DNA of 64,000 bases from an uncultured Gammaproteobacteria bacterium (GCA_964584665.1 CAZPAO010000013.1:488-64487); one strand, 5' to 3'; shown: positions 1 to 64,000, numbered from the stretch's first letter. Numbers and translations: made by a program. The notes: generated by a model from the sequence alone, not told the origin.

Positions 1-1
1 C

Positions 2-754
2 GTGCAAGTGAAGGCTTTCCCCATCGGCATCGATGTGGACAGCGTGACGCGCATGGCCCACAAGGGCCGGCGCGGCATCCACGGCCAGCGGCTCGAGACC
101 AGTCTCACGGGGCGTCGTCTCATCATCGGTGTGGACCGGCTCGACTACAGCAAGGGCTTGCCGGAGCGGTTCCGCGCCTACGGCCGCATGCTGGAACTCA
201 GCCCCGAGTACCGCCGCAAGGTGGTGCTGTTGCAGATCGCGCCGCTCTCGCGCACCGAGGTGGCGGAATACGACGATCTGCGCCGCGAGATCAATGCCAT
301 CGCCGGTGACATCCACGCGCGCTTCGCCGAGTACGACTGGCTGCCCTTGCGCTACATGACACGGGGTTTCCCCCGTGCAACCGTCATGGGCTTCCTGTCC
401 CTGGCGAGCATAGGGCTCGTGACACCCATGCGCGACGGCATGAATCTGGTGGCCAAGGAATACTGCGCCGCCCAGCCCCAGGACGACCCCGGCGTGCTGG
501 TGCTTTCGTCCCTGGCAGGCGCCGCCTTGCAGCTCAAGGACGCGCTCATCGTCAACCCCTACAACGTGGACGGCATGGCAGCTGCCATCGCCCAGGGCAT
601 GAGCATGCCGCTGGAGGAACGCCGCGCCCGCCACGGGCGCATGCTGGCCTCGCTGCGTTCGGCCGACGTGCACCGCTGGGTGGCGGATTTCACCGGCGCC
701 CTGCAGGAGAGCGGGGCACGGCGCCAGCACGACACACGGCAGATCGCCCCATGA
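2..754 (+). CDS. otsA: Trehalose-6-phosphate synthase, C-terminal part (5' truncated by window edge)
   Basis: GT20 motifs FPIGID, GVDRLDYSKG, VTPMRDGMNLVAKEY, VLVLSSLAGAA. Confidence 0.93.
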   Translation: MQVKAFPIGIDVDSVTRMAHKGRRGIHGQRLETSLTGRRLIIGVDRLDYSKGLPERFRAYGRMLELSPEYRRKVVLLQIAPLSRTEVAEYDDLRREINAIAGDIHARFAEYDWLPLRYMTRGFPRATVMGFLSLASIGLVTPMRDGMNLVAKEYCAAQPQDDPGVLVLSSLAGAALQLKDALIVNPYNVDGMAAAIAQGMSMPLEERRARHGRMLASLRSADVHRWVADFTGALQESGARRQHDTRQIAP

Positions 755-1827
755 ATGCCTTCACCGACGATCTCATGTCCGCCGTGCTGTTCGCGGTGGT
801 GCTGTGCGCTTCATTGGGCGCAGCTTACTTGGTACTGGCCATGCTGCAGAAGGTGACGAAGCGCATCCCAGGCGGAGTCGCCGAATGCGTGTTGAAGCAG
901 CTGCGGGAACCGGTGCTGCTGCTGGCACCGCTGGTGACAATGCTCATAGCTTTACCGCTGGCGGAGTTCAACCCGCGGATCGAGGTCTTCCTCTACCATG
1001 CGGTCATCATGCTGCTGATCGCGGCATCGGGCTGGAGCTGCATCCGCCTGTTCGATGCATGGCGGGACACCCTGGCGATGCACCACCGCCTGGACGTGGC
1101 GGATAACCTGCGGGCCCGCCAGGTCATCACCCAGGTGCTGATCATCCGTCGTATCGCGGTGGTGCTGGTGGTGATCGTCACCGTCGCCGCCATGCTCATG
1201 ACTTTCCCGCAGGTGCGTGCCCTCGGCGCCACCCTGTTCGCCTCCGCCGGCCTCGCGGGCCTGCTGTTGGGCCTCGCTGCCAAGCCGACCGCCACCAATA
1301 TCCTGGCCGGCCTGCAGGTGGCGTTGACGGAACCCATACGTTTAGACGACGTGGTGGTGGTGGAAGGGCAGTGGGGCTGGATCGAGGAGATCCGCACCAC
1401 CTATGTGGTGGTCCGCATCTGGGACCAGCGGCGGCTGATGCTGCCGCTCTCCTACTTCATCGAGAAGCCCTTCGAGAACTGGACGCGGCGCACGGCGGAC
1501 CTCCTGGCCACGGTGACGATCTACGTGGATTACATCACCCCGGTGGCGGAGATCCGCGAGCGGTTGCATGGGATATTGAAGGGCAGCCGACTCTGGGACG
1601 GGAAGGTCTGGGCCCTGCAGGTGACGGATGCCACCGCCCAGACCCTGGAGCTGCGTGCGCTCATGAGCGTCGCCAACAGCGGCAGCGCCTGGGACCTGCG
1701 CTGCCTGGTGCGGGAGGAACTGGTCAAATACCTGCAACAGAGCCGCCCGGATTGCCTGCCCCATACCCGCATCGCCCTCAGCAAGGCGCCGGAAGCCGAG
1801 GGCCGCACCGATATCGGGATATCCTAA
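751..1827 (+). CDS. MscS-family mechanosensitive ion channel
   Basis: N-terminal TM helices then LFASAGLAGLLLGLAA...NILAGLQ...PIRLDDVVVVEGQWGWIEEI; ATGA overlap with otsA stop. Confidence 0.9.
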   Translation: MNAFTDDLMSAVLFAVVLCASLGAAYLVLAMLQKVTKRIPGGVAECVLKQLREPVLLLAPLVTMLIALPLAEFNPRIEVFLYHAVIMLLIAASGWSCIRLFDAWRDTLAMHHRLDVADNLRARQVITQVLIIRRIAVVLVVIVTVAAMLMTFPQVRALGATLFASAGLAGLLLGLAAKPTATNILAGLQVALTEPIRLDDVVVVEGQWGWIEEIRTTYVVVRIWDQRRLMLPLSYFIEKPFENWTRRTADLLATVTIYVDYITPVAEIRERLHGILKGSRLWDGKVWALQVTDATAQTLELRALMSVANSGSAWDLRCLVREELVKYLQQSRPDCLPHTRIALSKAPEAEGRTDIGIS

Positions 1828-1846
1828 TGCTCTCAAGGAGCCATAT

Positions 1847-2656
1847 ATGAACAAGAAGATACTCTTCATCGCTTGTCTCGCCGCGCTCACTGCCTGCGCG
1901 ACCTCGCCCACCGGCCGCAAGCAACTGAGTCTCGTCTCCGACCAGGATGCGGCACAGATGGGCAACCAGTCCTTCAAGCAGATACAGAAGCAGACGCCGA
2001 TAGACCGTGACAAGAGCGACAACAGCTATGCCGCGTGCATCGTGGATGCGCTGGCGACCGCCACCGGCAAACCCCGGGGCGGCGGCAAATGGGACGTGAC
2101 CGTGTTCAAGGACGACAAGACCGTCAACGCCTTCGCGCTACCGGGCGGTCACGTATCGGTCTACACCGGCATCTTCAAGGTGGCGAAGACGCCGGGCGAG
2201 CTGGCGGCGGTGCTTGGCCATGAGATGGGCCATGTGCAGGCCGGCCATGGCGCTGAGCGCATCTCCGATTCGGAGGCGACGCAGGTGGGTGTGGGTCTCG
2301 CGGCCATCCTCGCCGGCATCGACCAGAGCAGCGTGAAAGGCCAGGCCGCCATGGCGGCGTTGGGTGTCGGCGCCAGTGTGGGCGTGATGCTGCCGTTCAG
2401 CCGCGCCCAGGAGAGCGAGGCCGACAACCTGGGCATGCAGTACATGGCGGAGGCGGGATTCGACCCGCACGAGGCGCTGGACCTGTGGCGCAACATGATG
2501 GGCGCAAACCTCGGCGCGCCGCCGGAACTGCTTTCGGACCATCCTTCAGACTCGAATCGCCTGCAGGCTCTACAGCAGCAGTTGCCGGGCGATATGCAGA
2601 AATACCAGAAGGCACAGCGCCAGGGCCGAAACCCGGACTGCAAGGCCCCGGACTGA
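1847..2656 (+). CDS. M48-family zinc metallopeptidase, lipoprotein
   Basis: Lipobox LTAC, NAFALPGG, HEMGH zinc motif, FSRAQESEAD, SDHPS. Confidence 0.9.
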   Translation: MNKKILFIACLAALTACATSPTGRKQLSLVSDQDAAQMGNQSFKQIQKQTPIDRDKSDNSYAACIVDALATATGKPRGGGKWDVTVFKDDKTVNAFALPGGHVSVYTGIFKVAKTPGELAAVLGHEMGHVQAGHGAERISDSEATQVGVGLAAILAGIDQSSVKGQAAMAALGVGASVGVMLPFSRAQESEADNLGMQYMAEAGFDPHEALDLWRNMMGANLGAPPELLSDHPSDSNRLQALQQQLPGDMQKYQKAQRQGRNPDCKAPD

Positions 2657-2762
2657 CCACTGCCTCAAGCTTTTTTGGGAAAATTCCGACATAATCCCGG
2701 GCAGGGTCCGCAGGGAGAGGCGGGCCTGACCTTTAAATAAGTACGCGGCCTTCGTCCTTCAG

Positions 2763-5700
2763 ATGCACCAGCTAACGCAGCACCGGGATCGGTTGGGGAG
2801 GGCGCGCTGCGCGGTGGCCGCATTCGTCTCCGCTTGCCTGCTGGTCGGCAGCGCAGTCGCTGCAGATGTCCCATTCCCCCCCGGTTCCAGCCTGCGTTTC
2901 CGTCACCTCAGCCTGGAAGACGGCCTGGCCCAGAGCTCGGTGCAGGCGGTGGCGCAGGATGCGCAAGGCTACATGTGGTTCGGCACCCAGGACGGCCTGC
3001 AGCGTTACGACGGCTATGAGTTCCTGACGCTGCGCCACGACCCCGCCGATCCCGCCTCTCTCGCCGACAACACCGTGAACGCCCTGGCCGTGACCGGAGA
3101 CGGCGCGCTGTGGGTCGCCACCTCGGTGATGGGCCTGGATAGGCTGGACCCGGGTACGCACCACTTCACCCATTTCCAGAACGATCCCACCGACGATAAG
3201 AGTCTCGCGGACGATCGGGTGCAGACGCTGTATCTCGACCGGGAACGCCACCTCTGGGTGGGGACCGATTCGGGCCTCGATCTCTACGAAGGGACTGGTT
3301 TCCGCCACTATCGTGTGCCATCCAGCATCGCCAACGCGCAACAGATATACAGCCTGCATGAAGATGCCGCCGGCCGCCTCTGGGTCGGCACGGACAGCGG
3401 CCTCTACTACCTCGATGCCAAGCAACAGAAGCTCGTGCCGTTCATGCCGGTTGCCGGCATAGAGAGCAAGGACGAGCGGGGCGTCTTCACCGAATCACCC
3501 ATCCACGCCCTCGCTGAGGTCAGCGGCATGCTGTGGGTAGCGAGCGGACGCGGCATCGTTGCACTGGATGCGCAAGGCGATGTACAGCATTTCTACACTC
3601 ATTCCGCGGCCCCGGATTCCCTCGGTGGAGACCATGCCCTGGCGCTGCTGCAGGATTCGAACGGAGATGTGTGGGTGGGGACCTACAGCGGGGGCCTGAG
3701 CCGCTTCGATGCCGCCACTGGCCGCTTCTCCACCTACCGGCACGATGCCACCGACCCTGGCAGCCTCGCCAGCGACAACATCGGCGTGCTGTTCCAGGAT
3801 CGCGCGGGTCTGATCTGGATCGGCACCAACGATGACGGCGTGGACATCTACAACCCGCGCACCCGCGCCTTCGGCTATTACCGCCACAAGCAGGGTGACC
3901 CCAACAGCCTCGCCAGCAACATGGTCTGGTCCGTCTATAAGGATGCGAAGGGAGAGGTGTGGGTGGCCACGGATACCGGCCTGACGCGGATGGACGCGGG
4001 CCGGAATCACTACCGCCAATACCACATGTTGGATGGCAGGCCTTGGGCTCGTTCGGACGACGATCAGGTGAATGCCGTCTACGGCGACCAACATGGGGAC
4101 ATCTGGGCCGGCACAAATTACGGCCTGTATCGCTACCAGGCCGGGAGTGACCGGTTCAAGCGGTACGACCTGGTAGCTGGGCACGACAACCCCAACGGAG
4201 ATATCGTCACGTCCCTCTATGCCGATTCCCGGGGCCGCCTGTGGGCCGGCACCGGCGTGGGCCTGGTGCAGTTCGATCCTCGCACTGGCATAGCGCGCCG
4301 CTTCGAGCACGATGATCGTCGCACCGACAGTCTGCCCAGCGACAATGTCTTGGCTATCTGTGAGACCACCGACAGACGCCTGTGGATCGCAACCGCGGAT
4401 GGCCTCGGGTCCTTCGATGGCACGCGCGACAGTTTCATCGCCTATCGCAACGATCCGCGGGACCCGAACAGCCTCAGTTACGACAACGTCCAGTCCTGCC
4501 AGCCCGATGCCAGTGCCGGCCTGTGGGTCGGCACTACCGACGGCTTGGATCATCTGGCGGGCGGAAGCTCGAAGTTCAGGCGCTATTTCACCAGCGACGG
4601 GCTCCCCAACGACACCATCTACGCCATCCTGCTGGATGGTGCCGACGGAGTGTGGGTGAGCACCGACGATGGGTTGTCGCGACTGGACCCGGCCAACGGC
4701 GGTTTCCGCAACTATGTGAAGAGCGATGGCCTGCAGAGCGATGAGTTCAACGGCGGTTCGGCTTTCGCGGCCGCTGACGGCGAACTCCTCTTCGGCGGAA
4801 TCGCAGGCATGAACGCCTTCCATCCGGAACGCATCACCCGGGATGCTTTGCCGCCAGCGGTCGCGATAACCCGTTTCACACGCCATGGCACCGATGTGCC
4901 TCTCACCACCACCACCGGTCCGGTGAAGCAACTCGAGGTCCAGTACCGCGAGAACATCCTCAGCTTCGAGTTCACTGCCTTCGACTATGCCGAGCCGAAC
5001 CTCAACGGTTTCAGCTATCGCCTGGACGGTTTTGACACCGAGTGGCATATGCTGCGCGGCCGCCATGCCGCCACCTATACCAACCTGGATCCGGGGTCGT
5101 ACTTGCTGCGGGTGCGCGGCGCCAACAGCGACGGGGCCTGGAGCGCGCAGGAGACCACCCTCGGCATCGAGGTGCTGCCTCCGCCCTGGCGCACCGGCTG
5201 GGCCTATCTTCTATACGTGGCGGCAACCTTCGTCTCGATCATGATGGGGTTGGGTCTCTACAAGCGGCACCTCAAGCGCGAGCACGAATTGGGCAACGAA
5301 CAACAGCGCCGCCAGTGGGCCGAGGCGCTGCATAACCTCATCCATTCGGTCACCGCGCAACGGGACGAGCGCACCATCGGCGAGCAGCTCATCGATACGC
5401 TCACCAACTTCATCACCTACGAACGTGCGTTCTTCTACGTCGAGCGTGACGGTGTGCTTACGCTGGTCGCTTCGCGCGGCATCGGTCCGGGTGAGCAGGA
5501 TTACCTTGAGCACTGGCCACAGCTCCATGCGCGCATCGCGGCACGCCTGAAGCAGGCGGACAAGGCCCTGCTGCTGACGCCAGAAGACGCTGCGACGTTG
5601 ACCGGCAGTACCGCCAAGCCGGGACGTCACCATTACCTCGCCGTGCCCCTGCATTCCGGCAGCGGCGCCTTCCGTTTGTTATTGGTGGGCCGGCCCAACA

Positions 5701-6302
5701 AGGTGCTGGATGCCCAACAGATGGAGGTGGCCTCCGCCATGGCCAAGCAGGTGAGCGTGGCGCTGGATAACGCGCAGCTCATCAAGGATTTGGAGAACCT
5801 CGCTACGACCGATGGGCTGACGCGCCTGTATAACCGACGCCACTTCATGGAACGGGCGGAGGGGGAGTTCGAGCGCAGCCAGCGCTATCGCCGTGACCTG
5901 TCGGTATTCCTCATCGACGCTGACCACTTCAAGGCCATCAACGATACCCACGGCCACGATGCCGGCGATAGGGCCTTGCGCATGCTGGCGGCCGCTTGCC
6001 GCCAGGGGCTGCGCCACCTCGACGTGCTGGGGCGCTATGGCGGCGAGGAACTGGTGGTATTGTTGCCTGAGACCTCGGCCGCAGTGGCCTACGAGACCGC
6101 GGAACGCCTGAGGCGGAACGTGGAGGAGTTGCGCATCCCGGCCCTGGAAGGCGAGATCCGGCTCAGCGTGAGCATCGGTGTCGCCACCGCCGGCCCCGGC
6201 ACCGAGAGCGTCGCCGCCCTCATCAACGAGGCGGACCGGGCCTTATACGAAGCCAAGCGCGGGGGGCGCAACCGCGTGGCAGCCGCCGGAGAGCGGCGCT
6301 GA
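2763..6302 (+). CDS. Membrane-anchored diguanylate cyclase with periplasmic beta-propeller (Reg_prop) and Y_Y_Y sensor, GAF-like and GGDEF domains
   Basis: Repeated D-x-G-x-L-W-(I/V)-G-T propeller motifs, YTNLDPGSYLLRVRGAN (Y_Y_Y), TM AYLLYVAATF, DGLTRLYNRR, RHLD I-site and GGEEL; true start may be slightly downstream. Confidence 0.9.
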   Translation: MHQLTQHRDRLGRARCAVAAFVSACLLVGSAVAADVPFPPGSSLRFRHLSLEDGLAQSSVQAVAQDAQGYMWFGTQDGLQRYDGYEFLTLRHDPADPASLADNTVNALAVTGDGALWVATSVMGLDRLDPGTHHFTHFQNDPTDDKSLADDRVQTLYLDRERHLWVGTDSGLDLYEGTGFRHYRVPSSIANAQQIYSLHEDAAGRLWVGTDSGLYYLDAKQQKLVPFMPVAGIESKDERGVFTESPIHALAEVSGMLWVASGRGIVALDAQGDVQHFYTHSAAPDSLGGDHALALLQDSNGDVWVGTYSGGLSRFDAATGRFSTYRHDATDPGSLASDNIGVLFQDRAGLIWIGTNDDGVDIYNPRTRAFGYYRHKQGDPNSLASNMVWSVYKDAKGEVWVATDTGLTRMDAGRNHYRQYHMLDGRPWARSDDDQVNAVYGDQHGDIWAGTNYGLYRYQAGSDRFKRYDLVAGHDNPNGDIVTSLYADSRGRLWAGTGVGLVQFDPRTGIARRFEHDDRRTDSLPSDNVLAICETTDRRLWIATADGLGSFDGTRDSFIAYRNDPRDPNSLSYDNVQSCQPDASAGLWVGTTDGLDHLAGGSSKFRRYFTSDGLPNDTIYAILLDGADGVWVSTDDGLSRLDPANGGFRNYVKSDGLQSDEFNGGSAFAAADGELLFGGIAGMNAFHPERITRDALPPAVAITRFTRHGTDVPLTTTTGPVKQLEVQYRENILSFEFTAFDYAEPNLNGFSYRLDGFDTEWHMLRGRHAATYTNLDPGSYLLRVRGANSDGAWSAQETTLGIEVLPPPWRTGWAYLLYVAATFVSIMMGLGLYKRHLKREHELGNEQQRRQWAEALHNLIHSVTAQRDERTIGEQLIDTLTNFITYERAFFYVERDGVLTLVASRGIGPGEQDYLEHWPQLHARIAARLKQADKALLLTPEDAATLTGSTAKPGRHHYLAVPLHSGSGAFRLLLVGRPNKVLDAQQMEVASAMAKQVSVALDNAQLIKDLENLATTDGLTRLYNRRHFMERAEGEFERSQRYRRDLSVFLIDADHFKAINDTHGHDAGDRALRMLAAACRQGLRHLDVLGRYGGEELVVLLPETSAAVAYETAERLRRNVEELRIPALEGEIRLSVSIGVATAGPGTESVAALINEADRALYEAKRGGRNRVAAAGERR

Positions 6303-6326
6303 CGGGTCAGGACAAGGGGACGATGC

Positions 6327-6557
6327 ATGAAGAGTCGGCGCGCCGCACGGCGCCATAAAACGCTCTTGGCCGTGGTGCTGTTGACCCTGGCCGCCACCAT
6401 CTGGCCCGGCTATCTCCTGGGCGCGCGCGTCGAACCCTATGTGCTCGGTCTTCCGTTCAGCCTGGCCTGGCTCTCGGGCTGCATACTGGTTTTGTTCGCG
6501 GCCTTGTTGCTGACCTTCCGCGCCGACATGCGTGCCGGCGGGAGGGAAGGGCAGTGA
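6327..6557 (+). CDS. Small two-TM protein (DUF3311-like) accompanying a solute symporter
   Basis: Two hydrophobic segments with PYVLGLPFSLAW; overlaps the symporter start. Confidence 0.65.
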   Translation: MKSRRAARRHKTLLAVVLLTLAATIWPGYLLGARVEPYVLGLPFSLAWLSGCILVLFAALLLTFRADMRAGGREGQ

Positions 6558-8020
6558 CCGTCGAACTCATACCCTGTCTCGTCTACCTCGGGCTAGCGCT
6601 CCTGCTCGGCATGCTGCCGGCCCGCTTCAGCTCACGCAGCGTGGCGGGCTACGTGGCCGGCGACCGCAGCCTCAACACCGTGCTGCTGTATTTCGTGCTG
6701 GGTGCGGCGGTGTTCTCATCCTTCGCCTTCCTGGGCGGACCGGGCTGGGCCTATTCGCGCGGTGCCGCCGCGTTCTACATCCTCGCCTATGGCGCCTTCG
6801 GCATGATCCCGTTCTATTTCCTGGGGCCGCGGGCGCGGCGCCTGGGGGCGCGGCTCGGTTTCTTCACGCAGGCTGAGATCGTGGGCCACCGCTTCGAGAG
6901 CCGCGCACTGCAGGTGGCGGTGGCGCTCCTCAGCATCGCCGCGCTGGTGCCTTACCTCACGCTGCAGATCAAGGGCGTGGGCTTCATCCTCTCGGTGGCT
7001 AGCCATGGCGCATTGCCGGAATGGGAGGGCGCACTCATCGCCTATGGCATCGTCACCATCTACGTGCTCTACAGCGGCATGCTGGGAGTGAGCTGGACCA
7101 GCGTGTTCATGGGTATCGCCATGATGACCATCGGCTGGCTGTTCGGCCTGTACCTGCCCTGGAAGTTCTATGGCGGCATCGGCCCCATGTTTCATGCCAT
7201 CGCCGCGGCGCATCCGGAGATGCTGGTGCCCCCTGGGCTCGCTGCGAGCGGTTCCGCCTGGGATTGGTGGGGCTACAGTTCCGCCATCGTGGTCTCGGTG
7301 CTGGGCTTTTGCTGTTGGCCTCACTTCTTCATGCGCAGCATGGCGGCCAAGGACGACCGCAGCATCAAGCTCATGGTGGTGATGTACCCCACCATGCAGA
7401 TATTCATGGTGCCTGTGCTCATCATCGGCTTCTCGGCGGTACTGATGTTCCCGGGCATCAAACCCTCGGACACGGTACTGCCTTTCATGCTGCAGCACGC
7501 GGGTCTCTCGCCCTGGCTGGTGGGCTTGGCTTCGGCCGGCACATTGGCGGCATCCATGCACACCGGTGATGCCATCATGCATGCCGCTGGTACCGTGGGT
7601 GTGCGTGACGGCATCGTGCCTCTCCTCAAGCGGCCCTTGAGCGATGTCACCGAGAGGCTGCTGATCCGCATCCTGATACTGGTCATCACCGCCATCGCGT
7701 TCTATTTCGCAGTAGACTCACAGGTGTCGCTGGTGTCGCTGCTGCTGGGGTCCTACGGCGGCGTGGCGCAGATCTTCCCGGTGCTGATCGCGGCCTTCTA
7801 TTGGCCGCGCGCCACCAAATACGGCGTCGCCGCGGGCCTGCTCACCGGTATCGCGGTCAACATGCTGTTCCTCTTGGAACCGCAGCTGAAACCGGTGCCG
7901 TTGCATGAAGGCATCTACGGTCTAATCGCCAACGTCATCGTGCTGCTAGGGGTGAGTCTGATGACGGTGCCGGCGAGCGCAGAGCGACTGAAGGATTATG
8001 CCGAAGCGGGTTGGGATTAA
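6554..8020 (+). CDS. Sodium:solute symporter (SSS) family protein
   Basis: Multi-TM; SSFAFLGGPGWAY, LASAGTLAASMHT, AAFYWPRATKYG typical of SSS. Confidence 0.88.
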   Translation: MTVELIPCLVYLGLALLLGMLPARFSSRSVAGYVAGDRSLNTVLLYFVLGAAVFSSFAFLGGPGWAYSRGAAAFYILAYGAFGMIPFYFLGPRARRLGARLGFFTQAEIVGHRFESRALQVAVALLSIAALVPYLTLQIKGVGFILSVASHGALPEWEGALIAYGIVTIYVLYSGMLGVSWTSVFMGIAMMTIGWLFGLYLPWKFYGGIGPMFHAIAAAHPEMLVPPGLAASGSAWDWWGYSSAIVVSVLGFCCWPHFFMRSMAAKDDRSIKLMVVMYPTMQIFMVPVLIIGFSAVLMFPGIKPSDTVLPFMLQHAGLSPWLVGLASAGTLAASMHTGDAIMHAAGTVGVRDGIVPLLKRPLSDVTERLLIRILILVITAIAFYFAVDSQVSLVSLLLGSYGGVAQIFPVLIAAFYWPRATKYGVAAGLLTGIAVNMLFLLEPQLKPVPLHEGIYGLIANVIVLLGVSLMTVPASAERLKDYAEAGWD

Positions 8021-8023
8021 GGC

Positions 8024-11000
8024 TTACTTAGGCGGGGCGAGGGCGGCCAGGTACTTTTCGACGTCCACAACCGCCATGGGCTTGGAGAAGAAGTAACCCT
8101 GGCCCTTACGGCAGCCCAAGGCCCGCAGCAGCTCAACCTGGCGCGCATCCTCGATGCCTTCCGCCACCACATCCATGCCGAGGTCCGCCGCCAGCACCGT
8201 GATGGTGCGGACGATAGCGCGGTCGGCGCGGGCCTTCTCGATGCCCGTGATGAAGGAGCGGTCTATCTTCAGGGTGTCGATCTTGAAGCGGCGCAGGGCT
8301 GAGAGGGACGAGTAGCCGGTGCCGAAGTCGTCCATCTGCAGGTTCACGCCCACGGAGCGCAGTCGGGCGATGGTCTCCACCGCCAGCGCCGGATTGTCCA
8401 TGAACACCGTCTCGGTGATCTCGAGGCACAGGTGCTTGGGCTTCAAACCGGTGATGTCCAGCACGCGCGCCACGCGCTGCGGCAGCACCCAGTGGGCGAA
8501 CTGCCGGTTGGCGATGTTCACGCTCATGGTGATGTCATCGCTGATGTGCTTGTACTTCTTCTTCCAGGCGGCGAACTGCGCACAGGCGGTCTCCATCACC
8601 CACCAGCCGATGGGGATGATGAGTCCTGTCTCCTCGGCCACCGCCAGGAAGTGCTCGGGGCCCAGCAGGCCCTGGGTAGGGTGCTCCCAGCGCACCAGCG
8701 CCTCGAAGCCGGAGAGCTTGTTGGCGGAGAGGTCCATGACCGGCTGGTAGAACACCCGGAACTCGCTGCGCTGCAGGGCCTGGCGCAGGTCGGTCTCGAG
8801 CTTCAGGTTGGCCTTGGCGTTCTCGTGCATGGCGTCGTCGAACACCACGTAGCCGGCCTTGCCGGCGGCCTTGGCGCGGTACATGGCGGTGTCGGCATCA
8901 CGCAGGATCTCGTCCGGATGCTTGTAATGGGGTGCGTTGATGACGATGCCGATGCTGGCGTTGGTGAACACCTCGTGGCCGTCCACGGTGATGGCGCGGG
9001 CCAGTTCCTCGTGCACCCGGTCTGCCACGGCGGTGGCGTCATCGAGCCCGGTGATGTTCTCCACCAATATCGTGAACTCGTCGCCGCCGTAGCGGGCGAT
9101 GAGGTCGGCGGGGCGCAGGCAGGTGCGCAGCCGGCGCGCGATGGCCACCAGCACCCGGTCGCCGAAGGAGTGACCGAGGCTGTCGTTGATGAGCTTGAAG
9201 CGGTCGAGATCCAGGAACAGCACCGAGAAACGGTCTGAACTACGCTTGCCCACGTGCTCCAGGGTCTGTTGCAGCTTCTCCATGAAGAAGCTGCGGTTGG
9301 GGAGTTCCGTGAGCGGATCGTGGTAGGCGCCTTTCAGCAGTTCCTGCTCGGAACGCTTCTGGGCGGTCACGTCGCGCACCGTGCCGGTGACGGCCGGCGA
9401 GCCGCGGTAGGGCACATGAGCCACGGTCACCGCCGCCACGACACGGGTCTTCTCATCCCGGTGCATGAAGCGCAGCTCGTGCAGCTCGTGCCCGGTGTGC
9501 AGCACGTAATCTTCCTCGAAGGCGTTGCTGGAATGGCGATCCTCAGGGGCCAGCAGTGAACTGAAGGAGAGACCAGTCATCTCGTCAGGCTTGTAGCCGA
9601 GCATGGTGGCGAAGGCGCGGTTCACGTACACGAGGCCGCCGCGCGCGCTCAGGAAAACGCCGTCCTGGCTCATGTCCACCAGGGTGCGGTATTTCTCCTC
9701 GGACTGGGCCAGCGCCTCCTCGGCAAGCTTGCGTCCCGTGATGTCGTGCAGCGTGCCCTCGTAGTACTCGACCTTGCCGGCGCGGTCGCGCACCACTCGT
9801 GAGTTGTCCGATACCCAGATGGTGCTGCCGTCGCGGCGCGTCACCTGGATCTCCTGGTCAGTGTACTGGCCGTGTTTCTCGAGCCGATCCAGGAGTTCGG
9901 CGCGTTGCTCGGGGTGCAGATAGGTGCGCTCCGCGACGCTGGGGCCGGCGGCCATCAGCTCCTCGGCATCCGCGAAGCCCAGGATGCGCGCCAGCGCCTT
10001 GTTGGCGCGGACGATGCGGCCATCCGGCGTGCTCTGGTAGATGCCTTCGACGGCGTTCTGGAAGATGCTGCTGTAGCGCCGTTCCACGTCGAGCAGCGCC
10101 TCGCCCTGCATGGGCTTGTCGCCGCGCTGATCGTGGCACACCGCCAGCACCGTGTGCATGCCGTCCAGCACCTGCAGGCGTGCGTGCACGCGCACCGGGA
10201 CAGCGCCACCGTCCTTGGCGCGCAGGCTGGCATCGAACAGGAGGGCCTGGTCGGTGAGCAGCGCCTCGCTGGTCTCCCGCAGTTTTTCCGCGTCCATCAG
10301 GCTGGAAGGGCTGATCTCCAGCAGCTCGTCACGGGCATAACCCAGCAGCTCGCAGGCGGTATCGTTGGCCTCGATGAAGGGCCCCCCGATGCGGCCATCG
10401 GTGCCGATGGGGTAGACCAGGATGGCATCGCCGCCGGTGTTGAACAGCGTGCGGTAACTGACGTCGCGGCGATGCAGCGCATCCAAGGTGGAACGGTAGT
10501 CGGTGACGTCCAGCACCGCCGTGAGCACGTAGGGCTTGCCCTCGATCTCCACCATCTCGGCGGAGGTGAGGCCGCGGCGTTTCTCGCCGCCGCGGGTGAG
10601 GAAGTGGGCCTCGCGGTTGCTGATGCGGCCGTTGAGGCGCAGCTCCTGCAGGAACTCTTCGCGCTCCTCCGGGTACTCCCAGATGCCGAGTTCCACAGCA
10701 CTGCGGCCTATTATCTCCGCCGGGCTGAAGCCGAGCATGCGTTCCACCGCGGCGTTCACGTCGGTGAACTTGCCGCCTTCCAGTTCTGAGATGGCGATGA
10801 TGCCGGGGGCGGCACGGAAGGCGGTGGCGAACTTGGCGGCGGCCAGCCGCTGCAGCTCGTCGAGGCGGCGGCGGCGCAGTTCCGCGGCGCAGCGCGCCGC
10901 CAGGAGCTTCAGAGTATCGAACAGCTCGTCGTTGGCCTGGAAGGGCTGACGGGACATGATGCCGAGGTGGCCGATCGACTGGCCGTCCGGGCCGGCGATG

Positions 11001-11365
11001 GCGACGCCGCAGTAGGCGCGTACGCCGTGCTTGCGCAGCCAGCGGTCTTCAGGGAAGGCGGCGGCAGCCTCGTCCTCGATCCAGAGGCGCCCCTCGGCCA
11101 TGACACGTTCCGCCGGGGTTCCGGGCACGTCGATCTCTCCCAGGCCCCCGGCCGCATGGTTCACGTGCCAGCCGGCCACGAGCTTCAGCCGATTCGGATC
11201 CTCGGACAGGCGGCTGGTGACGAAGGCGTATTCGGTGTCCAGGGCGGCGGCGAGGCTGCGCACCAGCTGGCGGAAGAAATCCTGGCCGACGAAGCCCGCA
11301 GTCTGTTCCATCAGACTGTAGAGGAGACCCGCTGGGGGGCCGTGGAGGGCGCTTTCCGGCTTCAT
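8024..11365 (-). CDS. GAF-multi-PAS-GGDEF-EAL c-di-GMP enzyme
   Basis: N-terminal GAF-like region, about four PAS repeats, HDPLTELPNR, RPAD and GGDEF, FEALVRW, DDFGTGYSSL. Confidence 0.93.
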   Translation of the reverse strand: MKPESALHGPPAGLLYSLMEQTAGFVGQDFFRQLVRSLAAALDTEYAFVTSRLSEDPNRLKLVAGWHVNHAAGGLGEIDVPGTPAERVMAEGRLWIEDEAAAAFPEDRWLRKHGVRAYCGVAIAGPDGQSIGHLGIMSRQPFQANDELFDTLKLLAARCAAELRRRRLDELQRLAAAKFATAFRAAPGIIAISELEGGKFTDVNAAVERMLGFSPAEIIGRSAVELGIWEYPEEREEFLQELRLNGRISNREAHFLTRGGEKRRGLTSAEMVEIEGKPYVLTAVLDVTDYRSTLDALHRRDVSYRTLFNTGGDAILVYPIGTDGRIGGPFIEANDTACELLGYARDELLEISPSSLMDAEKLRETSEALLTDQALLFDASLRAKDGGAVPVRVHARLQVLDGMHTVLAVCHDQRGDKPMQGEALLDVERRYSSIFQNAVEGIYQSTPDGRIVRANKALARILGFADAEELMAAGPSVAERTYLHPEQRAELLDRLEKHGQYTDQEIQVTRRDGSTIWVSDNSRVVRDRAGKVEYYEGTLHDITGRKLAEEALAQSEEKYRTLVDMSQDGVFLSARGGLVYVNRAFATMLGYKPDEMTGLSFSSLLAPEDRHSSNAFEEDYVLHTGHELHELRFMHRDEKTRVVAAVTVAHVPYRGSPAVTGTVRDVTAQKRSEQELLKGAYHDPLTELPNRSFFMEKLQQTLEHVGKRSSDRFSVLFLDLDRFKLINDSLGHSFGDRVLVAIARRLRTCLRPADLIARYGGDEFTILVENITGLDDATAVADRVHEELARAITVDGHEVFTNASIGIVINAPHYKHPDEILRDADTAMYRAKAAGKAGYVVFDDAMHENAKANLKLETDLRQALQRSEFRVFYQPVMDLSANKLSGFEALVRWEHPTQGLLGPEHFLAVAEETGLIIPIGWWVMETACAQFAAWKKKYKHISDDITMSVNIANRQFAHWVLPQRVARVLDITGLKPKHLCLEITETVFMDNPALAVETIARLRSVGVNLQMDDFGTGYSSLSALRRFKIDTLKIDRSFITGIEKARADRAIVRTITVLAADLGMDVVAEGIEDARQVELLRALGCRKGQGYFFSKPMAVVDVEKYLAALAPPK

Positions 11366-11506
11366 CTTGGGGCAGGTTACCTCAGTCGGAAGGCGCGGTG
11401 CGGACCGCCGCCCGACTCCCAGGCGCGGGTGGGGTCTGATCGCATCGAGAGTGTAAATAATGCTTAAAGAGACAGGGCTAAGTCAATGAAAATCCAGAAG
11501 ATAGCC

Positions 11507-12259
11507 CTACCACTGACCATTGAAATCGAAGGGGTATTGGCCGGTGCTGTCCGGACTGCCCAGGTTCGCCAGCAGGGCATGGGTGGCCTGGTCTCCGGCA
11601 TCCCTGGCGGAAAGGGTCCCTTTGAGATGATAGGCACCTTGGGGCGATAGACCGAGGTCTGCATGCAGCTTGAGGGGACTCGCCACGTCCTCCACGGTCG
11701 CCTGGATGCCGCCCCCGGACGCCGGAGTGAGCCCAGCACGGAAACTTCCCAGGGTAGCGGCGGCAGGCCAGCGCATCGTGGCATCGTCCAGGTCCACTTC
11801 GCCTTCCGCGGAGACGAGCTGCCCTGCTTTCAGGTAGAGCTGCGCCAAGTGGAGCGTGAGGAACCCGTCCACGCTGTGGGGCGGAAGCGGCAGCCAGTGT
11901 TCCAGGGCCCCGACCGGCAGGCGGCCGTCCAGGCTCCGCAGGTAGATGCGGTTGAATCCCACATCGACCCGCGTGTTCAGGTACTGCTGGTCCGTATGCA
12001 GGGCGACACGGTAGCCGAGGGTGAAGGTGAAGGGCGCGAGCCAGTCGAAATGCCATTCGGCGGCGCCGAGACTCGTATCCTGATAGCGCAGGTCGGCGGC
12101 AGAACCGGAGAAGATGCTGCCGGTGACGCCGCTGAGACGCAATCCAGGCAGGTGCCGGCTCGCGCGGTCGACCATGAACTGGGCGGGCAGGGTGGCGCCG
12201 AGGAACACGAGGTAGGCCACCGCGCCCAGCAGCCACCAGCGCAGCCGTTGCCAGCTCAT
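11507..12259 (-). CDS. gspN: Type II secretion system protein N
   Basis: Signal anchor, VTGSIFSGSA motif, last gene of the gsp run. Confidence 0.8.
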   Translation of the reverse strand: MSWQRLRWWLLGAVAYLVFLGATLPAQFMVDRASRHLPGLRLSGVTGSIFSGSAADLRYQDTSLGAAEWHFDWLAPFTFTLGYRVALHTDQQYLNTRVDVGFNRIYLRSLDGRLPVGALEHWLPLPPHSVDGFLTLHLAQLYLKAGQLVSAEGEVDLDDATMRWPAAATLGSFRAGLTPASGGGIQATVEDVASPLKLHADLGLSPQGAYHLKGTLSARDAGDQATHALLANLGSPDSTGQYPFDFNGQW

Positions 12260-12753
12260 GCGGCGACGAAGGTGAGGGTAGCGTCCACGACGCCGGGTGC
12301 CGCGCCCCGCTGCGCGTTCATCTCACGCACCGAGATGCCGTACTGGCGGCGCAAGCTGCCGAGCCAGCGGATCATGCTGTCGAAGCCCACCGCCTGCAGC
12401 TGCAGACGCACGGACCCGTCGCTGTTGGTCTGGGCCTGCTTCACCGATGCGGCGAAGCCGGCATCGCCGGCGCTGCGGCTCACCACCGCCAACAACGATT
12501 GGTTGGCGGGGATGCTGGAGGGTTGCTGCCCGCGCAGGGCCTGCAGCTGTGCCGCCGCGGGACCCATCCAGGCGATCAGGGCCTGGCGCGACTGGATGTC
12601 GTCCGCGAGGCGCTTCTTGCTGGCGAAGTAGGGATGCAGCACGGCGAGGTAGACGAACATGCCCAGCACCACCACGGCGCCGGCGGCGAGCACGCGCTGT
12701 TCGCGCTGCTGCAACGAGAGATACCAGGTCTTGAGTTCATCGTACTGCTTCAT
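12256..12753 (-). CDS. gspM: Type II secretion system protein M
   Basis: WYLSLQQREQRVL, single TM, LQAVGFDSMIRWL. Confidence 0.88.
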   Translation of the reverse strand: MKQYDELKTWYLSLQQREQRVLAAGAVVVLGMFVYLAVLHPYFASKKRLADDIQSRQALIAWMGPAAAQLQALRGQQPSSIPANQSLLAVVSRSAGDAGFAASVKQAQTNSDGSVRLQLQAVGFDSMIRWLGSLRRQYGISVREMNAQRGAAPGVVDATLTFVAA

Positions 12754-13976
12754 GAGCCGCCGCCCGAGAGCACGATGCGTCCCGTCACCTGGGCGCCGGA
12801 CGCGTTGACGGAGTCGAGATCCGCTCGCACGCTGCCTTGGGCGAGGGTGCCCTTGAGTGCATCCAGCGCGCCGATGTCGCCGGCCTGGAGTTGGACCTGC
12901 AGGCTGCCGCCCTGGTAGTTGATCCCAGTAACCTGGATGCTGGGATTTGACCCGAGGCCGCTGCCGAGTGCGTCCAGGAGCGCCAGCAGGGAACCGGCGG
13001 AATTGCCGCCCTGGAGTTCAGCGAGCTTGGCCTGCATCTCCTGCTGTTCGCTGCCGGGCACCAGGCGGCTGCCCGGCATGGCCTGGTTGAAGAGCTGGGT
13101 CACCTGGGCATCCAGGGTGTTCGCTTGCCGGCGCAGTTTCACGTAGGACGTGATCTGTTCCGCGAGTCCGAGCAGGAGGCAGAGGGCGAGCAGGACCACG
13201 GCGATGCGCCAGGTACGCCAATGTTCCTGCACGGGCGTCTGCGTCTTGAAGTCGCCCTGCAGCAGATCGAGCCCACGCTGGGCGCCGAGACCTGCCGCCA
13301 GTGCCGGCAATGCGCCATCCGCCACCGGGTGCTTGATGCGTTCCAGCGGCACGTCGCCCAGCGATGCGTCGAAAGCGTCCACGTCCGCGGCGGCGCCATG
13401 GATCGAGAGGCGGGTGAAGGCGCCGGCACTCTCTGTGATGCGTCGCTTGAGCAGTTCCGCTCCGAATGCCGTATCGGTGGCGAAGCCGCCGCCATCCGGC
13501 ATGCGCACCAGCACGGCACCGCCGTCCAGCGCCACCGCCACGCTACCGGGCTCCGGCGCGAGAGCGCAGACATCCGGCACCAGGCGCGCGGGCCGCAGGC
13601 CTGCATCGGCGAGTTCATCCAGGCAGGCGCGCAGGCGCGCCTTGCCCATCACAGCGACCAGTTGGCCCGCATCGGTGCGTGCACCCAAAGCGAAGTGCAG
13701 CGTCTCCACGTCTTCCGCCAACTTGTCTTCAAGGATGTAGGGGACCGCCTGCAGCACCTTCTGCGGGTTGCGGCTGGGCACGTCCACGTGCATCAGCGTC
13801 ACCTGTTCGGCGGGCACGAGCACAGTGAGGCGCCGGCCCTTGGCCTGCAGCTCTGCGGCTTCCGCCAAGGTGCCCTGCTGCACATGGCCGATGCGATTGC
13901 CGAGGGTATCCACCAGCAGCCAGCGGGCAGGCCCGGCGGCACGCGGCAGGTGGAGGTAGAGGGATTCAGCCATCAC
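12750..13976 (-). CDS. gspL: Type II secretion system protein L
   Basis: AVPYILEDKLAEDVETLHFA, LDLLQGDF, TM, periplasmic C-terminal domain. Confidence 0.9.
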   Translation of the reverse strand: MMAESLYLHLPRAAGPARWLLVDTLGNRIGHVQQGTLAEAAELQAKGRRLTVLVPAEQVTLMHVDVPSRNPQKVLQAVPYILEDKLAEDVETLHFALGARTDAGQLVAVMGKARLRACLDELADAGLRPARLVPDVCALAPEPGSVAVALDGGAVLVRMPDGGGFATDTAFGAELLKRRITESAGAFTRLSIHGAAADVDAFDASLGDVPLERIKHPVADGALPALAAGLGAQRGLDLLQGDFKTQTPVQEHWRTWRIAVVLLALCLLLGLAEQITSYVKLRRQANTLDAQVTQLFNQAMPGSRLVPGSEQQEMQAKLAELQGGNSAGSLLALLDALGSGLGSNPSIQVTGINYQGGSLQVQLQAGDIGALDALKGTLAQGSVRADLDSVNASGAQVTGRIVLSGGGS

Positions 13977-14905
13977 AGGGTCCCGAAAGTACGACGCACG
14001 GCGATCACACCATTGCCGGCGCCACGATACAGCAGACTGTACAGCGTGACATGGGTGCTGCCAATCTCCGCGTCCACGGTCAGCAGGAAGTACTGGCTGT
14101 CATAACCCATGTTGGCGGGTTTGATGAGGGCTGCAGTGAAGGCATCCGGCGGGCTTTTGAATACCTGGCTGCCGCGCGCGCCGATGACCTGCGAAGCGAG
14201 ATCAGCGCTGATGTGCGAGTCCAGGGATTCGAGCACCGGGCCCGACGCGGTATTTATGTTGACCTTGGCCACGCCGGCCTGGGCCGGCAGCGCGCAGACA
14301 TAAGGGGATATCTGAGCATAGACCGCCGGGGTGATGCCCTTCACCAGCAGGAGTTCGCTGACGCTGCTAATGGGGCCTTCGGCGGTGATATAGGCTGGCT
14401 GCAGGCGGGAGTAATAGTCGTCCTTGGCGCCGCCAGGTGACGCCACGCTGCTGCGGCTCATCCAGTCCGCCACGGTCTGCGCCAGGGTCGGGTCCTGGTT
14501 CAGGGCGGTGAGCAGGTTCTGGAACTGCTGCAGGGACGTCGGCTGGATCTGACCCTGGGCATTCACGATGTTGTTGAGGTTGAAGCGACCTTGCAGGTCC
14601 TCGATCTTGCCCCGGATCTGGCCACCCTCCACCGGCAACGGCGGCAGCTGTTGGGCCCAGTCCTGGCTCAAGGCGGTGGCGCCCGGATTCTGGCGTCCGG
14701 AACGGGCGAGGATCTGCTCCGCCCAGGCTTCCGCGCCGAGCGCGTATTCCATGGCTTGGTCGCCCTGCACCAGGGTAGAGGTGCGTCGCACGTCCAGCCC
14801 CGACTGCCAGATCATGGCCGCGGCGAGTCCGGCCGCGATGGCGAGCACCACCAGCGCGGTGATGAGCGCGACGCCGTGCTGGCGATCAGGGGCAGACCGA
14901 GCCAC
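13973..14905 (-). CDS. gspK: Type II secretion minor pseudopilin K
   Basis: QHG/VALITAL prepilin-like N-terminus, IEDLQGRFNLNN, ELLLVKGI, VNINTA. Confidence 0.92.
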   Translation of the reverse strand: MARSAPDRQHGVALITALVVLAIAAGLAAAMIWQSGLDVRRTSTLVQGDQAMEYALGAEAWAEQILARSGRQNPGATALSQDWAQQLPPLPVEGGQIRGKIEDLQGRFNLNNIVNAQGQIQPTSLQQFQNLLTALNQDPTLAQTVADWMSRSSVASPGGAKDDYYSRLQPAYITAEGPISSVSELLLVKGITPAVYAQISPYVCALPAQAGVAKVNINTASGPVLESLDSHISADLASQVIGARGSQVFKSPPDAFTAALIKPANMGYDSQYFLLTVDAEIGSTHVTLYSLLYRGAGNGVIAVRRTFGTL

Positions 14906-15524
14906 AGCTCGCTACCTCCACGATGCGGGTCACGTCGCTGAGATCCTTGAGCGTGACGGTGATGCTGACGGCGACGGGCAGGCTGTCCGGCACAGCCGCA
15001 TGGGTCGAGGCGGTGGGCGCGAGGGTCGGCGGCCACACGTCCTGGAAGGTCTTGGACACCGCATCCATATACTGGATTTTGATGGAAGTCACGTCCTCCA
15101 GCAGCGGCTGCTTGGCCGGCGTCACCTGCGCCATGCCATCCAGCTCGGGCCACCAGGAACGCATGAGCTTGCCGTCCTCGAGGCTGTAGGCGACGCGTTC
15201 CTGGGTGCTGCGCGTGCTGCCGAGCGGGTTGGCCCAGCCGCCGCGGGTGAACTGGATGGGCGGCACGTTCTGTGGGCCGGCGAGCAAGGCCGGCATGGTG
15301 CCTCCCAGGCCGTCGCGCACCGGGCGCGGTTCCAGCTGCGCGAAGTCGCGGGCCATGATGTCCATGGCGAGCTGAACCTGGCGCAGGCGCTTCATGGCAT
15401 CGCCGTTCTGCTGGCGCGCCCTGGTGACGCCCGCGAGGCCGCCGTAGGCGATGGCCATGATGAGCGCGGTGATGCTGAGCGCCACCAGCAGTTCCACCAG
15501 CGTGAAGCCGCGCGTGTGTCTCAT
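14886..15524 (-). CDS. gspJ: Type II secretion minor pseudopilin J
   Basis: MRHTRG/FTLVELL type IV prepilin cleavage site; start set at ATG 15524 (ATGA overlap with gspI). Confidence 0.9.
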   Translation of the reverse strand: MRHTRGFTLVELLVALSITALIMAIAYGGLAGVTRARQQNGDAMKRLRQVQLAMDIMARDFAQLEPRPVRDGLGGTMPALLAGPQNVPPIQFTRGGWANPLGSTRSTQERVAYSLEDGKLMRSWWPELDGMAQVTPAKQPLLEDVTSIKIQYMDAVSKTFQDVWPPTLAPTASTHAAVPDSLPVAVSITVTLKDLSDVTRIVEVASCGSVCP

Positions 15525-15955
15525 GGGTTGGTCCCGGGCTGCCCCGTGCCGCTGCCGAGCCCGGACTGGCTCGCCTGCTGGTTGGGCGGCAGGCCCATGA
15601 AGCCGGTGACGGTGGCGATGGTGGCATCGGGCGTGTCGCCCAGGCTCACGTCGATGTCGATGCGCAGGAGCCCGGGGTCCGCGGTCTTGGTCATTGTGGC
15701 TTTCCAGTGCCACTTCTCGCCGCCCATGTCCGCGTCGCCGTTCAGGGAGTCGTCGCTGGGCCAGCTCTGGGCGGCCCGCAACATGGTGAGTTCGTTCAAG
15801 CCCACCCAGTTCGCGTAGGTGGTGTCGCGCAGGTGCGCGCCGTCATGGGCGGTGTGACCGGCGGTGCCGATCACCGCCGTGAGGCCGAGCGCGAGCACGG
15901 CGAGCGCGATCAGCACTTCCAGCAAAGTGAAACCTCGCGCGTGCCGCATACTCAT
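15521..15955 (-). CDS. gspI: Type II secretion minor pseudopilin I
   Basis: RG/FTLLEVLIAL, LRDTTYANWVGLN. Confidence 0.9.
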   Translation of the reverse strand: MSMRHARGFTLLEVLIALAVLALGLTAVIGTAGHTAHDGAHLRDTTYANWVGLNELTMLRAAQSWPSDDSLNGDADMGGEKWHWKATMTKTADPGLLRIDIDVSLGDTPDATIATVTGFMGLPPNQQASQSGLGSGTGQPGTNP

Positions 15956-16551
15956 GGCGGCGACTTCGCGGCCTGGGCGTCTTCGGGCGTGATCACCGTG
16001 ATGCCGTCAGCGAGCGTGCCTTTCACGGTATAGATCGAGCCGGAAGCGCTGCCGGTCACCTGGATCTCGAAAGGCGGCAGTTCGCCGCTGGAGAGCAGGA
16101 GCACCTGCGGCAAGTCCTTGTTCTCGGGCATGCCACTCTCGCTGTCGGCGCTCGCGGGAGCGGATGCAGCGCCGGGGTCCTCGACGGTCGCGGGCGGCGG
16201 CGCCAGCGTCGCCGGCGCACCCTCCAGCTGCAGCGACAGGGTCACCTCATCGCCGAGGTCGCGCCGGTAGAAAAGGTTGTCACCCTGGACCGGCGACCAC
16301 TTGCGGCCATCGTAGGTAAAGAAGGTGTAGCCGTGGGCTTCGATGCGCAAGCCGTACTCCTGGCCCTGCATGATCGCCTGCTCGGCAGCGAGGCCGGTGA
16401 GGTTCGCCAACTGCTCGGCAGCGCGCTTGGCCGGGGGATCGCGGCCGATGACGTTGAGGGAGATGATGGCGAAGCCCGCTACGATGGCGATGATGACCAT
16501 CACCACCAGGAGCTCTATGAGCGTGAAGCCTCGATCGCGTTGCGGGCTCAC
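15952..16551 (-). CDS. gspH: Type II secretion minor pseudopilin H
   Basis: RG/FTLIELLVV, EQAIMQGQEYGL, LLLSSGELPPF. Confidence 0.9.
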   Translation of the reverse strand: MSPQRDRGFTLIELLVVMVIIAIVAGFAIISLNVIGRDPPAKRAAEQLANLTGLAAEQAIMQGQEYGLRIEAHGYTFFTYDGRKWSPVQGDNLFYRRDLGDEVTLSLQLEGAPATLAPPPATVEDPGAASAPASADSESGMPENKDLPQVLLLSSGELPPFEIQVTGSASGSIYTVKGTLADGITVITPEDAQAAKSPP

Positions 16552-16566
16552 GTGCGTGCCCGCGGG

Positions 16567-17028
16567 TCAGTGCCCGCCGTTGCCGCTGGAGCCGTTGTCG
16601 TTCATGTTCCAGTTGCCGATGTCGGCGTTCACGCCGTCACCGCCGGGCTGGCCGTCGGCGCCGTTGGACCAGATGTCCACCGCCAGGCCGTGGGCGCTGG
16701 GATTGACGTACTGGTAGGGATGGCCCCAGGGGTCCGTGGGCAGCTGATCGAGATACTGCTTCCAGTGGGGCGGCGCGGGGTTGGCCGAGGGCTTCTGCAC
16801 CAGCGCTTCCAGGCCCTGGTCGGTGCTGGGATAGACGTAATTGTCCAGACGGTAGACCTCGAGGGTCGACTGGATGGCCTGGATGTCGGACTTCACCTTG
16901 ACGATGCGGGCCTCGTCGGGCTTGTCCATGATCTTGGGGACGATGACCGCCGCCAGGATACCGAGGATGACCACCACCACCATCACTTCGATGAGGGTGA
17001 AACCGGATTGCGTCTTGCGGGTCTGCAT
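16567..17028 (-). CDS. gspG: Type II secretion major pseudopilin G
   Basis: SG/FTLIEVMVVVVILGILAAVIVP, YRLDNYVYPSTDQGLEAL, DPWGHPYQY, DIGNW. Confidence 0.95.
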   Translation of the reverse strand: MQTRKTQSGFTLIEVMVVVVILGILAAVIVPKIMDKPDEARIVKVKSDIQAIQSTLEVYRLDNYVYPSTDQGLEALVQKPSANPAPPHWKQYLDQLPTDPWGHPYQYVNPSAHGLAVDIWSNGADGQPGGDGVNADIGNWNMNDNGSSGNGGH

Positions 17029-17098
17029 GGTGTTTTGGCTGATAAAATCAGGGTTGGAGCGCGTTCCTGCGCAGGCCCCAATCATACACTAAGCCCCC

Positions 17099-17740
17099 AT
17101 GTCACCGACCCCACGACGCATTCGGGACGAGGCCCTCCGGCTACTGCATCGGCACTGGCCCTTGCTGGCGGTCTTGCTGCCTTGCCTGCTGCTAGCCCTG
17201 GCCGGAGACGCCGCACGCATGGCCCTGCGCTATGACCGCGCCGCCATCTTTCACGGCGAAGTCTGGCGGCTCTTCACCGGCAACTTCGTGCACCTCGGCA
17301 CCGGTCACCTGCTGGAAGACATGGCGGGGATGGTGCTGCTCTGGCTCCTGTTCGAGGACGTGCTGCCGGGATGGCGCATGCCGGCGGTCATCGGCATCGG
17401 TGCGCTGGCCGTGGGCGGCGGCCTGCTCGTGGGCGACCCGCAGGTGGGCTGGTACGTCGGCATCTCCGGCGCCCTCGATACGCTCTGGGCAGCCGGGTCC
17501 CTCGGGCTCATGCGCCGCGGCGACCGCTTCGGTTGGATACTGGCGGCCGTGCTGGTGGCGAAGCTCATCTATGAGCAGTGCTGCGGCGCGCTGCCGTTCT
17601 CCAGCGTCTCAACCGGCGGCACGGTCATCGTGGATGCGCATCTCTACGGCGCCTTCGCCGGCGCGCTCATCGGCTTTGGCGGCGGCTTGCCCTGGCACCG
17701 TATAATGAGGAAGTCGAAGCACGCTGGAGTGGATGCATGA
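17099..17740 (+). CDS. Rhombosortase (rhomboid-family intramembrane serine protease of the GlyGly-CTERM system)
   Basis: LRYDRAAIFHGEVWRLFTGNFVH, YVGISG (Ser) and VDAHLYG (His); true start may be downstream of 17099. Confidence 0.82.
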   Translation: MSPTPRRIRDEALRLLHRHWPLLAVLLPCLLLALAGDAARMALRYDRAAIFHGEVWRLFTGNFVHLGTGHLLEDMAGMVLLWLLFEDVLPGWRMPAVIGIGALAVGGGLLVGDPQVGWYVGISGALDTLWAAGSLGLMRRGDRFGWILAAVLVAKLIYEQCCGALPFSSVSTGGTVIVDAHLYGAFAGALIGFGGGLPWHRIMRKSKHAGVDA

Positions 17741-18672
17741 GTTTCGCCGCCGTCTTCCCGGGTCAGGGTTCCCAATCGATCGGCATGCTGGGCACGCTCG
17801 CCCCGGAGCACCCGGAAGTGCAGAAGACCTTCGCCGAGGCCTCCGAGGCCCTGGGGTACGACCTCTGGGCCCTGGCCCAGCAGGGACCGGAAGAGCGCTT
17901 GAACGCCACCCAGCAGACCCAGCCCGCCTTGCTCGCTGCCGGAGTCGCCGCCTGGCGCGCCTGGAAGGCGGCCGGCGGTCGCGACCCTTCCGCCATGGCC
18001 GGCCACAGCCTCGGCGAATACACCGCGCTGGTCTGCGCCGGCGCCATGGATTTCAAGTCCGCCATCAAGCTCGTTGAGTTCCGCGGTCTCGCCATGCAGG
18101 AGGCGGTGCCGGCGGGGCAGGGCGCCATGTCAGCCATCATCGGCCTCGATGACGACGCAGTACGTGCGGCCTGCTCCGAGGCGGCCCAGGGCGAAGTGGT
18201 GGAAGCGGTTAACTTCAACGCGCCGGGGCAGGTGGTGATCGCCGGTCAGACGGCCGCGGTGCAGCGTGCCGGCGAACTGTGCAAGGCCAAGGGCGCCAAG
18301 CGCGCATTGCCCTTGCCGGTGAGCGCACCGTCCCATTGCGCGTTGATGAAACCCGCCGCCGAGCGGCTGGCCCAGAAGCTTACGGCCCTCGACATCCGGG
18401 CCCCGATCATCCCGGTGATACACAACGTGGACGTGAGCGCGCATGCCGATCCGGACAAGATCCGTGCTGCACTGAAGGCGCAGTTGCACAGTCCGGTGCG
18501 CTGGGTGGAGACGGTGCAGAAGCTCCTCCATGACGGCATGCCGAAGCAGGTGGAGTTCGGTCCCGGCAAGGTGCTGGCGGGGCTCGCCAAGCGCATCGAC
18601 AAATCCGTGGAAGCCTATCCCGTATACGATCCCGCAACCCTGCAAGCCGCCCTGGCCGCGGTAGGAGCCTGA
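17737..18672 (+). CDS. fabD: Malonyl-CoA:ACP transacylase
   Basis: FPGQGSQ, AGHSLGEY, VSAPSHCALM; start at ATG 17737. Confidence 0.96.
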   Translation: MSFAAVFPGQGSQSIGMLGTLAPEHPEVQKTFAEASEALGYDLWALAQQGPEERLNATQQTQPALLAAGVAAWRAWKAAGGRDPSAMAGHSLGEYTALVCAGAMDFKSAIKLVEFRGLAMQEAVPAGQGAMSAIIGLDDDAVRAACSEAAQGEVVEAVNFNAPGQVVIAGQTAAVQRAGELCKAKGAKRALPLPVSAPSHCALMKPAAERLAQKLTALDIRAPIIPVIHNVDVSAHADPDKIRAALKAQLHSPVRWVETVQKLLHDGMPKQVEFGPGKVLAGLAKRIDKSVEAYPVYDPATLQAALAAVGA

Positions 18673-18674
18673 CC

Positions 18675-19415
18675 ATGCTGAACCAGGACATCGCCCTCGT
18701 CACAGGCGCCACCCGCGGCATCGGCAAGGCCATCGCCGTCGCCCTCGGCAAGTCCGGTGCCACCGTCATCGGCACCGCTACGCGGCCGGAGGGCGCCGAA
18801 CAGATAAGCGCTTACCTGAAAGCCGAAGGCATCAAGGGCAAGGGCATCGTGCTCGACGTGTCCAACGCGTCCCAGGTGGAAGAGACCGTGAAGGCCGTGG
18901 CGGCCGAGTTCGGCGACCCCACGGTGCTCGTGAACAACGCCGGCATCACCCGCGACACGCTGCTCCTGCGCATGAAGGAGGAGGACTGGAACGCGGTCAT
19001 CGACACCGACCTCACCTCGGTGTTCCGCCTCTCCAAGGCCTGCCTGCGCGGCATGATGAAGGCGCGCCGCGGCCGCATCATCAGCATCGCATCGGTGGTG
19101 GGCGCCTCCGGCAACCCCGGCCAAGCCAACTACTGCGCCGCCAAGGCCGGCATCATGGGCTTCACCCGCTCGCTGGCCCAGGAAGTGGGCTCCCGCAGCA
19201 TCACGGTGAACACGGTGGCGCCGGGCTTCATCGACACTGACATGACCCGCGCCCTCACCGAGGAGCAACGCGGCATGCTCATGCAGAAGATCCCGCTGGA
19301 GCGCCTGGGCGCACCGGAGGACATCGCCGCCACAGTGCTGTTCCTGGCCTCGCCGGGTGCCGGCTACATCACCGGCGAGACCATCCACGTGAACGGTGGC
19401 ATGTATATGGCGTGA
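18675..19415 (+). CDS. fabG: 3-oxoacyl-ACP reductase
   Basis: TGATRGIG, NNAGITRD, NYCAAK, VNGGMYM. Confidence 0.96.
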   Translation: MLNQDIALVTGATRGIGKAIAVALGKSGATVIGTATRPEGAEQISAYLKAEGIKGKGIVLDVSNASQVEETVKAVAAEFGDPTVLVNNAGITRDTLLLRMKEEDWNAVIDTDLTSVFRLSKACLRGMMKARRGRIISIASVVGASGNPGQANYCAAKAGIMGFTRSLAQEVGSRSITVNTVAPGFIDTDMTRALTEEQRGMLMQKIPLERLGAPEDIAATVLFLASPGAGYITGETIHVNGGMYMA

Positions 19416-19599
19416 ATCCGCCCCGGAAGAGGCTGGGTTTACGGGGATTTAGCGCGATTTCGGGGGCTTCCGCCCCTATTTAAACGGGGTATAAAGCGCA
19501 AGTGGCGCGACCGGGGGCTTTTCTCTACAATACCGCCCCCAGTTTGGTCCGCTACGCCGAAGCCGAACTGTTTTGTCACTCTGGGAGGTCCCAACAGTC

Positions 19600-19842
19600 A
19601 TGAGCAGCATTGAAGAACGCGTCAAGAAGATCGTCGTCGAACAACTCGGCGTGAAGGAAGACCAGGTCAACCCGCAGGCCTCCTTCGTGGACGATCTGGG
19701 TGCTGACTCGCTGGATACCGTGGAACTGGTCATGGCGCTCGAGGAAGAGTTCGAGTGCGAGATCCCCGATGAAGAGGCCGAGAAGATCACCACCGTCGGC
19801 CAGGCCATCAGCTACATCAAGGAACACCTGCCCAACGCCTGA
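19600..19842 (+). CDS. acpP: Acyl carrier protein
   Basis: [17 protein letters not shown]...[20 protein letters not shown]. Confidence 0.97.
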
Positions 19843-19865
19843 GTGGCAGGTCTCCGACGTCAAGC

Positions 19866-19902
19866 GCCGTTGTCATCGCGAGGTGGCAACGGCCTTTGCT
19901 TT
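19866..19902 (+). terminator. Intrinsic terminator or attenuator between acpP and fabF
   Basis: GCCGTTGTCATC-GCGA-GGTGGCAACGGC stem (with G-U pairs, GNRA loop) followed by CTTTGCTTTT. Confidence 0.65.
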
Positions 19903-19991
19903 TATGACGATGGCTGCGGCCGACTCCCGTACCGGGGCGATCCGCGGCATGTCGTATACTGAATATGCAGCAGCAGTGAGAGGGCAGTTCC

Positions 19992-21236
19992 GTGTCTAAG
20001 CGCCGCGTCGTCGTCACAGGAATGGGCATCATCTCCCCGGTGGGCAACAGCATCGAGGAGGCCTGGGCCAATATCGTCGCCGGCAAGAGCGGCGTGGGAA
20101 TGGTCACTCATTTCGATGCCACCAACTACCCGACGCGCATCGCCGCCGAGGTCAAGAACTTCGACCCCGCCCAGTACATCACGCCGAAGGACATCAAGAA
20201 GATGGACCCCTTCGTGCACTACGGCATCGCGGCCTCGGTGCAGGCTCTCAAGGATTCCGGCCTGCAGGTGACGGAGGCCAACGCGGCCCGCATCGGCGTG
20301 GCCGTGGGTGCCGGCATCGGCGGCCTCACGAATATTGAAAAAGCCCATAGTTCGATCATCGAGAACCATAGCCCGAAGCGCGTCTCGCCGTTCTTCGTGC
20401 CCTCCAGCATCATCAACATGATCTCAGGACATCTCTCGATCATGTACGGCCTCAAGGGCCCGAACTACGCCGTGGTCACCGCCTGCACCACCGCCAACCA
20501 CAACATCGGCATGGCCATGCGCAACATCCAGTACGGCGATGCCGACGTGATGGTGGCTGGTGGCGCCGAGATGGCGGTGACGCCGCTCGGCCTCGGCGGC
20601 TTCTGCGCCGCGCGCGCCCTCTCGGAGCGCAACGACGCGCCGGAGAAGGCCAGCCGCCCCTGGGACAAGGAGCGAGACGGCTTCGTGCTGGGCGAGGGCG
20701 CCGGTGTACTGGTGCTGGAAGAGTATGAGCACGCCAAGCAGCGCGGCGCCAAGATCTACTGCGAGCTGATCGGCTTCGGCATGAGCGGCGACGCCTACCA
20801 CATGACTTCCCCGCCGGAAGACGGCGAGGGCGCGCGCCAGTGCATGGCCAACTCCCTGCATGACGCCGGCATCAAGCCCGAGCAGGTGGACTACATCAAC
20901 GCCCACGGCACCTCCACGCCGGTGGGCGACAAGGGCGAGACCATCGCCATCAAGCGCGCCTTCGGCGACCACGCCAAGAAGGTGGCGGTGAGTTCCACCA
21001 AGTCCATGACCGGACACCTGTTGGGCGCCGCGGGCGGTGTCGAGGCGGTATTCAGCATCCTCGCCATGCGTGACCAGGTGGCGCCGCCCACCATCAACCT
21101 CGAGAACCCCGATCCCGAGTGCGATCTCGACTACGTGCCCAACAAGGCACGCAAGATGAAGATCGACGTGGTGCTCTCGAACTCCTTCGGGTTCGGCGGC
21201 ACCAACGGCACGCTGGTGTTCCGCCGCCTGTCCTGA
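19992..21236 (+). CDS. fabF: Beta-ketoacyl-ACP synthase II
   Basis: [39 protein letters not shown]; GTG start. Confidence 0.96.
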
Positions 21237-21261
21237 GCGGCGGGACTCCAAGCATCGCAGC

Positions 21262-22626
21262 GTGGCCATGACCGCGGTCCACGCATTCCCCTACGAAGCC
21301 GATCTCCTGGCCGCCTGCCGGGACGAGCCCGGCTTGTTCCCGTTCCTGCTGGAAAGCGCCGCCCGCGGCGGCGCCCAGGGGCGCCATGACATCCTGTTCG
21401 TGCGGCCCGATCCGGAGATGCTGGTGCTGCACGCGGATGGCCGGCTCACGGGCCCCCACGCGGACGCGAGCGCCGGCGATTTCCTGACGGCACTGGATCG
21501 TTGGTGGAAGGCGGAGCGTTCCCCCGCCGCCCGCCGCGATGGCGAAGCGCTCTTCCGCGGGGGCTGGTTCTTGTATCTCGGCTATGAACTCATCGGGCAG
21601 ATAGAACCCAGCCTCAAGCTGGCGCGGGGGCGCGACCTGCCGGTGGCCTTCGCCGCGCGCACGCCGGCAGCCCTGGTGCGTGACCACCGGACGGGCACCG
21701 TGACCTATGTGGCGGAATCCGGCACCGATCCGGCCCTGGCAGCGCGTCTCTCCGCGATCCTGCGGCGAGGCCCCGTGCAGGAGACCTCCGCGCTCGCCGG
21801 CGGTCTTGGCGAGGAGGAGCCGGAGCGTTACCTCCAGCAGGTGACGCAGGCGCGCCACTATATATATGAGGGCGACATCTTCCAGGCGAACCTAAGCCGC
21901 CGCTGGTCGGCGGAACTCTCGCCCGATGCCACCACCGCCGGACTCTACGCGCGCCTAAGGCGCGCCAACCCGGCGCCTTTTGCCGGTCTCGCCCTCTACG
22001 GCGACTCAGCGATCATCAGTTCCTCGCCGGAACGCCTCGTCAGCATCTCCGGGCGGCGGGTGGACACCCGGCCCATCGCCGGCACGCGCCCCCGCAGCAC
22101 GGATCCGGACCGTGACGAGGCGCTCATCCGCGAACTCATCGAGAACCCCAAGGAACGGGCCGAGCATGTGATGCTGCTGGACATGGAACGCAACGACCTG
22201 GGGCGCCTGGCGGAGCCCGGCAGCGTGAAGGTGGACGAACTCATGGTGGTGGAGTCCTACACCCATGTGCACCACATCGTCTCCAACGTCTGCGCCCAGC
22301 TGCGCCCCGGCACCACACCGGCACAGGTGATACGCGCGGTGTTCCCGGGCGGCACCATCACCGGCTGCCCGAAGGTCCGCTGCATGCAGATCATCGCCGA
22401 GCTGGAGCAGGGCAGCCGCGAGGCCTATACCGGCGCCATGGGTTGGCTGGACCGGGATGGGGATATGGATCTCAACATCCTCATCCGCACCCTGGTGCAG
22501 AAGGGCCGGCGGCTGGAGTTCCGCGCCGGCGCCGGCATCGTGGCGGACTCGGTACCGGAGCGCGAACTGGAAGAGACCCGCGCCAAGGCCCGCGGCCTCG
22601 CGCGCGCCCTCGGAGCCGACGCATGA
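21262..22626 (+). CDS. pabB: Aminodeoxychorismate synthase component I (PabB/TrpE-like chorismate-binding enzyme)
   Basis: GDIFQANLS, SSSPERL, PIAGTRPR, KERAEHVMLLDMERNDLG, FPGGTITGCPK; followed by pabC. Confidence 0.8.
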   Translation: MAMTAVHAFPYEADLLAACRDEPGLFPFLLESAARGGAQGRHDILFVRPDPEMLVLHADGRLTGPHADASAGDFLTALDRWWKAERSPAARRDGEALFRGGWFLYLGYELIGQIEPSLKLARGRDLPVAFAARTPAALVRDHRTGTVTYVAESGTDPALAARLSAILRRGPVQETSALAGGLGEEEPERYLQQVTQARHYIYEGDIFQANLSRRWSAELSPDATTAGLYARLRRANPAPFAGLALYGDSAIISSSPERLVSISGRRVDTRPIAGTRPRSTDPDRDEALIRELIENPKERAEHVMLLDMERNDLGRLAEPGSVKVDELMVVESYTHVHHIVSNVCAQLRPGTTPAQVIRAVFPGGTITGCPKVRCMQIIAELEQGSREAYTGAMGWLDRDGDMDLNILIRTLVQKGRRLEFRAGAGIVADSVPERELEETRAKARGLARALGADA

Positions 22627-23438
22627 AGCCGATAGCGTGGGTGAATGGCGAGCCCGCCGAGACCCTGCGGCTCGCGGACCGGGGCATTCAGTACGGAGAT
22701 GGCCTGTTCGAGACCCTGGCGGTGATGGATGGCCGCATCCGCAGGCTGGGACTCCATCTCGATCGCCTCCGGGAGGGTTGCGCGCGGCTGCGCTTACCGA
22801 TGCCCGATGAAGGATCGCTCCGCCAGGAGTTGCAAGGCGCCGCAGAAGGGCAGAGCCGGGCGGTTCTGAAGTTCATCCTCACCCGCGGCAGCGGTGGGCG
22901 TGGCTACCGGCTGCCGGACCCGGTATCGGTGACGCGCATGATGTTCCTCCACCCCTGGCCCGACTATCCTGCGGATTGGCATACCGATGGCATAGAGTTG
23001 CGCATCTGCGCGACACGTCTCGCCATGGGTCCTGCTCTCGCGGGCTTGAAACATCTGAACCGGCTGGAACAGGTCCTGGCCCGGGCAGAATGGAACGAAG
23101 GCGTGCCGGAAGGGCTCATGCTGGATGCCGATGGCCGGCCGGTGGAAGGTACAATGACCAATCTGTTCGCGTCGCCCGCCGAGGGGCGATTGGTGACGCC
23201 GGACCTGAGCCGCGCGGGCGTGGCCGGCGTGACCCGCCGCCATATCCTGGAGCGGGCGAAGGCGGAAGGGGTGCAAGTGGAGATCCGCGATTTGAGCCTC
23301 GCGGAGTTGCTGGAGAGCCGGGAGATATTCATGTGCAATTCCATCGCCGGTGTCTGGCCCGTGACGCGCATCGAAGCACGCCGTTACACCGTAGGCCCGC
23401 TCACCTGCATGGCTCAGACCTGGGCCGGAGAAGATTGA
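22623..23438 (+). CDS. pabC: Aminodeoxychorismate lyase
   Basis: DRGIQYGDGLFET, LKHLNRLEQV, EGTMTNLF, GVAGVTR; ATGA overlap with pabB. Confidence 0.92.
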   Translation: MKPIAWVNGEPAETLRLADRGIQYGDGLFETLAVMDGRIRRLGLHLDRLREGCARLRLPMPDEGSLRQELQGAAEGQSRAVLKFILTRGSGGRGYRLPDPVSVTRMMFLHPWPDYPADWHTDGIELRICATRLAMGPALAGLKHLNRLEQVLARAEWNEGVPEGLMLDADGRPVEGTMTNLFASPAEGRLVTPDLSRAGVAGVTRRHILERAKAEGVQVEIRDLSLAELLESREIFMCNSIAGVWPVTRIEARRYTVGPLTCMAQTWAGED

Positions 23439-23442
23439 ACCC

Positions 23443-24444
23443 ATGCGATCCTTGCGAATCCTTCTGCCGCTGTTGATGCTGGCCGTCGCCGGCACCGCCG
23501 GCTATCTCTATTGGCATTGGAAGAAGGACCCGCTGCCTATCGGCACACAGGCACGGGATGTGGAGATCATGCCCGGCGAGTCCCTGCGCCACGTGGCCCA
23601 GGGTTTCGCGGAGCAGGGGATACTCGTCCATTCCTGGGATCTCATCGCCTATGCGCGCCTGCATGAGGCAGCCGGGGGCTTGAGGGCTGGCGAATACCAG
23701 ATCGAACCCGGCACCACCGTGGCAGGCCTCCTGACCCTCCTGCGCAGCGGCAAAGTGGTGATGCACTCCCTGACGCTGGTGGACGGCTGGACCTTCAAGC
23801 AGGTGCTGGATACGGTGGAGCAGGAACCGAACCTCAGCCACAGCCTCGCGGGCCTGAACCAGGCCGAGATCGCGCGGAAGCTCGGCATCGATTCGCCCAG
23901 TCTCGAAGGCGAGCTGATGGCCGATACCTATCAGTTCCCCCGCGGCACTACCGACGTCGCTTTCCTGAAACGTGCCCATGAGTCCATGCAGCAGACCCTG
24001 GAGGCGGCTTGGGCGGAGCGGGCCAAGGACCTGCCGTACAAGGATGCCTACGACGCGCTCATCATGGCCTCCATCGTCGAGAAAGAGACCGGCCAGGCGG
24101 CCGAACGTCCGAAGATCGCGGGGGTGTTCGTGCGCCGCCTGCAGAAGGGCATGAAGCTGCAATCGGATCCGACCGTCATCTACGGCCTCGGCGACGCCTA
24201 CGACGGCGACATCACGCTCGCGGACCTGCGCAGCGATACCCCCTACAACAGCTACACCCGCTACGGCCTGCCGCCCACGCCGATCTGCATGCCAGGCCGG
24301 CCCGCGATCGAAGCGGCGTTGCATCCGCAGGCGGGCGATGCGCTCTACTTCGTGGCCAAGGGTGACGGCACCCACGAGTTCTCCGCTACCCTGAAACAGC
24401 AGAACGCGGCGGTGGAGAAATACCAGTTGAAGCACGGCAAGTGA
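23443..24444 (+). CDS. mltG: Endolytic transglycosylase MltG
   Basis: LIMASIVEKET, LQSDPTVIYG, PYNSYTRYGLPPTPI. Confidence 0.95.
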   Translation: MRSLRILLPLLMLAVAGTAGYLYWHWKKDPLPIGTQARDVEIMPGESLRHVAQGFAEQGILVHSWDLIAYARLHEAAGGLRAGEYQIEPGTTVAGLLTLLRSGKVVMHSLTLVDGWTFKQVLDTVEQEPNLSHSLAGLNQAEIARKLGIDSPSLEGELMADTYQFPRGTTDVAFLKRAHESMQQTLEAAWAERAKDLPYKDAYDALIMASIVEKETGQAAERPKIAGVFVRRLQKGMKLQSDPTVIYGLGDAYDGDITLADLRSDTPYNSYTRYGLPPTPICMPGRPAIEAALHPQAGDALYFVAKGDGTHEFSATLKQQNAAVEKYQLKHGK

Positions 24445-25094
24445 AGAAGACGCGCACCAGGGCCCAGCGCGGCCGTCTCATCACGCTGGAAGGCGTGGAG
24501 GGCGTCGGCAAGTCCACGCACATGAGATTCGTGTGCGACGAGTTGCGTGCGCACCGCCTCACGGTGCTGGAGACCCGCGAACCCGGCGGCACCCCGGAGG
24601 CGGACGAGATCCGCGCCACGCTGCTCAAGGTGCGTGGCGCCGCCTTCGACCCCATGGCCGAACTGCTGATGATGTTCGCCGCCCGGGCCCTGCACGTGGA
24701 GCAGGTGATCCGTCCGGCCCTCGCCGCCGGGACCTGGGTGGTCTGCGACCGCTTCACGGATGCGAGCTATGCCTATCAGGGCGGCGGTCGCGGCATCCCG
24801 TCTGCCCGCATCGCAGCGTTGGAGCGCATGGTGATGAAAGGGCTGAAACCCGATCTCACGCTGCTCCTGGATGTGAAGGTGTCGGTGGGTATCGCCCGTG
24901 CCCGCAAGCGTGGTGCCCTTGACCGCTTCGAGCGTGAGAAGGACGCTTTCTTCGAGCGGGTGCGCCGGGTCTATCTGGCCCTGGCGCGCACAGAACCCCG
25001 GCGCATGCGACTGGTGGATGCGGGCCAGGACATCCCCAGCGTGCAGCGCGATCTCGCCGCCATCCTGGTCGAGCGCCTGGAGCGCTGGACGTGA
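24441..25094 (+). CDS. tmk: Thymidylate kinase
   Basis: EGVEGVGKST, TREPGGT, CDRFTDASYAYQG. Confidence 0.96.
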   Translation: MKKTRTRAQRGRLITLEGVEGVGKSTHMRFVCDELRAHRLTVLETREPGGTPEADEIRATLLKVRGAAFDPMAELLMMFAARALHVEQVIRPALAAGTWVVCDRFTDASYAYQGGGRGIPSARIAALERMVMKGLKPDLTLLLDVKVSVGIARARKRGALDRFEREKDAFFERVRRVYLALARTEPRRMRLVDAGQDIPSVQRDLAAILVERLERWT

Positions 25095-26152
25095 GCGTCA
25101 TGCCGGACATCGCTGATGTGCCGCTGCCCTGGCAGAGGGATCTGTGGGCGATGCTCACCGCGCGCCTCGCCGACGGCCGGCTCGCCCACGGCCTCCTGAT
25201 CACCGGGCAGCCGGGCGTGGGCAAGGGTCTCTTCGCCACGGCCTTCGCACGCCTCGCGCTCTGCCGAAACCCGAATGATGGCAAGTCCTGCGGCACATGC
25301 AACTCTTGCTCCCAGTTCGCCGTCGGGGTCCATCCGGATTACAACTACGTGAGCTTCGAGGAGCGGGAAGGCAAGGCCGGGGAAGACGGCGCGCTCAAGA
25401 TGAACATCAGCATCGAGCAGATCCGCGATCTGGTGGGCAAGGTGCAGCTCTCCAGCCAGTACGGCGGCCGCAAAGTGGCGGTGATCGAACCGGCGGAGGG
25501 CATGAGCCATGCCGCCATGAACAGCTTGTTGAAGACCCTGGAGGAGCCGCCGGCGGATACGCTGCTGCTGCTCGTGAGTTCCACGCCGGGCCGCCTGCCC
25601 GCCACCATCCGCAGCCGCTGCCAAGTGCTGGCCATCCCAGCGGCTGAGCCGAAGCAGGCGCTGGCCTGGTTAGAGGGGCGCATGCACCGGGAAGACTGGC
25701 CGGTGCTATTGGGTTTCAGCGGCGGCGCTCCCCTGGCGGCCCTGGGTCTGGCCGGTTCGGACATCGGCACGCGTCGCAAGAGCTTCTTCGAAGCCCTGGG
25801 CCGCCTGCGTACGGGTCAGGCGAACCCGGTGATGCTCGGCGTGCATCCCAAGGAACAGTATCCCGAACTCTTGCAGCTCCTATGGAGCTTCACCTCCGAC
25901 CTGATCCTGGTGAAGAGCGGCGGGGCGGGGCAGATCGTGAACCGCGACCAGTTGCAGCTATTGCAAAAGACCGCGGAGGGCATACACTTGCGTAGCCTCT
26001 ACGCATTCTTGGACCGCATCCAGGTCGCGATACAGGCGCTGGATTCCACCGCCAACCGCGAACTCGCCTTCACGGTGCTACTGGCGGACTGGGCAGGGGG
26101 TCTGGACGACATCAAAGGCTCGCCGCTGGCGGCGAACGACCGGGGAAGGTAG
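25091..26152 (+). CDS. holB: DNA polymerase III delta-prime subunit
   Basis: HGLLITGQPGVGK, CGTCNSC zinc site, HPDY, NSLLKTLEEP, TIRSRC. Confidence 0.93.
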   Translation: MSVMPDIADVPLPWQRDLWAMLTARLADGRLAHGLLITGQPGVGKGLFATAFARLALCRNPNDGKSCGTCNSCSQFAVGVHPDYNYVSFEEREGKAGEDGALKMNISIEQIRDLVGKVQLSSQYGGRKVAVIEPAEGMSHAAMNSLLKTLEEPPADTLLLLVSSTPGRLPATIRSRCQVLAIPAAEPKQALAWLEGRMHREDWPVLLGFSGGAPLAALGLAGSDIGTRRKSFFEALGRLRTGQANPVMLGVHPKEQYPELLQLLWSFTSDLILVKSGGAGQIVNRDQLQLLQKTAEGIHLRSLYAFLDRIQVAIQALDSTANRELAFTVLLADWAGGLDDIKGSPLAANDRGR

Positions 26153-26500
26153 ATGAGCGCACCGCGTCAACAAGGCATCCTTAACCTCGCCATCAAGGAC
26201 AAGAGCGCGCTCTACAGCGCCTACATGCCCTTCATCAAGAACGGCGGTCTGTTCATCCCCACCAGCAAACCTTACCAGCTCGGTGACGAGGTCTTCATCC
26301 TGCTGCAGCTCATGGAATCAGCCGAACGCCTGCCGGTGGCCGCCAAGGTCATCTGGGTGACGCCGCGCGGAGCCCAGGGCAAGCGCGCGGCCGGTATCGG
26401 CGTCCAGTTCAGTGAACAGGACGGCGGCAACACCTCCAAGAAGATCGAAAGTTACCTCGGCGGCGCCCTGCAGGCCGACCGTCCCACCCACACCATGTAG
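26153..26500 (+). CDS. pilZ: Type IV pilus assembly PilZ (holB-linked, PA2960 type)
   Basis: LYSAYMPFIKNGGLFIPT, KVIWVTP, GIGVQF, RPTHTM. Confidence 0.92.
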   Translation: MSAPRQQGILNLAIKDKSALYSAYMPFIKNGGLFIPTSKPYQLGDEVFILLQLMESAERLPVAAKVIWVTPRGAQGKRAAGIGVQFSEQDGGNTSKKIESYLGGALQADRPTHTM

Positions 26501-26501
26501 C

Positions 26502-27848
26502 ATGGCCACCGGGAGCACACAGGCCGGGCTATCGGGTCCGGAAGAACGTGTGCGGCTGATTGCAGGACGCGCCGGCGAACACGTCAAGCGCGGCGAGTTG
26601 GCCGCGGCCCGCAGCCTCTACGAGCAGATACTCTCCATCGACCCCCGCCACGTGGAAGCCCTGAGCTTCATCGCCATGAGCCTGCTGTATGAGGGCGAGG
26701 CGCGACGCAGCGTGCAGATGCTGGAGCAGGCGGTCTTCGCCGGCCCCGACAACGCGAACCTCTACAAGAACCTCGGCATCGCCTATCGCGCCACCGGCAA
26801 CGCACAGGGAGCCTTGAAGGCTTTCGAGCGGGCCGCGGCCCTCAAGCCCGATCTCGTGGCGGCCTTGCTCAACCACGGCGCCTTGCTGGCGGAACTCGGC
26901 CGCCACGACGAAGCGCTGTCATCGTATATGCGCGGATTCGAGGCGGCAGAAGCCAACGGCCTGTTCCTGGACGTGGCGGCGATCCCTGCCGGCATCCGCA
27001 CGTTGGCGGAGAAGGCGATGCTGGCGCTGCGGGAGGCCCGCCTGGAGGTGTTCCATCGGGCTCTGGCACCGATCGAGCGCGCCCACGGCCGGCCGGCGCT
27101 GGAACGCGTCTGGCACTGCCTCGAGTCCTACCTTGGGCTGCGGCCTCCGATCACGCTGCCGCAGCTGCAGCGGCCCACCTTCATGAGCTTCCCCGGGTTG
27201 CCGGCGCGCGCCTGGTATGAGCGCGAGGAGTTCGCCTGGATGCCGGAGATGGAACGGCATACCGGCGAGATTCGCGAGGAGCTGCTGGCGGTGCTGGCCC
27301 AGGACCAGGGGTTCCGCCCCTTCGTGGAGATGCCGGAGACCCATCCCGGCGCTTCCTATTGGCGGGAACTGAACCATTCGCCCAGTTGGAATGCATTCTT
27401 CTTCTACCGGGATGGCGAAGCCTACACCGACAACCAGGCCCGCTGTCCCAAGACCATCGCAGCCCTGGATGCGGCGCCCCTCAACCGGGTGGCGGACCAT
27501 TCGCCGGAGTCCCTGTATTCCATACTCACGCCCGGAGCCCACATCCCACCTCACACCGGCGTCATCAACGTGCGCCTCGTGGTGCATCTGCCCTTGATCG
27601 TGCCGCCGGATTGCGGCATCCGCGTGGGCTCCGAGACGCGGGGCTGGACCGAAGGCCAGTGCATCGCCTTCGACGATACCTACGAGCACGAGGCCTGGAA
27701 CAAGAGCAAGCAGACCCGCGTGGTGATGATCTTCGACGTGTGGAACCCGGCGCTGACGCTGCCGGAACGGGAGGGCATGCGTCTCGCCATCGAGGAACTG
27801 GGGCGCTTCAACCGCAGCCACGGTGGGAAGCCGCAATCCTTGGCCTGA
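26502..27848 (+). CDS. TPR-repeat protein fused to an aspartyl/asparaginyl beta-hydroxylase (Fe/2OG oxygenase) domain
   Basis: N-terminal TPR helices; SILTPGAHIPPHTG, HLPLIVP, AFDDTYEHEAWN, RVVMIFDVW; start set at ATG 26502. Confidence 0.88.
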   Translation: MATGSTQAGLSGPEERVRLIAGRAGEHVKRGELAAARSLYEQILSIDPRHVEALSFIAMSLLYEGEARRSVQMLEQAVFAGPDNANLYKNLGIAYRATGNAQGALKAFERAAALKPDLVAALLNHGALLAELGRHDEALSSYMRGFEAAEANGLFLDVAAIPAGIRTLAEKAMLALREARLEVFHRALAPIERAHGRPALERVWHCLESYLGLRPPITLPQLQRPTFMSFPGLPARAWYEREEFAWMPEMERHTGEIREELLAVLAQDQGFRPFVEMPETHPGASYWRELNHSPSWNAFFFYRDGEAYTDNQARCPKTIAALDAAPLNRVADHSPESLYSILTPGAHIPPHTGVINVRLVVHLPLIVPPDCGIRVGSETRGWTEGQCIAFDDTYEHEAWNKSKQTRVVMIFDVWNPALTLPEREGMRLAIEELGRFNRSHGGKPQSLA

Positions 27849-27870
27849 ACCGGGCTGATGCGGAGACGAA

Positions 27871-27893
27871 AAAGCCGCTCTGAGAGCGGCTTT
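27871..27893. terminator. Bidirectional intrinsic terminator between convergent genes
   Basis: AAAGCCGCTC-TGA-GAGCGGCTTT perfect 10-bp stem with A and T tails. Confidence 0.8.
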
Positions 27894-27921
27894 CTGCTTT
27901 CCTGGGTCTGAGGAGCCGCTG

Positions 27922-28959
27922 CTATGCTGCGGCGCCACCCTTCAAGACGTACACGTCGAAGCCGCGCTCGCTCAGGATGTAGGCGCCCGCCGAGCTGCGG
28001 CGCCCGGTGTCGCAATACACCACATACTTCTTCTTGGGATCGAGGGTGTCGAGCTTCAAGCGTATGAAGTAGAGAGGGATGTTGATGGCCCCTTCCTGAT
28101 GCTTGTTCTCGAACTCGCTGGGCAGGCGCACGTCCAGCCACTGGCCGCCGCCGGCGACGATCTTCTCGCCCTCGGCCAGGTCGATCCACTTCTGGCTGGG
28201 TTCGTTCAGGAGCTTCTTGAAGTCGTCCTTGGCGAGCCGCACCAGCGAACCGTCCGTGAGCATGGTGATGGTGGCGTTGCGCTTGGCGTCTGAGATCAGC
28301 GCTTCCTCACCGAAACCGTCGCCGGTGGTGAGCTCGGCGAGCTTGATGCCGGCCTTGTTGGTCGGCGTCTCGCGAGTCACCACGCACTTGCCGGAGGTGA
28401 CGATGTAGAAGTAATCGCCTTCGTCACCCTGCTTGATGATGACGTCGCCCGCCTTGCGCGCGATGTTCTCCATGCGCATCAGCACCGCCTGGATGTTGGC
28501 GGGCGGGATGCGGTGGAAGGCCTTGGTCTGGAGGATGGTGGTCATCCAGTCGTCGGCCGGCGCCTCTTCCTGGGCCTGCAGTTCACCGACCTCGAAGGCG
28601 CCGGTCTGGTCCCAGGTGAGCATGATGTCCAGGAGGTCGCTGTCGACGCCGAACCACTCGACGTTTGTCTTGGCGCGCGCGGCGAGATGGCGCGGGATCT
28701 GCGGGGCTAGGGGATGGCGCGCTTCTTCGCTGCCGCCGGTGATCACGCGCACGATCTTGTCACCCGAGCGCAGTTCCACTTCGCCCTTGACGAGATACAC
28801 GGTGCGCTTGTCGGCGTCGCCCTGGCGGAACACATAGCGTCCGGCCTCGGTATCCTGCACCTGGCTCTTGCTGGCGAGGTCAGCCTGGTTCTCCGGCTTG
28901 AGACCGCTCAGGGGCGAGAATTGCTTGATGAGTTCGCGGTCGAGGGGTCGCGGTGCCAT
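27922..28959 (-). CDS. Tandem cyclic-nucleotide-binding domains fused to a rhodanese domain
   Basis: VFRQGDAD and IIKQGDEGDYFY, FGEEALISDAKRNATI; C-terminal LDVR...GAINIP...YCDTGRRS. Confidence 0.88.
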   Translation of the reverse strand: MAPRPLDRELIKQFSPLSGLKPENQADLASKSQVQDTEAGRYVFRQGDADKRTVYLVKGEVELRSGDKIVRVITGGSEEARHPLAPQIPRHLAARAKTNVEWFGVDSDLLDIMLTWDQTGAFEVGELQAQEEAPADDWMTTILQTKAFHRIPPANIQAVLMRMENIARKAGDVIIKQGDEGDYFYIVTSGKCVVTRETPTNKAGIKLAELTTGDGFGEEALISDAKRNATITMLTDGSLVRLAKDDFKKLLNEPSQKWIDLAEGEKIVAGGGQWLDVRLPSEFENKHQEGAINIPLYFIRLKLDTLDPKKKYVVYCDTGRRSSAGAYILSERGFDVYVLKGGAAA

Positions 28960-29087
28960 ATGCTTCTTTTCAGCCCTTCACTACAGCAACTTATTGTTCT
29001 ACCGGGGAATTCCCCACCCGGGAACCCGGGAATGACCATTCTACCATACCCCTGTCGCAGGCCGGCCTGGAAGGCTTAGGCCGCGTT

Positions 29088-29489
29088 TCAGGCGGTCTTA
29101 TGGGCCACTGGCACCGGGCGGCGGTTGGCACCCACCCGCACATAGGTGAGCTGGGCGGTGGCCACCTTCACGGTCAGGTCACGCTCCCCGTCGCTGCGTT
29201 GCGAGAACACCGTGACGTCGATGGCGATGGAGGTGTTGCCGACCCGGCCCACATCTGTATAGAAACTGACCACATCGCCCACGTAGACCGGGCTCACGAA
29301 CACGAAATCGTTGACCGCCACGGTCACCACCCGGCCGCCGGCCCGGCGGTAGGCGAGGATGGCCCCGGCGATGTCCGCGTGCGACATGATCCAGCCGCCG
29401 AAGATGTCGCCCAGGCCGTTGGTGTCCTTGGGCATGGCCAGGGTGCGGACCTCAGCGGAGCGGTCTGCCGGCGGCGCGTCGAACTTCAT
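29088..29489 (-). CDS. yciA: Hot-dog-fold acyl-CoA thioesterase
   Basis: MPKDTNGLGDIFGGWIMSHADIAG, VTVAV, VGNTSI. Confidence 0.88.
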   Translation of the reverse strand: MKFDAPPADRSAEVRTLAMPKDTNGLGDIFGGWIMSHADIAGAILAYRRAGGRVVTVAVNDFVFVSPVYVGDVVSFYTDVGRVGNTSIAIDVTVFSQRSDGERDLTVKVATAQLTYVRVGANRRPVPVAHKTA

Positions 29490-31534
29490 GCCTTGGGTTC
29501 CTTGAGGGCGGCGGCGCTCCAGCCGACATCCGGCTTGAAGCGGGGGCCGTGGACCTCTGCGAGCTGGCCGAGGCGGGCTTCGACCTTGGCGGCGCCTGCG
29601 GCGCGGATATAGTTGATGGGGCCGCCGCGGAAGGGCGCGAAGCCGGTGCCGAAGATGACACCTGCATCCAGCAGGTCCGCGTCCGCCACGATGCCTTCGC
29701 GCAACACCGCCACCGCTTCGTTCAGCATGGGCAGGATCAGGCGGTCCTGCAGGTCCTGGGTGGCGCCCCGGGCCTTGGATTTGTCTTTCACGGGTTTGCC
29801 GTCGGCATACTTGTAGAAACCCTCGCCGGTCTTGCGGCCGAGCTTCTTCGCTTCCACCAGCTTCACCAGGCTCGCCGGGATCTTCTTGTCGAACTCCTTG
29901 GCGAAAACCTTGGCCACCGAGAGGCTGACGTCGAGTCCCACGGTGTCGGCGAGTTCCGCCGGCCCCATGGGCATGCCGAAGTCCAGCGCCGCCTGATCGA
30001 TAGCTTCCAGTGCCACGCCGTCGTCCGCGGCGAGCATGGCTTCCATCATGTAGGGCATGAGTATCCGGTTCACCAGGAAGCCGGGCGCGCTCTTCACCGG
30101 CACCGCGAGCTTGTCGATGTGACGGGCGAAGGCGAGGGCCTTGGCAACCACTTCCTTGGGAGTGTCCTCGGCGTGGATCACCTCGACCAGCGGCATCTTG
30201 GCCACGGGGTTGAAGAAGTGCAGGCCCACGAGGCGGGTCGGCTGCTTCAGCACCGTGCGCAGGGTCTCGAGGCGGATGCTGGAGGTGTTGGTGGCGAGCA
30301 CTTCGTCGGGGCCCATCACGGCATCGAGCTTCTTGTAGAGCGTCTGTTTCGCGTCCACGTCCTCGAAGATGGCCTCGATGGCCACCTGGGCATCCTTCGC
30401 GCCGTCACCCGCCACGTCCATCTTGAGGCGCGCCGTGGCCGCATCCACCTCGGCACCCTTGAGCTTCTTCTCGAACAGCTTGCGCGCGCGTCCGAGGGCC
30501 GGTTGTATGTACTTCTCTTCCCGGTCCTGCAATGTCACCTCGAAGCCGCGCAGGGCGCACCAGGCCGCGATATCGCCGCCCATGGTGCCGGCGCCGATGA
30601 CGTGCACGTGTTTCAAGGCGAGGTCGGATTTCTTGCCCAGGGACTTCAATCGGTCCTGCAGCAGGAACACGCGCATGAGGTTGTGGGAGACATCCAGCTC
30701 CAACATGTGTCCGAAGGAACGGGCCTCGGCCTCGAACTGGGATTCGCCCGCCGCGTACTTCTTCCACAGGTCGATCACGGCGTAGGGCGCCGGATAGTGG
30801 TCGCGGCGCACCTTGGCGGCCTGCACCTGCTTCACCAATATGTTGGCGATGAAGGGACGCAGTGGCGCGGAACCCAGCAGCTTCTGGACGAAGGGCGCAC
30901 TCTTCTTGGGCGCACCCGCCAGTACCAGGCGCTTGGCAGCGTCGCGGGCATCCGCTTCCTTCACTAGCTTGTCGACGAGGCCGATCTTGAGCGCTTCCTT
31001 GCCGCGCACGTTGCGGCCGCTCAGCATGAAGCCCATGGCCGGAAGCACACCCACCAGGCGCACCGAACGCACGCTGCCGCCGAAACCCGGATGCACGCCG
31101 ATCTTCACCTCCGGCAGACCGAGCGCCAACTTGTCATCATCCACGCCCACGCGGTAGGTGCAGGCGAGCGACAGCTCCAGGCCGCCGCCCAGGCAGTAGC
31201 CGTTGATGAGCGCGGCGGAGGGGCAGGACAGCTTCTCGATCTGCTCGAAGATCAGCTGGCCTCCACGGGCCATGCGGTAGGCTTCCTCCTGGACGCGCAG
31301 GTCCTTGATCTCCTTGATGTCGGCGCCGGCGATGAAACCGGATTTCTTGCCGGAGTAGATGACGAGGCCCTTGGGTCTCATCGCCGCCACCTCTTTCAGG
31401 CGCTCGCTCAACTCCAGCATCACGGCTGTCGATAGCACGTTGGCGCTGGCGCCGGCCTTGTCGAAGCATAGCCAGGCGACGCCGTCCGCGTCCTGCTCGA
31501 TGCGCCAGTTGGCCTGGGTGTTGCTGTCAGCCAT
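29486..31534 (-). CDS. Fatty-acid beta-oxidation multifunctional enzyme (enoyl-CoA hydratase / 3-hydroxyacyl-CoA dehydrogenase, FadB/FadJ type)
   Basis: FIAGADI, GGGLELSLAC, LPEVKIG, VIGAGTMG, TNTSS, GLHFFNP; start set at ATG 31534. Confidence 0.93.
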   Translation of the reverse strand: MADSNTQANWRIEQDADGVAWLCFDKAGASANVLSTAVMLELSERLKEVAAMRPKGLVIYSGKKSGFIAGADIKEIKDLRVQEEAYRMARGGQLIFEQIEKLSCPSAALINGYCLGGGLELSLACTYRVGVDDDKLALGLPEVKIGVHPGFGGSVRSVRLVGVLPAMGFMLSGRNVRGKEALKIGLVDKLVKEADARDAAKRLVLAGAPKKSAPFVQKLLGSAPLRPFIANILVKQVQAAKVRRDHYPAPYAVIDLWKKYAAGESQFEAEARSFGHMLELDVSHNLMRVFLLQDRLKSLGKKSDLALKHVHVIGAGTMGGDIAAWCALRGFEVTLQDREEKYIQPALGRARKLFEKKLKGAEVDAATARLKMDVAGDGAKDAQVAIEAIFEDVDAKQTLYKKLDAVMGPDEVLATNTSSIRLETLRTVLKQPTRLVGLHFFNPVAKMPLVEVIHAEDTPKEVVAKALAFARHIDKLAVPVKSAPGFLVNRILMPYMMEAMLAADDGVALEAIDQAALDFGMPMGPAELADTVGLDVSLSVAKVFAKEFDKKIPASLVKLVEAKKLGRKTGEGFYKYADGKPVKDKSKARGATQDLQDRLILPMLNEAVAVLREGIVADADLLDAGVIFGTGFAPFRGGPINYIRAAGAAKVEARLGQLAEVHGPRFKPDVGWSAAALKEPKA

Positions 31535-31626
31535 GGGAGACTCCGGGTGTTCGTGTAGTTGTCGGGCGGGGAGCCGCGTCCTGCGGCCCATCATCATAGG
31601 AAGGGGCCGAGGCAGCCGCAAGCAGG

Positions 31627-32307
31627 CTATTCGGGGGCGAGTTTCCCTTCGTCCAGCCCCGTGAAACGGGTGCCGGCGGGCACCTTGAGCAGGCGTGTGC
31701 GGATCTCCTGGTCGACCCGGGTCATGCTGGTGTAGCGGGCATCGTCCTCGCCGGTCTGGGTGCCATTCAGGGTGCGCTGTATGAAGTTGCGGGTGCCACG
31801 ACGCCGGAGGCGGGAAGCCTTCTCGTATACGTCGAACCAGTCCCCGGGCACCCGGTCGCCGAATCGCAGGCCGGCATATTCCCGCAGTACGGCCAGCCGC
31901 GCCTCGTTGGCGGCGATGTAGATGCGCGCCTCCTCATCGGTCTGCAGCATCTCGCTGCTCTGCTCGCGCAGTTTCTTGCGGACCTCGGGCGGCAGATCCA
32001 GGATCTCCATGTTGAGCAGGCGCCGGTCCACGCTGTCCATGAGTTCGCGGCGCAGGGCCTGCAGCGGTTCCCGGTCCCGGCGCAGTACGGTCTCGAACTC
32101 CAGCAGGTTGGAGCGCACAGACTCCCGCACCTCCGGCGTCATCTCTTCCAGCAGCGCCTCGCGCAGCACACGCAGGCGGTCGTCGGTGAACTTCGCGTCC
32201 AACCAGCTCTGCCAGGCCTGCTCCATGCTGGCGCGGCGGCGGCGCACCAGCAGCGCCACCACGCTGGCGAAAGCGGCGAGGGTGAGACCGGCCAGCAGCC
32301 AGCGCAT
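31627..32307 (-). CDS. Hypothetical membrane-anchored helical protein
   Basis: MRWLLAGLTLAAFASVVALLVRRRR anchor; start overlaps the upstream EEP gene stop. Confidence 0.65.
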   Translation of the reverse strand: MRWLLAGLTLAAFASVVALLVRRRRASMEQAWQSWLDAKFTDDRLRVLREALLEEMTPEVRESVRSNLLEFETVLRRDREPLQALRRELMDSVDRRLLNMEILDLPPEVRKKLREQSSEMLQTDEEARIYIAANEARLAVLREYAGLRFGDRVPGDWFDVYEKASRLRRRGTRNFIQRTLNGTQTGEDDARYTSMTRVDQEIRTRLLKVPAGTRFTGLDEGKLAPE

Positions 32308-33050
32308 CAGCGTGCGCTCCGCACGTGGAAGTCGCAGACCAGCGGCAGATGGTCGGAGAGCGAAGTGCGAGGGATGTCGAAACGCGTCACATCGATCGCG
32401 TCGCCGTGGAGGATGAAGTCGAGCTGCCGCAACGGCCGGTTGCTGGGCCAGGATGGCAGGTTGGCGGTGTTGGCGTTCTTCAACCCGCTGTGCTGGATGA
32501 AGCTCTCGATCTCGTGGTCGCCCCACAAGGTGTTGAAGTCGCCGGCGACGATGACCGGCTTGGGGGCGCTGCGCACGAGGGAGGCTAGGTGGTGCATCTG
32601 CTGGTGCCGGTGACTGCGCTTGAGGGACAGGTGCACCAGGAACAGGCACACCTGATCCAACTCGAGTTCCATGATAAGCCGCTTCACACCCAGTTCAAAG
32701 TAGTGGATGCGCTGGACCGCATCCGGGTAACGCGTGAGGAAGGCATTGCCCTGCTTATTGAGGATGGGCAGCCTGCGGTTGAAGGAGTTGATGCCGTATT
32801 TGTTCTGGAAATGGGGGGAATGGCCGATGGCCTTGCCGATGGCCTCCGCCTGGTTCACTGCCGAGGCGCGCCGTGACCCCAGGTCCACCTCTACCAGGCC
32901 GACGATGTCCGGCGCCTGGTCCCGTATGAAGTCGGTGAGCTGGGCCAGGTTCCGGCTGGTGTTGCGCAGGTAGCCCGCCCCCGGCAGGGGCAGGTGGAAG
33001 CCCGGGCCGGTGCCCGTGGCGTAGCGGATGTTGTAGAGCAGCAGGCGCAA
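32307..33050 (-). CDS. Endonuclease/exonuclease/phosphatase (EEP) family protein
   Basis: LLYNI, PDIVGLVEVD, HLSL, VAGDFN, LDFI, SDHLP; TTG start. Confidence 0.9.
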   Translation of the reverse strand: MRLLLYNIRYATGTGPGFHLPLPGAGYLRNTSRNLAQLTDFIRDQAPDIVGLVEVDLGSRRASAVNQAEAIGKAIGHSPHFQNKYGINSFNRRLPILNKQGNAFLTRYPDAVQRIHYFELGVKRLIMELELDQVCLFLVHLSLKRSHRHQQMHHLASLVRSAPKPVIVAGDFNTLWGDHEIESFIQHSGLKNANTANLPSWPSNRPLRQLDFILHGDAIDVTRFDIPRTSLSDHLPLVCDFHVRSAR

Positions 33051-33104
33051 GTGGCGTGACGGGGGTTTAGAATCGTTCGAAGACTATACCAGCCGGACCC
33101 TCCG

Positions 33105-34202
33105 ATGGCGGCGCAAGCCAGCGTACGTAAAATCAGCCCCTTGCCCGCGCACATCTACACCGAGGGCGACGAGCTGTACGAGGCCATGCTCGCCGCCATC
33201 CGCGGCGCGCGCCGCAGCGTCAAGTTCGAGAGCTACATATTCGCTGACGATGAGGTGGGCCAGCGCTTCATCGAGGCGCTGGTGGAGCGAGCCCGGGCCG
33301 GCGTGCAGGTGCTGGTCTACATCGACGCGGTGGGTTCCTTGTTCTCGGGACCGCATCGGGTCGAGGAGGCGCTCAAGGCCGGCGGCGTGCAGGTGCGCTG
33401 GTTCCAGCGCTGGAACTGGCGTGACCCCGGCCGCTACAACCGGCGCAACCACCGCAAGCTGCTGGTGGTGGACGGACGCGTCGGCTTCTTCGGCGGCTTC
33501 AACATCCACCGCGAGAACTCCCATTCGGTGTTCGGCGAGCTGCGTTGGCGCGATACCCATGTGGAAGTCACCGGGCCCCTGGCCCGTGGCCTGCAGGTCC
33601 TGTTCGATGCCTTCTGGCGCAACCAGGTTCGGCCGAGCCCGGAACTGGAGGTGGAGGGCGGTCACCTCCTCATCACCAACCATTCCCACCGCGGCCGCAA
33701 CCACCTGCATAAGCTCTATGGCCGCAAGTTCGCCGAGGCGAAGCAGAGCATCCACCTCACCACTCCGTACTTCGTGCCGGACTATCGGACCCGTCGATCC
33801 CTGATGCACGCGGCGCTCAGAGGGGTGGAGGTACGGCTGGTGGTGCCCCACAAGCCCGACGCCCGCATCGTGCAATGGGCAGCCCATGCGGCCTATGCCA
33901 ACCTGATGGCGGCCGGGGTGCATATCCATGAATACCTGCCCCGCATGCTCCATGCCAAGACCATCGTCATAGACGGGGAGTGGTGCAGCGTCGGCACCGC
34001 CAATCTGGACTACCGCAGCTTCTTCCTGAACTATGAGTTGACCCTGGTGAGCACTGACAAGGCCCTGGTGGAGAAGCTGGAGTCCGACTTCCAAGGAGAC
34101 CTTAAACAATCCGTGGCCATCCAGCCCAAGCGCTGGGCCAGACGCCGCTGGTGGCTGAAATCGCTCGAAGCCATCGGTTGGGCTGCTCGTCACTGGCTAT
34201 AA
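33105..34202 (+). CDS. Phospholipase D family, cardiolipin-synthase-like (ClsB type)
   Basis: Two HKD motifs: HRKLLVVD and HAKTIVID; GTANLDYRS. Confidence 0.9.
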   Translation: MAAQASVRKISPLPAHIYTEGDELYEAMLAAIRGARRSVKFESYIFADDEVGQRFIEALVERARAGVQVLVYIDAVGSLFSGPHRVEEALKAGGVQVRWFQRWNWRDPGRYNRRNHRKLLVVDGRVGFFGGFNIHRENSHSVFGELRWRDTHVEVTGPLARGLQVLFDAFWRNQVRPSPELEVEGGHLLITNHSHRGRNHLHKLYGRKFAEAKQSIHLTTPYFVPDYRTRRSLMHAALRGVEVRLVVPHKPDARIVQWAAHAAYANLMAAGVHIHEYLPRMLHAKTIVIDGEWCSVGTANLDYRSFFLNYELTLVSTDKALVEKLESDFQGDLKQSVAIQPKRWARRRWWLKSLEAIGWAARHWL

Positions 34203-34346
34203 AGTGTTCGATAAGTCACTTTTAAGATATTCAGTATCTAATTGATATTTAACGTTATTAATCACAGAATAATCTCCGTACCGCCGGTCAGTGTGCCGAT
34301 GCTAGAGTGCAGCCTCTAGCCGCCTGAAACTCTTGAGGAGCAGACC

Positions 34347-36479
34347 ATGCTGTCCCGTCCGTCCCTGGCCCTGTGTGCCTCAATCCTGGGTCTCGTGAGC
34401 CTCACGGCCCAAGCCGACGGGGATTTCACCCTCAAGCAGGCCCTGAGTTATCCCTACCCAACGGAACTCGTCGCCTCTCCCAAGGGCAGTGCCATGGCCT
34501 GGGTCCAGGACCTGGGTGGCGTCCGGAATGTCTGGCTGGCGGATGCCCCCGGCGCGACGCCCCGGCAGCTCACCCACTACAGCGGGGATGAGGGTATCGA
34601 GATCAGCCATCTCAAGCTCTCGGCGGACGGGCAGTACCTGGTCTACGTGCGGGGAGGCGATCACGACGCCAACTGGCCGGAAGCCCTGGAGCCCGGCCCC
34701 GGCTCCATGCCGGTGCAGCCCACCATGCAGGTATGGAGCGTGGCCCTGAAGGGCGGCGAACCGCAGCTCCTGGGTGATGGCGATGCGCCGGCCATCTCGC
34801 CGGACAGCGCACGCGTAGCCTTCATCCACCTGCCGGAACATTCGGTCTGGTCCGCAGCTCTGGCCGGCGGCAAGGCCGCGCAGCTCTTCTTCGACCGGGG
34901 CAAGGCTTCGGACCTGCGCTGGTCGCCGGACGGCAAGGCGCTCGCCTTCGTCTCGGGCCGGGGCGACCACAGCTTCATCAGCATATACCGTGACGACAAG
35001 ACGCCCATCCAGTACCTGGCGCCGTCCACCAGCACCGACTTCATGCCGCGCTGGTCCCAGGACGGCGGCCGCATCGCGTTCGTGCGTGTGCCCGGCGATG
35101 GCGGCGCACCCCAGCCGATCCTGAAGCAGGTGCCCAACCCCTGGGCCATCTGGGTGGCGGACGTGGCCACGGGCAAGGCTGCGCTAGCCTGGCAGAGTCC
35201 CAAGACCCTGCGCGGCTCCTATCCGCAGACGGAGGGCGAAGCCAACCTGCACTGGCTGACAGGTGACCGGCTCTTGTTCCTCGCGGACATGGACAACTGG
35301 CCGCACCTCTACTCGGTGCCGGCGAAGGGAGGCGAGGCCAAGCTGCTCACGCCCGGCAAGTTCATGGTGGAGTACGTGAGCGTGAGCGGCGACGGCAGCC
35401 GCGTGGTGTACAGCGCCAACATCGGCGCCAACGTGGGCGACCAGGACCGCCGCCATCTCTATCTCATCACCGCCGACGGCAGCACGCCGGAGAAGGTGCT
35501 CACCGCCGGCGAACGCATCGAATGGACGCCGGCCTTGAGCGGCGACGGCAAGACCCTGGGCTTCGTGCAGGCGGGCGTGCAGACGCCTCCGCTGGTGGTG
35601 GCGGGCGGGGTGGACAAATCCGACTGGCACACTTTGAACGCGGACAGCGTCCCGGCAGATTTCCCCAAGAGCGGCTTCGTCACGCCGCGCTCCGTGAGCT
35701 TCGAGGCTGCCGACGGCACCGAGGTGCACGGCCAGCTCTACGCCGCGGATGGCGGCGGCCGCAAACCGGCGGTCATCTTCGTGCACGGCGGCCCGCCGCG
35801 GCAGATGCTGCTCGGCTGGCATTACATGAACTACTACTCCAACGCCTACGCGGTGGACCAGTACCTGGCGACCCATGGCTTCGTGGTGCTGGCGCTCAAC
35901 TACCGTCTCGGCATCGGCTACGGCCACGACTTCAACAACCCGCCCCACTGGGGGCCGACCGGCGCGGCGGAGTACCAGGATGTGGTGGCAGGCGCCAAGT
36001 TCCTGATGCATGACGAGCGCGTGGACGGCAAACGCCTCGGCATCTGGGGCGGTTCCTACGGCGGTTACCTGACCGCCATGGCGCTGGCCCACAACTCCGA
36101 CATCTTCAAAGCCGGGGTCGACTTCAACGGTGTGCATGATTGGTCCTACGACATCGCTGACCTCTACACCGGCGGCAGGGCGCGCTACGAGGAAGGGGAC
36201 CGCAAGCAGGCCATGAAAGTGGCGTGGCAGTCCTCGCCCATCTCGGCCATGAAGGGCTGGCGCTCGCCCGTGCTGCTGATCCAGGGGGATGACGACCGCA
36301 ACGTATACTTCCACGAGATGATCGACATAGTGAATCGCCTGGACGACATGGGCGTGCAGCATGAGGAGCTGGTGATCCCCAACGAGATCCACGGCTTCCT
36401 GCGGCGCGCCTCCTGGCTCGCGGCGGACCAGGCGACGGTGGCGTTCTTCCAGAAGCAGCTGCGCCCCGCCGGTAACTGA
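34347..36479 (+). CDS. Secreted S9-family (prolyl oligopeptidase / DPP IV-like) peptidase
   Basis: Signal peptide, PD40-like repeats, VHGGP, WGGSYGG, QGDDD, HGF. Confidence 0.92.
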   Translation: MLSRPSLALCASILGLVSLTAQADGDFTLKQALSYPYPTELVASPKGSAMAWVQDLGGVRNVWLADAPGATPRQLTHYSGDEGIEISHLKLSADGQYLVYVRGGDHDANWPEALEPGPGSMPVQPTMQVWSVALKGGEPQLLGDGDAPAISPDSARVAFIHLPEHSVWSAALAGGKAAQLFFDRGKASDLRWSPDGKALAFVSGRGDHSFISIYRDDKTPIQYLAPSTSTDFMPRWSQDGGRIAFVRVPGDGGAPQPILKQVPNPWAIWVADVATGKAALAWQSPKTLRGSYPQTEGEANLHWLTGDRLLFLADMDNWPHLYSVPAKGGEAKLLTPGKFMVEYVSVSGDGSRVVYSANIGANVGDQDRRHLYLITADGSTPEKVLTAGERIEWTPALSGDGKTLGFVQAGVQTPPLVVAGGVDKSDWHTLNADSVPADFPKSGFVTPRSVSFEAADGTEVHGQLYAADGGGRKPAVIFVHGGPPRQMLLGWHYMNYYSNAYAVDQYLATHGFVVLALNYRLGIGYGHDFNNPPHWGPTGAAEYQDVVAGAKFLMHDERVDGKRLGIWGGSYGGYLTAMALAHNSDIFKAGVDFNGVHDWSYDIADLYTGGRARYEEGDRKQAMKVAWQSSPISAMKGWRSPVLLIQGDDDRNVYFHEMIDIVNRLDDMGVQHEELVIPNEIHGFLRRASWLAADQATVAFFQKQLRPAGN

Positions 36480-36493
36480 GCTGCGGCGGATAC

Positions 36494-37861
36494 ATGGCAC
36501 GCACGGCGCTGGTCATCGGCGGAGGGCTGCTGGGCGTCACCAGCGCCTGGTATCTGGCCGAGCGCGGGCTCGAGGTCACCTTGGTCGATCGGCGCGAGGC
36601 CACCGGTCTCGAGACCAGTTTCGCCAACGGCGGGCTCATCACACCGAGCCAGTCGGACCCGTGGAACGGGCCAGGCACGCTCGTCCATCTACTCACCTGG
36701 TTGTGGCGCGAGGATTCACCGCTGCTGCTGAGACCGCGGGCCCTGCCCGGCATGTGGCGCTGGGGACTGAAGTTCCTGCTGGCTTCCCGCGCCGCGCCCT
36801 GGTGGCGTGCCACGGAAGCGAACCTGCGGCTCGGGCTCTACAGCGCAGAAGCCCTGCGCGCATTGCGCACGCAGCTTGCTCTCCGCTACGACTCACACAG
36901 TGCCGGCACCCTCAAGGTATATCGCGAGGCCGACGCCTTGGAGCGTTCCCTGGTGCTGGCCCGTTCCCTCGCGCCGGTGGGTCTGCACTTCAGGGCCCTC
37001 ACACCCACGGAAGCGGCGGCCCTCGAACCCATGCTCGGATCCCAGGCAGACACACTGGCGGGCGCCATCCACTATCCGGACGATGAGAGCGGCGATGCCC
37101 ACGCCTTCACCCAGGCCTTGGAGCAGGCCGCGCGCCGCGCCGGCGTTAAGTTCCTGTTGGGGACCGAAGTGCGCGGGTTGAAGGCCCGAGCCAGCCGGCT
37201 TACGGGGGTGGAGACCGCCGAAGGCGATCTGCAGGCCGACATCTATATATTGGCGGCTGGCAGTTACTGCACGCCGCTCGCGGCATCGCTGGGGTTAAAG
37301 CTGCCTATCTACCCGGTGAAGGGTTACTCGGCCACCTTGGATGCGCCGGGACTGAAGCGCAGCTTGAGCGTGCCCTTGGTGGATTTCGAGCGGAAGATCG
37401 TGGTCACGCCGATCGGGACGCACCTGCGGGTCGCGGGCACCGCGGAGTTCACGGGCTACGATGTCACGCTCAACCCGCGGCGCGGTGCGAACGTGCTGAA
37501 GCAGATGCTGGCATTGCTGCCGGAAGTGGCGGAGCAGGTGGATGAGACGACGGCTCAACACTGGGCCGGGCTGCGCCCCATGACCGCGGATGGACCACCC
37601 ATCGTAGGTGCCACGCCGTATCCCAACCTCTTTATAAACAGCGGCCATGGGCCGCTGGGATTCACCCTCAGTGCCGGTTCCAGCAAGTTGCTTGCGGACA
37701 TCATCGCGGGCGCGCAGCCCGGCATAGATCCCGCGCCCTATGCCTTGAGCCGCTTCGGCTGGGTCACTCCCCGGTCTTGGCCGGTTCAGCCCGTGTGTAG
37801 GAGGCGATGCCCTGCATGTCCAGGCTCACGGGCTTGCCCAGAGCGTCCAGGCCGAAGGTGA
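36494..37861 (+). CDS. dadA: D-amino acid dehydrogenase, FAD-dependent
   Basis: IGGGLLG, ETSFANGG, IYPVKGYS, WAGLRPMTADG, GHGPLGFT; 3' end overlaps the convergent gene. Confidence 0.85.
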   Translation: MARTALVIGGGLLGVTSAWYLAERGLEVTLVDRREATGLETSFANGGLITPSQSDPWNGPGTLVHLLTWLWREDSPLLLRPRALPGMWRWGLKFLLASRAAPWWRATEANLRLGLYSAEALRALRTQLALRYDSHSAGTLKVYREADALERSLVLARSLAPVGLHFRALTPTEAAALEPMLGSQADTLAGAIHYPDDESGDAHAFTQALEQAARRAGVKFLLGTEVRGLKARASRLTGVETAEGDLQADIYILAAGSYCTPLAASLGLKLPIYPVKGYSATLDAPGLKRSLSVPLVDFERKIVVTPIGTHLRVAGTAEFTGYDVTLNPRRGANVLKQMLALLPEVAEQVDETTAQHWAGLRPMTADGPPIVGATPYPNLFINSGHGPLGFTLSAGSSKLLADIIAGAQPGIDPAPYALSRFGWVTPRSWPVQPVCRRRCPACPGSRACPERPGRR

Positions 37862-39296
37862 CGTAGCCCTTGCCGAGGTAGGCGTAGTCCCACTGCACCT
37901 GGAAGGTGTCGTGGTCCCAATGCTTGAGCGCGCCGGTGAACCGCTTGCTGGCTCGCAGCACGAGCTTGCCGCCCTGCATCGACACCTTCACGTCACCGTA
38001 GAGTTCGTTGCTGTAGGTGCCGGCGTAGTCCGCCAGCGGCAGCGGCGCGGGTCCGGCTTGATAGGCTTTCTCCAGGATCGTGCGGCCGGCTTTGTCCGCC
38101 GCATAGTCCGACGCCACGGCCTTCAGCACCGCGGTGCTCCAGTCCTTCTCCGGGCGGCCCTCGTAGGCATCCACCACGCGCCATACCAATGCCATGGGCA
38201 GCCAGCTTTGGTCCATGTTGCTCAAGACCACCACGCCCAGGTGCTGCGAGGGCACCATGCCGAGCCCCGCGCTCATCCCGTCGATATGCCCCGAATGCCA
38301 CACCACCTTCGTGCCCGCATAGTCCTGCAGGAAGAACCCGAGGCCGTAGGCATAGAAGCGACTGTCGGGATTGAGGGCGTTCAGGAACCGGGCCTCACCG
38401 TCCTTTCCGCCGATGAGCATCTGCGGCGTCTCCATCTCCTGGATGACGGCGGGACTCAAGACCTGCTTGCCTTCATAACGCCCGTCCGCCAGCAGCATGC
38501 GCATCCACTGCGACATCTCGCGCACGCTGGAGTTGATGGCGCCGGCGGGGGCGAGGCTGCCGGCGTCGTACCAAGCGATCGGCTGCACCTTGCCGTCCAC
38601 TTCCGCATGGGGCGCGGCCGCATCCGAGTCGCGGGTGAATGCATGCACGCTGGTGTTGCTGGTGTCCATGTGCAGCGGCTTGAAGAAATGCGAGCGCACG
38701 TAATCGCTCCAGCTGCTGCCGCTCACCGCCGGCACCACGGAGCCCGCGGTCATGTACAGGCTGTTGCTGTAGCAGAACTGGGAGCGGAAGCTGTAGGCGG
38801 GCTTCTGGTAGCGCAAGCGCGCGATGATCTCCTTGTCGCTGAAGTCAGTGACATACCAGACGCCGTCCTCGCCGCAGGTGCCGCTGCGGTGGCTGAGGAG
38901 GTCACGCAACGTGACTTCGCGGGTCACATAGGGATCCTGCATCTGGAAACCCGTCAAGAGCTTCGTCATGGGGTCGTCCCAAGCCAGCTTCCCGGCTTCC
39001 ACCAGGGTGCCGAGGGAGGCGGCCGTGAAGGCCTTGGTGTTGGAACCGATGCCGAAGAGCGTGTCGGCATCGACGCTTTCGGGCTCGTCCAGGTTCCGCC
39101 TGCCGAAGCCGCGGGCCCAGACCAGCTTGTCATCTTTCACCACAGCGATGGCGAGGCCCGGCACCTTCCAGTCGGCCATCGCATCCTGGATATAGGCATC
39201 CAGCCCTTTCAGTTCCTGCGGCGGCTCATCGGCAGCAACAGCGGCGGTGGCCAGCAACAGGCAGGCGAGGATGGGAAGTAGGCGAAGGCCAGGCAT
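37764..39296 (-). CDS. Secreted beta-lactamase-family serine hydrolase with a DUF3471-like C-terminus
   Basis: Signal peptide, FGIGSNTK (SxxK), YSN, HSG, YAGTYSNELYG; start set at ATG 39296. Confidence 0.9.
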   Translation of the reverse strand: MPGLRLLPILACLLLATAAVAADEPPQELKGLDAYIQDAMADWKVPGLAIAVVKDDKLVWARGFGRRNLDEPESVDADTLFGIGSNTKAFTAASLGTLVEAGKLAWDDPMTKLLTGFQMQDPYVTREVTLRDLLSHRSGTCGEDGVWYVTDFSDKEIIARLRYQKPAYSFRSQFCYSNSLYMTAGSVVPAVSGSSWSDYVRSHFFKPLHMDTSNTSVHAFTRDSDAAAPHAEVDGKVQPIAWYDAGSLAPAGAINSSVREMSQWMRMLLADGRYEGKQVLSPAVIQEMETPQMLIGGKDGEARFLNALNPDSRFYAYGLGFFLQDYAGTKVVWHSGHIDGMSAGLGMVPSQHLGVVVLSNMDQSWLPMALVWRVVDAYEGRPEKDWSTAVLKAVASDYAADKAGRTILEKAYQAGPAPLPLADYAGTYSNELYGDVKVSMQGGKLVLRASKRFTGALKHWDHDTFQVQWDYAYLGKGYVTFGLDALGKPVSLDMQGIASYTRAEPAKTGE

Positions 39297-39574
39297 GGGC
39301 GGCTCCTGGAGTGAGTCTAGAGATGCGTAGCGTGCGAAACATCTGCTCCCGGTACCGGCTGAAGCTACGCGGTTTTTACTGTATAAACTAGGACAGGGAG
39401 CGTCCGGCGGGGGTCGGGTCTGCTCCGACATGGATGGAGGGGTGCCGCGTGCCGAGGGACGGCGAACGGCTCAAGGGTCATCTGGCCTGCACCTTTGGAA
39501 GATCACGGACGGTCTCTCGAATCCCGCTTACCAAACTGGCAGGCGGGCATGTGACTGTGCAGCAGGGGATCGGC

Positions 39575-40612
39575 ATGGCCAAGAGCGCGTTCAGACCCGA
39601 AGACACGACCACCGACATACGCAATGCGCTCCAGCAGGAGCGCAAGATCAAATCCGATTTCACCAGCGGCATCCGCGAAGGCGCCAAACTCTATGGCCGC
39701 GCGCGAGCCTGCCTGCAACGCCTGTTCGAGGACGTGCGCCACAACCGCCCGCTGGATCTCGAGACCGCCAAGGAAGTGGTGCAGGCGATGTATGAGAGCC
39801 TCGCCAAGAACCAGAACGTGCTGCTGTGGATCACCAACCTGCAGTTCCCCCACGAGAGCAATGCCTGCCACAACTTCAACATCGCCGTGCTGTCGATGAT
39901 GTTCGGCAAGCACCGGGGCATGAGCCGCTCCGACATCATCTATCTGGGGCAGGGCGGGCTTTTGCACGATCTCGGCAAGACCCATGTGCCCACCGTGGTG
40001 CTGGAGCGGCCGGCGCGTTTGACGCCCGATGAGATGACGATCGTGCGCCGCCACGCTCTCGAGGGCTACAACGCCCTCAACGCCACGGGCCAGCTCACCA
40101 ACGCGGTGCTGGACATCGTGCGCTACCACCACGAGCGTGCCGACGGCAGTGGCTACCCGGAAGGCCTGTTCGGCGGCAGCGTGCCGGACCTGGCGCGCAT
40201 GGTGGCCATCGCCGACGCCTACGACAGCATGATCGGCGGCTACTACCGACGTCCCATGACCCCCACCGACGCGCTGCGCATGCTCAAGACCAGCGCCGCC
40301 GAGGAATACGGGGTGGAACTGGTGGAGGAGTTCATCCGCTGCCTGGGCACCTATCCCGTCGGCAGCCTGGTGGAGCTCAACTCAGGTTCGGTGGTCATGG
40401 TGGTGGGTTCCAATCCCGATGCCCGCCTGAAGCCCCTGGTGATGTTCGTGCGCAACGAGGAGGGCCGTTTCGAGCGTCCGCGCATGCTCAACGATCTGTC
40501 GCGTTACAACGATGATGACCTGGCGGACCGCTGGGGCATACGCCGGTTGGTGGACCCCCTCGAGTACGGCATCGACATGTGGGCCCTGATCCTGGAAGAG
40601 ATCCAGTTCTGA
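39575..40612 (+). CDS. HD-GYP domain c-di-GMP phosphodiesterase
   Basis: LHDLGK, HHERADGSGYP, IADAYD; start uncertain (39551 or 39575). Confidence 0.9.
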   Translation: MAKSAFRPEDTTTDIRNALQQERKIKSDFTSGIREGAKLYGRARACLQRLFEDVRHNRPLDLETAKEVVQAMYESLAKNQNVLLWITNLQFPHESNACHNFNIAVLSMMFGKHRGMSRSDIIYLGQGGLLHDLGKTHVPTVVLERPARLTPDEMTIVRRHALEGYNALNATGQLTNAVLDIVRYHHERADGSGYPEGLFGGSVPDLARMVAIADAYDSMIGGYYRRPMTPTDALRMLKTSAAEEYGVELVEEFIRCLGTYPVGSLVELNSGSVVMVVGSNPDARLKPLVMFVRNEEGRFERPRMLNDLSRYNDDDLADRWGIRRLVDPLEYGIDMWALILEEIQF

Positions 40613-40765
40613 CCGGTATTCCGGGGCTCCGGCCGCTGACTAGCGCGGCGGCGGCCCGTTTTAGGTAAAATCCCCTCCAGCCTCCATTCCATGTGCTGCC
40701 CCCTGGCCGGGCCCGACGGTCCTGCCAGGCGATTGGGCGGCCTCATTGCCTTTAAGGGACTGACG

Positions 40766-41989
40766 ATGCGCCGCAAGGTAAATGTCTCGGAACTCGTGAT
40801 CGGCATGTACGTGGCCGAACTGGACAAGCCCTGGGAGAACAGCTCCTTCCTGTTCCAGGGCTTCGCCATCGAGAACGACGAGGACCTGCAGAAGCTGCGC
40901 GGCGAGTGCCAGTTCGTCTACATCGACGAAGTGCAGTCCACACCGGCCTCGCTGAAGCCGGCGGCGCCGCGCGCCGCGGGCGGCGGCGTGAGCACCACCA
41001 TCACCAGCCGCAGCGGTCCGTCGGAACCCACGGGCTTCAAGCGCGAGATGAAGGAAGTGGTGCAGACCCAGCAACTGGCACGCACCAACATCAGCCGCGT
41101 GCTGGACGAGGCTCGCCTCGGCAAGACGCTGGACACCAAGGAGACCAAGGGCGCCGTCACCCAGATGGTGAGCGCGGTCACCGCCAATCCGAACTCCATG
41201 CTCTGGCTCGCGAACCTGCGCTTGAAGCATGAGCGCACCGCCAGCCATTGCCTCAACTCCGCGATCCTCTGCATAGCCTTCGGCAAGCACATCGGCCTGT
41301 CCGAAGTGGACCTCAACATGCTGGGGCAGGGCGCCATGCTGCATGACATCGGCAAAGTGCGCCTGCCACCCGCCATCCTGGACAAGGCCGGCGCGCTCAC
41401 TGAGGCCGAGATGCAGATCGTGCGCAGACACCCGGTGGATGGCGAGGCGGTGCTCAAGCTAACCCGCCAGCTGCCGGACAAGGTGCTGGAGATCGTGCGT
41501 CACCACCACGAGCGGGTGGATGGCAAGGGCTATCCCGACGGGCTCGCCGGCGACGCGGTGCCCCTGGGCGCGCGTATCGTCGGGATGGTGGACACTTATG
41601 ACAGTCTCACCGCAGAGACGCCGTACCATGCGGCGCTCACGCCGGCGGATGCGCTCGGCGTGCTGCGCACCGAAGGCGCCGATGCCTACGGCAAGGACCT
41701 GGTGCAGGAGTTCATCCGCTGCCTCGGCATCTACCCCATCGGCAGCCTGGTGCAGTGCAACAACGGTGCGCTGGCGGTGGTGGTGTCCTCCACACCGGCT
41801 TCGCGCCTGAAACCCGTGATCATGGTGATCCGCGATGAACGGGGCAAGGAGACGCGGCCGCGCATGCTGCTCAGCCTCGCCACCATGGACCCGAGTCTGG
41901 CGGCCCGTTGGGGTCTGAAAGGTAACGTGGATCCCAAGGCGCATAGCGTCGACCTCTCGGCGATAATCGCGGAAGAGACCGGCACCTGA
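40766..41989 (+). CDS. HD-GYP domain phosphodiesterase with a DUF3391-like N-terminus
   Basis: ELVIGMYVAELDKPW, LHDIGK, HHERVDGKGYP, VDTYD. Confidence 0.9.
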   Translation: MRRKVNVSELVIGMYVAELDKPWENSSFLFQGFAIENDEDLQKLRGECQFVYIDEVQSTPASLKPAAPRAAGGGVSTTITSRSGPSEPTGFKREMKEVVQTQQLARTNISRVLDEARLGKTLDTKETKGAVTQMVSAVTANPNSMLWLANLRLKHERTASHCLNSAILCIAFGKHIGLSEVDLNMLGQGAMLHDIGKVRLPPAILDKAGALTEAEMQIVRRHPVDGEAVLKLTRQLPDKVLEIVRHHHERVDGKGYPDGLAGDAVPLGARIVGMVDTYDSLTAETPYHAALTPADALGVLRTEGADAYGKDLVQEFIRCLGIYPIGSLVQCNNGALAVVVSSTPASRLKPVIMVIRDERGKETRPRMLLSLATMDPSLAARWGLKGNVDPKAHSVDLSAIIAEETGT

Positions 41990-41990
41990 G

Positions 41991-42010
41991 AGCGGGCCAT
42001 CCGGCCCGCT
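41991..42010. terminator. Hairpin between convergent HD-GYP and MarR genes
   Basis: AGCGGGCC-ATCC-GGCCCGCT 8-bp stem; no clear U tract. Confidence 0.45.
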
Positions 42011-42021
42011 GTAACATTCCG

Positions 42022-42456
42022 TCACAATTCCCCGGCGCGCTCCAGCAGTGCGCCCAGGGTGCGCGTGCACTGTGCCAGCTCAGCAGGCTTCACCGCGGTG
42101 AACAACTCGCGCCGGAACGCCCGTGTGACACTGCGTATCTTCTGCACTACACCACGCGCCTTGGGCGTGAGGTGCACAGTCTTGCAGCGCCGGTCGTGAG
42201 GGGAGGGGCGCCGCTCGACCCAGCCCCGGCGCGCCATGCGGTCCAGCAATTGCACCAGCGTAGGCCCTTCGATGCCGATGCGGTCCGCCAGTTCCCGCTG
42301 CACTAATGGCTCCTGTACCCGCGACAGCAGCAGCAACACCCGCCATTGGACCTGACTGAGGCCCAGGGGTTTCAGGCGCTGATCCAACCGCGTGCGCCAG
42401 ACGCGGGACAAGTCGTTGATGAGGGGTCCGAGTTTTTCGCCTGGATCTGTCTTCAT
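42022..42456 (-). CDS. MarR/SlyA-family transcriptional regulator
   Basis: LGLSQVQWRVL, ELADRIGIEGPTLVQLLDRM, DRRCKTVHLT; start at ATG 42456. Confidence 0.92.
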   Translation of the reverse strand: MKTDPGEKLGPLINDLSRVWRTRLDQRLKPLGLSQVQWRVLLLLSRVQEPLVQRELADRIGIEGPTLVQLLDRMARRGWVERRPSPHDRRCKTVHLTPKARGVVQKIRSVTRAFRRELFTAVKPAELAQCTRTLGALLERAGEL

Positions 42457-42469
42457 TGGGCGCCGAATC

Positions 42470-42486
42470 GATAGTATGCTACTAAA
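42470..42486. promoter_or_regulatory. Candidate MarR operator in the divergent marR/efflux intergenic region
   Basis: Short AT-rich inverted repeat TAGT-ATGCT-ACTA in an 83-bp divergent spacer; arms only 4 bp. Confidence 0.3.
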
Positions 42487-42539
42487 ATGCACAGACCCCG
42501 GAACTCCTGTCAAGCTCGCGGGTCTATCCCATATCCTGC

Positions 42540-44063
42540 ATGAGTGCGCCGATGCCCAAGCCCGGTATGAACCTGCGAGCCAGTACGAGCGTGCTGCTCG
42601 CGGCCGCATTGACCGCCTGTGCCGTCGGCCCCGACTACCATGAACCCGATGCACCGGATGTGAAGGCCTATACCGGGGCGCCGGTGGCGGTCACCGCCGT
42701 GCCGGTACCGGGCGGAAGTCAGACCCTCCACTACGGGACCCTCACATCCTCCGAGTGGTGGCACGACTTCCACTCGGATGCACTCGACCGCGTGCTGCAG
42801 CAGGCACTGACGAACAACCCGGGCCTGAGGCAGGCGCGGGAGAACCTGAGCGCCGCGCAATACGATTACAAGGCCGCCAACGGCGTCTTCTACCCGCAGG
42901 TGGGGGTCGGCGTGGGCGGACAACGCGCGCGCAGTTCCGGCGCCGGACCCGTCGTGTCTCATCCCTCCGTGTATTCGCTCTATACCGCCGATGTGCAGGT
43001 GAGCTACTCGCCGGATATCTTCGGCCTGAGCCGGTTGGTGTCCCGCCGGCAGCAGGCATTGGTGGACCTGGCCGATGACCAGCTCCAAGCGGCACGGCTC
43101 GCGCTCGTCGGCAACGTGATCGACGTGACCCTCGACCTCGCCGCGACCGATGAAGCCCTCGATGCCACTCGCCAGAGCCTTGCCGATGAGAAGCAGATCT
43201 ACGACCTGGTGAAGCTGCGTTACGACCATGGCGCCATCTCGCGGCTGGTGCTGGACGCACAGCAGACGCAGCTCTCAGACGTGGCGGCGGCGGCACCGGC
43301 GCTGGAACAGCAGCGGGACGCGGACTTGCATCTCCTCGCCATCTACACCGGACGTTTCCCCGCGGAAGGGCCGGGCGGCGATGTCCCCGGCTTCGCGGAC
43401 TTGAGCCTGCCCGCGGACTTGCCGGTGACATTGCCCACAGACCTGGTCCGGGCGCGACCCGATATCCGCGCCGCCGAGGCGCAGCTGCGGGCCGCCAACG
43501 CCGAGGTGGGCGAGGCGGTGGCGCGCATGTATCCGCAGTTCACCCTCACGGGCGACGTGGGCCATGAGAGCAACCAGTGGGGCACGCTGTTCAAGCCGGC
43601 GAACGAGATCTGGAATCTCGCCGCCAACCTGTTCGTGCCCATCTTCGAAGGCGACACGCTGGAGGCGGAGAAGGAATCCGCCGAGGCCCAATACCGGGGC
43701 ATCTTCGACCAATACCAGGCGACGGTGCTGGAAGCCTTCCGCCAGGTGGCGGATGTGCTCGGCGCGTTGGAGCACGATGCGGACGTGCTGTCGGCGCGGG
43801 TGGACCAGGAGGCATCGGCGAAAGAAGCTTTCGCCCTGGCGCGCGAACAGTACAAGGCGGGGGCCATCGGCTACCTCGACCTCTTGAACAGCGAAGTCAG
43901 CTACCAATCGGCGCGTATCGCCCTGGTGGATGCCCGCCAGCAGCGTTATGCCGATACCGCGGCCCTGTACGTGGCCATGGGCGGTGGGGCATGGACCGAG
44001 GCCCATGAGACGGTCCCGGCGGCTGCTACTACGGCGTCTCCCGCAGCGGGCACCCCGGATTGA
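42540..44063 (+). CDS. Efflux outer-membrane factor lipoprotein (NodT/TolC family)
   Basis: LTAC-AVGPDY lipobox, RPDIRAAEAQL, YQATVLEAFRQV, ALGGG-like end. Confidence 0.92.
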   Translation: MSAPMPKPGMNLRASTSVLLAAALTACAVGPDYHEPDAPDVKAYTGAPVAVTAVPVPGGSQTLHYGTLTSSEWWHDFHSDALDRVLQQALTNNPGLRQARENLSAAQYDYKAANGVFYPQVGVGVGGQRARSSGAGPVVSHPSVYSLYTADVQVSYSPDIFGLSRLVSRRQQALVDLADDQLQAARLALVGNVIDVTLDLAATDEALDATRQSLADEKQIYDLVKLRYDHGAISRLVLDAQQTQLSDVAAAAPALEQQRDADLHLLAIYTGRFPAEGPGGDVPGFADLSLPADLPVTLPTDLVRARPDIRAAEAQLRAANAEVGEAVARMYPQFTLTGDVGHESNQWGTLFKPANEIWNLAANLFVPIFEGDTLEAEKESAEAQYRGIFDQYQATVLEAFRQVADVLGALEHDADVLSARVDQEASAKEAFALAREQYKAGAIGYLDLLNSEVSYQSARIALVDARQQRYADTAALYVAMGGGAWTEAHETVPAAATTASPAAGTPD

Positions 44064-44105
44064 TGCGCCGCGCCGGCAGGCGTGGCCATAGGAGAACAGG
44101 AACAT

Positions 44106-45179
44106 ATGAAGAACAAGCAGACCCTCATCGTCATCATCCTGCTGGTAGTGGTGTTCGGCGGCCTGTTCGGCGGCCGTGCCTGGGTGAACCACCGGAGCGC
44201 CGCGGCGGCTGCCGCCCGCAGTGCGCCATCAGTGACCGTATCCACGGCCCAGGCCCAATCGGAACATTGGACGCCGGACGTGCACGTGGTGGGCAGCCTG
44301 CAGGCGGAGGAAGGGGTGCAGCTCACGGCGCAGATCGCCGGCAACGTCACCGCCATCGCCTTCAAGTCCGGCGACAAGGTTGAGAAGGGCGTGCTGCTGG
44401 TGCAGCTGGACGATGGCACCGAACTCGCGCAACTCCATGCCGACGAGGCCAAGCAGAAGCTGGCGCAGGCGGAGATAGACCGGACACAGGACCTCTTCAA
44501 GCTGCAGGCGGCCAGCCAGTCCGACCTCGATACAGCCCAGGCGAACTACGGCAGCGCCACCGCTGCGGTTGAGAGCGACAAGGCGACGCTGCGCAAGCTC
44601 GCCATCACCGCGCCGTTCTCCGGCGTCGCCGGCATCCGGCAGGTGAGCCTAGGCCAGTACGTGGCGCCGGGCACCGTGGTGGTGAGCCTCCAATCCTGGG
44701 ATCCACTGCACCTCGAGTTCAGCATCCCGCAGGCGGAGGCGGCATTGCTCCGCAACGGCCAGCGGGTCGAGTTCACGGTTGACGCGCTGCCGGGCCGCAG
44801 GTCCGTGGGCGAGGTGACAGCCATGGATTCGCGCATCGATCCCGCCACGCGCAACGTCGGCGTCGAGGCGACCCTTGCCAACCGCGACCTGCAGCTCCGT
44901 CCCGGCATGTACGGCGACGTGCACCTGTCCATGGGCAAGGAGCGGGAAGTGGTGACGGTGCCGAGCATCGCCCTGAGCTACAACACCTACGGCAACTTCG
45001 TGTTCATAGTGGATGCGGACGGCACGGTGCACCAGCGCATGCTGGTGACCAGCGACGAACGTGACGGCAAGGTGCTGGTCGAGAGCGGCCTCAAGGCCGG
45101 CGAGACGGTGGTGACCGCGGGCCAGACCAAGCTGCACGAGGGCTCGCACATCACCGTCAACAACAGCGTACAGCCCTAA
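44106..45179 (+). CDS. RND efflux periplasmic adaptor (membrane fusion protein)
   Basis: IAGNVTAI, GDKVEKG, ITAPFSG, LRPGMY, GETVVTAGQ. Confidence 0.92.
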   Translation: MKNKQTLIVIILLVVVFGGLFGGRAWVNHRSAAAAAARSAPSVTVSTAQAQSEHWTPDVHVVGSLQAEEGVQLTAQIAGNVTAIAFKSGDKVEKGVLLVQLDDGTELAQLHADEAKQKLAQAEIDRTQDLFKLQAASQSDLDTAQANYGSATAAVESDKATLRKLAITAPFSGVAGIRQVSLGQYVAPGTVVVSLQSWDPLHLEFSIPQAEAALLRNGQRVEFTVDALPGRRSVGEVTAMDSRIDPATRNVGVEATLANRDLQLRPGMYGDVHLSMGKEREVVTVPSIALSYNTYGNFVFIVDADGTVHQRMLVTSDERDGKVLVESGLKAGETVVTAGQTKLHEGSHITVNNSVQP

Positions 45180-45192
45180 GCCTGGGACAGCC

Positions 45193-48100
45193 ATGAAGTT
45201 CACCGACATCTTCGTCCGCCGCCCGGTACTTGCGAGCGCCGTGAGCATGGCCATCTTGCTGCTGGGCCTGCGCGCCTGGCTGGGCATGACGGTACGGCAG
45301 TACCCGGACGTCACCACCACGGTGGTGACCGTGACCACAGCCGACCCCGGCGCGAGCCCCGAGACGGTCAAGGCCTTCATCACCTCGCCCCTGGAGCAAG
45401 TGATTGCCTCGGCCCCCGGCATCGACTACATGACGGCCACCAGCGCCATTAGCACCTCCACCATCACCGTGTACATGCGGCTGAACTACGACCCTAACGC
45501 CGCGGTGTCCCAGATCATGTCCAAGGTGAACCAGGTGCTGAACGTGCTGCCGCCGGGCAGCCAGGCACCGATCATCAACGAGACGGTGGGTGATTCCACC
45601 GCGCTCATGTACCTGTCCTTCGACAGCACCCAGATGTCGCAGCAGCAGATCGACGATTACCTGCTGCGTGTGGTGCAGCCCAAGATCCAGGGCGTCGCCG
45701 GCGTGGCCCAGGCGCAGATCCGCCCCACAGGCACCGATCCCAGCGGCAATGCCTTCGCGTTGCGCGTGTGGCTCGACCCGGTGCGCATGGCCGCGCTCTC
45801 CATCACACCGGCCCAGGTATCCCAGGCGCTGCAGGCAAACAACTTCATCTCCGCCATCGGCAGCACGCGTGGCACCAGCAAGCAGGTGACAATCACCGCC
45901 ACCACCTCCCTGAATGACCTCAACCAGTTCAAGCGGCTGGTGGTGGCTGACGTGAACGGCACCGTGGTGCGACTGCAGGACGTGGGTGACGTGAAACTCG
46001 GCGCGGAGAACTACGACCAGTCGGTGTACTTCAACGGCGTGCCGGCGGTGTTCATCGGCGTGTTCCCGACCCCCGACGCCAACGACCTGGACGTGGCGGA
46101 CGGCGTGCACAAGGCGTTCGAGGATCTGAAGGCTGCGCTGCCGCCGGGCATGGAGGCGGTCAATGCCTACGATGGCAGCGTCTACATCACCAAGTCCATC
46201 CACGAGGTGATCTTCACCATCGCCATCACGCTGCTGGTGGTGGTGATCGTGATCTTCCTGTTCCTGGGTTCGCTGCGCTCGCTGCTGATGCCGGGGGCCG
46301 CCATCCCGCTGTCCGTGGTGGGCGCCGGTCTCTTCATGCTGGCCTGCGGCTTCAGCATCAACCTGCTGACCTTGCTGGCGGTGGTGTTGTCCATCGGGCT
46401 GGTGGTGGACGATGCCATCATCGTGGTGGAGAACATCCATCGTCACATCGAGGAGGGCATGAAACCCTTCGATGCGGCCCTGCGCGGCGCGCGGGAGCTG
46501 GCGAGCCCCATCATCGTCATGTCCACCACGCTGGCGGCGGTGTTCGCACCCATCGGCTTCCTGGGCGGACTCACGGGCAGCCTGTTCACGGAATTCGCCT
46601 TCACCCTGGTGTTCACGGTGGCGGTGTCCATGATCGTCGCCTTGACCCTCACGCCCATGCTGAGCTCGAAGGTGTTGGTACACACGCCCCCTGAAGGCCT
46701 GGCCCATTTCCTGGAGAGCAACTTCGAGAAGCTACGCCGGGCCTATGACCGGTCCCTGCACTCGGTCCTACAGTTCCGCCCGCTGGTGCTGCTGGTCTCG
46801 GCGGCGCTCTTCCTCAGCATCCCGTTCCTGTTCCTGGGATCGCGCAGCGAACTCGCGCCCACCGAGGACCAGGGCCTGATCCTGGTGTCCGGCAACGCGC
46901 CTTCGACCGCCACGCTGCATTACCTCAACGCCTACGCCGGACAGATGCGCGGCATCTTCAAGGACTTCCCGGAGACGGGCGGCCTGTTCCAGATCAACGG
47001 CATCTCCCTCACCGGCGGTTCCGGCAACAACGGCCTGGTGGCGGGCATGCGCCTCACCGACTGGGACGACCGCAAGCGCACCCAGATGGAGATCATGCCG
47101 CAGCTGCAACAGAAGCTCGGTGCCGTGGCGGGGCTGGAGACGGTCGCCTTCACGCGCCCGGCGCTGCCGGGTTCCGCCGGCGGCCTGCCGGTGCAGTTCG
47201 TGCTGACCTCCAGCGCGGACTACACGGATATCAACAATGCCGCCACCAGCCTGATCAACGAGGCCATGCAGAGCGGCAAGTTCGCCTACATGACCAAGGA
47301 CCTGCGCTACGACAACCCGCAAGTGGTGCTGGACATCGACCGGGACACCGCCGCCAGCCTCGGCATCAGCATGAACGCCATCGGCAGCAACCTGGCGCCG
47401 CTCCTGAGCGAGAACCTGGTTGGCCGCTTCGACATGCAGGGCCATAGCTACGAGATCATCCCGCAGGTGCCCGACTCGATGCGCGACGATCCGGAGGCGC
47501 TGAAGAGCTTCTACGTGCCGACCAGCGGCGGCAAGCTGGTAAGCCTCGCCACCGTGGCGAAGATCGACCACAAAGTGCAGCCCACCTTCCTGCCCCAGTT
47601 CCAGCAGCTCAATTCCGCCACCCTCCAGGGCGTGATGGCGCCGGGAGTGACCCTGGGCTCGGCGCTGGACTATCTGCGCGAAACCGCCAGGCGCATCCTG
47701 CCCTCGGGCTACCTCATCGACTACGCCAGCCAGTCGCGCCAGTACGTACAGCAGGGCAACACCGTCATCTGGACCTTCCTGCTGTCCATTACACTGGTGT
47801 ACCTGATCCTGGCAGCGCAGTTCGAGAGCTTCCGCGACCCCCTCATCGTGCTCATCACAGTGCCCATGTCCGTGTGCGGTGCCCTGGTGTTCCTGTATCT
47901 CGGGCTCGCTACCCTCAACATCTACACCGAGGTGGGCCTCATCACGCTCATAGGGCTGATCACGAAGCAGGGCATCCTGATCGTGCAGTTCGCCAACGTG
48001 ATCCAGGAGGAAGAGGGGCTGGACCGGGCTGCGGCGGTGCAGAAGGCCTCCAGTATCCGCCTGCGGCCCATCCTCATGACCACCGGCGCCATGGTGTTCG

Positions 48101-48276
48101 GCGTGGTACCGCTGCTGATGGCGAGCGGCCCCGGTGCCGTGAGCCGCTTCGACATGGGGCTCGTGATCGCCGCCGGCCTCACCATCGGCTCGCTGTTCTC
48201 CCTCTACGTGGTGCCGGTGTTCTACAGTTACATAGCCGAGGTCAAGGAGCGCGCAGCGCCGGAAGGGGAGGCATGA
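45193..48276 (+). CDS. RND efflux permease (AcrB/HAE1 family)
   Basis: FVRRPVLA, GLVVDDAIIVVENI, GLITKQGILIV, RLRPILMTT. Confidence 0.95.
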   Translation: MKFTDIFVRRPVLASAVSMAILLLGLRAWLGMTVRQYPDVTTTVVTVTTADPGASPETVKAFITSPLEQVIASAPGIDYMTATSAISTSTITVYMRLNYDPNAAVSQIMSKVNQVLNVLPPGSQAPIINETVGDSTALMYLSFDSTQMSQQQIDDYLLRVVQPKIQGVAGVAQAQIRPTGTDPSGNAFALRVWLDPVRMAALSITPAQVSQALQANNFISAIGSTRGTSKQVTITATTSLNDLNQFKRLVVADVNGTVVRLQDVGDVKLGAENYDQSVYFNGVPAVFIGVFPTPDANDLDVADGVHKAFEDLKAALPPGMEAVNAYDGSVYITKSIHEVIFTIAITLLVVVIVIFLFLGSLRSLLMPGAAIPLSVVGAGLFMLACGFSINLLTLLAVVLSIGLVVDDAIIVVENIHRHIEEGMKPFDAALRGARELASPIIVMSTTLAAVFAPIGFLGGLTGSLFTEFAFTLVFTVAVSMIVALTLTPMLSSKVLVHTPPEGLAHFLESNFEKLRRAYDRSLHSVLQFRPLVLLVSAALFLSIPFLFLGSRSELAPTEDQGLILVSGNAPSTATLHYLNAYAGQMRGIFKDFPETGGLFQINGISLTGGSGNNGLVAGMRLTDWDDRKRTQMEIMPQLQQKLGAVAGLETVAFTRPALPGSAGGLPVQFVLTSSADYTDINNAATSLINEAMQSGKFAYMTKDLRYDNPQVVLDIDRDTAASLGISMNAIGSNLAPLLSENLVGRFDMQGHSYEIIPQVPDSMRDDPEALKSFYVPTSGGKLVSLATVAKIDHKVQPTFLPQFQQLNSATLQGVMAPGVTLGSALDYLRETARRILPSGYLIDYASQSRQYVQQGNTVIWTFLLSITLVYLILAAQFESFRDPLIVLITVPMSVCGALVFLYLGLATLNIYTEVGLITLIGLITKQGILIVQFANVIQEEEGLDRAAAVQKASSIRLRPILMTTGAMVFGVVPLLMASGPGAVSRFDMGLVIAAGLTIGSLFSLYVVPVFYSYIAEVKERAAPEGEA

Positions 48277-48734
48277 AGATAGAGCTGGAGCCCATCGGCT
48301 GGGTGCGTAGCAGCCGCGCCGATGCCATCGACGACCGCTGGGATGCGGTGGAGAGTCGCATCGAACTGGATCCGGGACGTTTCACCGAAGAGGCACTGGC
48401 AGGGCTAGATGCCTTCTCTCACCTCGTGGTGGTGTATTCCTTCCACAAGACCGATGCCGCCAAGACCGAACTCAAGGCGCGTCACCCGCGCGGGAACACC
48501 GCCTGGCCCAAGGTGGGCATCTTCGCCCAGCGCGGCAAGGACCGCCCCAACCACCTCGGCGTGTCCAGTTGCGGGATCCTCAAGGTGGAAGGCCGCGCTA
48601 TCAGCGTGAGGGGCCTCGATGCCATAGACGGCACGCCTGTATTGGACCTGAAGCCCTATATGCGGGGCTTCGAGCCGCGCAGCTCCGTCCGCGAGCCGGA
48701 TTGGGCGCAAGAGATCATGCGCGAATATTGGTGA
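48273..48734 (+). CDS. TrmO/TsaA-like SAM-binding protein (single-domain)
   Basis: GIFAQRGKDRPNHLG, GLDAIDGTPVLDLKPY. Confidence 0.82.
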   Translation: MKIELEPIGWVRSSRADAIDDRWDAVESRIELDPGRFTEEALAGLDAFSHLVVVYSFHKTDAAKTELKARHPRGNTAWPKVGIFAQRGKDRPNHLGVSSCGILKVEGRAISVRGLDAIDGTPVLDLKPYMRGFEPRSSVREPDWAQEIMREYW

Positions 48735-48741
48735 CCCTCCG

Positions 48742-48761
48742 CATCAGGTAATCACCTGATG
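48742..48761. promoter_or_regulatory. Palindrome with perfect 8-bp arms upstream of the stress cluster
   Basis: CATCAGGT-AATC-ACCTGATG. Confidence 0.4.
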
Positions 48762-48877
48762 TCATGACATAAGCCTCGCATCCGGCCCGGCGCCATATGT
48801 CTCTCTGTGCGCGACCGCACAGTAACAACCCATGCTGCAGCGTAATTTGGTGCTCAACCAAAAAAGGAGCACCGCTC

Positions 48878-49048
48878 ATGTTGTACTGGACCGGAGTCTT
48901 CCTCGTCATCGCCATCATCGCCGCGGTGTTCGGTTTCGGCGGCATAGCCGCCGGTGCCGTAGGCATCGCCAAGATACTGTTCTTCATATTCATCGTATTG
49001 TTCCTACTCTCGTTGGTGTTCGGTCTGGCCCGCCGCGGCCGGCCCTGA
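48878..49048 (+). CDS. DUF1328 (YtjA/UPF0391) small membrane protein
   Basis: [38 protein letters not shown]. Confidence 0.92.
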
Positions 49049-49102
49049 CATCATCTGACCCAGCCTCACTTTCCGACCACGTCTACACAGCAGGAGACAT
49101 TC

Positions 49103-49441
49103 ATGACCGCCAGGAACGCCACAATCCAGCAAGCCAGCAAGGAAAAACTCATCGCCGACTTCGAAGCGTTGATAGCCGACACCGAGGAACTGCTCGGCGC
49201 CACCGCCAATCAAGGCGGCGAGAAGATCTCGCTCCTCCGCACCAAGATGGCCGATCGCCTGGCCGACGCCAAGGACCGGATCACGGCTGTGCAGCAGTCT
49301 GTCGTCGAGAAAGCCAGGGCCACCGCCAAGGTGACCGATGACTATGTGCGGGGCAATCCTTGGCAGTCCGTGGCGATCGCCGGCGGCGTGGGCTTCCTGC
49401 TGGGCTTCCTGGTGACCCGGATCGGCTCATCCTCAAAATGA
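49103..49441 (+). CDS. DUF883 (ElaB/YqjD/YgaM) tail-anchored protein
   Basis: DDYVRGNPWQSVAIAGGVGFLLG. Confidence 0.92.
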   Translation: MTARNATIQQASKEKLIADFEALIADTEELLGATANQGGEKISLLRTKMADRLADAKDRITAVQQSVVEKARATAKVTDDYVRGNPWQSVAIAGGVGFLLGFLVTRIGSSSK

Positions 49442-49842
49442 TGATCGAGGAGGGGGGCGGGGTGGTGGCAGCGGAACGTCCGCACGGGATCATGGCCTCG
49501 GCCAAGGCCCTGGTGGCGACGCTCGTCGCCATCGCCGCCACTCGCCTGGAGATCTTCGCCACCGAACTGGAAGAGGAACGGTTGAGGTTGAGCTCGGCCG
49601 CCGCCTGGGCGGCCCTCACCCTCATGTTCCTGGCGCTGGCGATGATCTTCCTGTCGTTATTGGTGGTGGTGGCGTTCTGGGATGAGCACCGGCTCCTCGC
49701 CATCAGCTGCGTCGCGCTCATCTACCTGGTAATGGGCGCCATCTCAGCGCGCCAGCTCTCGTTGCGACTCGCCAGACACGCACCGCTCTTCTCGGCGACC
49801 CTCGAGGAGCTGCGGAAGGACCGGGCGGGACTGGAGCCATGA
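49438..49842 (+). CDS. YqjE-like membrane protein
   Basis: TRLEIFATELEEE, two TM helices, FSATLEELRKD. Confidence 0.85.
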   Translation: MMIEEGGGVVAAERPHGIMASAKALVATLVAIAATRLEIFATELEEERLRLSSAAAWAALTLMFLALAMIFLSLLVVVAFWDEHRLLAISCVALIYLVMGAISARQLSLRLARHAPLFSATLEELRKDRAGLEP

Positions 49843-50156
49843 TCACGCGCCTGGAAAGCCGCCTCGCGCTGTTGCAGCGTCGGCGTGAATACCTCGTGGA
49901 CCGGGCTGCACTACAGCGGCTTGAATTGGCCGAGGCAGGGCAGGGGCTCGAGCACCCCTTGCGCTGGATGGACACCGGGATGGCGTTCGCAGCGAACTTG
50001 CGTGCGAATGGCGGTCTCTCCGCACTGGGAGCGATGCTCGCCATGAGCACACGACTGGCCCGCACCCGTGCCTGGGTGGCGCGCGGTCTCATGCTCTACC
50101 AGGCCTTCAAGTTCGTCCGTTCACGCTTCGCGCGACGGGAAGAAGCTTCAGTCTGA
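49839..50156 (+). CDS. YqjK-like protein
   Basis: LQRRREYLVDRAALQRLEL; position after yqjD/yqjE. Confidence 0.65.
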   Translation: MITRLESRLALLQRRREYLVDRAALQRLELAEAGQGLEHPLRWMDTGMAFAANLRANGGLSALGAMLAMSTRLARTRAWVARGLMLYQAFKFVRSRFARREEASV

Positions 50157-50360
50157 TCACGTCCTGATTCCGACCTTACCGTTCGGGAGATCACCTGCAC
50201 CGTTGCACGCTTCAACTCTATGTGCGGTGCTGCACAGAAATCATCTCGCAGCGGGCACATGCTGTCAGTCAGGTCACAGGACCGGATCGCGATGGACATG
50301 CAATCCCGGATGCCGGTACCTCAATAAAAACTAACCGACCCAGCTGAAGGAGCATCAACG

Positions 50361-50714
50361 ATGAGGACCCCCAACAGATATTTCGCCGCAGCCGCTGCCG
50401 GCACGCTGCTGGCAGCACTGATAGGCTGCAGCCACGAACCGCAACGAGGCAACTACAGCAGCGACAATCCCGCCGGGACATCCACCCAGGCGGTGGATGA
50501 CGTGACCATCACCAACAATGTCGAGGCCGCGCTCGGCAATACGCCTGGTATCACCGCCAGCCAGGTCAACGTTCAGACCAGCAGCGGCGTGGTGATCCTG
50601 AGCGGCGATGTGGATTCCTCGTCCGCCGCCAGTGCCGCGGTGAGTGCCGCCCAAGGCGTCAACGGCGTGAGTTCGGTCAAGAACGACTTGACCGTCAAAC
50701 CGCCCCAATCGTAA
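50361..50714 (+). CDS. BON-domain (OsmY-like) lipoprotein
   Basis: Lipobox LIGC; DDVTIT...V...GVVILSG...GVSSVKNDL. Confidence 0.88.
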   Translation: MRTPNRYFAAAAAGTLLAALIGCSHEPQRGNYSSDNPAGTSTQAVDDVTITNNVEAALGNTPGITASQVNVQTSSGVVILSGDVDSSSAASAAVSAAQGVNGVSSVKNDLTVKPPQS

Positions 50715-50726
50715 GGAGCTTCAATC

Positions 50727-51113
50727 ATGAAGATACTGACCAGATTTCCACTGTTGATCACCACCGGTGCCGTGGTCCTGAGCCTGTGCGCCTGCTCCCC
50801 CGAACCCCGTCCTGATGACGTGAAGCACACCACTACGGTGACCACCACCACGACCACCGGGCCCACCACGGATACCACCTATGCGCATCCGGTGGACGAT
50901 GTGACGCTCGCTAACCGCGTGACTTCCACCCTCAGCAATACTCCGGGCGTGGATTCGAACCTCATCACCGTCCAAGCCGATGACGGCGTGGTTACCCTGA
51001 GTGGCAACGTGCCGACGGCGGCCATGGTCTCCACGGCTGTCGCCACCACGCAGAACGTGGCGGGCGTGCGCTCGGTGCACAGCAACCTGACCGTTACCAA
51101 TCCGCCGCAGTGA
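50727..51113 (+). CDS. BON-domain lipoprotein (tandem paralog)
   Basis: Lipobox LCAC; DDVTLA...GVVTLSG...GVRSVHSNL. Confidence 0.88.
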   Translation: MKILTRFPLLITTGAVVLSLCACSPEPRPDDVKHTTTVTTTTTTGPTTDTTYAHPVDDVTLANRVTSTLSNTPGVDSNLITVQADDGVVTLSGNVPTAAMVSTAVATTQNVAGVRSVHSNLTVTNPPQ

Positions 51114-51128
51114 TGCGGCGATGAAAGT

Positions 51129-51156
51129 GCTGCCGCCGGGATCCGCCGGCGGCAGC
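51129..51156. terminator. Hairpin between convergent genes
   Basis: GCTGCCGCCGG-GATCCG-CCGGCGGCAGC perfect 11-bp stem. Confidence 0.55.
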
Positions 51157-51174
51157 CACGAAGGGGAGTAGGGG

Positions 51175-51912
51175 TCAGCTCGCGGGTTTCGGCAGGCCGT
51201 GTTTCACGGCGCGCAGGCAGGCGAGGATGAATCGGGCGGAATCATCCAGAGGTGCCGCGGCGGAGGCAGAGATGCGCGAAGTACCCTCGCCGCATGTCGG
51301 GGTCGCATTCGCAGAAGCGATAGCCATCTGGAAATCCGCCCCCGCCATGAAGTTGTAGCTGAAGTTCAGCCAGTTATCCAAATGCTTGTTGACCCGGTTG
51401 ATGGCGGTCACGTTGGCTTGTTCCCGCTTGTTCCAGTCGGCGGTGGCTCTCTGGTATTCATCGAAGCGGGCCGCGAGCGCCTGCTGTTGCGATTGCAGCG
51501 ACTGCAGGTTCGAGTTGATGTCCGCGGTCTTCTGGTTGATGGACTTGGCTGTGTTGTTGCAGGCATTGGCGTCTTGTGCCGTATTGCCCTTGCCCTGTTC
51601 ACCTTCGTTATTGCAGCCCTGGCGGGTCTTGTCTATCTGGGTCTTCTGGTCCGTCACCGCCTGATTGTGTTCCTCGGCCTGCCGGTTGAGATCGGCCTGT
51701 TCCCGGTCCAGCTCGGCCCCGGTGGCCACCAGCGCCTTGGCCTCGTCCGCCAGCTTCTTCTGTTGGGCAGTGAGCTGCTGCTTCTGCTGGAACAGGCTGG
51801 ACCCGCCGGACAGCTCCTCATCGAGCTGTTCATGCAAGCCATCGGCCCAGGCTGTGACCAGGGTCGCAGCCAGGGTACAGGCGAGGGCGATCCGGGAGAT
51901 GGGCTTTGGCAT
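51175..51912 (-). CDS. Hypothetical secreted Gln-rich coiled-coil protein
   Basis: Signal peptide ending VTAWA, heptad Q/L/K-rich middle, paired cysteines. Confidence 0.65.
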   Translation of the reverse strand: MPKPISRIALACTLAATLVTAWADGLHEQLDEELSGGSSLFQQKQQLTAQQKKLADEAKALVATGAELDREQADLNRQAEEHNQAVTDQKTQIDKTRQGCNNEGEQGKGNTAQDANACNNTAKSINQKTADINSNLQSLQSQQQALAARFDEYQRATADWNKREQANVTAINRVNKHLDNWLNFSYNFMAGADFQMAIASANATPTCGEGTSRISASAAAPLDDSARFILACLRAVKHGLPKPAS

Positions 51913-52185
51913 GGCGCCTCGTCACCGTCTTGAGTTTTGGGCCGCGTATTCTTCCACAGCCTCGCCTCCAGCTCACCGCCCTGATGGGGAGCTTAGTGCC
52001 GGTAGGCTCCTGGGTAGCCCGCCGCTCAGGCACTCCAAGGCATACAACAGGCTTTTCTGGCCGCCTCGACCAAGACCCCCCCCTTGTAGGCATTTGATGC
52101 TATCGGGCGGGGCAGGTAATGCTCAGGGCGCCTATGGCTCTAGGCCTAGCGAGGGCCAGGCCTCGCCAAACCCGGCACATCTTTG

Positions 52186-52213
52186 AAATAACATAATATA
52201 CATTATGCGCATT
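52186..52213 (-). other. dif: dif site (XerC/XerD chromosome-dimer resolution site)
   Basis: Minus strand AATGCGCATAA-TGTATA-TTATGTTATTT vs E. coli GGTGCGCATAA-TGTATA-TTATGTTAAAT (24/28); intergenic; KOPS polarity flips here. Confidence 0.9.
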
Positions 52214-52346
52214 ATTGAGATGGCTCCAGAGGGCAGACCGGCTTGTTTTGAGGCATCAAGGCCTTACAGCCACATCAACCTGCTCCACAGGCACAGCTCG
52301 TGAGAGCTAATGGCCATACATCAAGTTGAATTAGATAAAATATATT

Positions 52347-52359
52347 TATCAACTAGTTA
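52347..52359 (+). promoter_or_regulatory. IHF consensus site
   Basis: TATCAACTAGTTA matches WATCAANNNNTTR exactly, in an AT-rich context. Confidence 0.55.
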
Positions 52360-52671
52360 TAAGACTATTCTCAAATTTACCTCCGCCTGGTTCACCGGTC
52401 CCAAACCACAGCTAGCCCCTTTGCTATGGCGCTTCGGAGTTCCGCTTTGAGACCGGGTAATCACAGGCCATGTCTGGATTACCCCGGTCGGATCATGTGT
52501 GCGTTTAGGCCGATATAACCCTCAGCCTAGAATCCTGGGCTTAATGCCAGCATCCGGGTGACTCCAGGAGGCCTGGATTTAAGGTGATTCTGCAGGGCAC
52601 ATCGAATTCCGAATCAGCGGTGTCGTAAGCATGTGTTCCACACATCTAATACAGTATCTATAAATATTATA

Positions 52672-52684
52672 TAACTTGTTGATA
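52672..52684 (-). promoter_or_regulatory. IHF consensus site, inverted relative to the first
   Basis: Minus strand TATCAACAAGTTA matches WATCAANNNNTTR exactly. Confidence 0.55.
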
Positions 52685-52937
52685 TATATACTTTTAACTA
52701 ATCTACAAATTCACCGCTCTATAAACCCTCCCAGCGCTCATTTCATGCCAAGAAGAGACGAAGACAGCACCTGCCAGCGGTTCGCTCCACGGGCGATACA
52801 GTGCGTCTGGGTATGCCTGCGTGCATCACTTGGGAGCTACGGACGCGTGCAAGTGCTTGAAATGCCATCGCACTGTCCCCGTCCAACCTGAGCCTCTACA
52901 ATAGGCGCCCGCATCTGCGGCCGGTCGTCAGGCGCCC

Positions 52938-53312
52938 ATGTCAGAAGAAAAACGCACCTTCGACCGGATCGACACCGAACACTCGATCCGCATCCTCTGC
53001 GATGACGGCAGCAGCTTCCCGGGCATCGCCGCCAATATCTCCCTGACCGGCCTCCAGATCCTCTGTGACCGGCCCACCATGGAGCGCATAACCCCCCATG
53101 GCCTGGAGACCAAGGCGGCCAACGATGTGCCCATCCGGGTACGGGTCTCCCTGCCGGATATGCCCGAGAACCAGTCCAAACTGGGCCTGTTCGGCCGGGT
53201 GGTCTCGGTCCGGTCCGGCGGCCAGGATGAATACCGCATAGGCGTGCAGTTCACGGATTTCGAGCCAGGCAGCTATAACGCTTTGGAACACTATCTAGAC
53301 ACACATCTCTAG
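52938..53312 (+). CDS. Stand-alone PilZ-domain protein, likely c-di-GMP binding
   Basis: RTFDR (RxxxR) and NISLTG (D/NxSxxG), GVQF. Confidence 0.85.
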   Translation: MSEEKRTFDRIDTEHSIRILCDDGSSFPGIAANISLTGLQILCDRPTMERITPHGLETKAANDVPIRVRVSLPDMPENQSKLGLFGRVVSVRSGGQDEYRIGVQFTDFEPGSYNALEHYLDTHL

Positions 53313-53341
53313 CAAGACCGCTTGGGATTTGGGCCCCCAGC

Positions 53342-54112
53342 CTATTTCCCTGCATTACCGGTCTGAAGCTGCCCGCATTGACTGCCATAGGGCGTAAGCC
53401 CGGTATTGTTCTGATTGGGAGTGTTTCCAAACAGGCCCGCGGCCCGCTGCCTAAGGGCTTCGGCTTCGCTGTGCTGTCCACTCAATTGGAGTGCATCTGC
53501 GTAAGCCGTGAGGAATTCCGCATATTGTGCCGGTGAGTTTTTTTCAACGCCGGACTTGTCCATGAGCGTCTTGGCATGCGTGAATTCCGCCAGGGAATCT
53601 TGCAATTTTCCCGCGGCTTTGTGCATCAGTGCCAGTTCGAAGATATCAGTGGCGGTTGGCCCTTGCTGCTCATTATCGAGCTCGTAAGCCACTTGCAGAT
53701 TATGTTCCGCCAGATCGTACTGACAGATGATTCCCGAAGTACGCCCGTATTCGTAATATAAGTTGACCATTGTCTGGGGAGAGGCATGCGCCAGTTCCCC
53801 GTTTCGTACGGCCTTCGCAAAGGCCTGCTGTGCAAGGTTCCACTCAAGTGTGAGTTCCAAGTAAGAACCGAAATGATAGTAAAGCAGGCTGAGCCCCGCG
53901 GCTGGCATGTTCCCCTTCTCGGCCTTATCGACCGAGATCTCCATTTCATTGCGACCCGTCTGCCAGGCGCCGTTATTCATCGCCTCACGCGCCGCGTCGT
54001 AGTGATTTTGGGATTCTTTTATCAATGCCACGTCTATATCGGCCCGAACGCTCGGGGTGACGGCAACTAGAAGAAACGCGCTAATGGCACACAAACAAGG
54101 GGCACGCATCAT
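53342..54112 (-). CDS. Hypothetical secreted TPR-like protein, low GC
   Basis: Signal peptide, helical repeats (YYHFGSYLE, YYEYGRTSG); sampled lines 45-52% GC. Confidence 0.65.
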   Translation of the reverse strand: MMRAPCLCAISAFLLVAVTPSVRADIDVALIKESQNHYDAAREAMNNGAWQTGRNEMEISVDKAEKGNMPAAGLSLLYYHFGSYLELTLEWNLAQQAFAKAVRNGELAHASPQTMVNLYYEYGRTSGIICQYDLAEHNLQVAYELDNEQQGPTATDIFELALMHKAAGKLQDSLAEFTHAKTLMDKSGVEKNSPAQYAEFLTAYADALQLSGQHSEAEALRQRAAGLFGNTPNQNNTGLTPYGSQCGQLQTGNAGK

Positions 54113-54297
54113 AGGTTTTCCTCGGTTGCCAGCAACAAGATAGTTGGTTTCAGTCTATGATAAAGGAATCTGCCTCCTCGGAAATAGGCCAGGGGTATGG
54201 CCATTCGGGACGATGGCAGGAGTGCATCGACAGACTTCGCCCATCGGGCTCTTCGCCCGTGTGCTCATGAATTTGTGTTTAATTCGGGAGTTTCTGC

Positions 54298-56022
54298 ATG
54301 CGAAGCTTACGCCCCCACCCGTTGACTGCGATCTTCCTTTTGGCCGGGTTGGTTGCATGCGGTAAGACACCGGATGCCGCCGCGCCTGCCGCGAGCAGTA
54401 CCCCGACGCCTGCAGCCACCACGGCCAAGCCGGTACAGTCCTATGCAGCCCAGCACCTGGACGATTACGCCAAGGTGGCGCTCACCGCCGACCTGAGCCA
54501 TGCGGACGACAAGCAGAAGCAGATGCTGGTGAAGCTGATCGAGGCCGCAGCGGTCATGGATGAGATCTTCTGGCAGCAGACCTACGGCGACAAGGCCGCC
54601 CTGCTTGCGGTCATCAAGGACGACGCCACCCGGCAGATGGTGGAATACAACTATGGCCCCTGGGACCGCCTGAACGGCGACCATCCCTTCGTGGCCGGAG
54701 TGGGCAAGAAGCCCCTGGGCGCGAACTTCTATCCCACTGACATGAGCACGGACGAGTTCAACAAGGCCAAACTGCCTGGCAAGGACGGCCTCTATACGCT
54801 GGTGCGCCGGGACGCCAAGGGCGCGCTGATAGCGGTGCCCTATCACGATGCCTACAAGGAGCAACTGGCGCGCGCATCTGACCTGCTCAACCAGGCCTCC
54901 GGTCTCGCCGCCGATCCGGCTTTCAAGAAATACCTCTCGCTACGCGCACAGTCCCTGCTCACCGACCAGTACCAGGAGAGCGACTTCGCGTGGCTGGACA
55001 TCAAGGACAGCCCGGTGGACGTGATCATGGGCCCCATCGAGACCTATCAGGACGCCCTGTTCGGCTACAAGACGTCCTATGAAGGTTTCGTGCTGCTGAA
55101 GGACATGGACTGGTCGGCGAAGCTCGCACGCTTCACCCAGTTCCTGCCGCAGCTGCAGAAGGACCTGCCGGTGCCGGCCAAGTACAAGACCGAGAAGCCC
55201 GGCAGCGACTCCGACCTCGGCGCCTATAACGCCATCTACTACGCGGGCGACGCCAACACCGGTGCCAAGACCATCGCCGACAACCTGCCGAACGACGAGG
55301 AAGTGCAGCTCAAGAAAGGCACGCGCCGGGTGCAGATGGAGAACGTGATCCACGCGAAGTTCGACAAGATCATGATGCCCATCGCCAAGGAGCTGATCGT
55401 GCCGGCGCAGCTGCAGCACGTGACCTTCGATGCTTTCTTCCAGAACACCATGTTCCACGAGGTCGCGCACGGCATCGGCATCAAGAACACCGTGAACAAG
55501 AAGGGTACGGTGCGCCTGGCGCTGAAGGACTATGCCGGCAGCTTCGAGGAAGGCAAGGCGGACGTGCTCGGCCTCTACCTCGTGGAATGGCTCGCGGATC
55601 ACGGCGAGCTGGACAAGTCCAAGCTCATGGACAACTACGTGACCTTCCTCGCCGGCATCTTCCGTTCGGTGCGTTTCGGCGCCAGCGATGCCCACGGTAA
55701 GGCCAACATGGTGCGCTTCAACTTCTTCAGCCAGATGGGCGCCTTCAGCCGCGACCCGGCCACGGGCCAGTACCAGGTGGATGCGGAGAAGATGCACGCC
55801 GCGATCAAGGCGCTGGCGGCGAAGCTGCTGACCGTGCAGGGTGACGGCGACTATGCCGCCGCCAAACAACTCACCGATGACCAGGGCATCATCCAGCCGG
55901 AGCTGCAGGGCGATCTGGAAAGGCTGTCCAAGGACAACATCCCGGTGGATATAGTCTTTGACCAGGGTGTGAAGACTCTCGGACTGGACGGTAGCGCAGC
56001 GCCGGCCGGCGCCACGCACTGA
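54298..56022 (+). CDS. Dipeptidyl-peptidase III-like (M49-related) zinc peptidase, lipoprotein
   Basis: Lipobox LVAC; NLPND, FHEVAHGIG, FEEGKAD. Confidence 0.78.
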   Translation: MRSLRPHPLTAIFLLAGLVACGKTPDAAAPAASSTPTPAATTAKPVQSYAAQHLDDYAKVALTADLSHADDKQKQMLVKLIEAAAVMDEIFWQQTYGDKAALLAVIKDDATRQMVEYNYGPWDRLNGDHPFVAGVGKKPLGANFYPTDMSTDEFNKAKLPGKDGLYTLVRRDAKGALIAVPYHDAYKEQLARASDLLNQASGLAADPAFKKYLSLRAQSLLTDQYQESDFAWLDIKDSPVDVIMGPIETYQDALFGYKTSYEGFVLLKDMDWSAKLARFTQFLPQLQKDLPVPAKYKTEKPGSDSDLGAYNAIYYAGDANTGAKTIADNLPNDEEVQLKKGTRRVQMENVIHAKFDKIMMPIAKELIVPAQLQHVTFDAFFQNTMFHEVAHGIGIKNTVNKKGTVRLALKDYAGSFEEGKADVLGLYLVEWLADHGELDKSKLMDNYVTFLAGIFRSVRFGASDAHGKANMVRFNFFSQMGAFSRDPATGQYQVDAEKMHAAIKALAAKLLTVQGDGDYAAAKQLTDDQGIIQPELQGDLERLSKDNIPVDIVFDQGVKTLGLDGSAAPAGATH

Positions 56023-56023
56023 G

Positions 56024-57193
56024 TCATTTCAGCACGGTATCGATGACAATGGCGAGCGGTTTGCTGCTCGCCTTCATCCAATCCCCCTGCCCCAGGAGAT
56101 CGCCTGGCTGGGCGATTGCGGTACCGCTCTTAGACACGCGCGCGCTCACCACCACGGCATCAAAGGCGGAGATCACCCTCCCCGGTACCATAGCATCCTG
56201 ATCACTCAAGCTGATATCCAATGGTAGTTGCTCGAGCTTGAATCGGCGCACCGCCAGCGGCGGCCCCCCCTCCCCGCTTTTCGGCTGCACATAGACGAAC
56301 ACCGTCGTATCCGGTGACAAGCCTACGGCTAAGGTCTTGGATAGGCTCACGTGCAGCTTGATCAGAGCGGTCTCGCTCGATACTGTCCCGCCGGCCTCGG
56401 TTATGGCCTTGGTGATCATGGACCGGTATTGTTCGGGTGGATCCTGGGCCAGTATCGCCTGCCAATGCCTGATCGCGAGAGGCTTATCCCCCTGCTGCAA
56501 GGCGCCCAAACCACCGTACCAGAGTGCCTGCACGTTGGCGGGATCCTCCTGCAAGGCTTTATTGAACAGCGGCAGCGCTCGATCAAGGAAAGCATCGGGA
56601 TCGGTCAGGCTCAATGCCTCGGCATAACTCGCGAGGGCGTCTGGATCATCGTCTCCGGACAAGCTGCGTGCATGTTCGAAAGCCTTGAGGGCATCAGGGT
56701 AACGATCCATGACCATGTATGAGTGGCCGAGCATCTTCCATCCTTCAAGATCCTTCTGCCCTGTCGGTGTCTGTAGACGCGCTGCAAGCTGCGCCACCAT
56801 ATCCACCACCGCCTGGGTGGAGGCTGCCTGCACGCCTTCAGCGCCCACGCGCCAACTCCCATAGAACCAATACAAGGACCCCGCAACTACTAACAACAAC
56901 AGCGATGTGACACGGGCGGTGAGACGTTGCGGCATCGCCTTGCGTGTGGCCTGCTTCGCATCACCGGTGGAAGCCAAGTCAGTCTCCAGGTCGCGGACGG
57001 CGGCTGCATGATCGTCAGTGGAAAGACGCCCTGCCTCCAGATCCAGTTGTAGCTCGGCGAGACGGCGTGCGTGCACTTCACGATTTGCGGCCGCGGCACC
57101 CGTGTGCACCGGCACCCGCGCGCGCCACAGGGGCACCGCCAGGACCGACCCTGCCAGCAGGCACATGGCGAGTGCGATGATGAAGAAGGTCAT
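56024..57193 (-). CDS. ccmI: Cytochrome c biogenesis protein CcmI/CycH
   Basis: NREVHARRLAEL, LYWFYG, TPR region, GPPLAV, VSARVSKSG; start set at ATG 57193. Confidence 0.88.
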   Translation of the reverse strand: MTFFIIALAMCLLAGSVLAVPLWRARVPVHTGAAAANREVHARRLAELQLDLEAGRLSTDDHAAAVRDLETDLASTGDAKQATRKAMPQRLTARVTSLLLLVVAGSLYWFYGSWRVGAEGVQAASTQAVVDMVAQLAARLQTPTGQKDLEGWKMLGHSYMVMDRYPDALKAFEHARSLSGDDDPDALASYAEALSLTDPDAFLDRALPLFNKALQEDPANVQALWYGGLGALQQGDKPLAIRHWQAILAQDPPEQYRSMITKAITEAGGTVSSETALIKLHVSLSKTLAVGLSPDTTVFVYVQPKSGEGGPPLAVRRFKLEQLPLDISLSDQDAMVPGRVISAFDAVVVSARVSKSGTAIAQPGDLLGQGDWMKASSKPLAIVIDTVLK

Positions 57194-57600
57194 GGGGCGG
57201 CTGCCTCGCTTTGCCGCGCGCGGCGACGCACCACCAGCATCACCACTGAGAGCGCTATCGCCAGGAGGATGAAGGGTCCGATCCAAAGCAGAGCCGTGTT
57301 GCGCTGCACCGGCGGCTTGTAGAGCACGAAGTCTCCATAGCGCTCGACCATGTAGTCCTTGATCTCGGCGTCGGTCTTGCCCGCCGCCACCATCTCATGG
57401 ATCTGGCGGCGGAAGTCAGCGGCGAGATCCGCATTGGAGTCCGCGACGGTCTCGTCCTGGCAGACGAGACAACGCAACTCGTGGGTGAGGTGCTCGTAAC
57501 GAGCCTGGGTCGTGGCATCAGGGAATGGCGGCTGGCTGTCTATAGCTGCGGCGGAAGCCGCCACCAGCGCCAGACCCAACCCAAGCAAAAGCTGTCTCAC
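57190..57600 (-). CDS. ccmH: Cytochrome c biogenesis protein CcmH
   Basis: LRCLVCQDE, SNADLA, YMVERYGDFVLYKPP. Confidence 0.93.
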   Translation of the reverse strand: MRQLLLGLGLALVAASAAAIDSQPPFPDATTQARYEHLTHELRCLVCQDETVADSNADLAADFRRQIHEMVAAGKTDAEIKDYMVERYGDFVLYKPPVQRNTALLWIGPFILLAIALSVVMLVVRRRARQSEAAAP

Positions 57601-58148
57601 TGGGGCTCCGCCTGGAGTCTCTGCACCAGCGGTACCAGTTGGGTATCGACGATGTCTTGGGTCAAGGGGCCGATGTATTTCTCACGCACGATGCCGCGCT
57701 TGTCTATGACGAAGGTCTCGGGTGCGCCATACACGCCCCAATCGATGGCCACGTCCCCACTGGCGTCGAAGGCCACCGCATCGTAGGGGTTGCCGTCCTT
57801 CTGCAGCATGGCGAGGGCATCGTTGCGGACATCGTGGTAGTCGAGGCCGTAGATTGCCAACAGTTTGCGCTTGGACAGGGCCACCAGCACCGGATGCTCG
57901 TCGTGACAGCTGCCGCACCAGGCACCCCAGACGTTCAGCACCGATACCTTGCCCTGGAACACATCCTGGTCAAGCTTCGTGCCGGCATCCTGCAACTGCG
58001 GCAGCGAGAACTTCGGTGCGCCCTTACCGAGGAGAGGCGAAGCCACCTTGGTGGGGTCCAGGAACAGGCCGCGCGCGAAGAGGCCGATGAGGGTCAACAG
58101 CACCAGCGCAGGGATGATGAAAGGCACGTATTGCCTGAACTTGTTCAT
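57597..58148 (-). CDS. ccmG: Thiol:disulfide oxidoreductase CcmG/DsbE
   Basis: LNVWGAWCGSCHDEHP, WGVYGAPETF. Confidence 0.93.
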   Translation of the reverse strand: MNKFRQYVPFIIPALVLLTLIGLFARGLFLDPTKVASPLLGKGAPKFSLPQLQDAGTKLDQDVFQGKVSVLNVWGAWCGSCHDEHPVLVALSKRKLLAIYGLDYHDVRNDALAMLQKDGNPYDAVAFDASGDVAIDWGVYGAPETFVIDKRGIVREKYIGPLTQDIVDTQLVPLVQRLQAEPQ

Positions 58149-60106
58149 GCGCGCTCCACTGCCGCGGGCACAGCTTCAGTCACAGCGGAACGGCGGTAAC
58201 GCCTGTCACTGGCCGCAAGCAGTCCGCCCAGCATCATGAGCAGACCACCGAGCCAGATGAAGCGCACCATCGGCTTGTACTGCACCCGCACGCTCCAGGC
58301 CCCCTGGTCCAGTGGGTTGCCGAGCGCGAGGTATAGATCACGGAACAGCCCCGGGTCGATGGCGGCTTCGGTGGTCTCGTTGCCGATGCTGGGGAATTCG
58401 CGCTTCTCAGGACGCATCACCGCGATCGGTCGGCCGCCCCAGCTGACTTCGAATACACCCTGGCGGGCTTCGTAATTCGGGCCCTGCTCCGCATGCACGC
58501 CCTGGAAAGTGAAGTCGTAGCCGGCGACGCTCACGCTCTGGCCGGCTTTCATCACCACGTCCTGCTCGACGCCAAGCGTGCTGGTGACGCAGATGCCCAG
58601 CACCAGCGTGGCGGCACCGAGATGGGCCACACTCATGCCGAGAGTCGCACGCGAGAGGCTCGCATGCCGCCCCTGCAGCCGCTGACGCAGGCGGGTGATG
58701 GGTTCGATGAAGGCGGAACCGGCGATCCAGGCGGCCAGCAAGGCACCTGCGGCCACAATGACCGCGCCCTCCCCATGGGCGAACACCAATGACACCACGG
58801 CCGCCGCGAGCGCCGCGATGCCGGCGATGCGCAGGGTGCGCGCGGTGTCACGGGCATCCCCCTGCTTCCAGCGCACGTAGGGGCCGATGCCGACGAGGAT
58901 CAGGAACGGCAGCATCACCGGGATGAAGACCGCATTGAAGTACGGCGGCCCCACCGAAAGCTGCCCCAGGCCGAAGGCATCCATCAGCAGCGGATAGAGT
59001 GTACCGAGCAGCACCGAGGCCGCCGCCACCACCAGGAAGATGTTATTGAGCAGGAGCAGCGTCTCGCGGGAGAACGGCTGGAAGCCGCCGCCCCGAGCCA
59101 GCGTCGGCGCGCGCCAGGCATAGAGAGTGAGCGCCGCACCCACGAACACGCCGATCATGGCCAGGATGAAGATGCCGCGCTTGGGATCGCTGGCGAAGGA
59201 ATGCACGGAGATGAGCACGCCGGAACGGACCAGGAATGTGCCGAGCAGGCTCAAGGAGAACGCCGCGATGGCAAGCAGAGCGGTCCAGTTCTTGAAGGCG
59301 CCGCGCTTCTCCGTCACCGCCAGGGAATGCACCAGTGCCGTGCCCACGAGCCAAGGCATGAAGGAGGCGTTCTCCACCGGGTCCCAGAACCACCAGCCGC
59401 CCCAACCCAATTCATAGTAGGACCACCAGCTGCCGAGGGTGATGCCGAACGTGAGGAACAACCACGCGGTGAGGGTCCAGGGGCGCGACCAGCGCGCCCA
59501 CACCGCGTCCATGCGTCCGCCCAGCAAGGCTGCCACGGCGAAGGCGAAGGCCACCGAGAACCCCACGTAGCCCGTGTAGAGCATGGGCGGGTGGATGGCC
59601 ATGGCCGGATCCTGCAGGATGGGATTGAGATCCCTGCCCTGCTCCGCCGCCGGCAAGAGGCGCGTGAACGGATCCGATGTGGTGAGCATGAACAGGCAGA
59701 AGCCGAAAGTGATGAGACCCATCACACCCAGCACGCGGCCGGCGAATTCCTGGGGCAGGTGCCGGCTGAAATACGTGACCGCCAGGGTCCAGAGCGCCAG
59801 CACCGAGACCCACAGCAGCAGCGAGCCCTCATGGGCGCCCCATACCGCCGTGATCTTGTAGGGCCAGGGCAGCGAGACGTTGGAATTCTCGGCCACATAC
59901 CGCACTGAGAAATCACTGACTAAGAAGCTATAGACGAGAGCGGCGAACGCACCCAACACGAACAAGGTCTGGAGGGTCGCCGCCGGGCGCACCGCCGAGA
60001 GCCATACCCCGTCATGGCGCTGGGCGCCAGCGATGCCGAACCATGCCTGGGCGGCGGCGAGGCAGAGCGCGAGGATGAGAGCGAGATGGCCGAGTTCGGG
60101 GATCAT
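58145..60106 (-). CDS. ccmF: Heme lyase CcmF
   Basis: MIPELGH, WGAHEGS, IHPPMLY, WSYYELGWGGWWFWDPVENASFMPW, SVHSF. Confidence 0.96.
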   Translation of the reverse strand: MIPELGHLALILALCLAAAQAWFGIAGAQRHDGVWLSAVRPAATLQTLFVLGAFAALVYSFLVSDFSVRYVAENSNVSLPWPYKITAVWGAHEGSLLLWVSVLALWTLAVTYFSRHLPQEFAGRVLGVMGLITFGFCLFMLTTSDPFTRLLPAAEQGRDLNPILQDPAMAIHPPMLYTGYVGFSVAFAFAVAALLGGRMDAVWARWSRPWTLTAWLFLTFGITLGSWWSYYELGWGGWWFWDPVENASFMPWLVGTALVHSLAVTEKRGAFKNWTALLAIAAFSLSLLGTFLVRSGVLISVHSFASDPKRGIFILAMIGVFVGAALTLYAWRAPTLARGGGFQPFSRETLLLLNNIFLVVAAASVLLGTLYPLLMDAFGLGQLSVGPPYFNAVFIPVMLPFLILVGIGPYVRWKQGDARDTARTLRIAGIAALAAAVVSLVFAHGEGAVIVAAGALLAAWIAGSAFIEPITRLRQRLQGRHASLSRATLGMSVAHLGAATLVLGICVTSTLGVEQDVVMKAGQSVSVAGYDFTFQGVHAEQGPNYEARQGVFEVSWGGRPIAVMRPEKREFPSIGNETTEAAIDPGLFRDLYLALGNPLDQGAWSVRVQYKPMVRFIWLGGLLMMLGGLLAASDRRYRRSAVTEAVPAAVERA

Positions 60107-60330
60107 GGTAGTGGCGTCAAGGTGAGGGTGGTGTGCGCTTCGGCAGCCGCGACGGCACTCGCAGCAACGGCTCCTATGAGCATTTTACTCTAGCTTTAGG
60201 CAGTCCGCGCTTAATTGGTTCCCTCACGCCAGCTCGGGGCAAGAGTGATTCATTTACGACAGCGAGCTTGGTTCTTCTCAGCAGCTGCGCGCATTGTGAC
60301 GGAGCCCAGGCATTTGCCCCTTAACGGGCG

Positions 60331-61083
60331 TCACGGGCCACTGTGCACATCCGCCGGTTCGGCCAGATCCTCCCGGTTGCGGTAGTTTGCCGCTTCCTTC
60401 TCGGAACTCGTGGTCAGGACAATTTCACCCGTAGCCTGGGAGTCCCGCTGCGAGTAGATGTAGCTGATATCCCAGTGGAGCCGACGCTCCTTGTCGCCGT
60501 TGCCGATTCCGTAGACCCACACGGTCACTATGCCGTTCGGGGTGGCCTTGAGTTCGTCCAGCGTCGGGCCGTCCAAGGTCACGTCGGAGTTGTGCCCGGG
60601 CAGGATATCCGGGATGGACAAAGGCGTCGAGCTGACCGTGTGGCCATTCACCTCGAAAGCGTAAGCCGCGTTTGACGTGCGCATGACATCGTCGGAACCA
60701 TTGCGCAGACTGACATGGATTCGTGCCGTCGCCGGCTCCAGACGGTAGAAGGGGCTCCGGCGGACCTTGTATCTCTTGGGTGGGGATATCAGCAGGTAAG
60801 TGCCGTCCGACTCGGACTGGACGTCGTAGCGATAATAGAGTACTGGACGCAAATCAGACAGCGATACCGTTGCGGTGAGGTCCGCCATCTGCTGCGTCGG
60901 GGACCCTACGGTGAAATCCACTTCGTCGGCGATGACTTCTACGGGATATACCGACGGCTCTTGCATGCCAGTATCAGCGCCGATGGGCGGTGGCTCATGA
61001 TCGGTGGCGCATGCGGTTAGCATTAGACAGAATGTGCCCAAGCTGAAAGCAAGCCTACACCAATGGGTGATGCTCCGTTTCAT
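60331..61083 (-). CDS. Hypothetical lipoprotein
   Basis: MKRSITHW...LMLTAC lipobox; beta-rich; no recognised motif. Confidence 0.65.
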   Translation of the reverse strand: MKRSITHWCRLAFSLGTFCLMLTACATDHEPPPIGADTGMQEPSVYPVEVIADEVDFTVGSPTQQMADLTATVSLSDLRPVLYYRYDVQSESDGTYLLISPPKRYKVRRSPFYRLEPATARIHVSLRNGSDDVMRTSNAAYAFEVNGHTVSSTPLSIPDILPGHNSDVTLDGPTLDELKATPNGIVTVWVYGIGNGDKERRLHWDISYIYSQRDSQATGEIVLTTSSEKEAANYRNREDLAEPADVHSGP

Positions 61084-61163
61084 TTTTGGTCCCGCGCACG
61101 ATTGATAAGAAGAAACCAACCTCATTCTTCCTCACGAGCCATATGCAGAGCCGCACTCCATCG

Positions 61164-61535
61164 CTACCCTTTCTGCAGTTCCCCCTTGAGGTATTGCACG
61201 AGATCCTTTAGCTGCTGGTCGGTCAGGTTGGGATGCGCGGGCATCGGTTGCGAGAGATCCTTGAAATGCTTGTCCGAACCACTGCGCCCGAACTTGATGG
61301 TGTGGACGATGTCCTGTTCACTGGCGCTCGATACAAACTGGCTGCCTTTCAACGGCGGCGCCAAACCTGGGATGCCTTCTCCCTTTGTACCATGACAGCC
61401 GGTGCAGTCCTGGCTGTGGAATACCTTTGAACCGGCCGAATCATCAGCCGCATACACACTGTTGCTAAACAGCGCGCCTGAACCTAGCACCGCGATAGCA
61501 CAAAATACGGATTTGACCAGCTTGGAATTGTTCAT
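61164..61535 (-). CDS. Periplasmic monoheme class I cytochrome c
   Basis: Signal peptide ending VYA, CTGCH, distal QPMP, GGAG RBS. Confidence 0.92.
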   Translation of the reverse strand: MNNSKLVKSVFCAIAVLGSGALFSNSVYAADDSAGSKVFHSQDCTGCHGTKGEGIPGLAPPLKGSQFVSSASEQDIVHTIKFGRSGSDKHFKDLSQPMPAHPNLTDQQLKDLVQYLKGELQKG

Positions 61536-61611
61536 GGGTTTCTCTCCAAATCACTCCAGAAGAACCAGGAGCTTTGTGTTTGTCTCGGCCCTGATGCCGA
61601 TTCAGCATAAC

Positions 61612-61644
61612 AAAAAAAGAGGGCCGGAAAATTCTCCGGCCCTC
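61612..61644 (-). terminator. Intrinsic terminator downstream of the Cyc2-like gene
   Basis: GAGGGCCGGA/TCCGGCCCTC 10-bp stem followed by a 7-U tract on the minus strand. Confidence 0.85.
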
Positions 61645-61665
61645 CGTAGTTTCAGCAATTTTACC

Positions 61666-63102
61666 TTACATCGGGAAATCGAGACCTATCTGTACGGTGA
61701 CCCCGCTCGTCGAGGAGGGTCCGGTCAATGACAACGAATGTCCTTGCGATATCTGAGCGAAGACTGCGAAGTTCATAGCCGGATTATAGACCAGCGTCAG
61801 ACTCAGGGTATCCGGGTTGTCTATGTCATACGACACGCCGGTATGGTCAGTGAAATTATATTTCAGGTAGTGCGTGTAACCCGGCTGTATGCAATACGTA
61901 TGCATATAGCAGTACAGGAACCCGGCTCCAAAGATGTCCTCTTTGAAGGACGCGCCATCATAGTATTCGTCCTTGCCATAGGCAAATCCAGCTGCGAATG
62001 CCCAGCTGTCTCCTCCGCTTGCTCCAACGTCAGACCTCTGCCAGCGGAACACAGGAGCGATAGCGGTGTTGTTCTTCAGATCGGTGTTCATATAGGCACC
62101 CAAACCGGCGCCTCGCGTGGCCGTGATGCCGGGGATCGCATCACCGTACGTGTAATAAAGCGGGTTCTGGGTGGGACCTGACTGGAGGCTGTCCCGGGTG
62201 ACATACGGGATTTCGTCATCCCCGTATTGCGCCATGACTTTCACACCTATCGTGTTGTCGCTCGTGTTATCGAAGTAATAGGCCAGCGAACCCTCTTCCA
62301 TTTTCCGATCCCAGCCGTTGTTGTTGTCGCCGGTGCGCAGACCTAACTGCCAGTCCCAGCGGTCGTGCATCCAGCCGGTTATCCGGTAGCCGCCGGTGGT
62401 TGGATGCGCATTTCCACCGAGCGTGCCAAACGGACCGAGTGAGTTGGGCGCACCGATCGAGTTGGGGCCCCATCCATCCGATTCCTGGATACTCTGATTG
62501 GTGAAGCGGACGGAATAGACATCGCCGTTTGCCTGGACCGCATCTGGATTGATCGTATAGACCAAGTCGTATTCATCCCACGTGGGAAGTCCCGGCGCCC
62601 AAGCACTGCCACCGACACAGGATCCGCCAACACAATTGTTGGCACCGTAGTCGCCGACGATATAGAACTCATTCCAGAAGCCGATGTGATCCGTCAACGG
62701 CCCGACCACAAACCACGACATGCGCGTGGTCGGATTGCTGGCCAATTCAGTGCCGTTGGCCCCGAAGGTCTTATTGGCCAGAATGCTCTCAAACCGATAC
62801 GAGAGGTAATCGTCCCACGGCAGGCTGAGTACCTCGCCATCCTTGGCGCCCTGGCTTGGCTGGCCGGCGACCAGCTTGGTCTGGCGCTCAGGGATACGAT
62901 AACCCAACGAGCGGAACTTCATGCCCTGGATGGTGAAGTTCGGTGTCGGGTCATGGGTGAAATGGCATTGGTTGCAACTCATGCCGGTCTGCCTGGCGAA
63001 ACTCGGCATGGCGTTCGCCGTACCTGCAGTTAAGATACCCAGTGCCAGCGCACCTATCGCCTTGAGGCCCAGTCGGGCCATCCAACGTTTAATGCTATTC
63101 AT
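61666..63102 (-). CDS. Cyc2-like fused monoheme cytochrome c / outer-membrane beta-barrel
   Basis: Signal peptide ending ANA, then MPSFARQTGMSCNQCH...P.F...G..F...GY (Cyc2 N-terminal signature); about 430 aa of Gly/Tyr/Trp/Asn-rich amphipathic strands ending VQIGLDFPM; 478 aa. Confidence 0.82.
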   Translation of the reverse strand: MNSIKRWMARLGLKAIGALALGILTAGTANAMPSFARQTGMSCNQCHFTHDPTPNFTIQGMKFRSLGYRIPERQTKLVAGQPSQGAKDGEVLSLPWDDYLSYRFESILANKTFGANGTELASNPTTRMSWFVVGPLTDHIGFWNEFYIVGDYGANNCVGGSCVGGSAWAPGLPTWDEYDLVYTINPDAVQANGDVYSVRFTNQSIQESDGWGPNSIGAPNSLGPFGTLGGNAHPTTGGYRITGWMHDRWDWQLGLRTGDNNNGWDRKMEEGSLAYYFDNTSDNTIGVKVMAQYGDDEIPYVTRDSLQSGPTQNPLYYTYGDAIPGITATRGAGLGAYMNTDLKNNTAIAPVFRWQRSDVGASGGDSWAFAAGFAYGKDEYYDGASFKEDIFGAGFLYCYMHTYCIQPGYTHYLKYNFTDHTGVSYDIDNPDTLSLTLVYNPAMNFAVFAQISQGHSLSLTGPSSTSGVTVQIGLDFPM

Positions 63103-63177
63103 GGTTTTGTACCCTTATGCAAGTTTCTTAATGATGACCGGATGAATCGATGCCTGATGGCACGTGCCAACATCAGG

Positions 63178-63576
63178 TTACTGCCCTGCCGGAACATCTT
63201 TCGGGTCAGTTGCAGTCTGCAGCCCATTCTTCAGGTAGTCGACGATCGCAGCGACTTCACCATCGGACAGGAAATTGAATACGGGCATACCCGAGTAAGC
63301 GCGATAGTGTTTGAAGGGACCCTGCCTGCCTTCCTCGATCGTCTTGGCGATGAGGTCGGCTCCACCGCTCACGACGAAAGGGTCTCCTTTCAGCGGAGGA
63401 CCGAAAATGCCGATGCCTTGGCCCCAGTTCCCATGGCATGAAGAACAGTGCTCGTGGTATGCCTTGTCACCGTTCCAGAACTTGTTCGCATCGGTATCTG
63501 CATATGCCTGACCAGCCATCAAGGCGCCGCCCAGGATCAGAGCAGTAGCCGATATCAGTTTCGCAGTCGTCTTCAT
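63178..63576 (-). CDS. Periplasmic monoheme class I cytochrome c
   Basis: Start at ATG 63576 after GGAGG; signal peptide ending AYA, CSSCH, distal SGMP. Confidence 0.92.
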   Translation of the reverse strand: MKTTAKLISATALILGGALMAGQAYADTDANKFWNGDKAYHEHCSSCHGNWGQGIGIFGPPLKGDPFVVSGGADLIAKTIEEGRQGPFKHYRAYSGMPVFNFLSDGEVAAIVDYLKNGLQTATDPKDVPAGQ

Positions 63577-64000
63577 GTTGCTTGCCTCCGCAATACCCTT
63601 TGAAGTGGATAAAAAACCAAGGCACCCATAAAGCGAGCTGCCCGTTATCTTCAGCGGCTCACCACCGGCCTGACCGGCACACAGGATGTCGGTTCTCAGG
63701 CCGTCCCAAATCCAGCTAGAAACAAACGCCATGTCCTCATAGCGTGGTTTCTTGGCAACGGAAGTGTGGCCTTTGGCCCGGCTATTTACTTTTGGAATCT
63801 TGGCGGCTTTATTGCTGATTATTGCGACCCATGCTGATGGGTCAGGGCCAGCAAGGCTTACGGGAGAGCTATAAGTAAAATGTCGAAGGATGAACGTTTA
63901 CTGCATATCCAGCTTACATACTCATGTTGCCTTTTCGCATCACGGGCGGAATAGCTGTGGCGATGATGTATTTGTGGCTGGGAGTGTGTTATCTATTTCC

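Follow-up and report, generated by a model that had tools for sequence, protein, structure and literature searches.

What does an exported protein that joins a single heme c site to a porin-like sequence do in a bacterium whose DNA, over the rest of the stretch studied, resembles that of an ordinary heterotroph, and how close is it to Cyc2? The question is raised by a group of genes near one end of the window, by which we mean the whole 64,000-nt stretch that was analysed. The genes lie on the minus strand in the order cytA, porin-cytochrome, cytB, lipoprotein, ccmFGHI:

63577–64000, minus strand: upstream intergenic or promoter region of cytA, running to the end of the window at 64000
63178–63576, minus strand: cytA, exported class I monoheme cytochrome c (132-aa precursor; PF00034, 1.9e-11, and PF13442), with CSSCH and the Met ligand region YSGMPVF
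61666–63102, minus strand: porin-cytochrome, placed in a divergent clade of the Cyc2 superfamily from its homologues, its AF2 barrel and its N-terminal Cyc2 homology
61618–61645, minus strand: intrinsic-terminator-like hairpin (12-bp stem, 8 G-C pairs, T-run), about 20 nt past the porin-cytochrome stop codon
61164–61535, minus strand: cytB, second exported class I monoheme cytochrome c (123 aa; PF00034, 9.1e-14), with CTGCH and the Met region SQPMPAH
60331–61083, minus strand: lipoprotein of 250 aa, with the lipobox LMLTA followed by C
58145–60106, minus strand: ccmF, System I heme lyase, the host gene bordering the insertion (TIGR00353, 1.4e-223)
57597–58148, minus strand: ccmG/dsbE (TIGR00385, 1.9e-47)
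57190–57600, minus strand: ccmH (PF03918, 2.4e-48)
56024–57193, minus strand: ccmI, 389 aa according to the gene call on the source contig (TIGR03142, PF23914, PF23892); the mechanical ORF reaches 57286

The porin-cytochrome reading frame, AMPSFARQTGMSCNQCH, translates into 478 aa. As the exact protein is present on six contigs (the sources shown are ENA, JGI and two Logan runs; source samples ERZ27245407, JGI 3300031595 and 3300036823, SRR8464962 and SRR9009751) and has 50 full-length homologues, the frame is not a chance one. A first-pass annotation of this DNA had described a 478-aa exported protein with exported monoheme cytochromes c on both sides and a lipoprotein gene and ccmFGHI downstream, and we find each of these genes in place, with a Sec-type leader on the 478-aa product and the motifs and family matches given above for its neighbours. 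It had also ended the block at 63576, which is indeed the start of cytA: a GGAGG ribosome-binding site precedes the ATG at this position, which we use as the start although the mechanical ORF extends to 63732. A promoter scan upstream of cytA gave one weak sigma-70-like site (63845–63818) and no excess over chance or shuffled sequence, and an Rfam search of the window returned zero RNA families. On the 209-kb source contig (locus L084) a divergently transcribed AraC-family regulator gene starts about 40 bp past the window end (L084 8140–9063, minus strand, with window position 64000 at about L084 9103).

Within the porin-cytochrome the following features can be placed:

63010–63102, minus strand: Sec signal peptide (residues 1–31, cleavage after A-N-A), with a basic n-region and a hydrophobic core on inspection of the translation
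62986–63012, minus strand: AMPSFARQT, matching the motif AXPXFAR[Q/K][T/Y] (residues 31–39; F35, R37 and T39 invariant in the family)
62962–62976, minus strand: CNQCH, sole heme c attachment site (residues 43–47; C43, C46 and H47 invariant among the 50 homologues)
62935–62943, minus strand: P-N-F, counterpart of the Cyc2 PXL heme-packing motif (residues 54–56; P54, F56 and T57 invariant in the family)
61669–62805, minus strand: predicted beta-barrel (about residues 100–478, 16–18 strands by DSSP of the AF2 model)

The leader, MNSIKRWMARLGLKAIGALALGILTAGTANA, runs up to MPSFARQ and is judged to be Sec-type by inspection of the translation. The heme motif had been assigned to 62962–62976, and CNQCH at this position is the only CXXCH in the ORF. 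Three residues (GMS) separate the A31–T39 motif from C43, and the same spacing is found in the Cyc2-type proteins P0168 of Acidihalobacter and P0210 of the Gallionellales. The consensus PXL four residues after CXXCH is absent, as H47 is followed by F-T-H-D-P-T-P-N-F. Where Cyc2 has PXL at +4, the clade has an insertion of 3–4 residues and then an invariant P-N-F at +7 to +9; comparison of the motif strings places the clade's P-x-F 3–4 residues downstream of the canonical PXL, and in hhalign a gap is opened that brings P-N-F opposite the canonical PEL.

The AF2 model is an all-beta barrel (pLDDT 77, pTM 0.77) whose 18 strand elements, including two short ones, fall between residues 100 and 477. 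In Foldseek it matches best, among PDB folds, the 16-strand porins OmpT, Omp32, OprP and OprO, with TM scores of 0.44–0.49 to OmpT, OprP and OprO and the highest (0.49) to OprO. A barrel with a plug heme had been suggested for this protein; the barrel is predicted by the model, but the placement of the plug is not, since the heme segment has a pLDDT below 50. Pfam and NCBIfam assigned no family to the 478-aa protein, and a PDB sequence search with it returned only noise.

The published screen for Cyc2 (PMC8406198) looks for a signal peptide, one CXXCH, the motif AXPXFAR[Q/K][T/Y], a minimum length of 365 aa and a porin barrel, while PXL is a consensus feature that is not screened for. The 478-aa protein has each of the screened features, with the leader recognised by inspection and the barrel predicted. 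With the Cyc2 proteins used for comparison (Cyc2 PV-1 of Mariprofundus ferrooxydans, Cyc2 of A. ferrooxidans, Cyt572 of Leptospirillum, and clusters 1–3 of McAllister 2020 and Keffer 2021) it shares a Sec leader, a single CXXCH by the mature N-terminus, the AXPXFAR[Q/K][T/Y] motif with identical spacing to the heme site, a length of 400–500 aa, a modelled OprO/OprP-type porin barrel and frequent horizontal transfer, and the sequence after the heme aligns through the first two strands (the T.GR.F...GY block). BLASTP matches residues 4–154 to a Cyc2-type protein of the iron oxidiser Acidihalobacter prosperus (E 2e-11) and residues 13–143 to one from the Gallionellales (E 4e-12), and a comparison of the family with the canonical set by hhalign gives a probability of 99.7% across residues 13–151. 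Such direct BLAST matches cover only about 27–32% of the protein. Past residue ~150 the barrel can be aligned to canonical Cyc2 only through intermediates and weak colinear matches: hhalign of residues 152–478 against canonical Cyc2 gives a probability of 7% (P 0.005), a barrel-only HMM reaches the C-terminus of the Gallionellales protein colinearly (E 3.5e-5) and links both groups through P0085 and P0202 (1e-23 to 1e-25) and P0109 (2e-12), and a full-length BLAST chain (P0001-P0157-P0168) runs at 26% identity and 90% coverage.

Clustering at E ≤ 1e-30 sets the clade (83 sequences) apart from a canonical group (94 sequences) in which the Gallionellales and the Acidihalobacter proteins both fall. 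The clade is small, with about 48 representatives among 1.84 billion at E ≤ 1e-30, and a homologue search seeded by the family alignment added no further sequences. All homologues are annotated as hypothetical protein, and none comes from a cultured or assayed organism. Taking sequence comparison and structure prediction together, we regard the 478-aa product as a putative fused porin-cytochrome of the Cyc2 superfamily that belongs to a small, separate and divergent clade. The initial description of the protein as Cyc2-like thus stands as far as the N-terminal motif, the predicted barrel and the N-terminal homology are concerned, but the protein is not a typical Cyc2, given its separate clade, the displaced PXL and the low hhalign probability for the barrel. 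The superfamily itself is large: a Cyc2-type profile matched 2229 representative clusters, 1,593 homologue sequences have been analysed previously (PMC8406198), and horizontal transfer has been documented (PMC12442345). Cyc2 homologues are therefore very widespread, and their horizontal transfer is known already.

The composition of the four cassette genes (GC 0.546–0.594, GC3 0.63–0.73) differs from that of ccmF, ccmG and ccmH (GC 0.62–0.66, GC3 0.77–0.85, with ccmF host-like at GC3 0.85), and the mean GC of the window is 0.644. The lower GC noted in the first-pass annotation is real, but the difference (47–53% against 65–73%) was overstated. Across three genomes the GC3 of the cassette is 0.63–0.77, with flanks at 0.77–0.85 (ccmFGH of the window) and 0.93–0.99 (L003). 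This foreign codon composition in three genomes makes lateral acquisition, as had been proposed, well supported, and we find it well supported by the sequence data that horizontal transfer moves the four genes together, as one cassette. On the source contig the cassette and the divergent AraC gene sit between ccmE and ccmF of an ordinary ccmABCDEFGHI locus, while in relatives the cassette occupies other sites, so that the insertion site varies among genomes. The layout of cytochrome, cyc2, cytochrome, lipoprotein and ccmFGHI, which had been noted as unlike the known rus/cyc operons, is better described as an insertion into the ccm genes than as the plan of one operon. Around this insertion, repeat searches gave only short matches at chance level, and the gene calls contained no integrase and no tRNA. 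Genes for ccm lie within 8 kb in five loci of the family, in at least three arrangements (L084/L088, L001/L004 and L016/L091), and none were found near canonical Cyc2-type loci. In L084, L088 and L001 a gene for an AraC-family regulator is linked in divergent orientation, with 40% identity between the L084 and L001 proteins, and L090 has a further AraC gene upstream.

Of the 19 family loci, 17 have a monoheme cytochrome c gene no more than 400 bp upstream of the porin-cytochrome gene, as against three of 55 canonical Cyc2-type loci. The arrangement is thus near-universal in the clade but uncommon in canonical loci, in which a diheme c4-like gene is occasionally found downstream instead. A downstream cytochrome c gene is present in seven of the 19 family loci. 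The nearest solved relatives of CytA in the PDB are CcoP domains and c552, and those of CytB are likewise CcoP and c552; monoheme class I cytochromes of this type are high-potential. We propose that CytA is the periplasmic partner of the porin-cytochrome. The lipoprotein has zero Pfam or NCBIfam matches and only six close homologues, besides copies of 34–38% identity that occupy the corresponding place in the cassettes of L001 and L003. Its AF2 model, built from six sequences (pLDDT 56), has a beta-sandwich core, for which Foldseek found generic beta-sandwich matches only, none of them informative. We propose that this lipoprotein is specific to the cassette of the window's subclade and has an accessory role.

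No terminal oxidase, bc1, cupredoxin or carbon-fixation genes were found in the 64-kb window, in agreement with the earlier remark that it contains no rusticyanin or terminal oxidase; there are no cox genes or cupredoxin within 10 kb on the source contig, and no further cytochromes or CytB-DHC/SHP module in the window. The hosts of the clade are uncultured, heterotroph-looking Gammaproteobacteria (in the GTDB sense) of soil and sediment, together with Gemmatimonadales. One relative (L089) carries an amicyanin-like cupredoxin and a cytochrome c ahead of the porin-cytochrome gene, with the type-1 copper protein directly upstream. The UbiA gene of the same locus might have encoded a heme O synthase and so have matched the rus operon in this respect, but this was rejected, as its score is that of a generic prenyltransferase only. 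In a sister subclade (L011–L016, L090 and L091) the gene pair adjoins a CytB-DHC/SHP/DHC module, which is confined to these loci and absent from the surroundings of the window's subclade. Its parts are SHP, two soluble DHCs and a b561-type membrane cytochrome b with a diheme c fused to it; the DUF1924 protein is a homologue of SHP/cytochrome c'' (1DW0, 2.4e-19), and the DHC domains match 2FW5 and 3U99.

We favor as the most likely function, and consider reasonably probable, that the protein is an outer-membrane conduit by which a soluble donor, probably Fe2+, passes electrons to cytochromes of the periplasm. This view draws on the sequence, the model and the analogy with Cyc2, of which three superfamily members have been tested biochemically and all three oxidise Fe2+ (PMC8406198); by the same analogy we infer an extracellular electron-uptake role for the clade. 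The porin-cytochrome and CytA, probably with CytB as well, would form a short electron conduit across the outer membrane. All four cassette proteins, whose leaders were recognised by inspection, would be exported by Sec, and System I, encoded by the flanking ccmABCDE and ccmFGHI, would put one heme c on each CXXCH, as is expected from what is established about Ccm. The C-terminal ~380 residues are predicted to form a barrel of 16–18 strands, and the ~60-residue heme peptide could plug its periplasmic mouth, as has been proposed for Cyc2 (PMC8406198). A small soluble reductant, most likely Fe2+ by analogy with the tested Cyc2 proteins, would enter the pore from the outside and reduce the heme, while the oxidised product would remain outside. 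The electron would then pass to CytA, the partner conserved in the clade, and from there, with CytB as a possible intermediate, to a terminal oxidase or bc1 complex whose genes would lie elsewhere. Sequence by itself does not reveal in which direction the electrons flow.

Other known systems resemble this arrangement in part. The rus operon of Acidithiobacillus, Acidiferrobacter and Acidihalobacter (cyc2-cyc1-cup-coxBACD-rus) likewise has an outer-membrane Cyc2-type gene beside genes for periplasmic c-type cytochromes, and L089 adds a type-1 copper protein to the likeness. Unlike the rus operon, the cassette has no cox, rusticyanin or heme A/O synthesis genes, its cytochromes are monoheme and not c4, and it consists of four genes only, with a cytochrome c gene first and inside a ccm operon. 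The concept of an electron conduit across the outer membrane is shared with MtoAB, PioAB and MtrCAB, but these are built from two or three separate proteins, with a porin of about 26 strands and a decaheme wire, and are able to reach solids. [quoted passage not shown] The mtoAB genes of the Gallionellaceae adjoin an SHP-sDHC-CytB(-mDHC) module (bioRxiv 10.64898/2026.01.22.701106), which resembles the module beside the sister subclade.

That module gives substance to a different reading, which we hold to be unlikely but take seriously, namely that the same hardware does another job: electrons of the quinol pool could leave the cell for acceptors outside, for example chelated Fe(III), Mn(IV) or humics, or the substrate could be something other than iron (Mn2+, iodide, sulfur or nitrogen species), and the clade would be functionally distinct from the Fe(II)-oxidising Cyc2. 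The gene pair of the sister subclade always lies beside the cytochrome b-diheme c fusion, SHP and two soluble DHCs, a complex thought in Rhodobacter and Shewanella to pass quinol electrons to the O2- or NO-binding SHP (bioRxiv 10.64898/2026.01.22.701106), and the separation of the clade from canonical Cyc2 in the clustering, the different heme-pocket motif and hosts resembling soil and sediment heterotrophs agree with such a role. However, the window's own subclade does not have this module nearby, cytochromes of the CcoP/c552 monoheme class I type usually feed oxidases, every tested member of the superfamily oxidises Fe2+, and the SHP module is itself also found next to Fe(II)-oxidase genes (bioRxiv 10.64898/2026.01.22.701106). 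Somewhat more speculatively, CytA and the porin-cytochrome clade could be a functionally separate, mobile outer-membrane redox module that is joined to differing inner-membrane partners (the cupredoxin in L089; the quinol-linked SHP-DHC-CytB complex in Usitatibacter-like bacteria) and lets heterotrophs of soil and sediment pass electrons across the envelope to a non-canonical substrate or take them up from one. We doubt this, but if it were true it could offer a route to the long-sought physiological role of SHP.

It is still less probable that the protein has no respiratory role and is a regulated porin whose heme serves Fe2+ detoxification or surface redox or iron sensing, with little energy conserved and flanking cytochromes that merely dispose of the electrons. 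The AraC genes in L084, L088, L001 and L090, the appearance of the cassette as a small accessory island in heterotroph-like genomes and the many Cyc2 homologues in organisms without known iron oxidation (PMC8406198) could be understood in this way, but a dedicated periplasmic cytochrome partner is tightly conserved throughout the clade, and in relatives the linked cupredoxin or cytochrome b modules point to a genuine electron-transfer chain. The likeness to Cyc2 could, finally, reflect a shared N-terminal heme peptide on an unrelated porin, by convergence or domain shuffling, which would make any functional inference from Cyc2 unsafe. The non-significant profile comparison of the barrel alone and the limited span of direct BLAST are what one would expect of such a graft. 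We nevertheless think it very improbable, as homology continues after the heme peptide as far as residue ~151, which takes in the first strands of the barrel, the barrel-only HMM matches are colinear and bridged by the three intermediates, a BLAST link with 90% coverage exists, and the published Cyc2 clusters are themselves mutually just 17–23% identical (PMC8406198, supplementary identity table).

The choice between Fe(II) oxidation and another role matters beyond this locus. Cyc2 is the main marker for inferring microbial iron oxidation from metagenomes, and by motif and length the clade passes the published screen, although it is deeply divergent and carried as a mobile cassette. Should it oxidise Fe(II), soils would have a wider and more mobile capacity for iron oxidation than one would gather from isolates; otherwise, this capacity is overestimated by surveys in which such genes are counted. 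The near-constant pairing of the porin-cytochrome with one small cytochrome furthermore provides a defined two-protein system for the study of periplasmic electron handover. We point out, as a curiosity of the site between ccmE and ccmF, that an acquired cytochrome cassette has here landed within its own maturation machinery.

The 478-aa exported porin-cytochrome of the window is a divergent form of a known, very widespread kind and not a new kind of system, and what looked like a novel operon together with ccmFGHI proves to be a ccm locus carrying an inserted cassette. Its gene is one of eight on the minus strand between 56.0 and 63.6 kb, of which cytA is transcribed first:

63178-63576, minus strand: cytA, class I monoheme cytochrome c
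61666-63102, minus strand: porin-cytochrome, 478 aa, single CXXCH
61645-61618, minus strand: strong terminator-like hairpin, 12-bp stem and T-run, directly 3′ of the porin-cytochrome stop
61164-61535, minus strand: cytB, class I monoheme cytochrome c
60331-61083, minus strand: lipoprotein gene
58145-60106, minus strand: ccmF
57597-58148, minus strand: ccmG
57190-57600, minus strand: ccmH
56024-57193, minus strand: ccmI

The first-pass annotation had placed monoheme cytochromes c on both sides of the porin-cytochrome, and both small flanking proteins are indeed of class I, with CcoP domains and c552 as nearest solved relatives. The mechanical open reading frame of cytA extends to 63732; since GGAGG precedes the ATG at 63576 and a normal signal peptide starts there (MKTTAKLISATALILGGALMAGQAYA), the true start is 63576, as annotated. 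The hairpin after the porin-cytochrome stop suggests that cytA and the porin-cytochrome gene form the core transcription unit; it divides these two genes from cytB and the lipoprotein gene.

The porin-cytochrome has a Sec leader ending in A-N-A and a mature N-terminus reading MPSFARQTGMSCNQCH. The CNQCH motif noticed earlier at 62962-62976 is its sole CXXCH, where heme would be attached. No Pfam or NCBIfam model matches the protein, and a PDB sequence search found no relative. In an AlphaFold2 model built from 50 homologues (mean pLDDT 77, pTM 0.77), the chain forms an all-beta barrel from roughly residue 100 on, through to the C-terminus. The structure prediction proposed at first reading bears out the barrel; residues 25-54, which bear the heme motif, have pLDDT below 50. 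Foldseek against the PDB ranks 16-strand general or phosphate porins highest (OmpT, Omp32, OmpF, OprP, OprO), with a top query-normalised TM-score of 0.49 to OprO; PMC8406198 likewise reports OprO and OprP as templates for Cyc2. It defines Cyc2 by a signal peptide, a single CXXCH, AXPXFAR[Q/K][T/Y] preceding the heme site, a PXL consensus four residues beyond that site, a length of at least 365 aa and a porin domain. The window protein has every one of these features except PXL at +4, which is replaced by D-P-T-P-N-F; P54, F56 and T57 are invariant in the family of its full-length homologues. The window's subclade ends in LDFPM (61669-61683), a terminal Met that is an unusual signal for the barrel-assembly machinery; other subclades have the usual aromatic residue (EYSF, DFLF). 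In the sister-subclade locus L015 (7998-9584) the 528-aa porin-cytochrome frame lacks the usual aromatic C-terminal beta-signal, probably owing to a 3′ frameshift or to misassembly of that MAG.

Sequence comparison also bears out the Cyc2-like identity proposed at first reading. When GTDB species genomes were scanned with the two peptides best conserved in the family, full-length relatives turned up at about 23 loci, and several hundred more loci matched residues ~1-141 only; the latter group bears the canonical signature CH-xxx-PEL-T.FGR.FKL.GY. Against 53 canonical (Cyc2-type) sequences, the family profile aligned over residues 13-151, spanning the heme peptide and first two barrel strands, with a probability of 99.7%; the remaining barrel alone scored 7%, not significant. 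An exhaustive profile search of 1.84 billion representatives returned 48 sequences at E ≤ 1e-30 (about 25 full length, the others fragments), 257 at E ≤ 1e-10 and 2229 at E ≤ 1e-3. The weaker matches include WP_455379728.1 from the iron-oxidising acidophile Acidihalobacter prosperus (BLASTP 2e-11, residues 4-154) and a Gallionellales MAG protein (4e-12, residues 13-143). A barrel-only HMM found intermediates at 1e-12 to 1e-25 and matched the Gallionellales C-terminus colinearly at 3.5e-5. Furthermore, P0001, a homologue 97% identical to the window protein, shares 26% identity with the canonical-type P0157 over 90% of the latter's length, and P0157 is 37.5% identical to the Acidihalobacter protein. 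Identity between the published Cyc2 clusters is itself only 17-23% (PMC8406198). At E ≤ 1e-30 and 80% coverage the canonical group (n = 94), which holds both the Gallionellales and Acidihalobacter proteins, and the family (n = 83) stay unjoined. Judging from these alignments, we conclude that the whole window protein is most plausibly homologous to Cyc2, in a clade apart from the canonical group compared; this clade falls either within published cluster 3, a long-branched one, or beyond all three.

The exact protein occurs on six contigs (places shown: ENA, JGI and two Logan runs), among which is the 209-kb contig containing the window. On this contig the order is ccmABCDE, an opposite-strand AraC-family gene, cytA, porin-cytochrome, cytB, lipoprotein gene and ccmFGHI. 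The genes and order first described stand, and some 4.9 kb separate ccmE from ccmF in what is otherwise a standard System I locus. On the source contig, L084, the AraC gene and four-gene cassette split this locus, which spans 5463-17079; window positions 56024-64000 are the right-hand part of that span. This arrangement recurs in a relative at 85% identity. A 65% relative keeps ccmEFGHI intact and carries the AraC gene and cassette downstream of it. A Usitatibacter MAG (66%) has its four-gene set between yajQ and a gene for glutamine amidotransferase, and neither ccm nor AraC genes are close by. Cassette codon composition is alike in the three genomes (GC3 0.63-0.77 for most genes) whereas the flanking values vary, from 0.77-0.85 (window, ccmFGH) to 0.93-0.99 (Usitatibacter MAG), which is good evidence that the four genes move as one unit. 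The foreign composition and differing insertion sites agree with the lateral acquisition suggested earlier; around the insertion on the source contig there is no integrase, tRNA or convincing terminal repeat. The ccmFGHI genes start 225 bp downstream of the lipoprotein gene in L084, and the coding strand of this gap holds no predicted terminator, so heme lyase expression may now be coupled to the cassette.

Clade-wide, only the pair of monoheme cytochrome c followed by porin-cytochrome is kept. An upstream partner, counted as a CXXCH-bearing frame of 70-330 aa within 400 bp on the same strand, is present in 17/19 family loci versus 3/55 canonical loci. A downstream cytochrome occurs in seven of the 19, and the lipoprotein only in the window's subclade. 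Five family loci, representing at least three arrangements, have ccm genes no more than 8 kb away, and no canonical locus does; this is far more than chance would give for a single-copy locus. Upstream of its porin-cytochrome gene, a 37% relative (L089, 5923-11746) encodes an amicyanin-like cupredoxin, a cytochrome c and a 388-aa protein of no assigned function. A MopE-like copper-binding protein is also encoded nearby; a UbiA gene considered as CtaB is a generic UbiA prenyltransferase.

In the best-supported reading, the protein would be an outer-membrane porin-cytochrome exchanging electrons with soluble species that enter the pore and, on the periplasmic side, with CytA, the heme presumably forming a plug; we infer that CytB, the lipoprotein and the AraC regulator have roles alongside. 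By analogy, its activity is most likely Fe2+ oxidation, because all tested superfamily members oxidise Fe2+ and because the contexts of relatives resemble known iron-oxidation loci. The main alternative is that the same hardware serves another substrate or the other direction of electron flow, which we consider unlikely although far from negligible. In its favor is the linkage found in the largest subclade, which is Usitatibacter/Casimicrobiaceae-like (motif CH-IGTDNVPNFT). Here a RidA/L-PSP-like gene flanks the pair, as does a four-gene module encoding a b561-type cytochrome b-diheme cytochrome c fusion, a DUF1924 protein homologous to SHP (PDB 1DW0, 2.4e-19) and cytochrome c'' (1E8E), and two soluble DHCs whose domains match 2FW5 and 3U99. 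SHP-sDHC-CytB(-mDHC) modules adjoin mtoAB in Gallionellaceae, and Sideroxydans ES-1 has an SHP-like gene in a cluster that responds to iron, according to a 2026 preprint, which stresses that no function is known for such modules (bioRxiv 10.64898/2026.01.22.701106).

The cluster of this sister subclade (L090 6681-12786; L091 4029-9823; L011-L016) runs RidA/L-PSP-like gene, cytochrome c, porin-cytochrome, optional second cytochrome c, CytB-DHC fusion, SHP homologue, DHC, DHC; it associates a Cyc2-type protein with the SHP complex, itself functionally unexplained. In L011 the entire porin-cytochrome and CytB-DHC/SHP/DHC cluster occurs twice, inverted (8001-12360, plus strand; 17171-13412, minus strand); the second porin-cytochrome copy may carry a frameshift, because its alignment falls into two separate HSPs.

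Elsewhere the window carries genes of ordinary chromosomal kinds (GGDEF/EAL signalling, type II secretion, fabD/fabF, pabB, holB, fadB, peptidases, an RND pump), with no other c-type cytochrome, oxidase or cupredoxin in the 64 kb. FabF proteins sharing at least 90% identity with that of the window carry the label 'Gammaproteobacteria bacterium' and stem from MAGs. The GTDB representatives do not include the window's species, their best match to the protein being 65%; the family members in the GTDB scan are from MAGs assigned to Burkholderiales, Usitatibacter, Gemmatimonadales, Woeseiaceae, Steroidobacteraceae, Marinobacter and Thermodesulfobacteriota. Woeseiaceae homologues of Cyc2 in general have been detected in sulfide-chimney metaproteomes (PMC6850669). 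A second low-GC patch (52000-54112, GC 0.52-0.57) holds two genes, both kept beside an M49 peptidase on the source contig:

52938-53312: PilZ-domain gene (PF07238 on record for the matching gene in L084/L085)
53342-54112: exported 256-aa protein, GC3 0.60, no significant Pfam match
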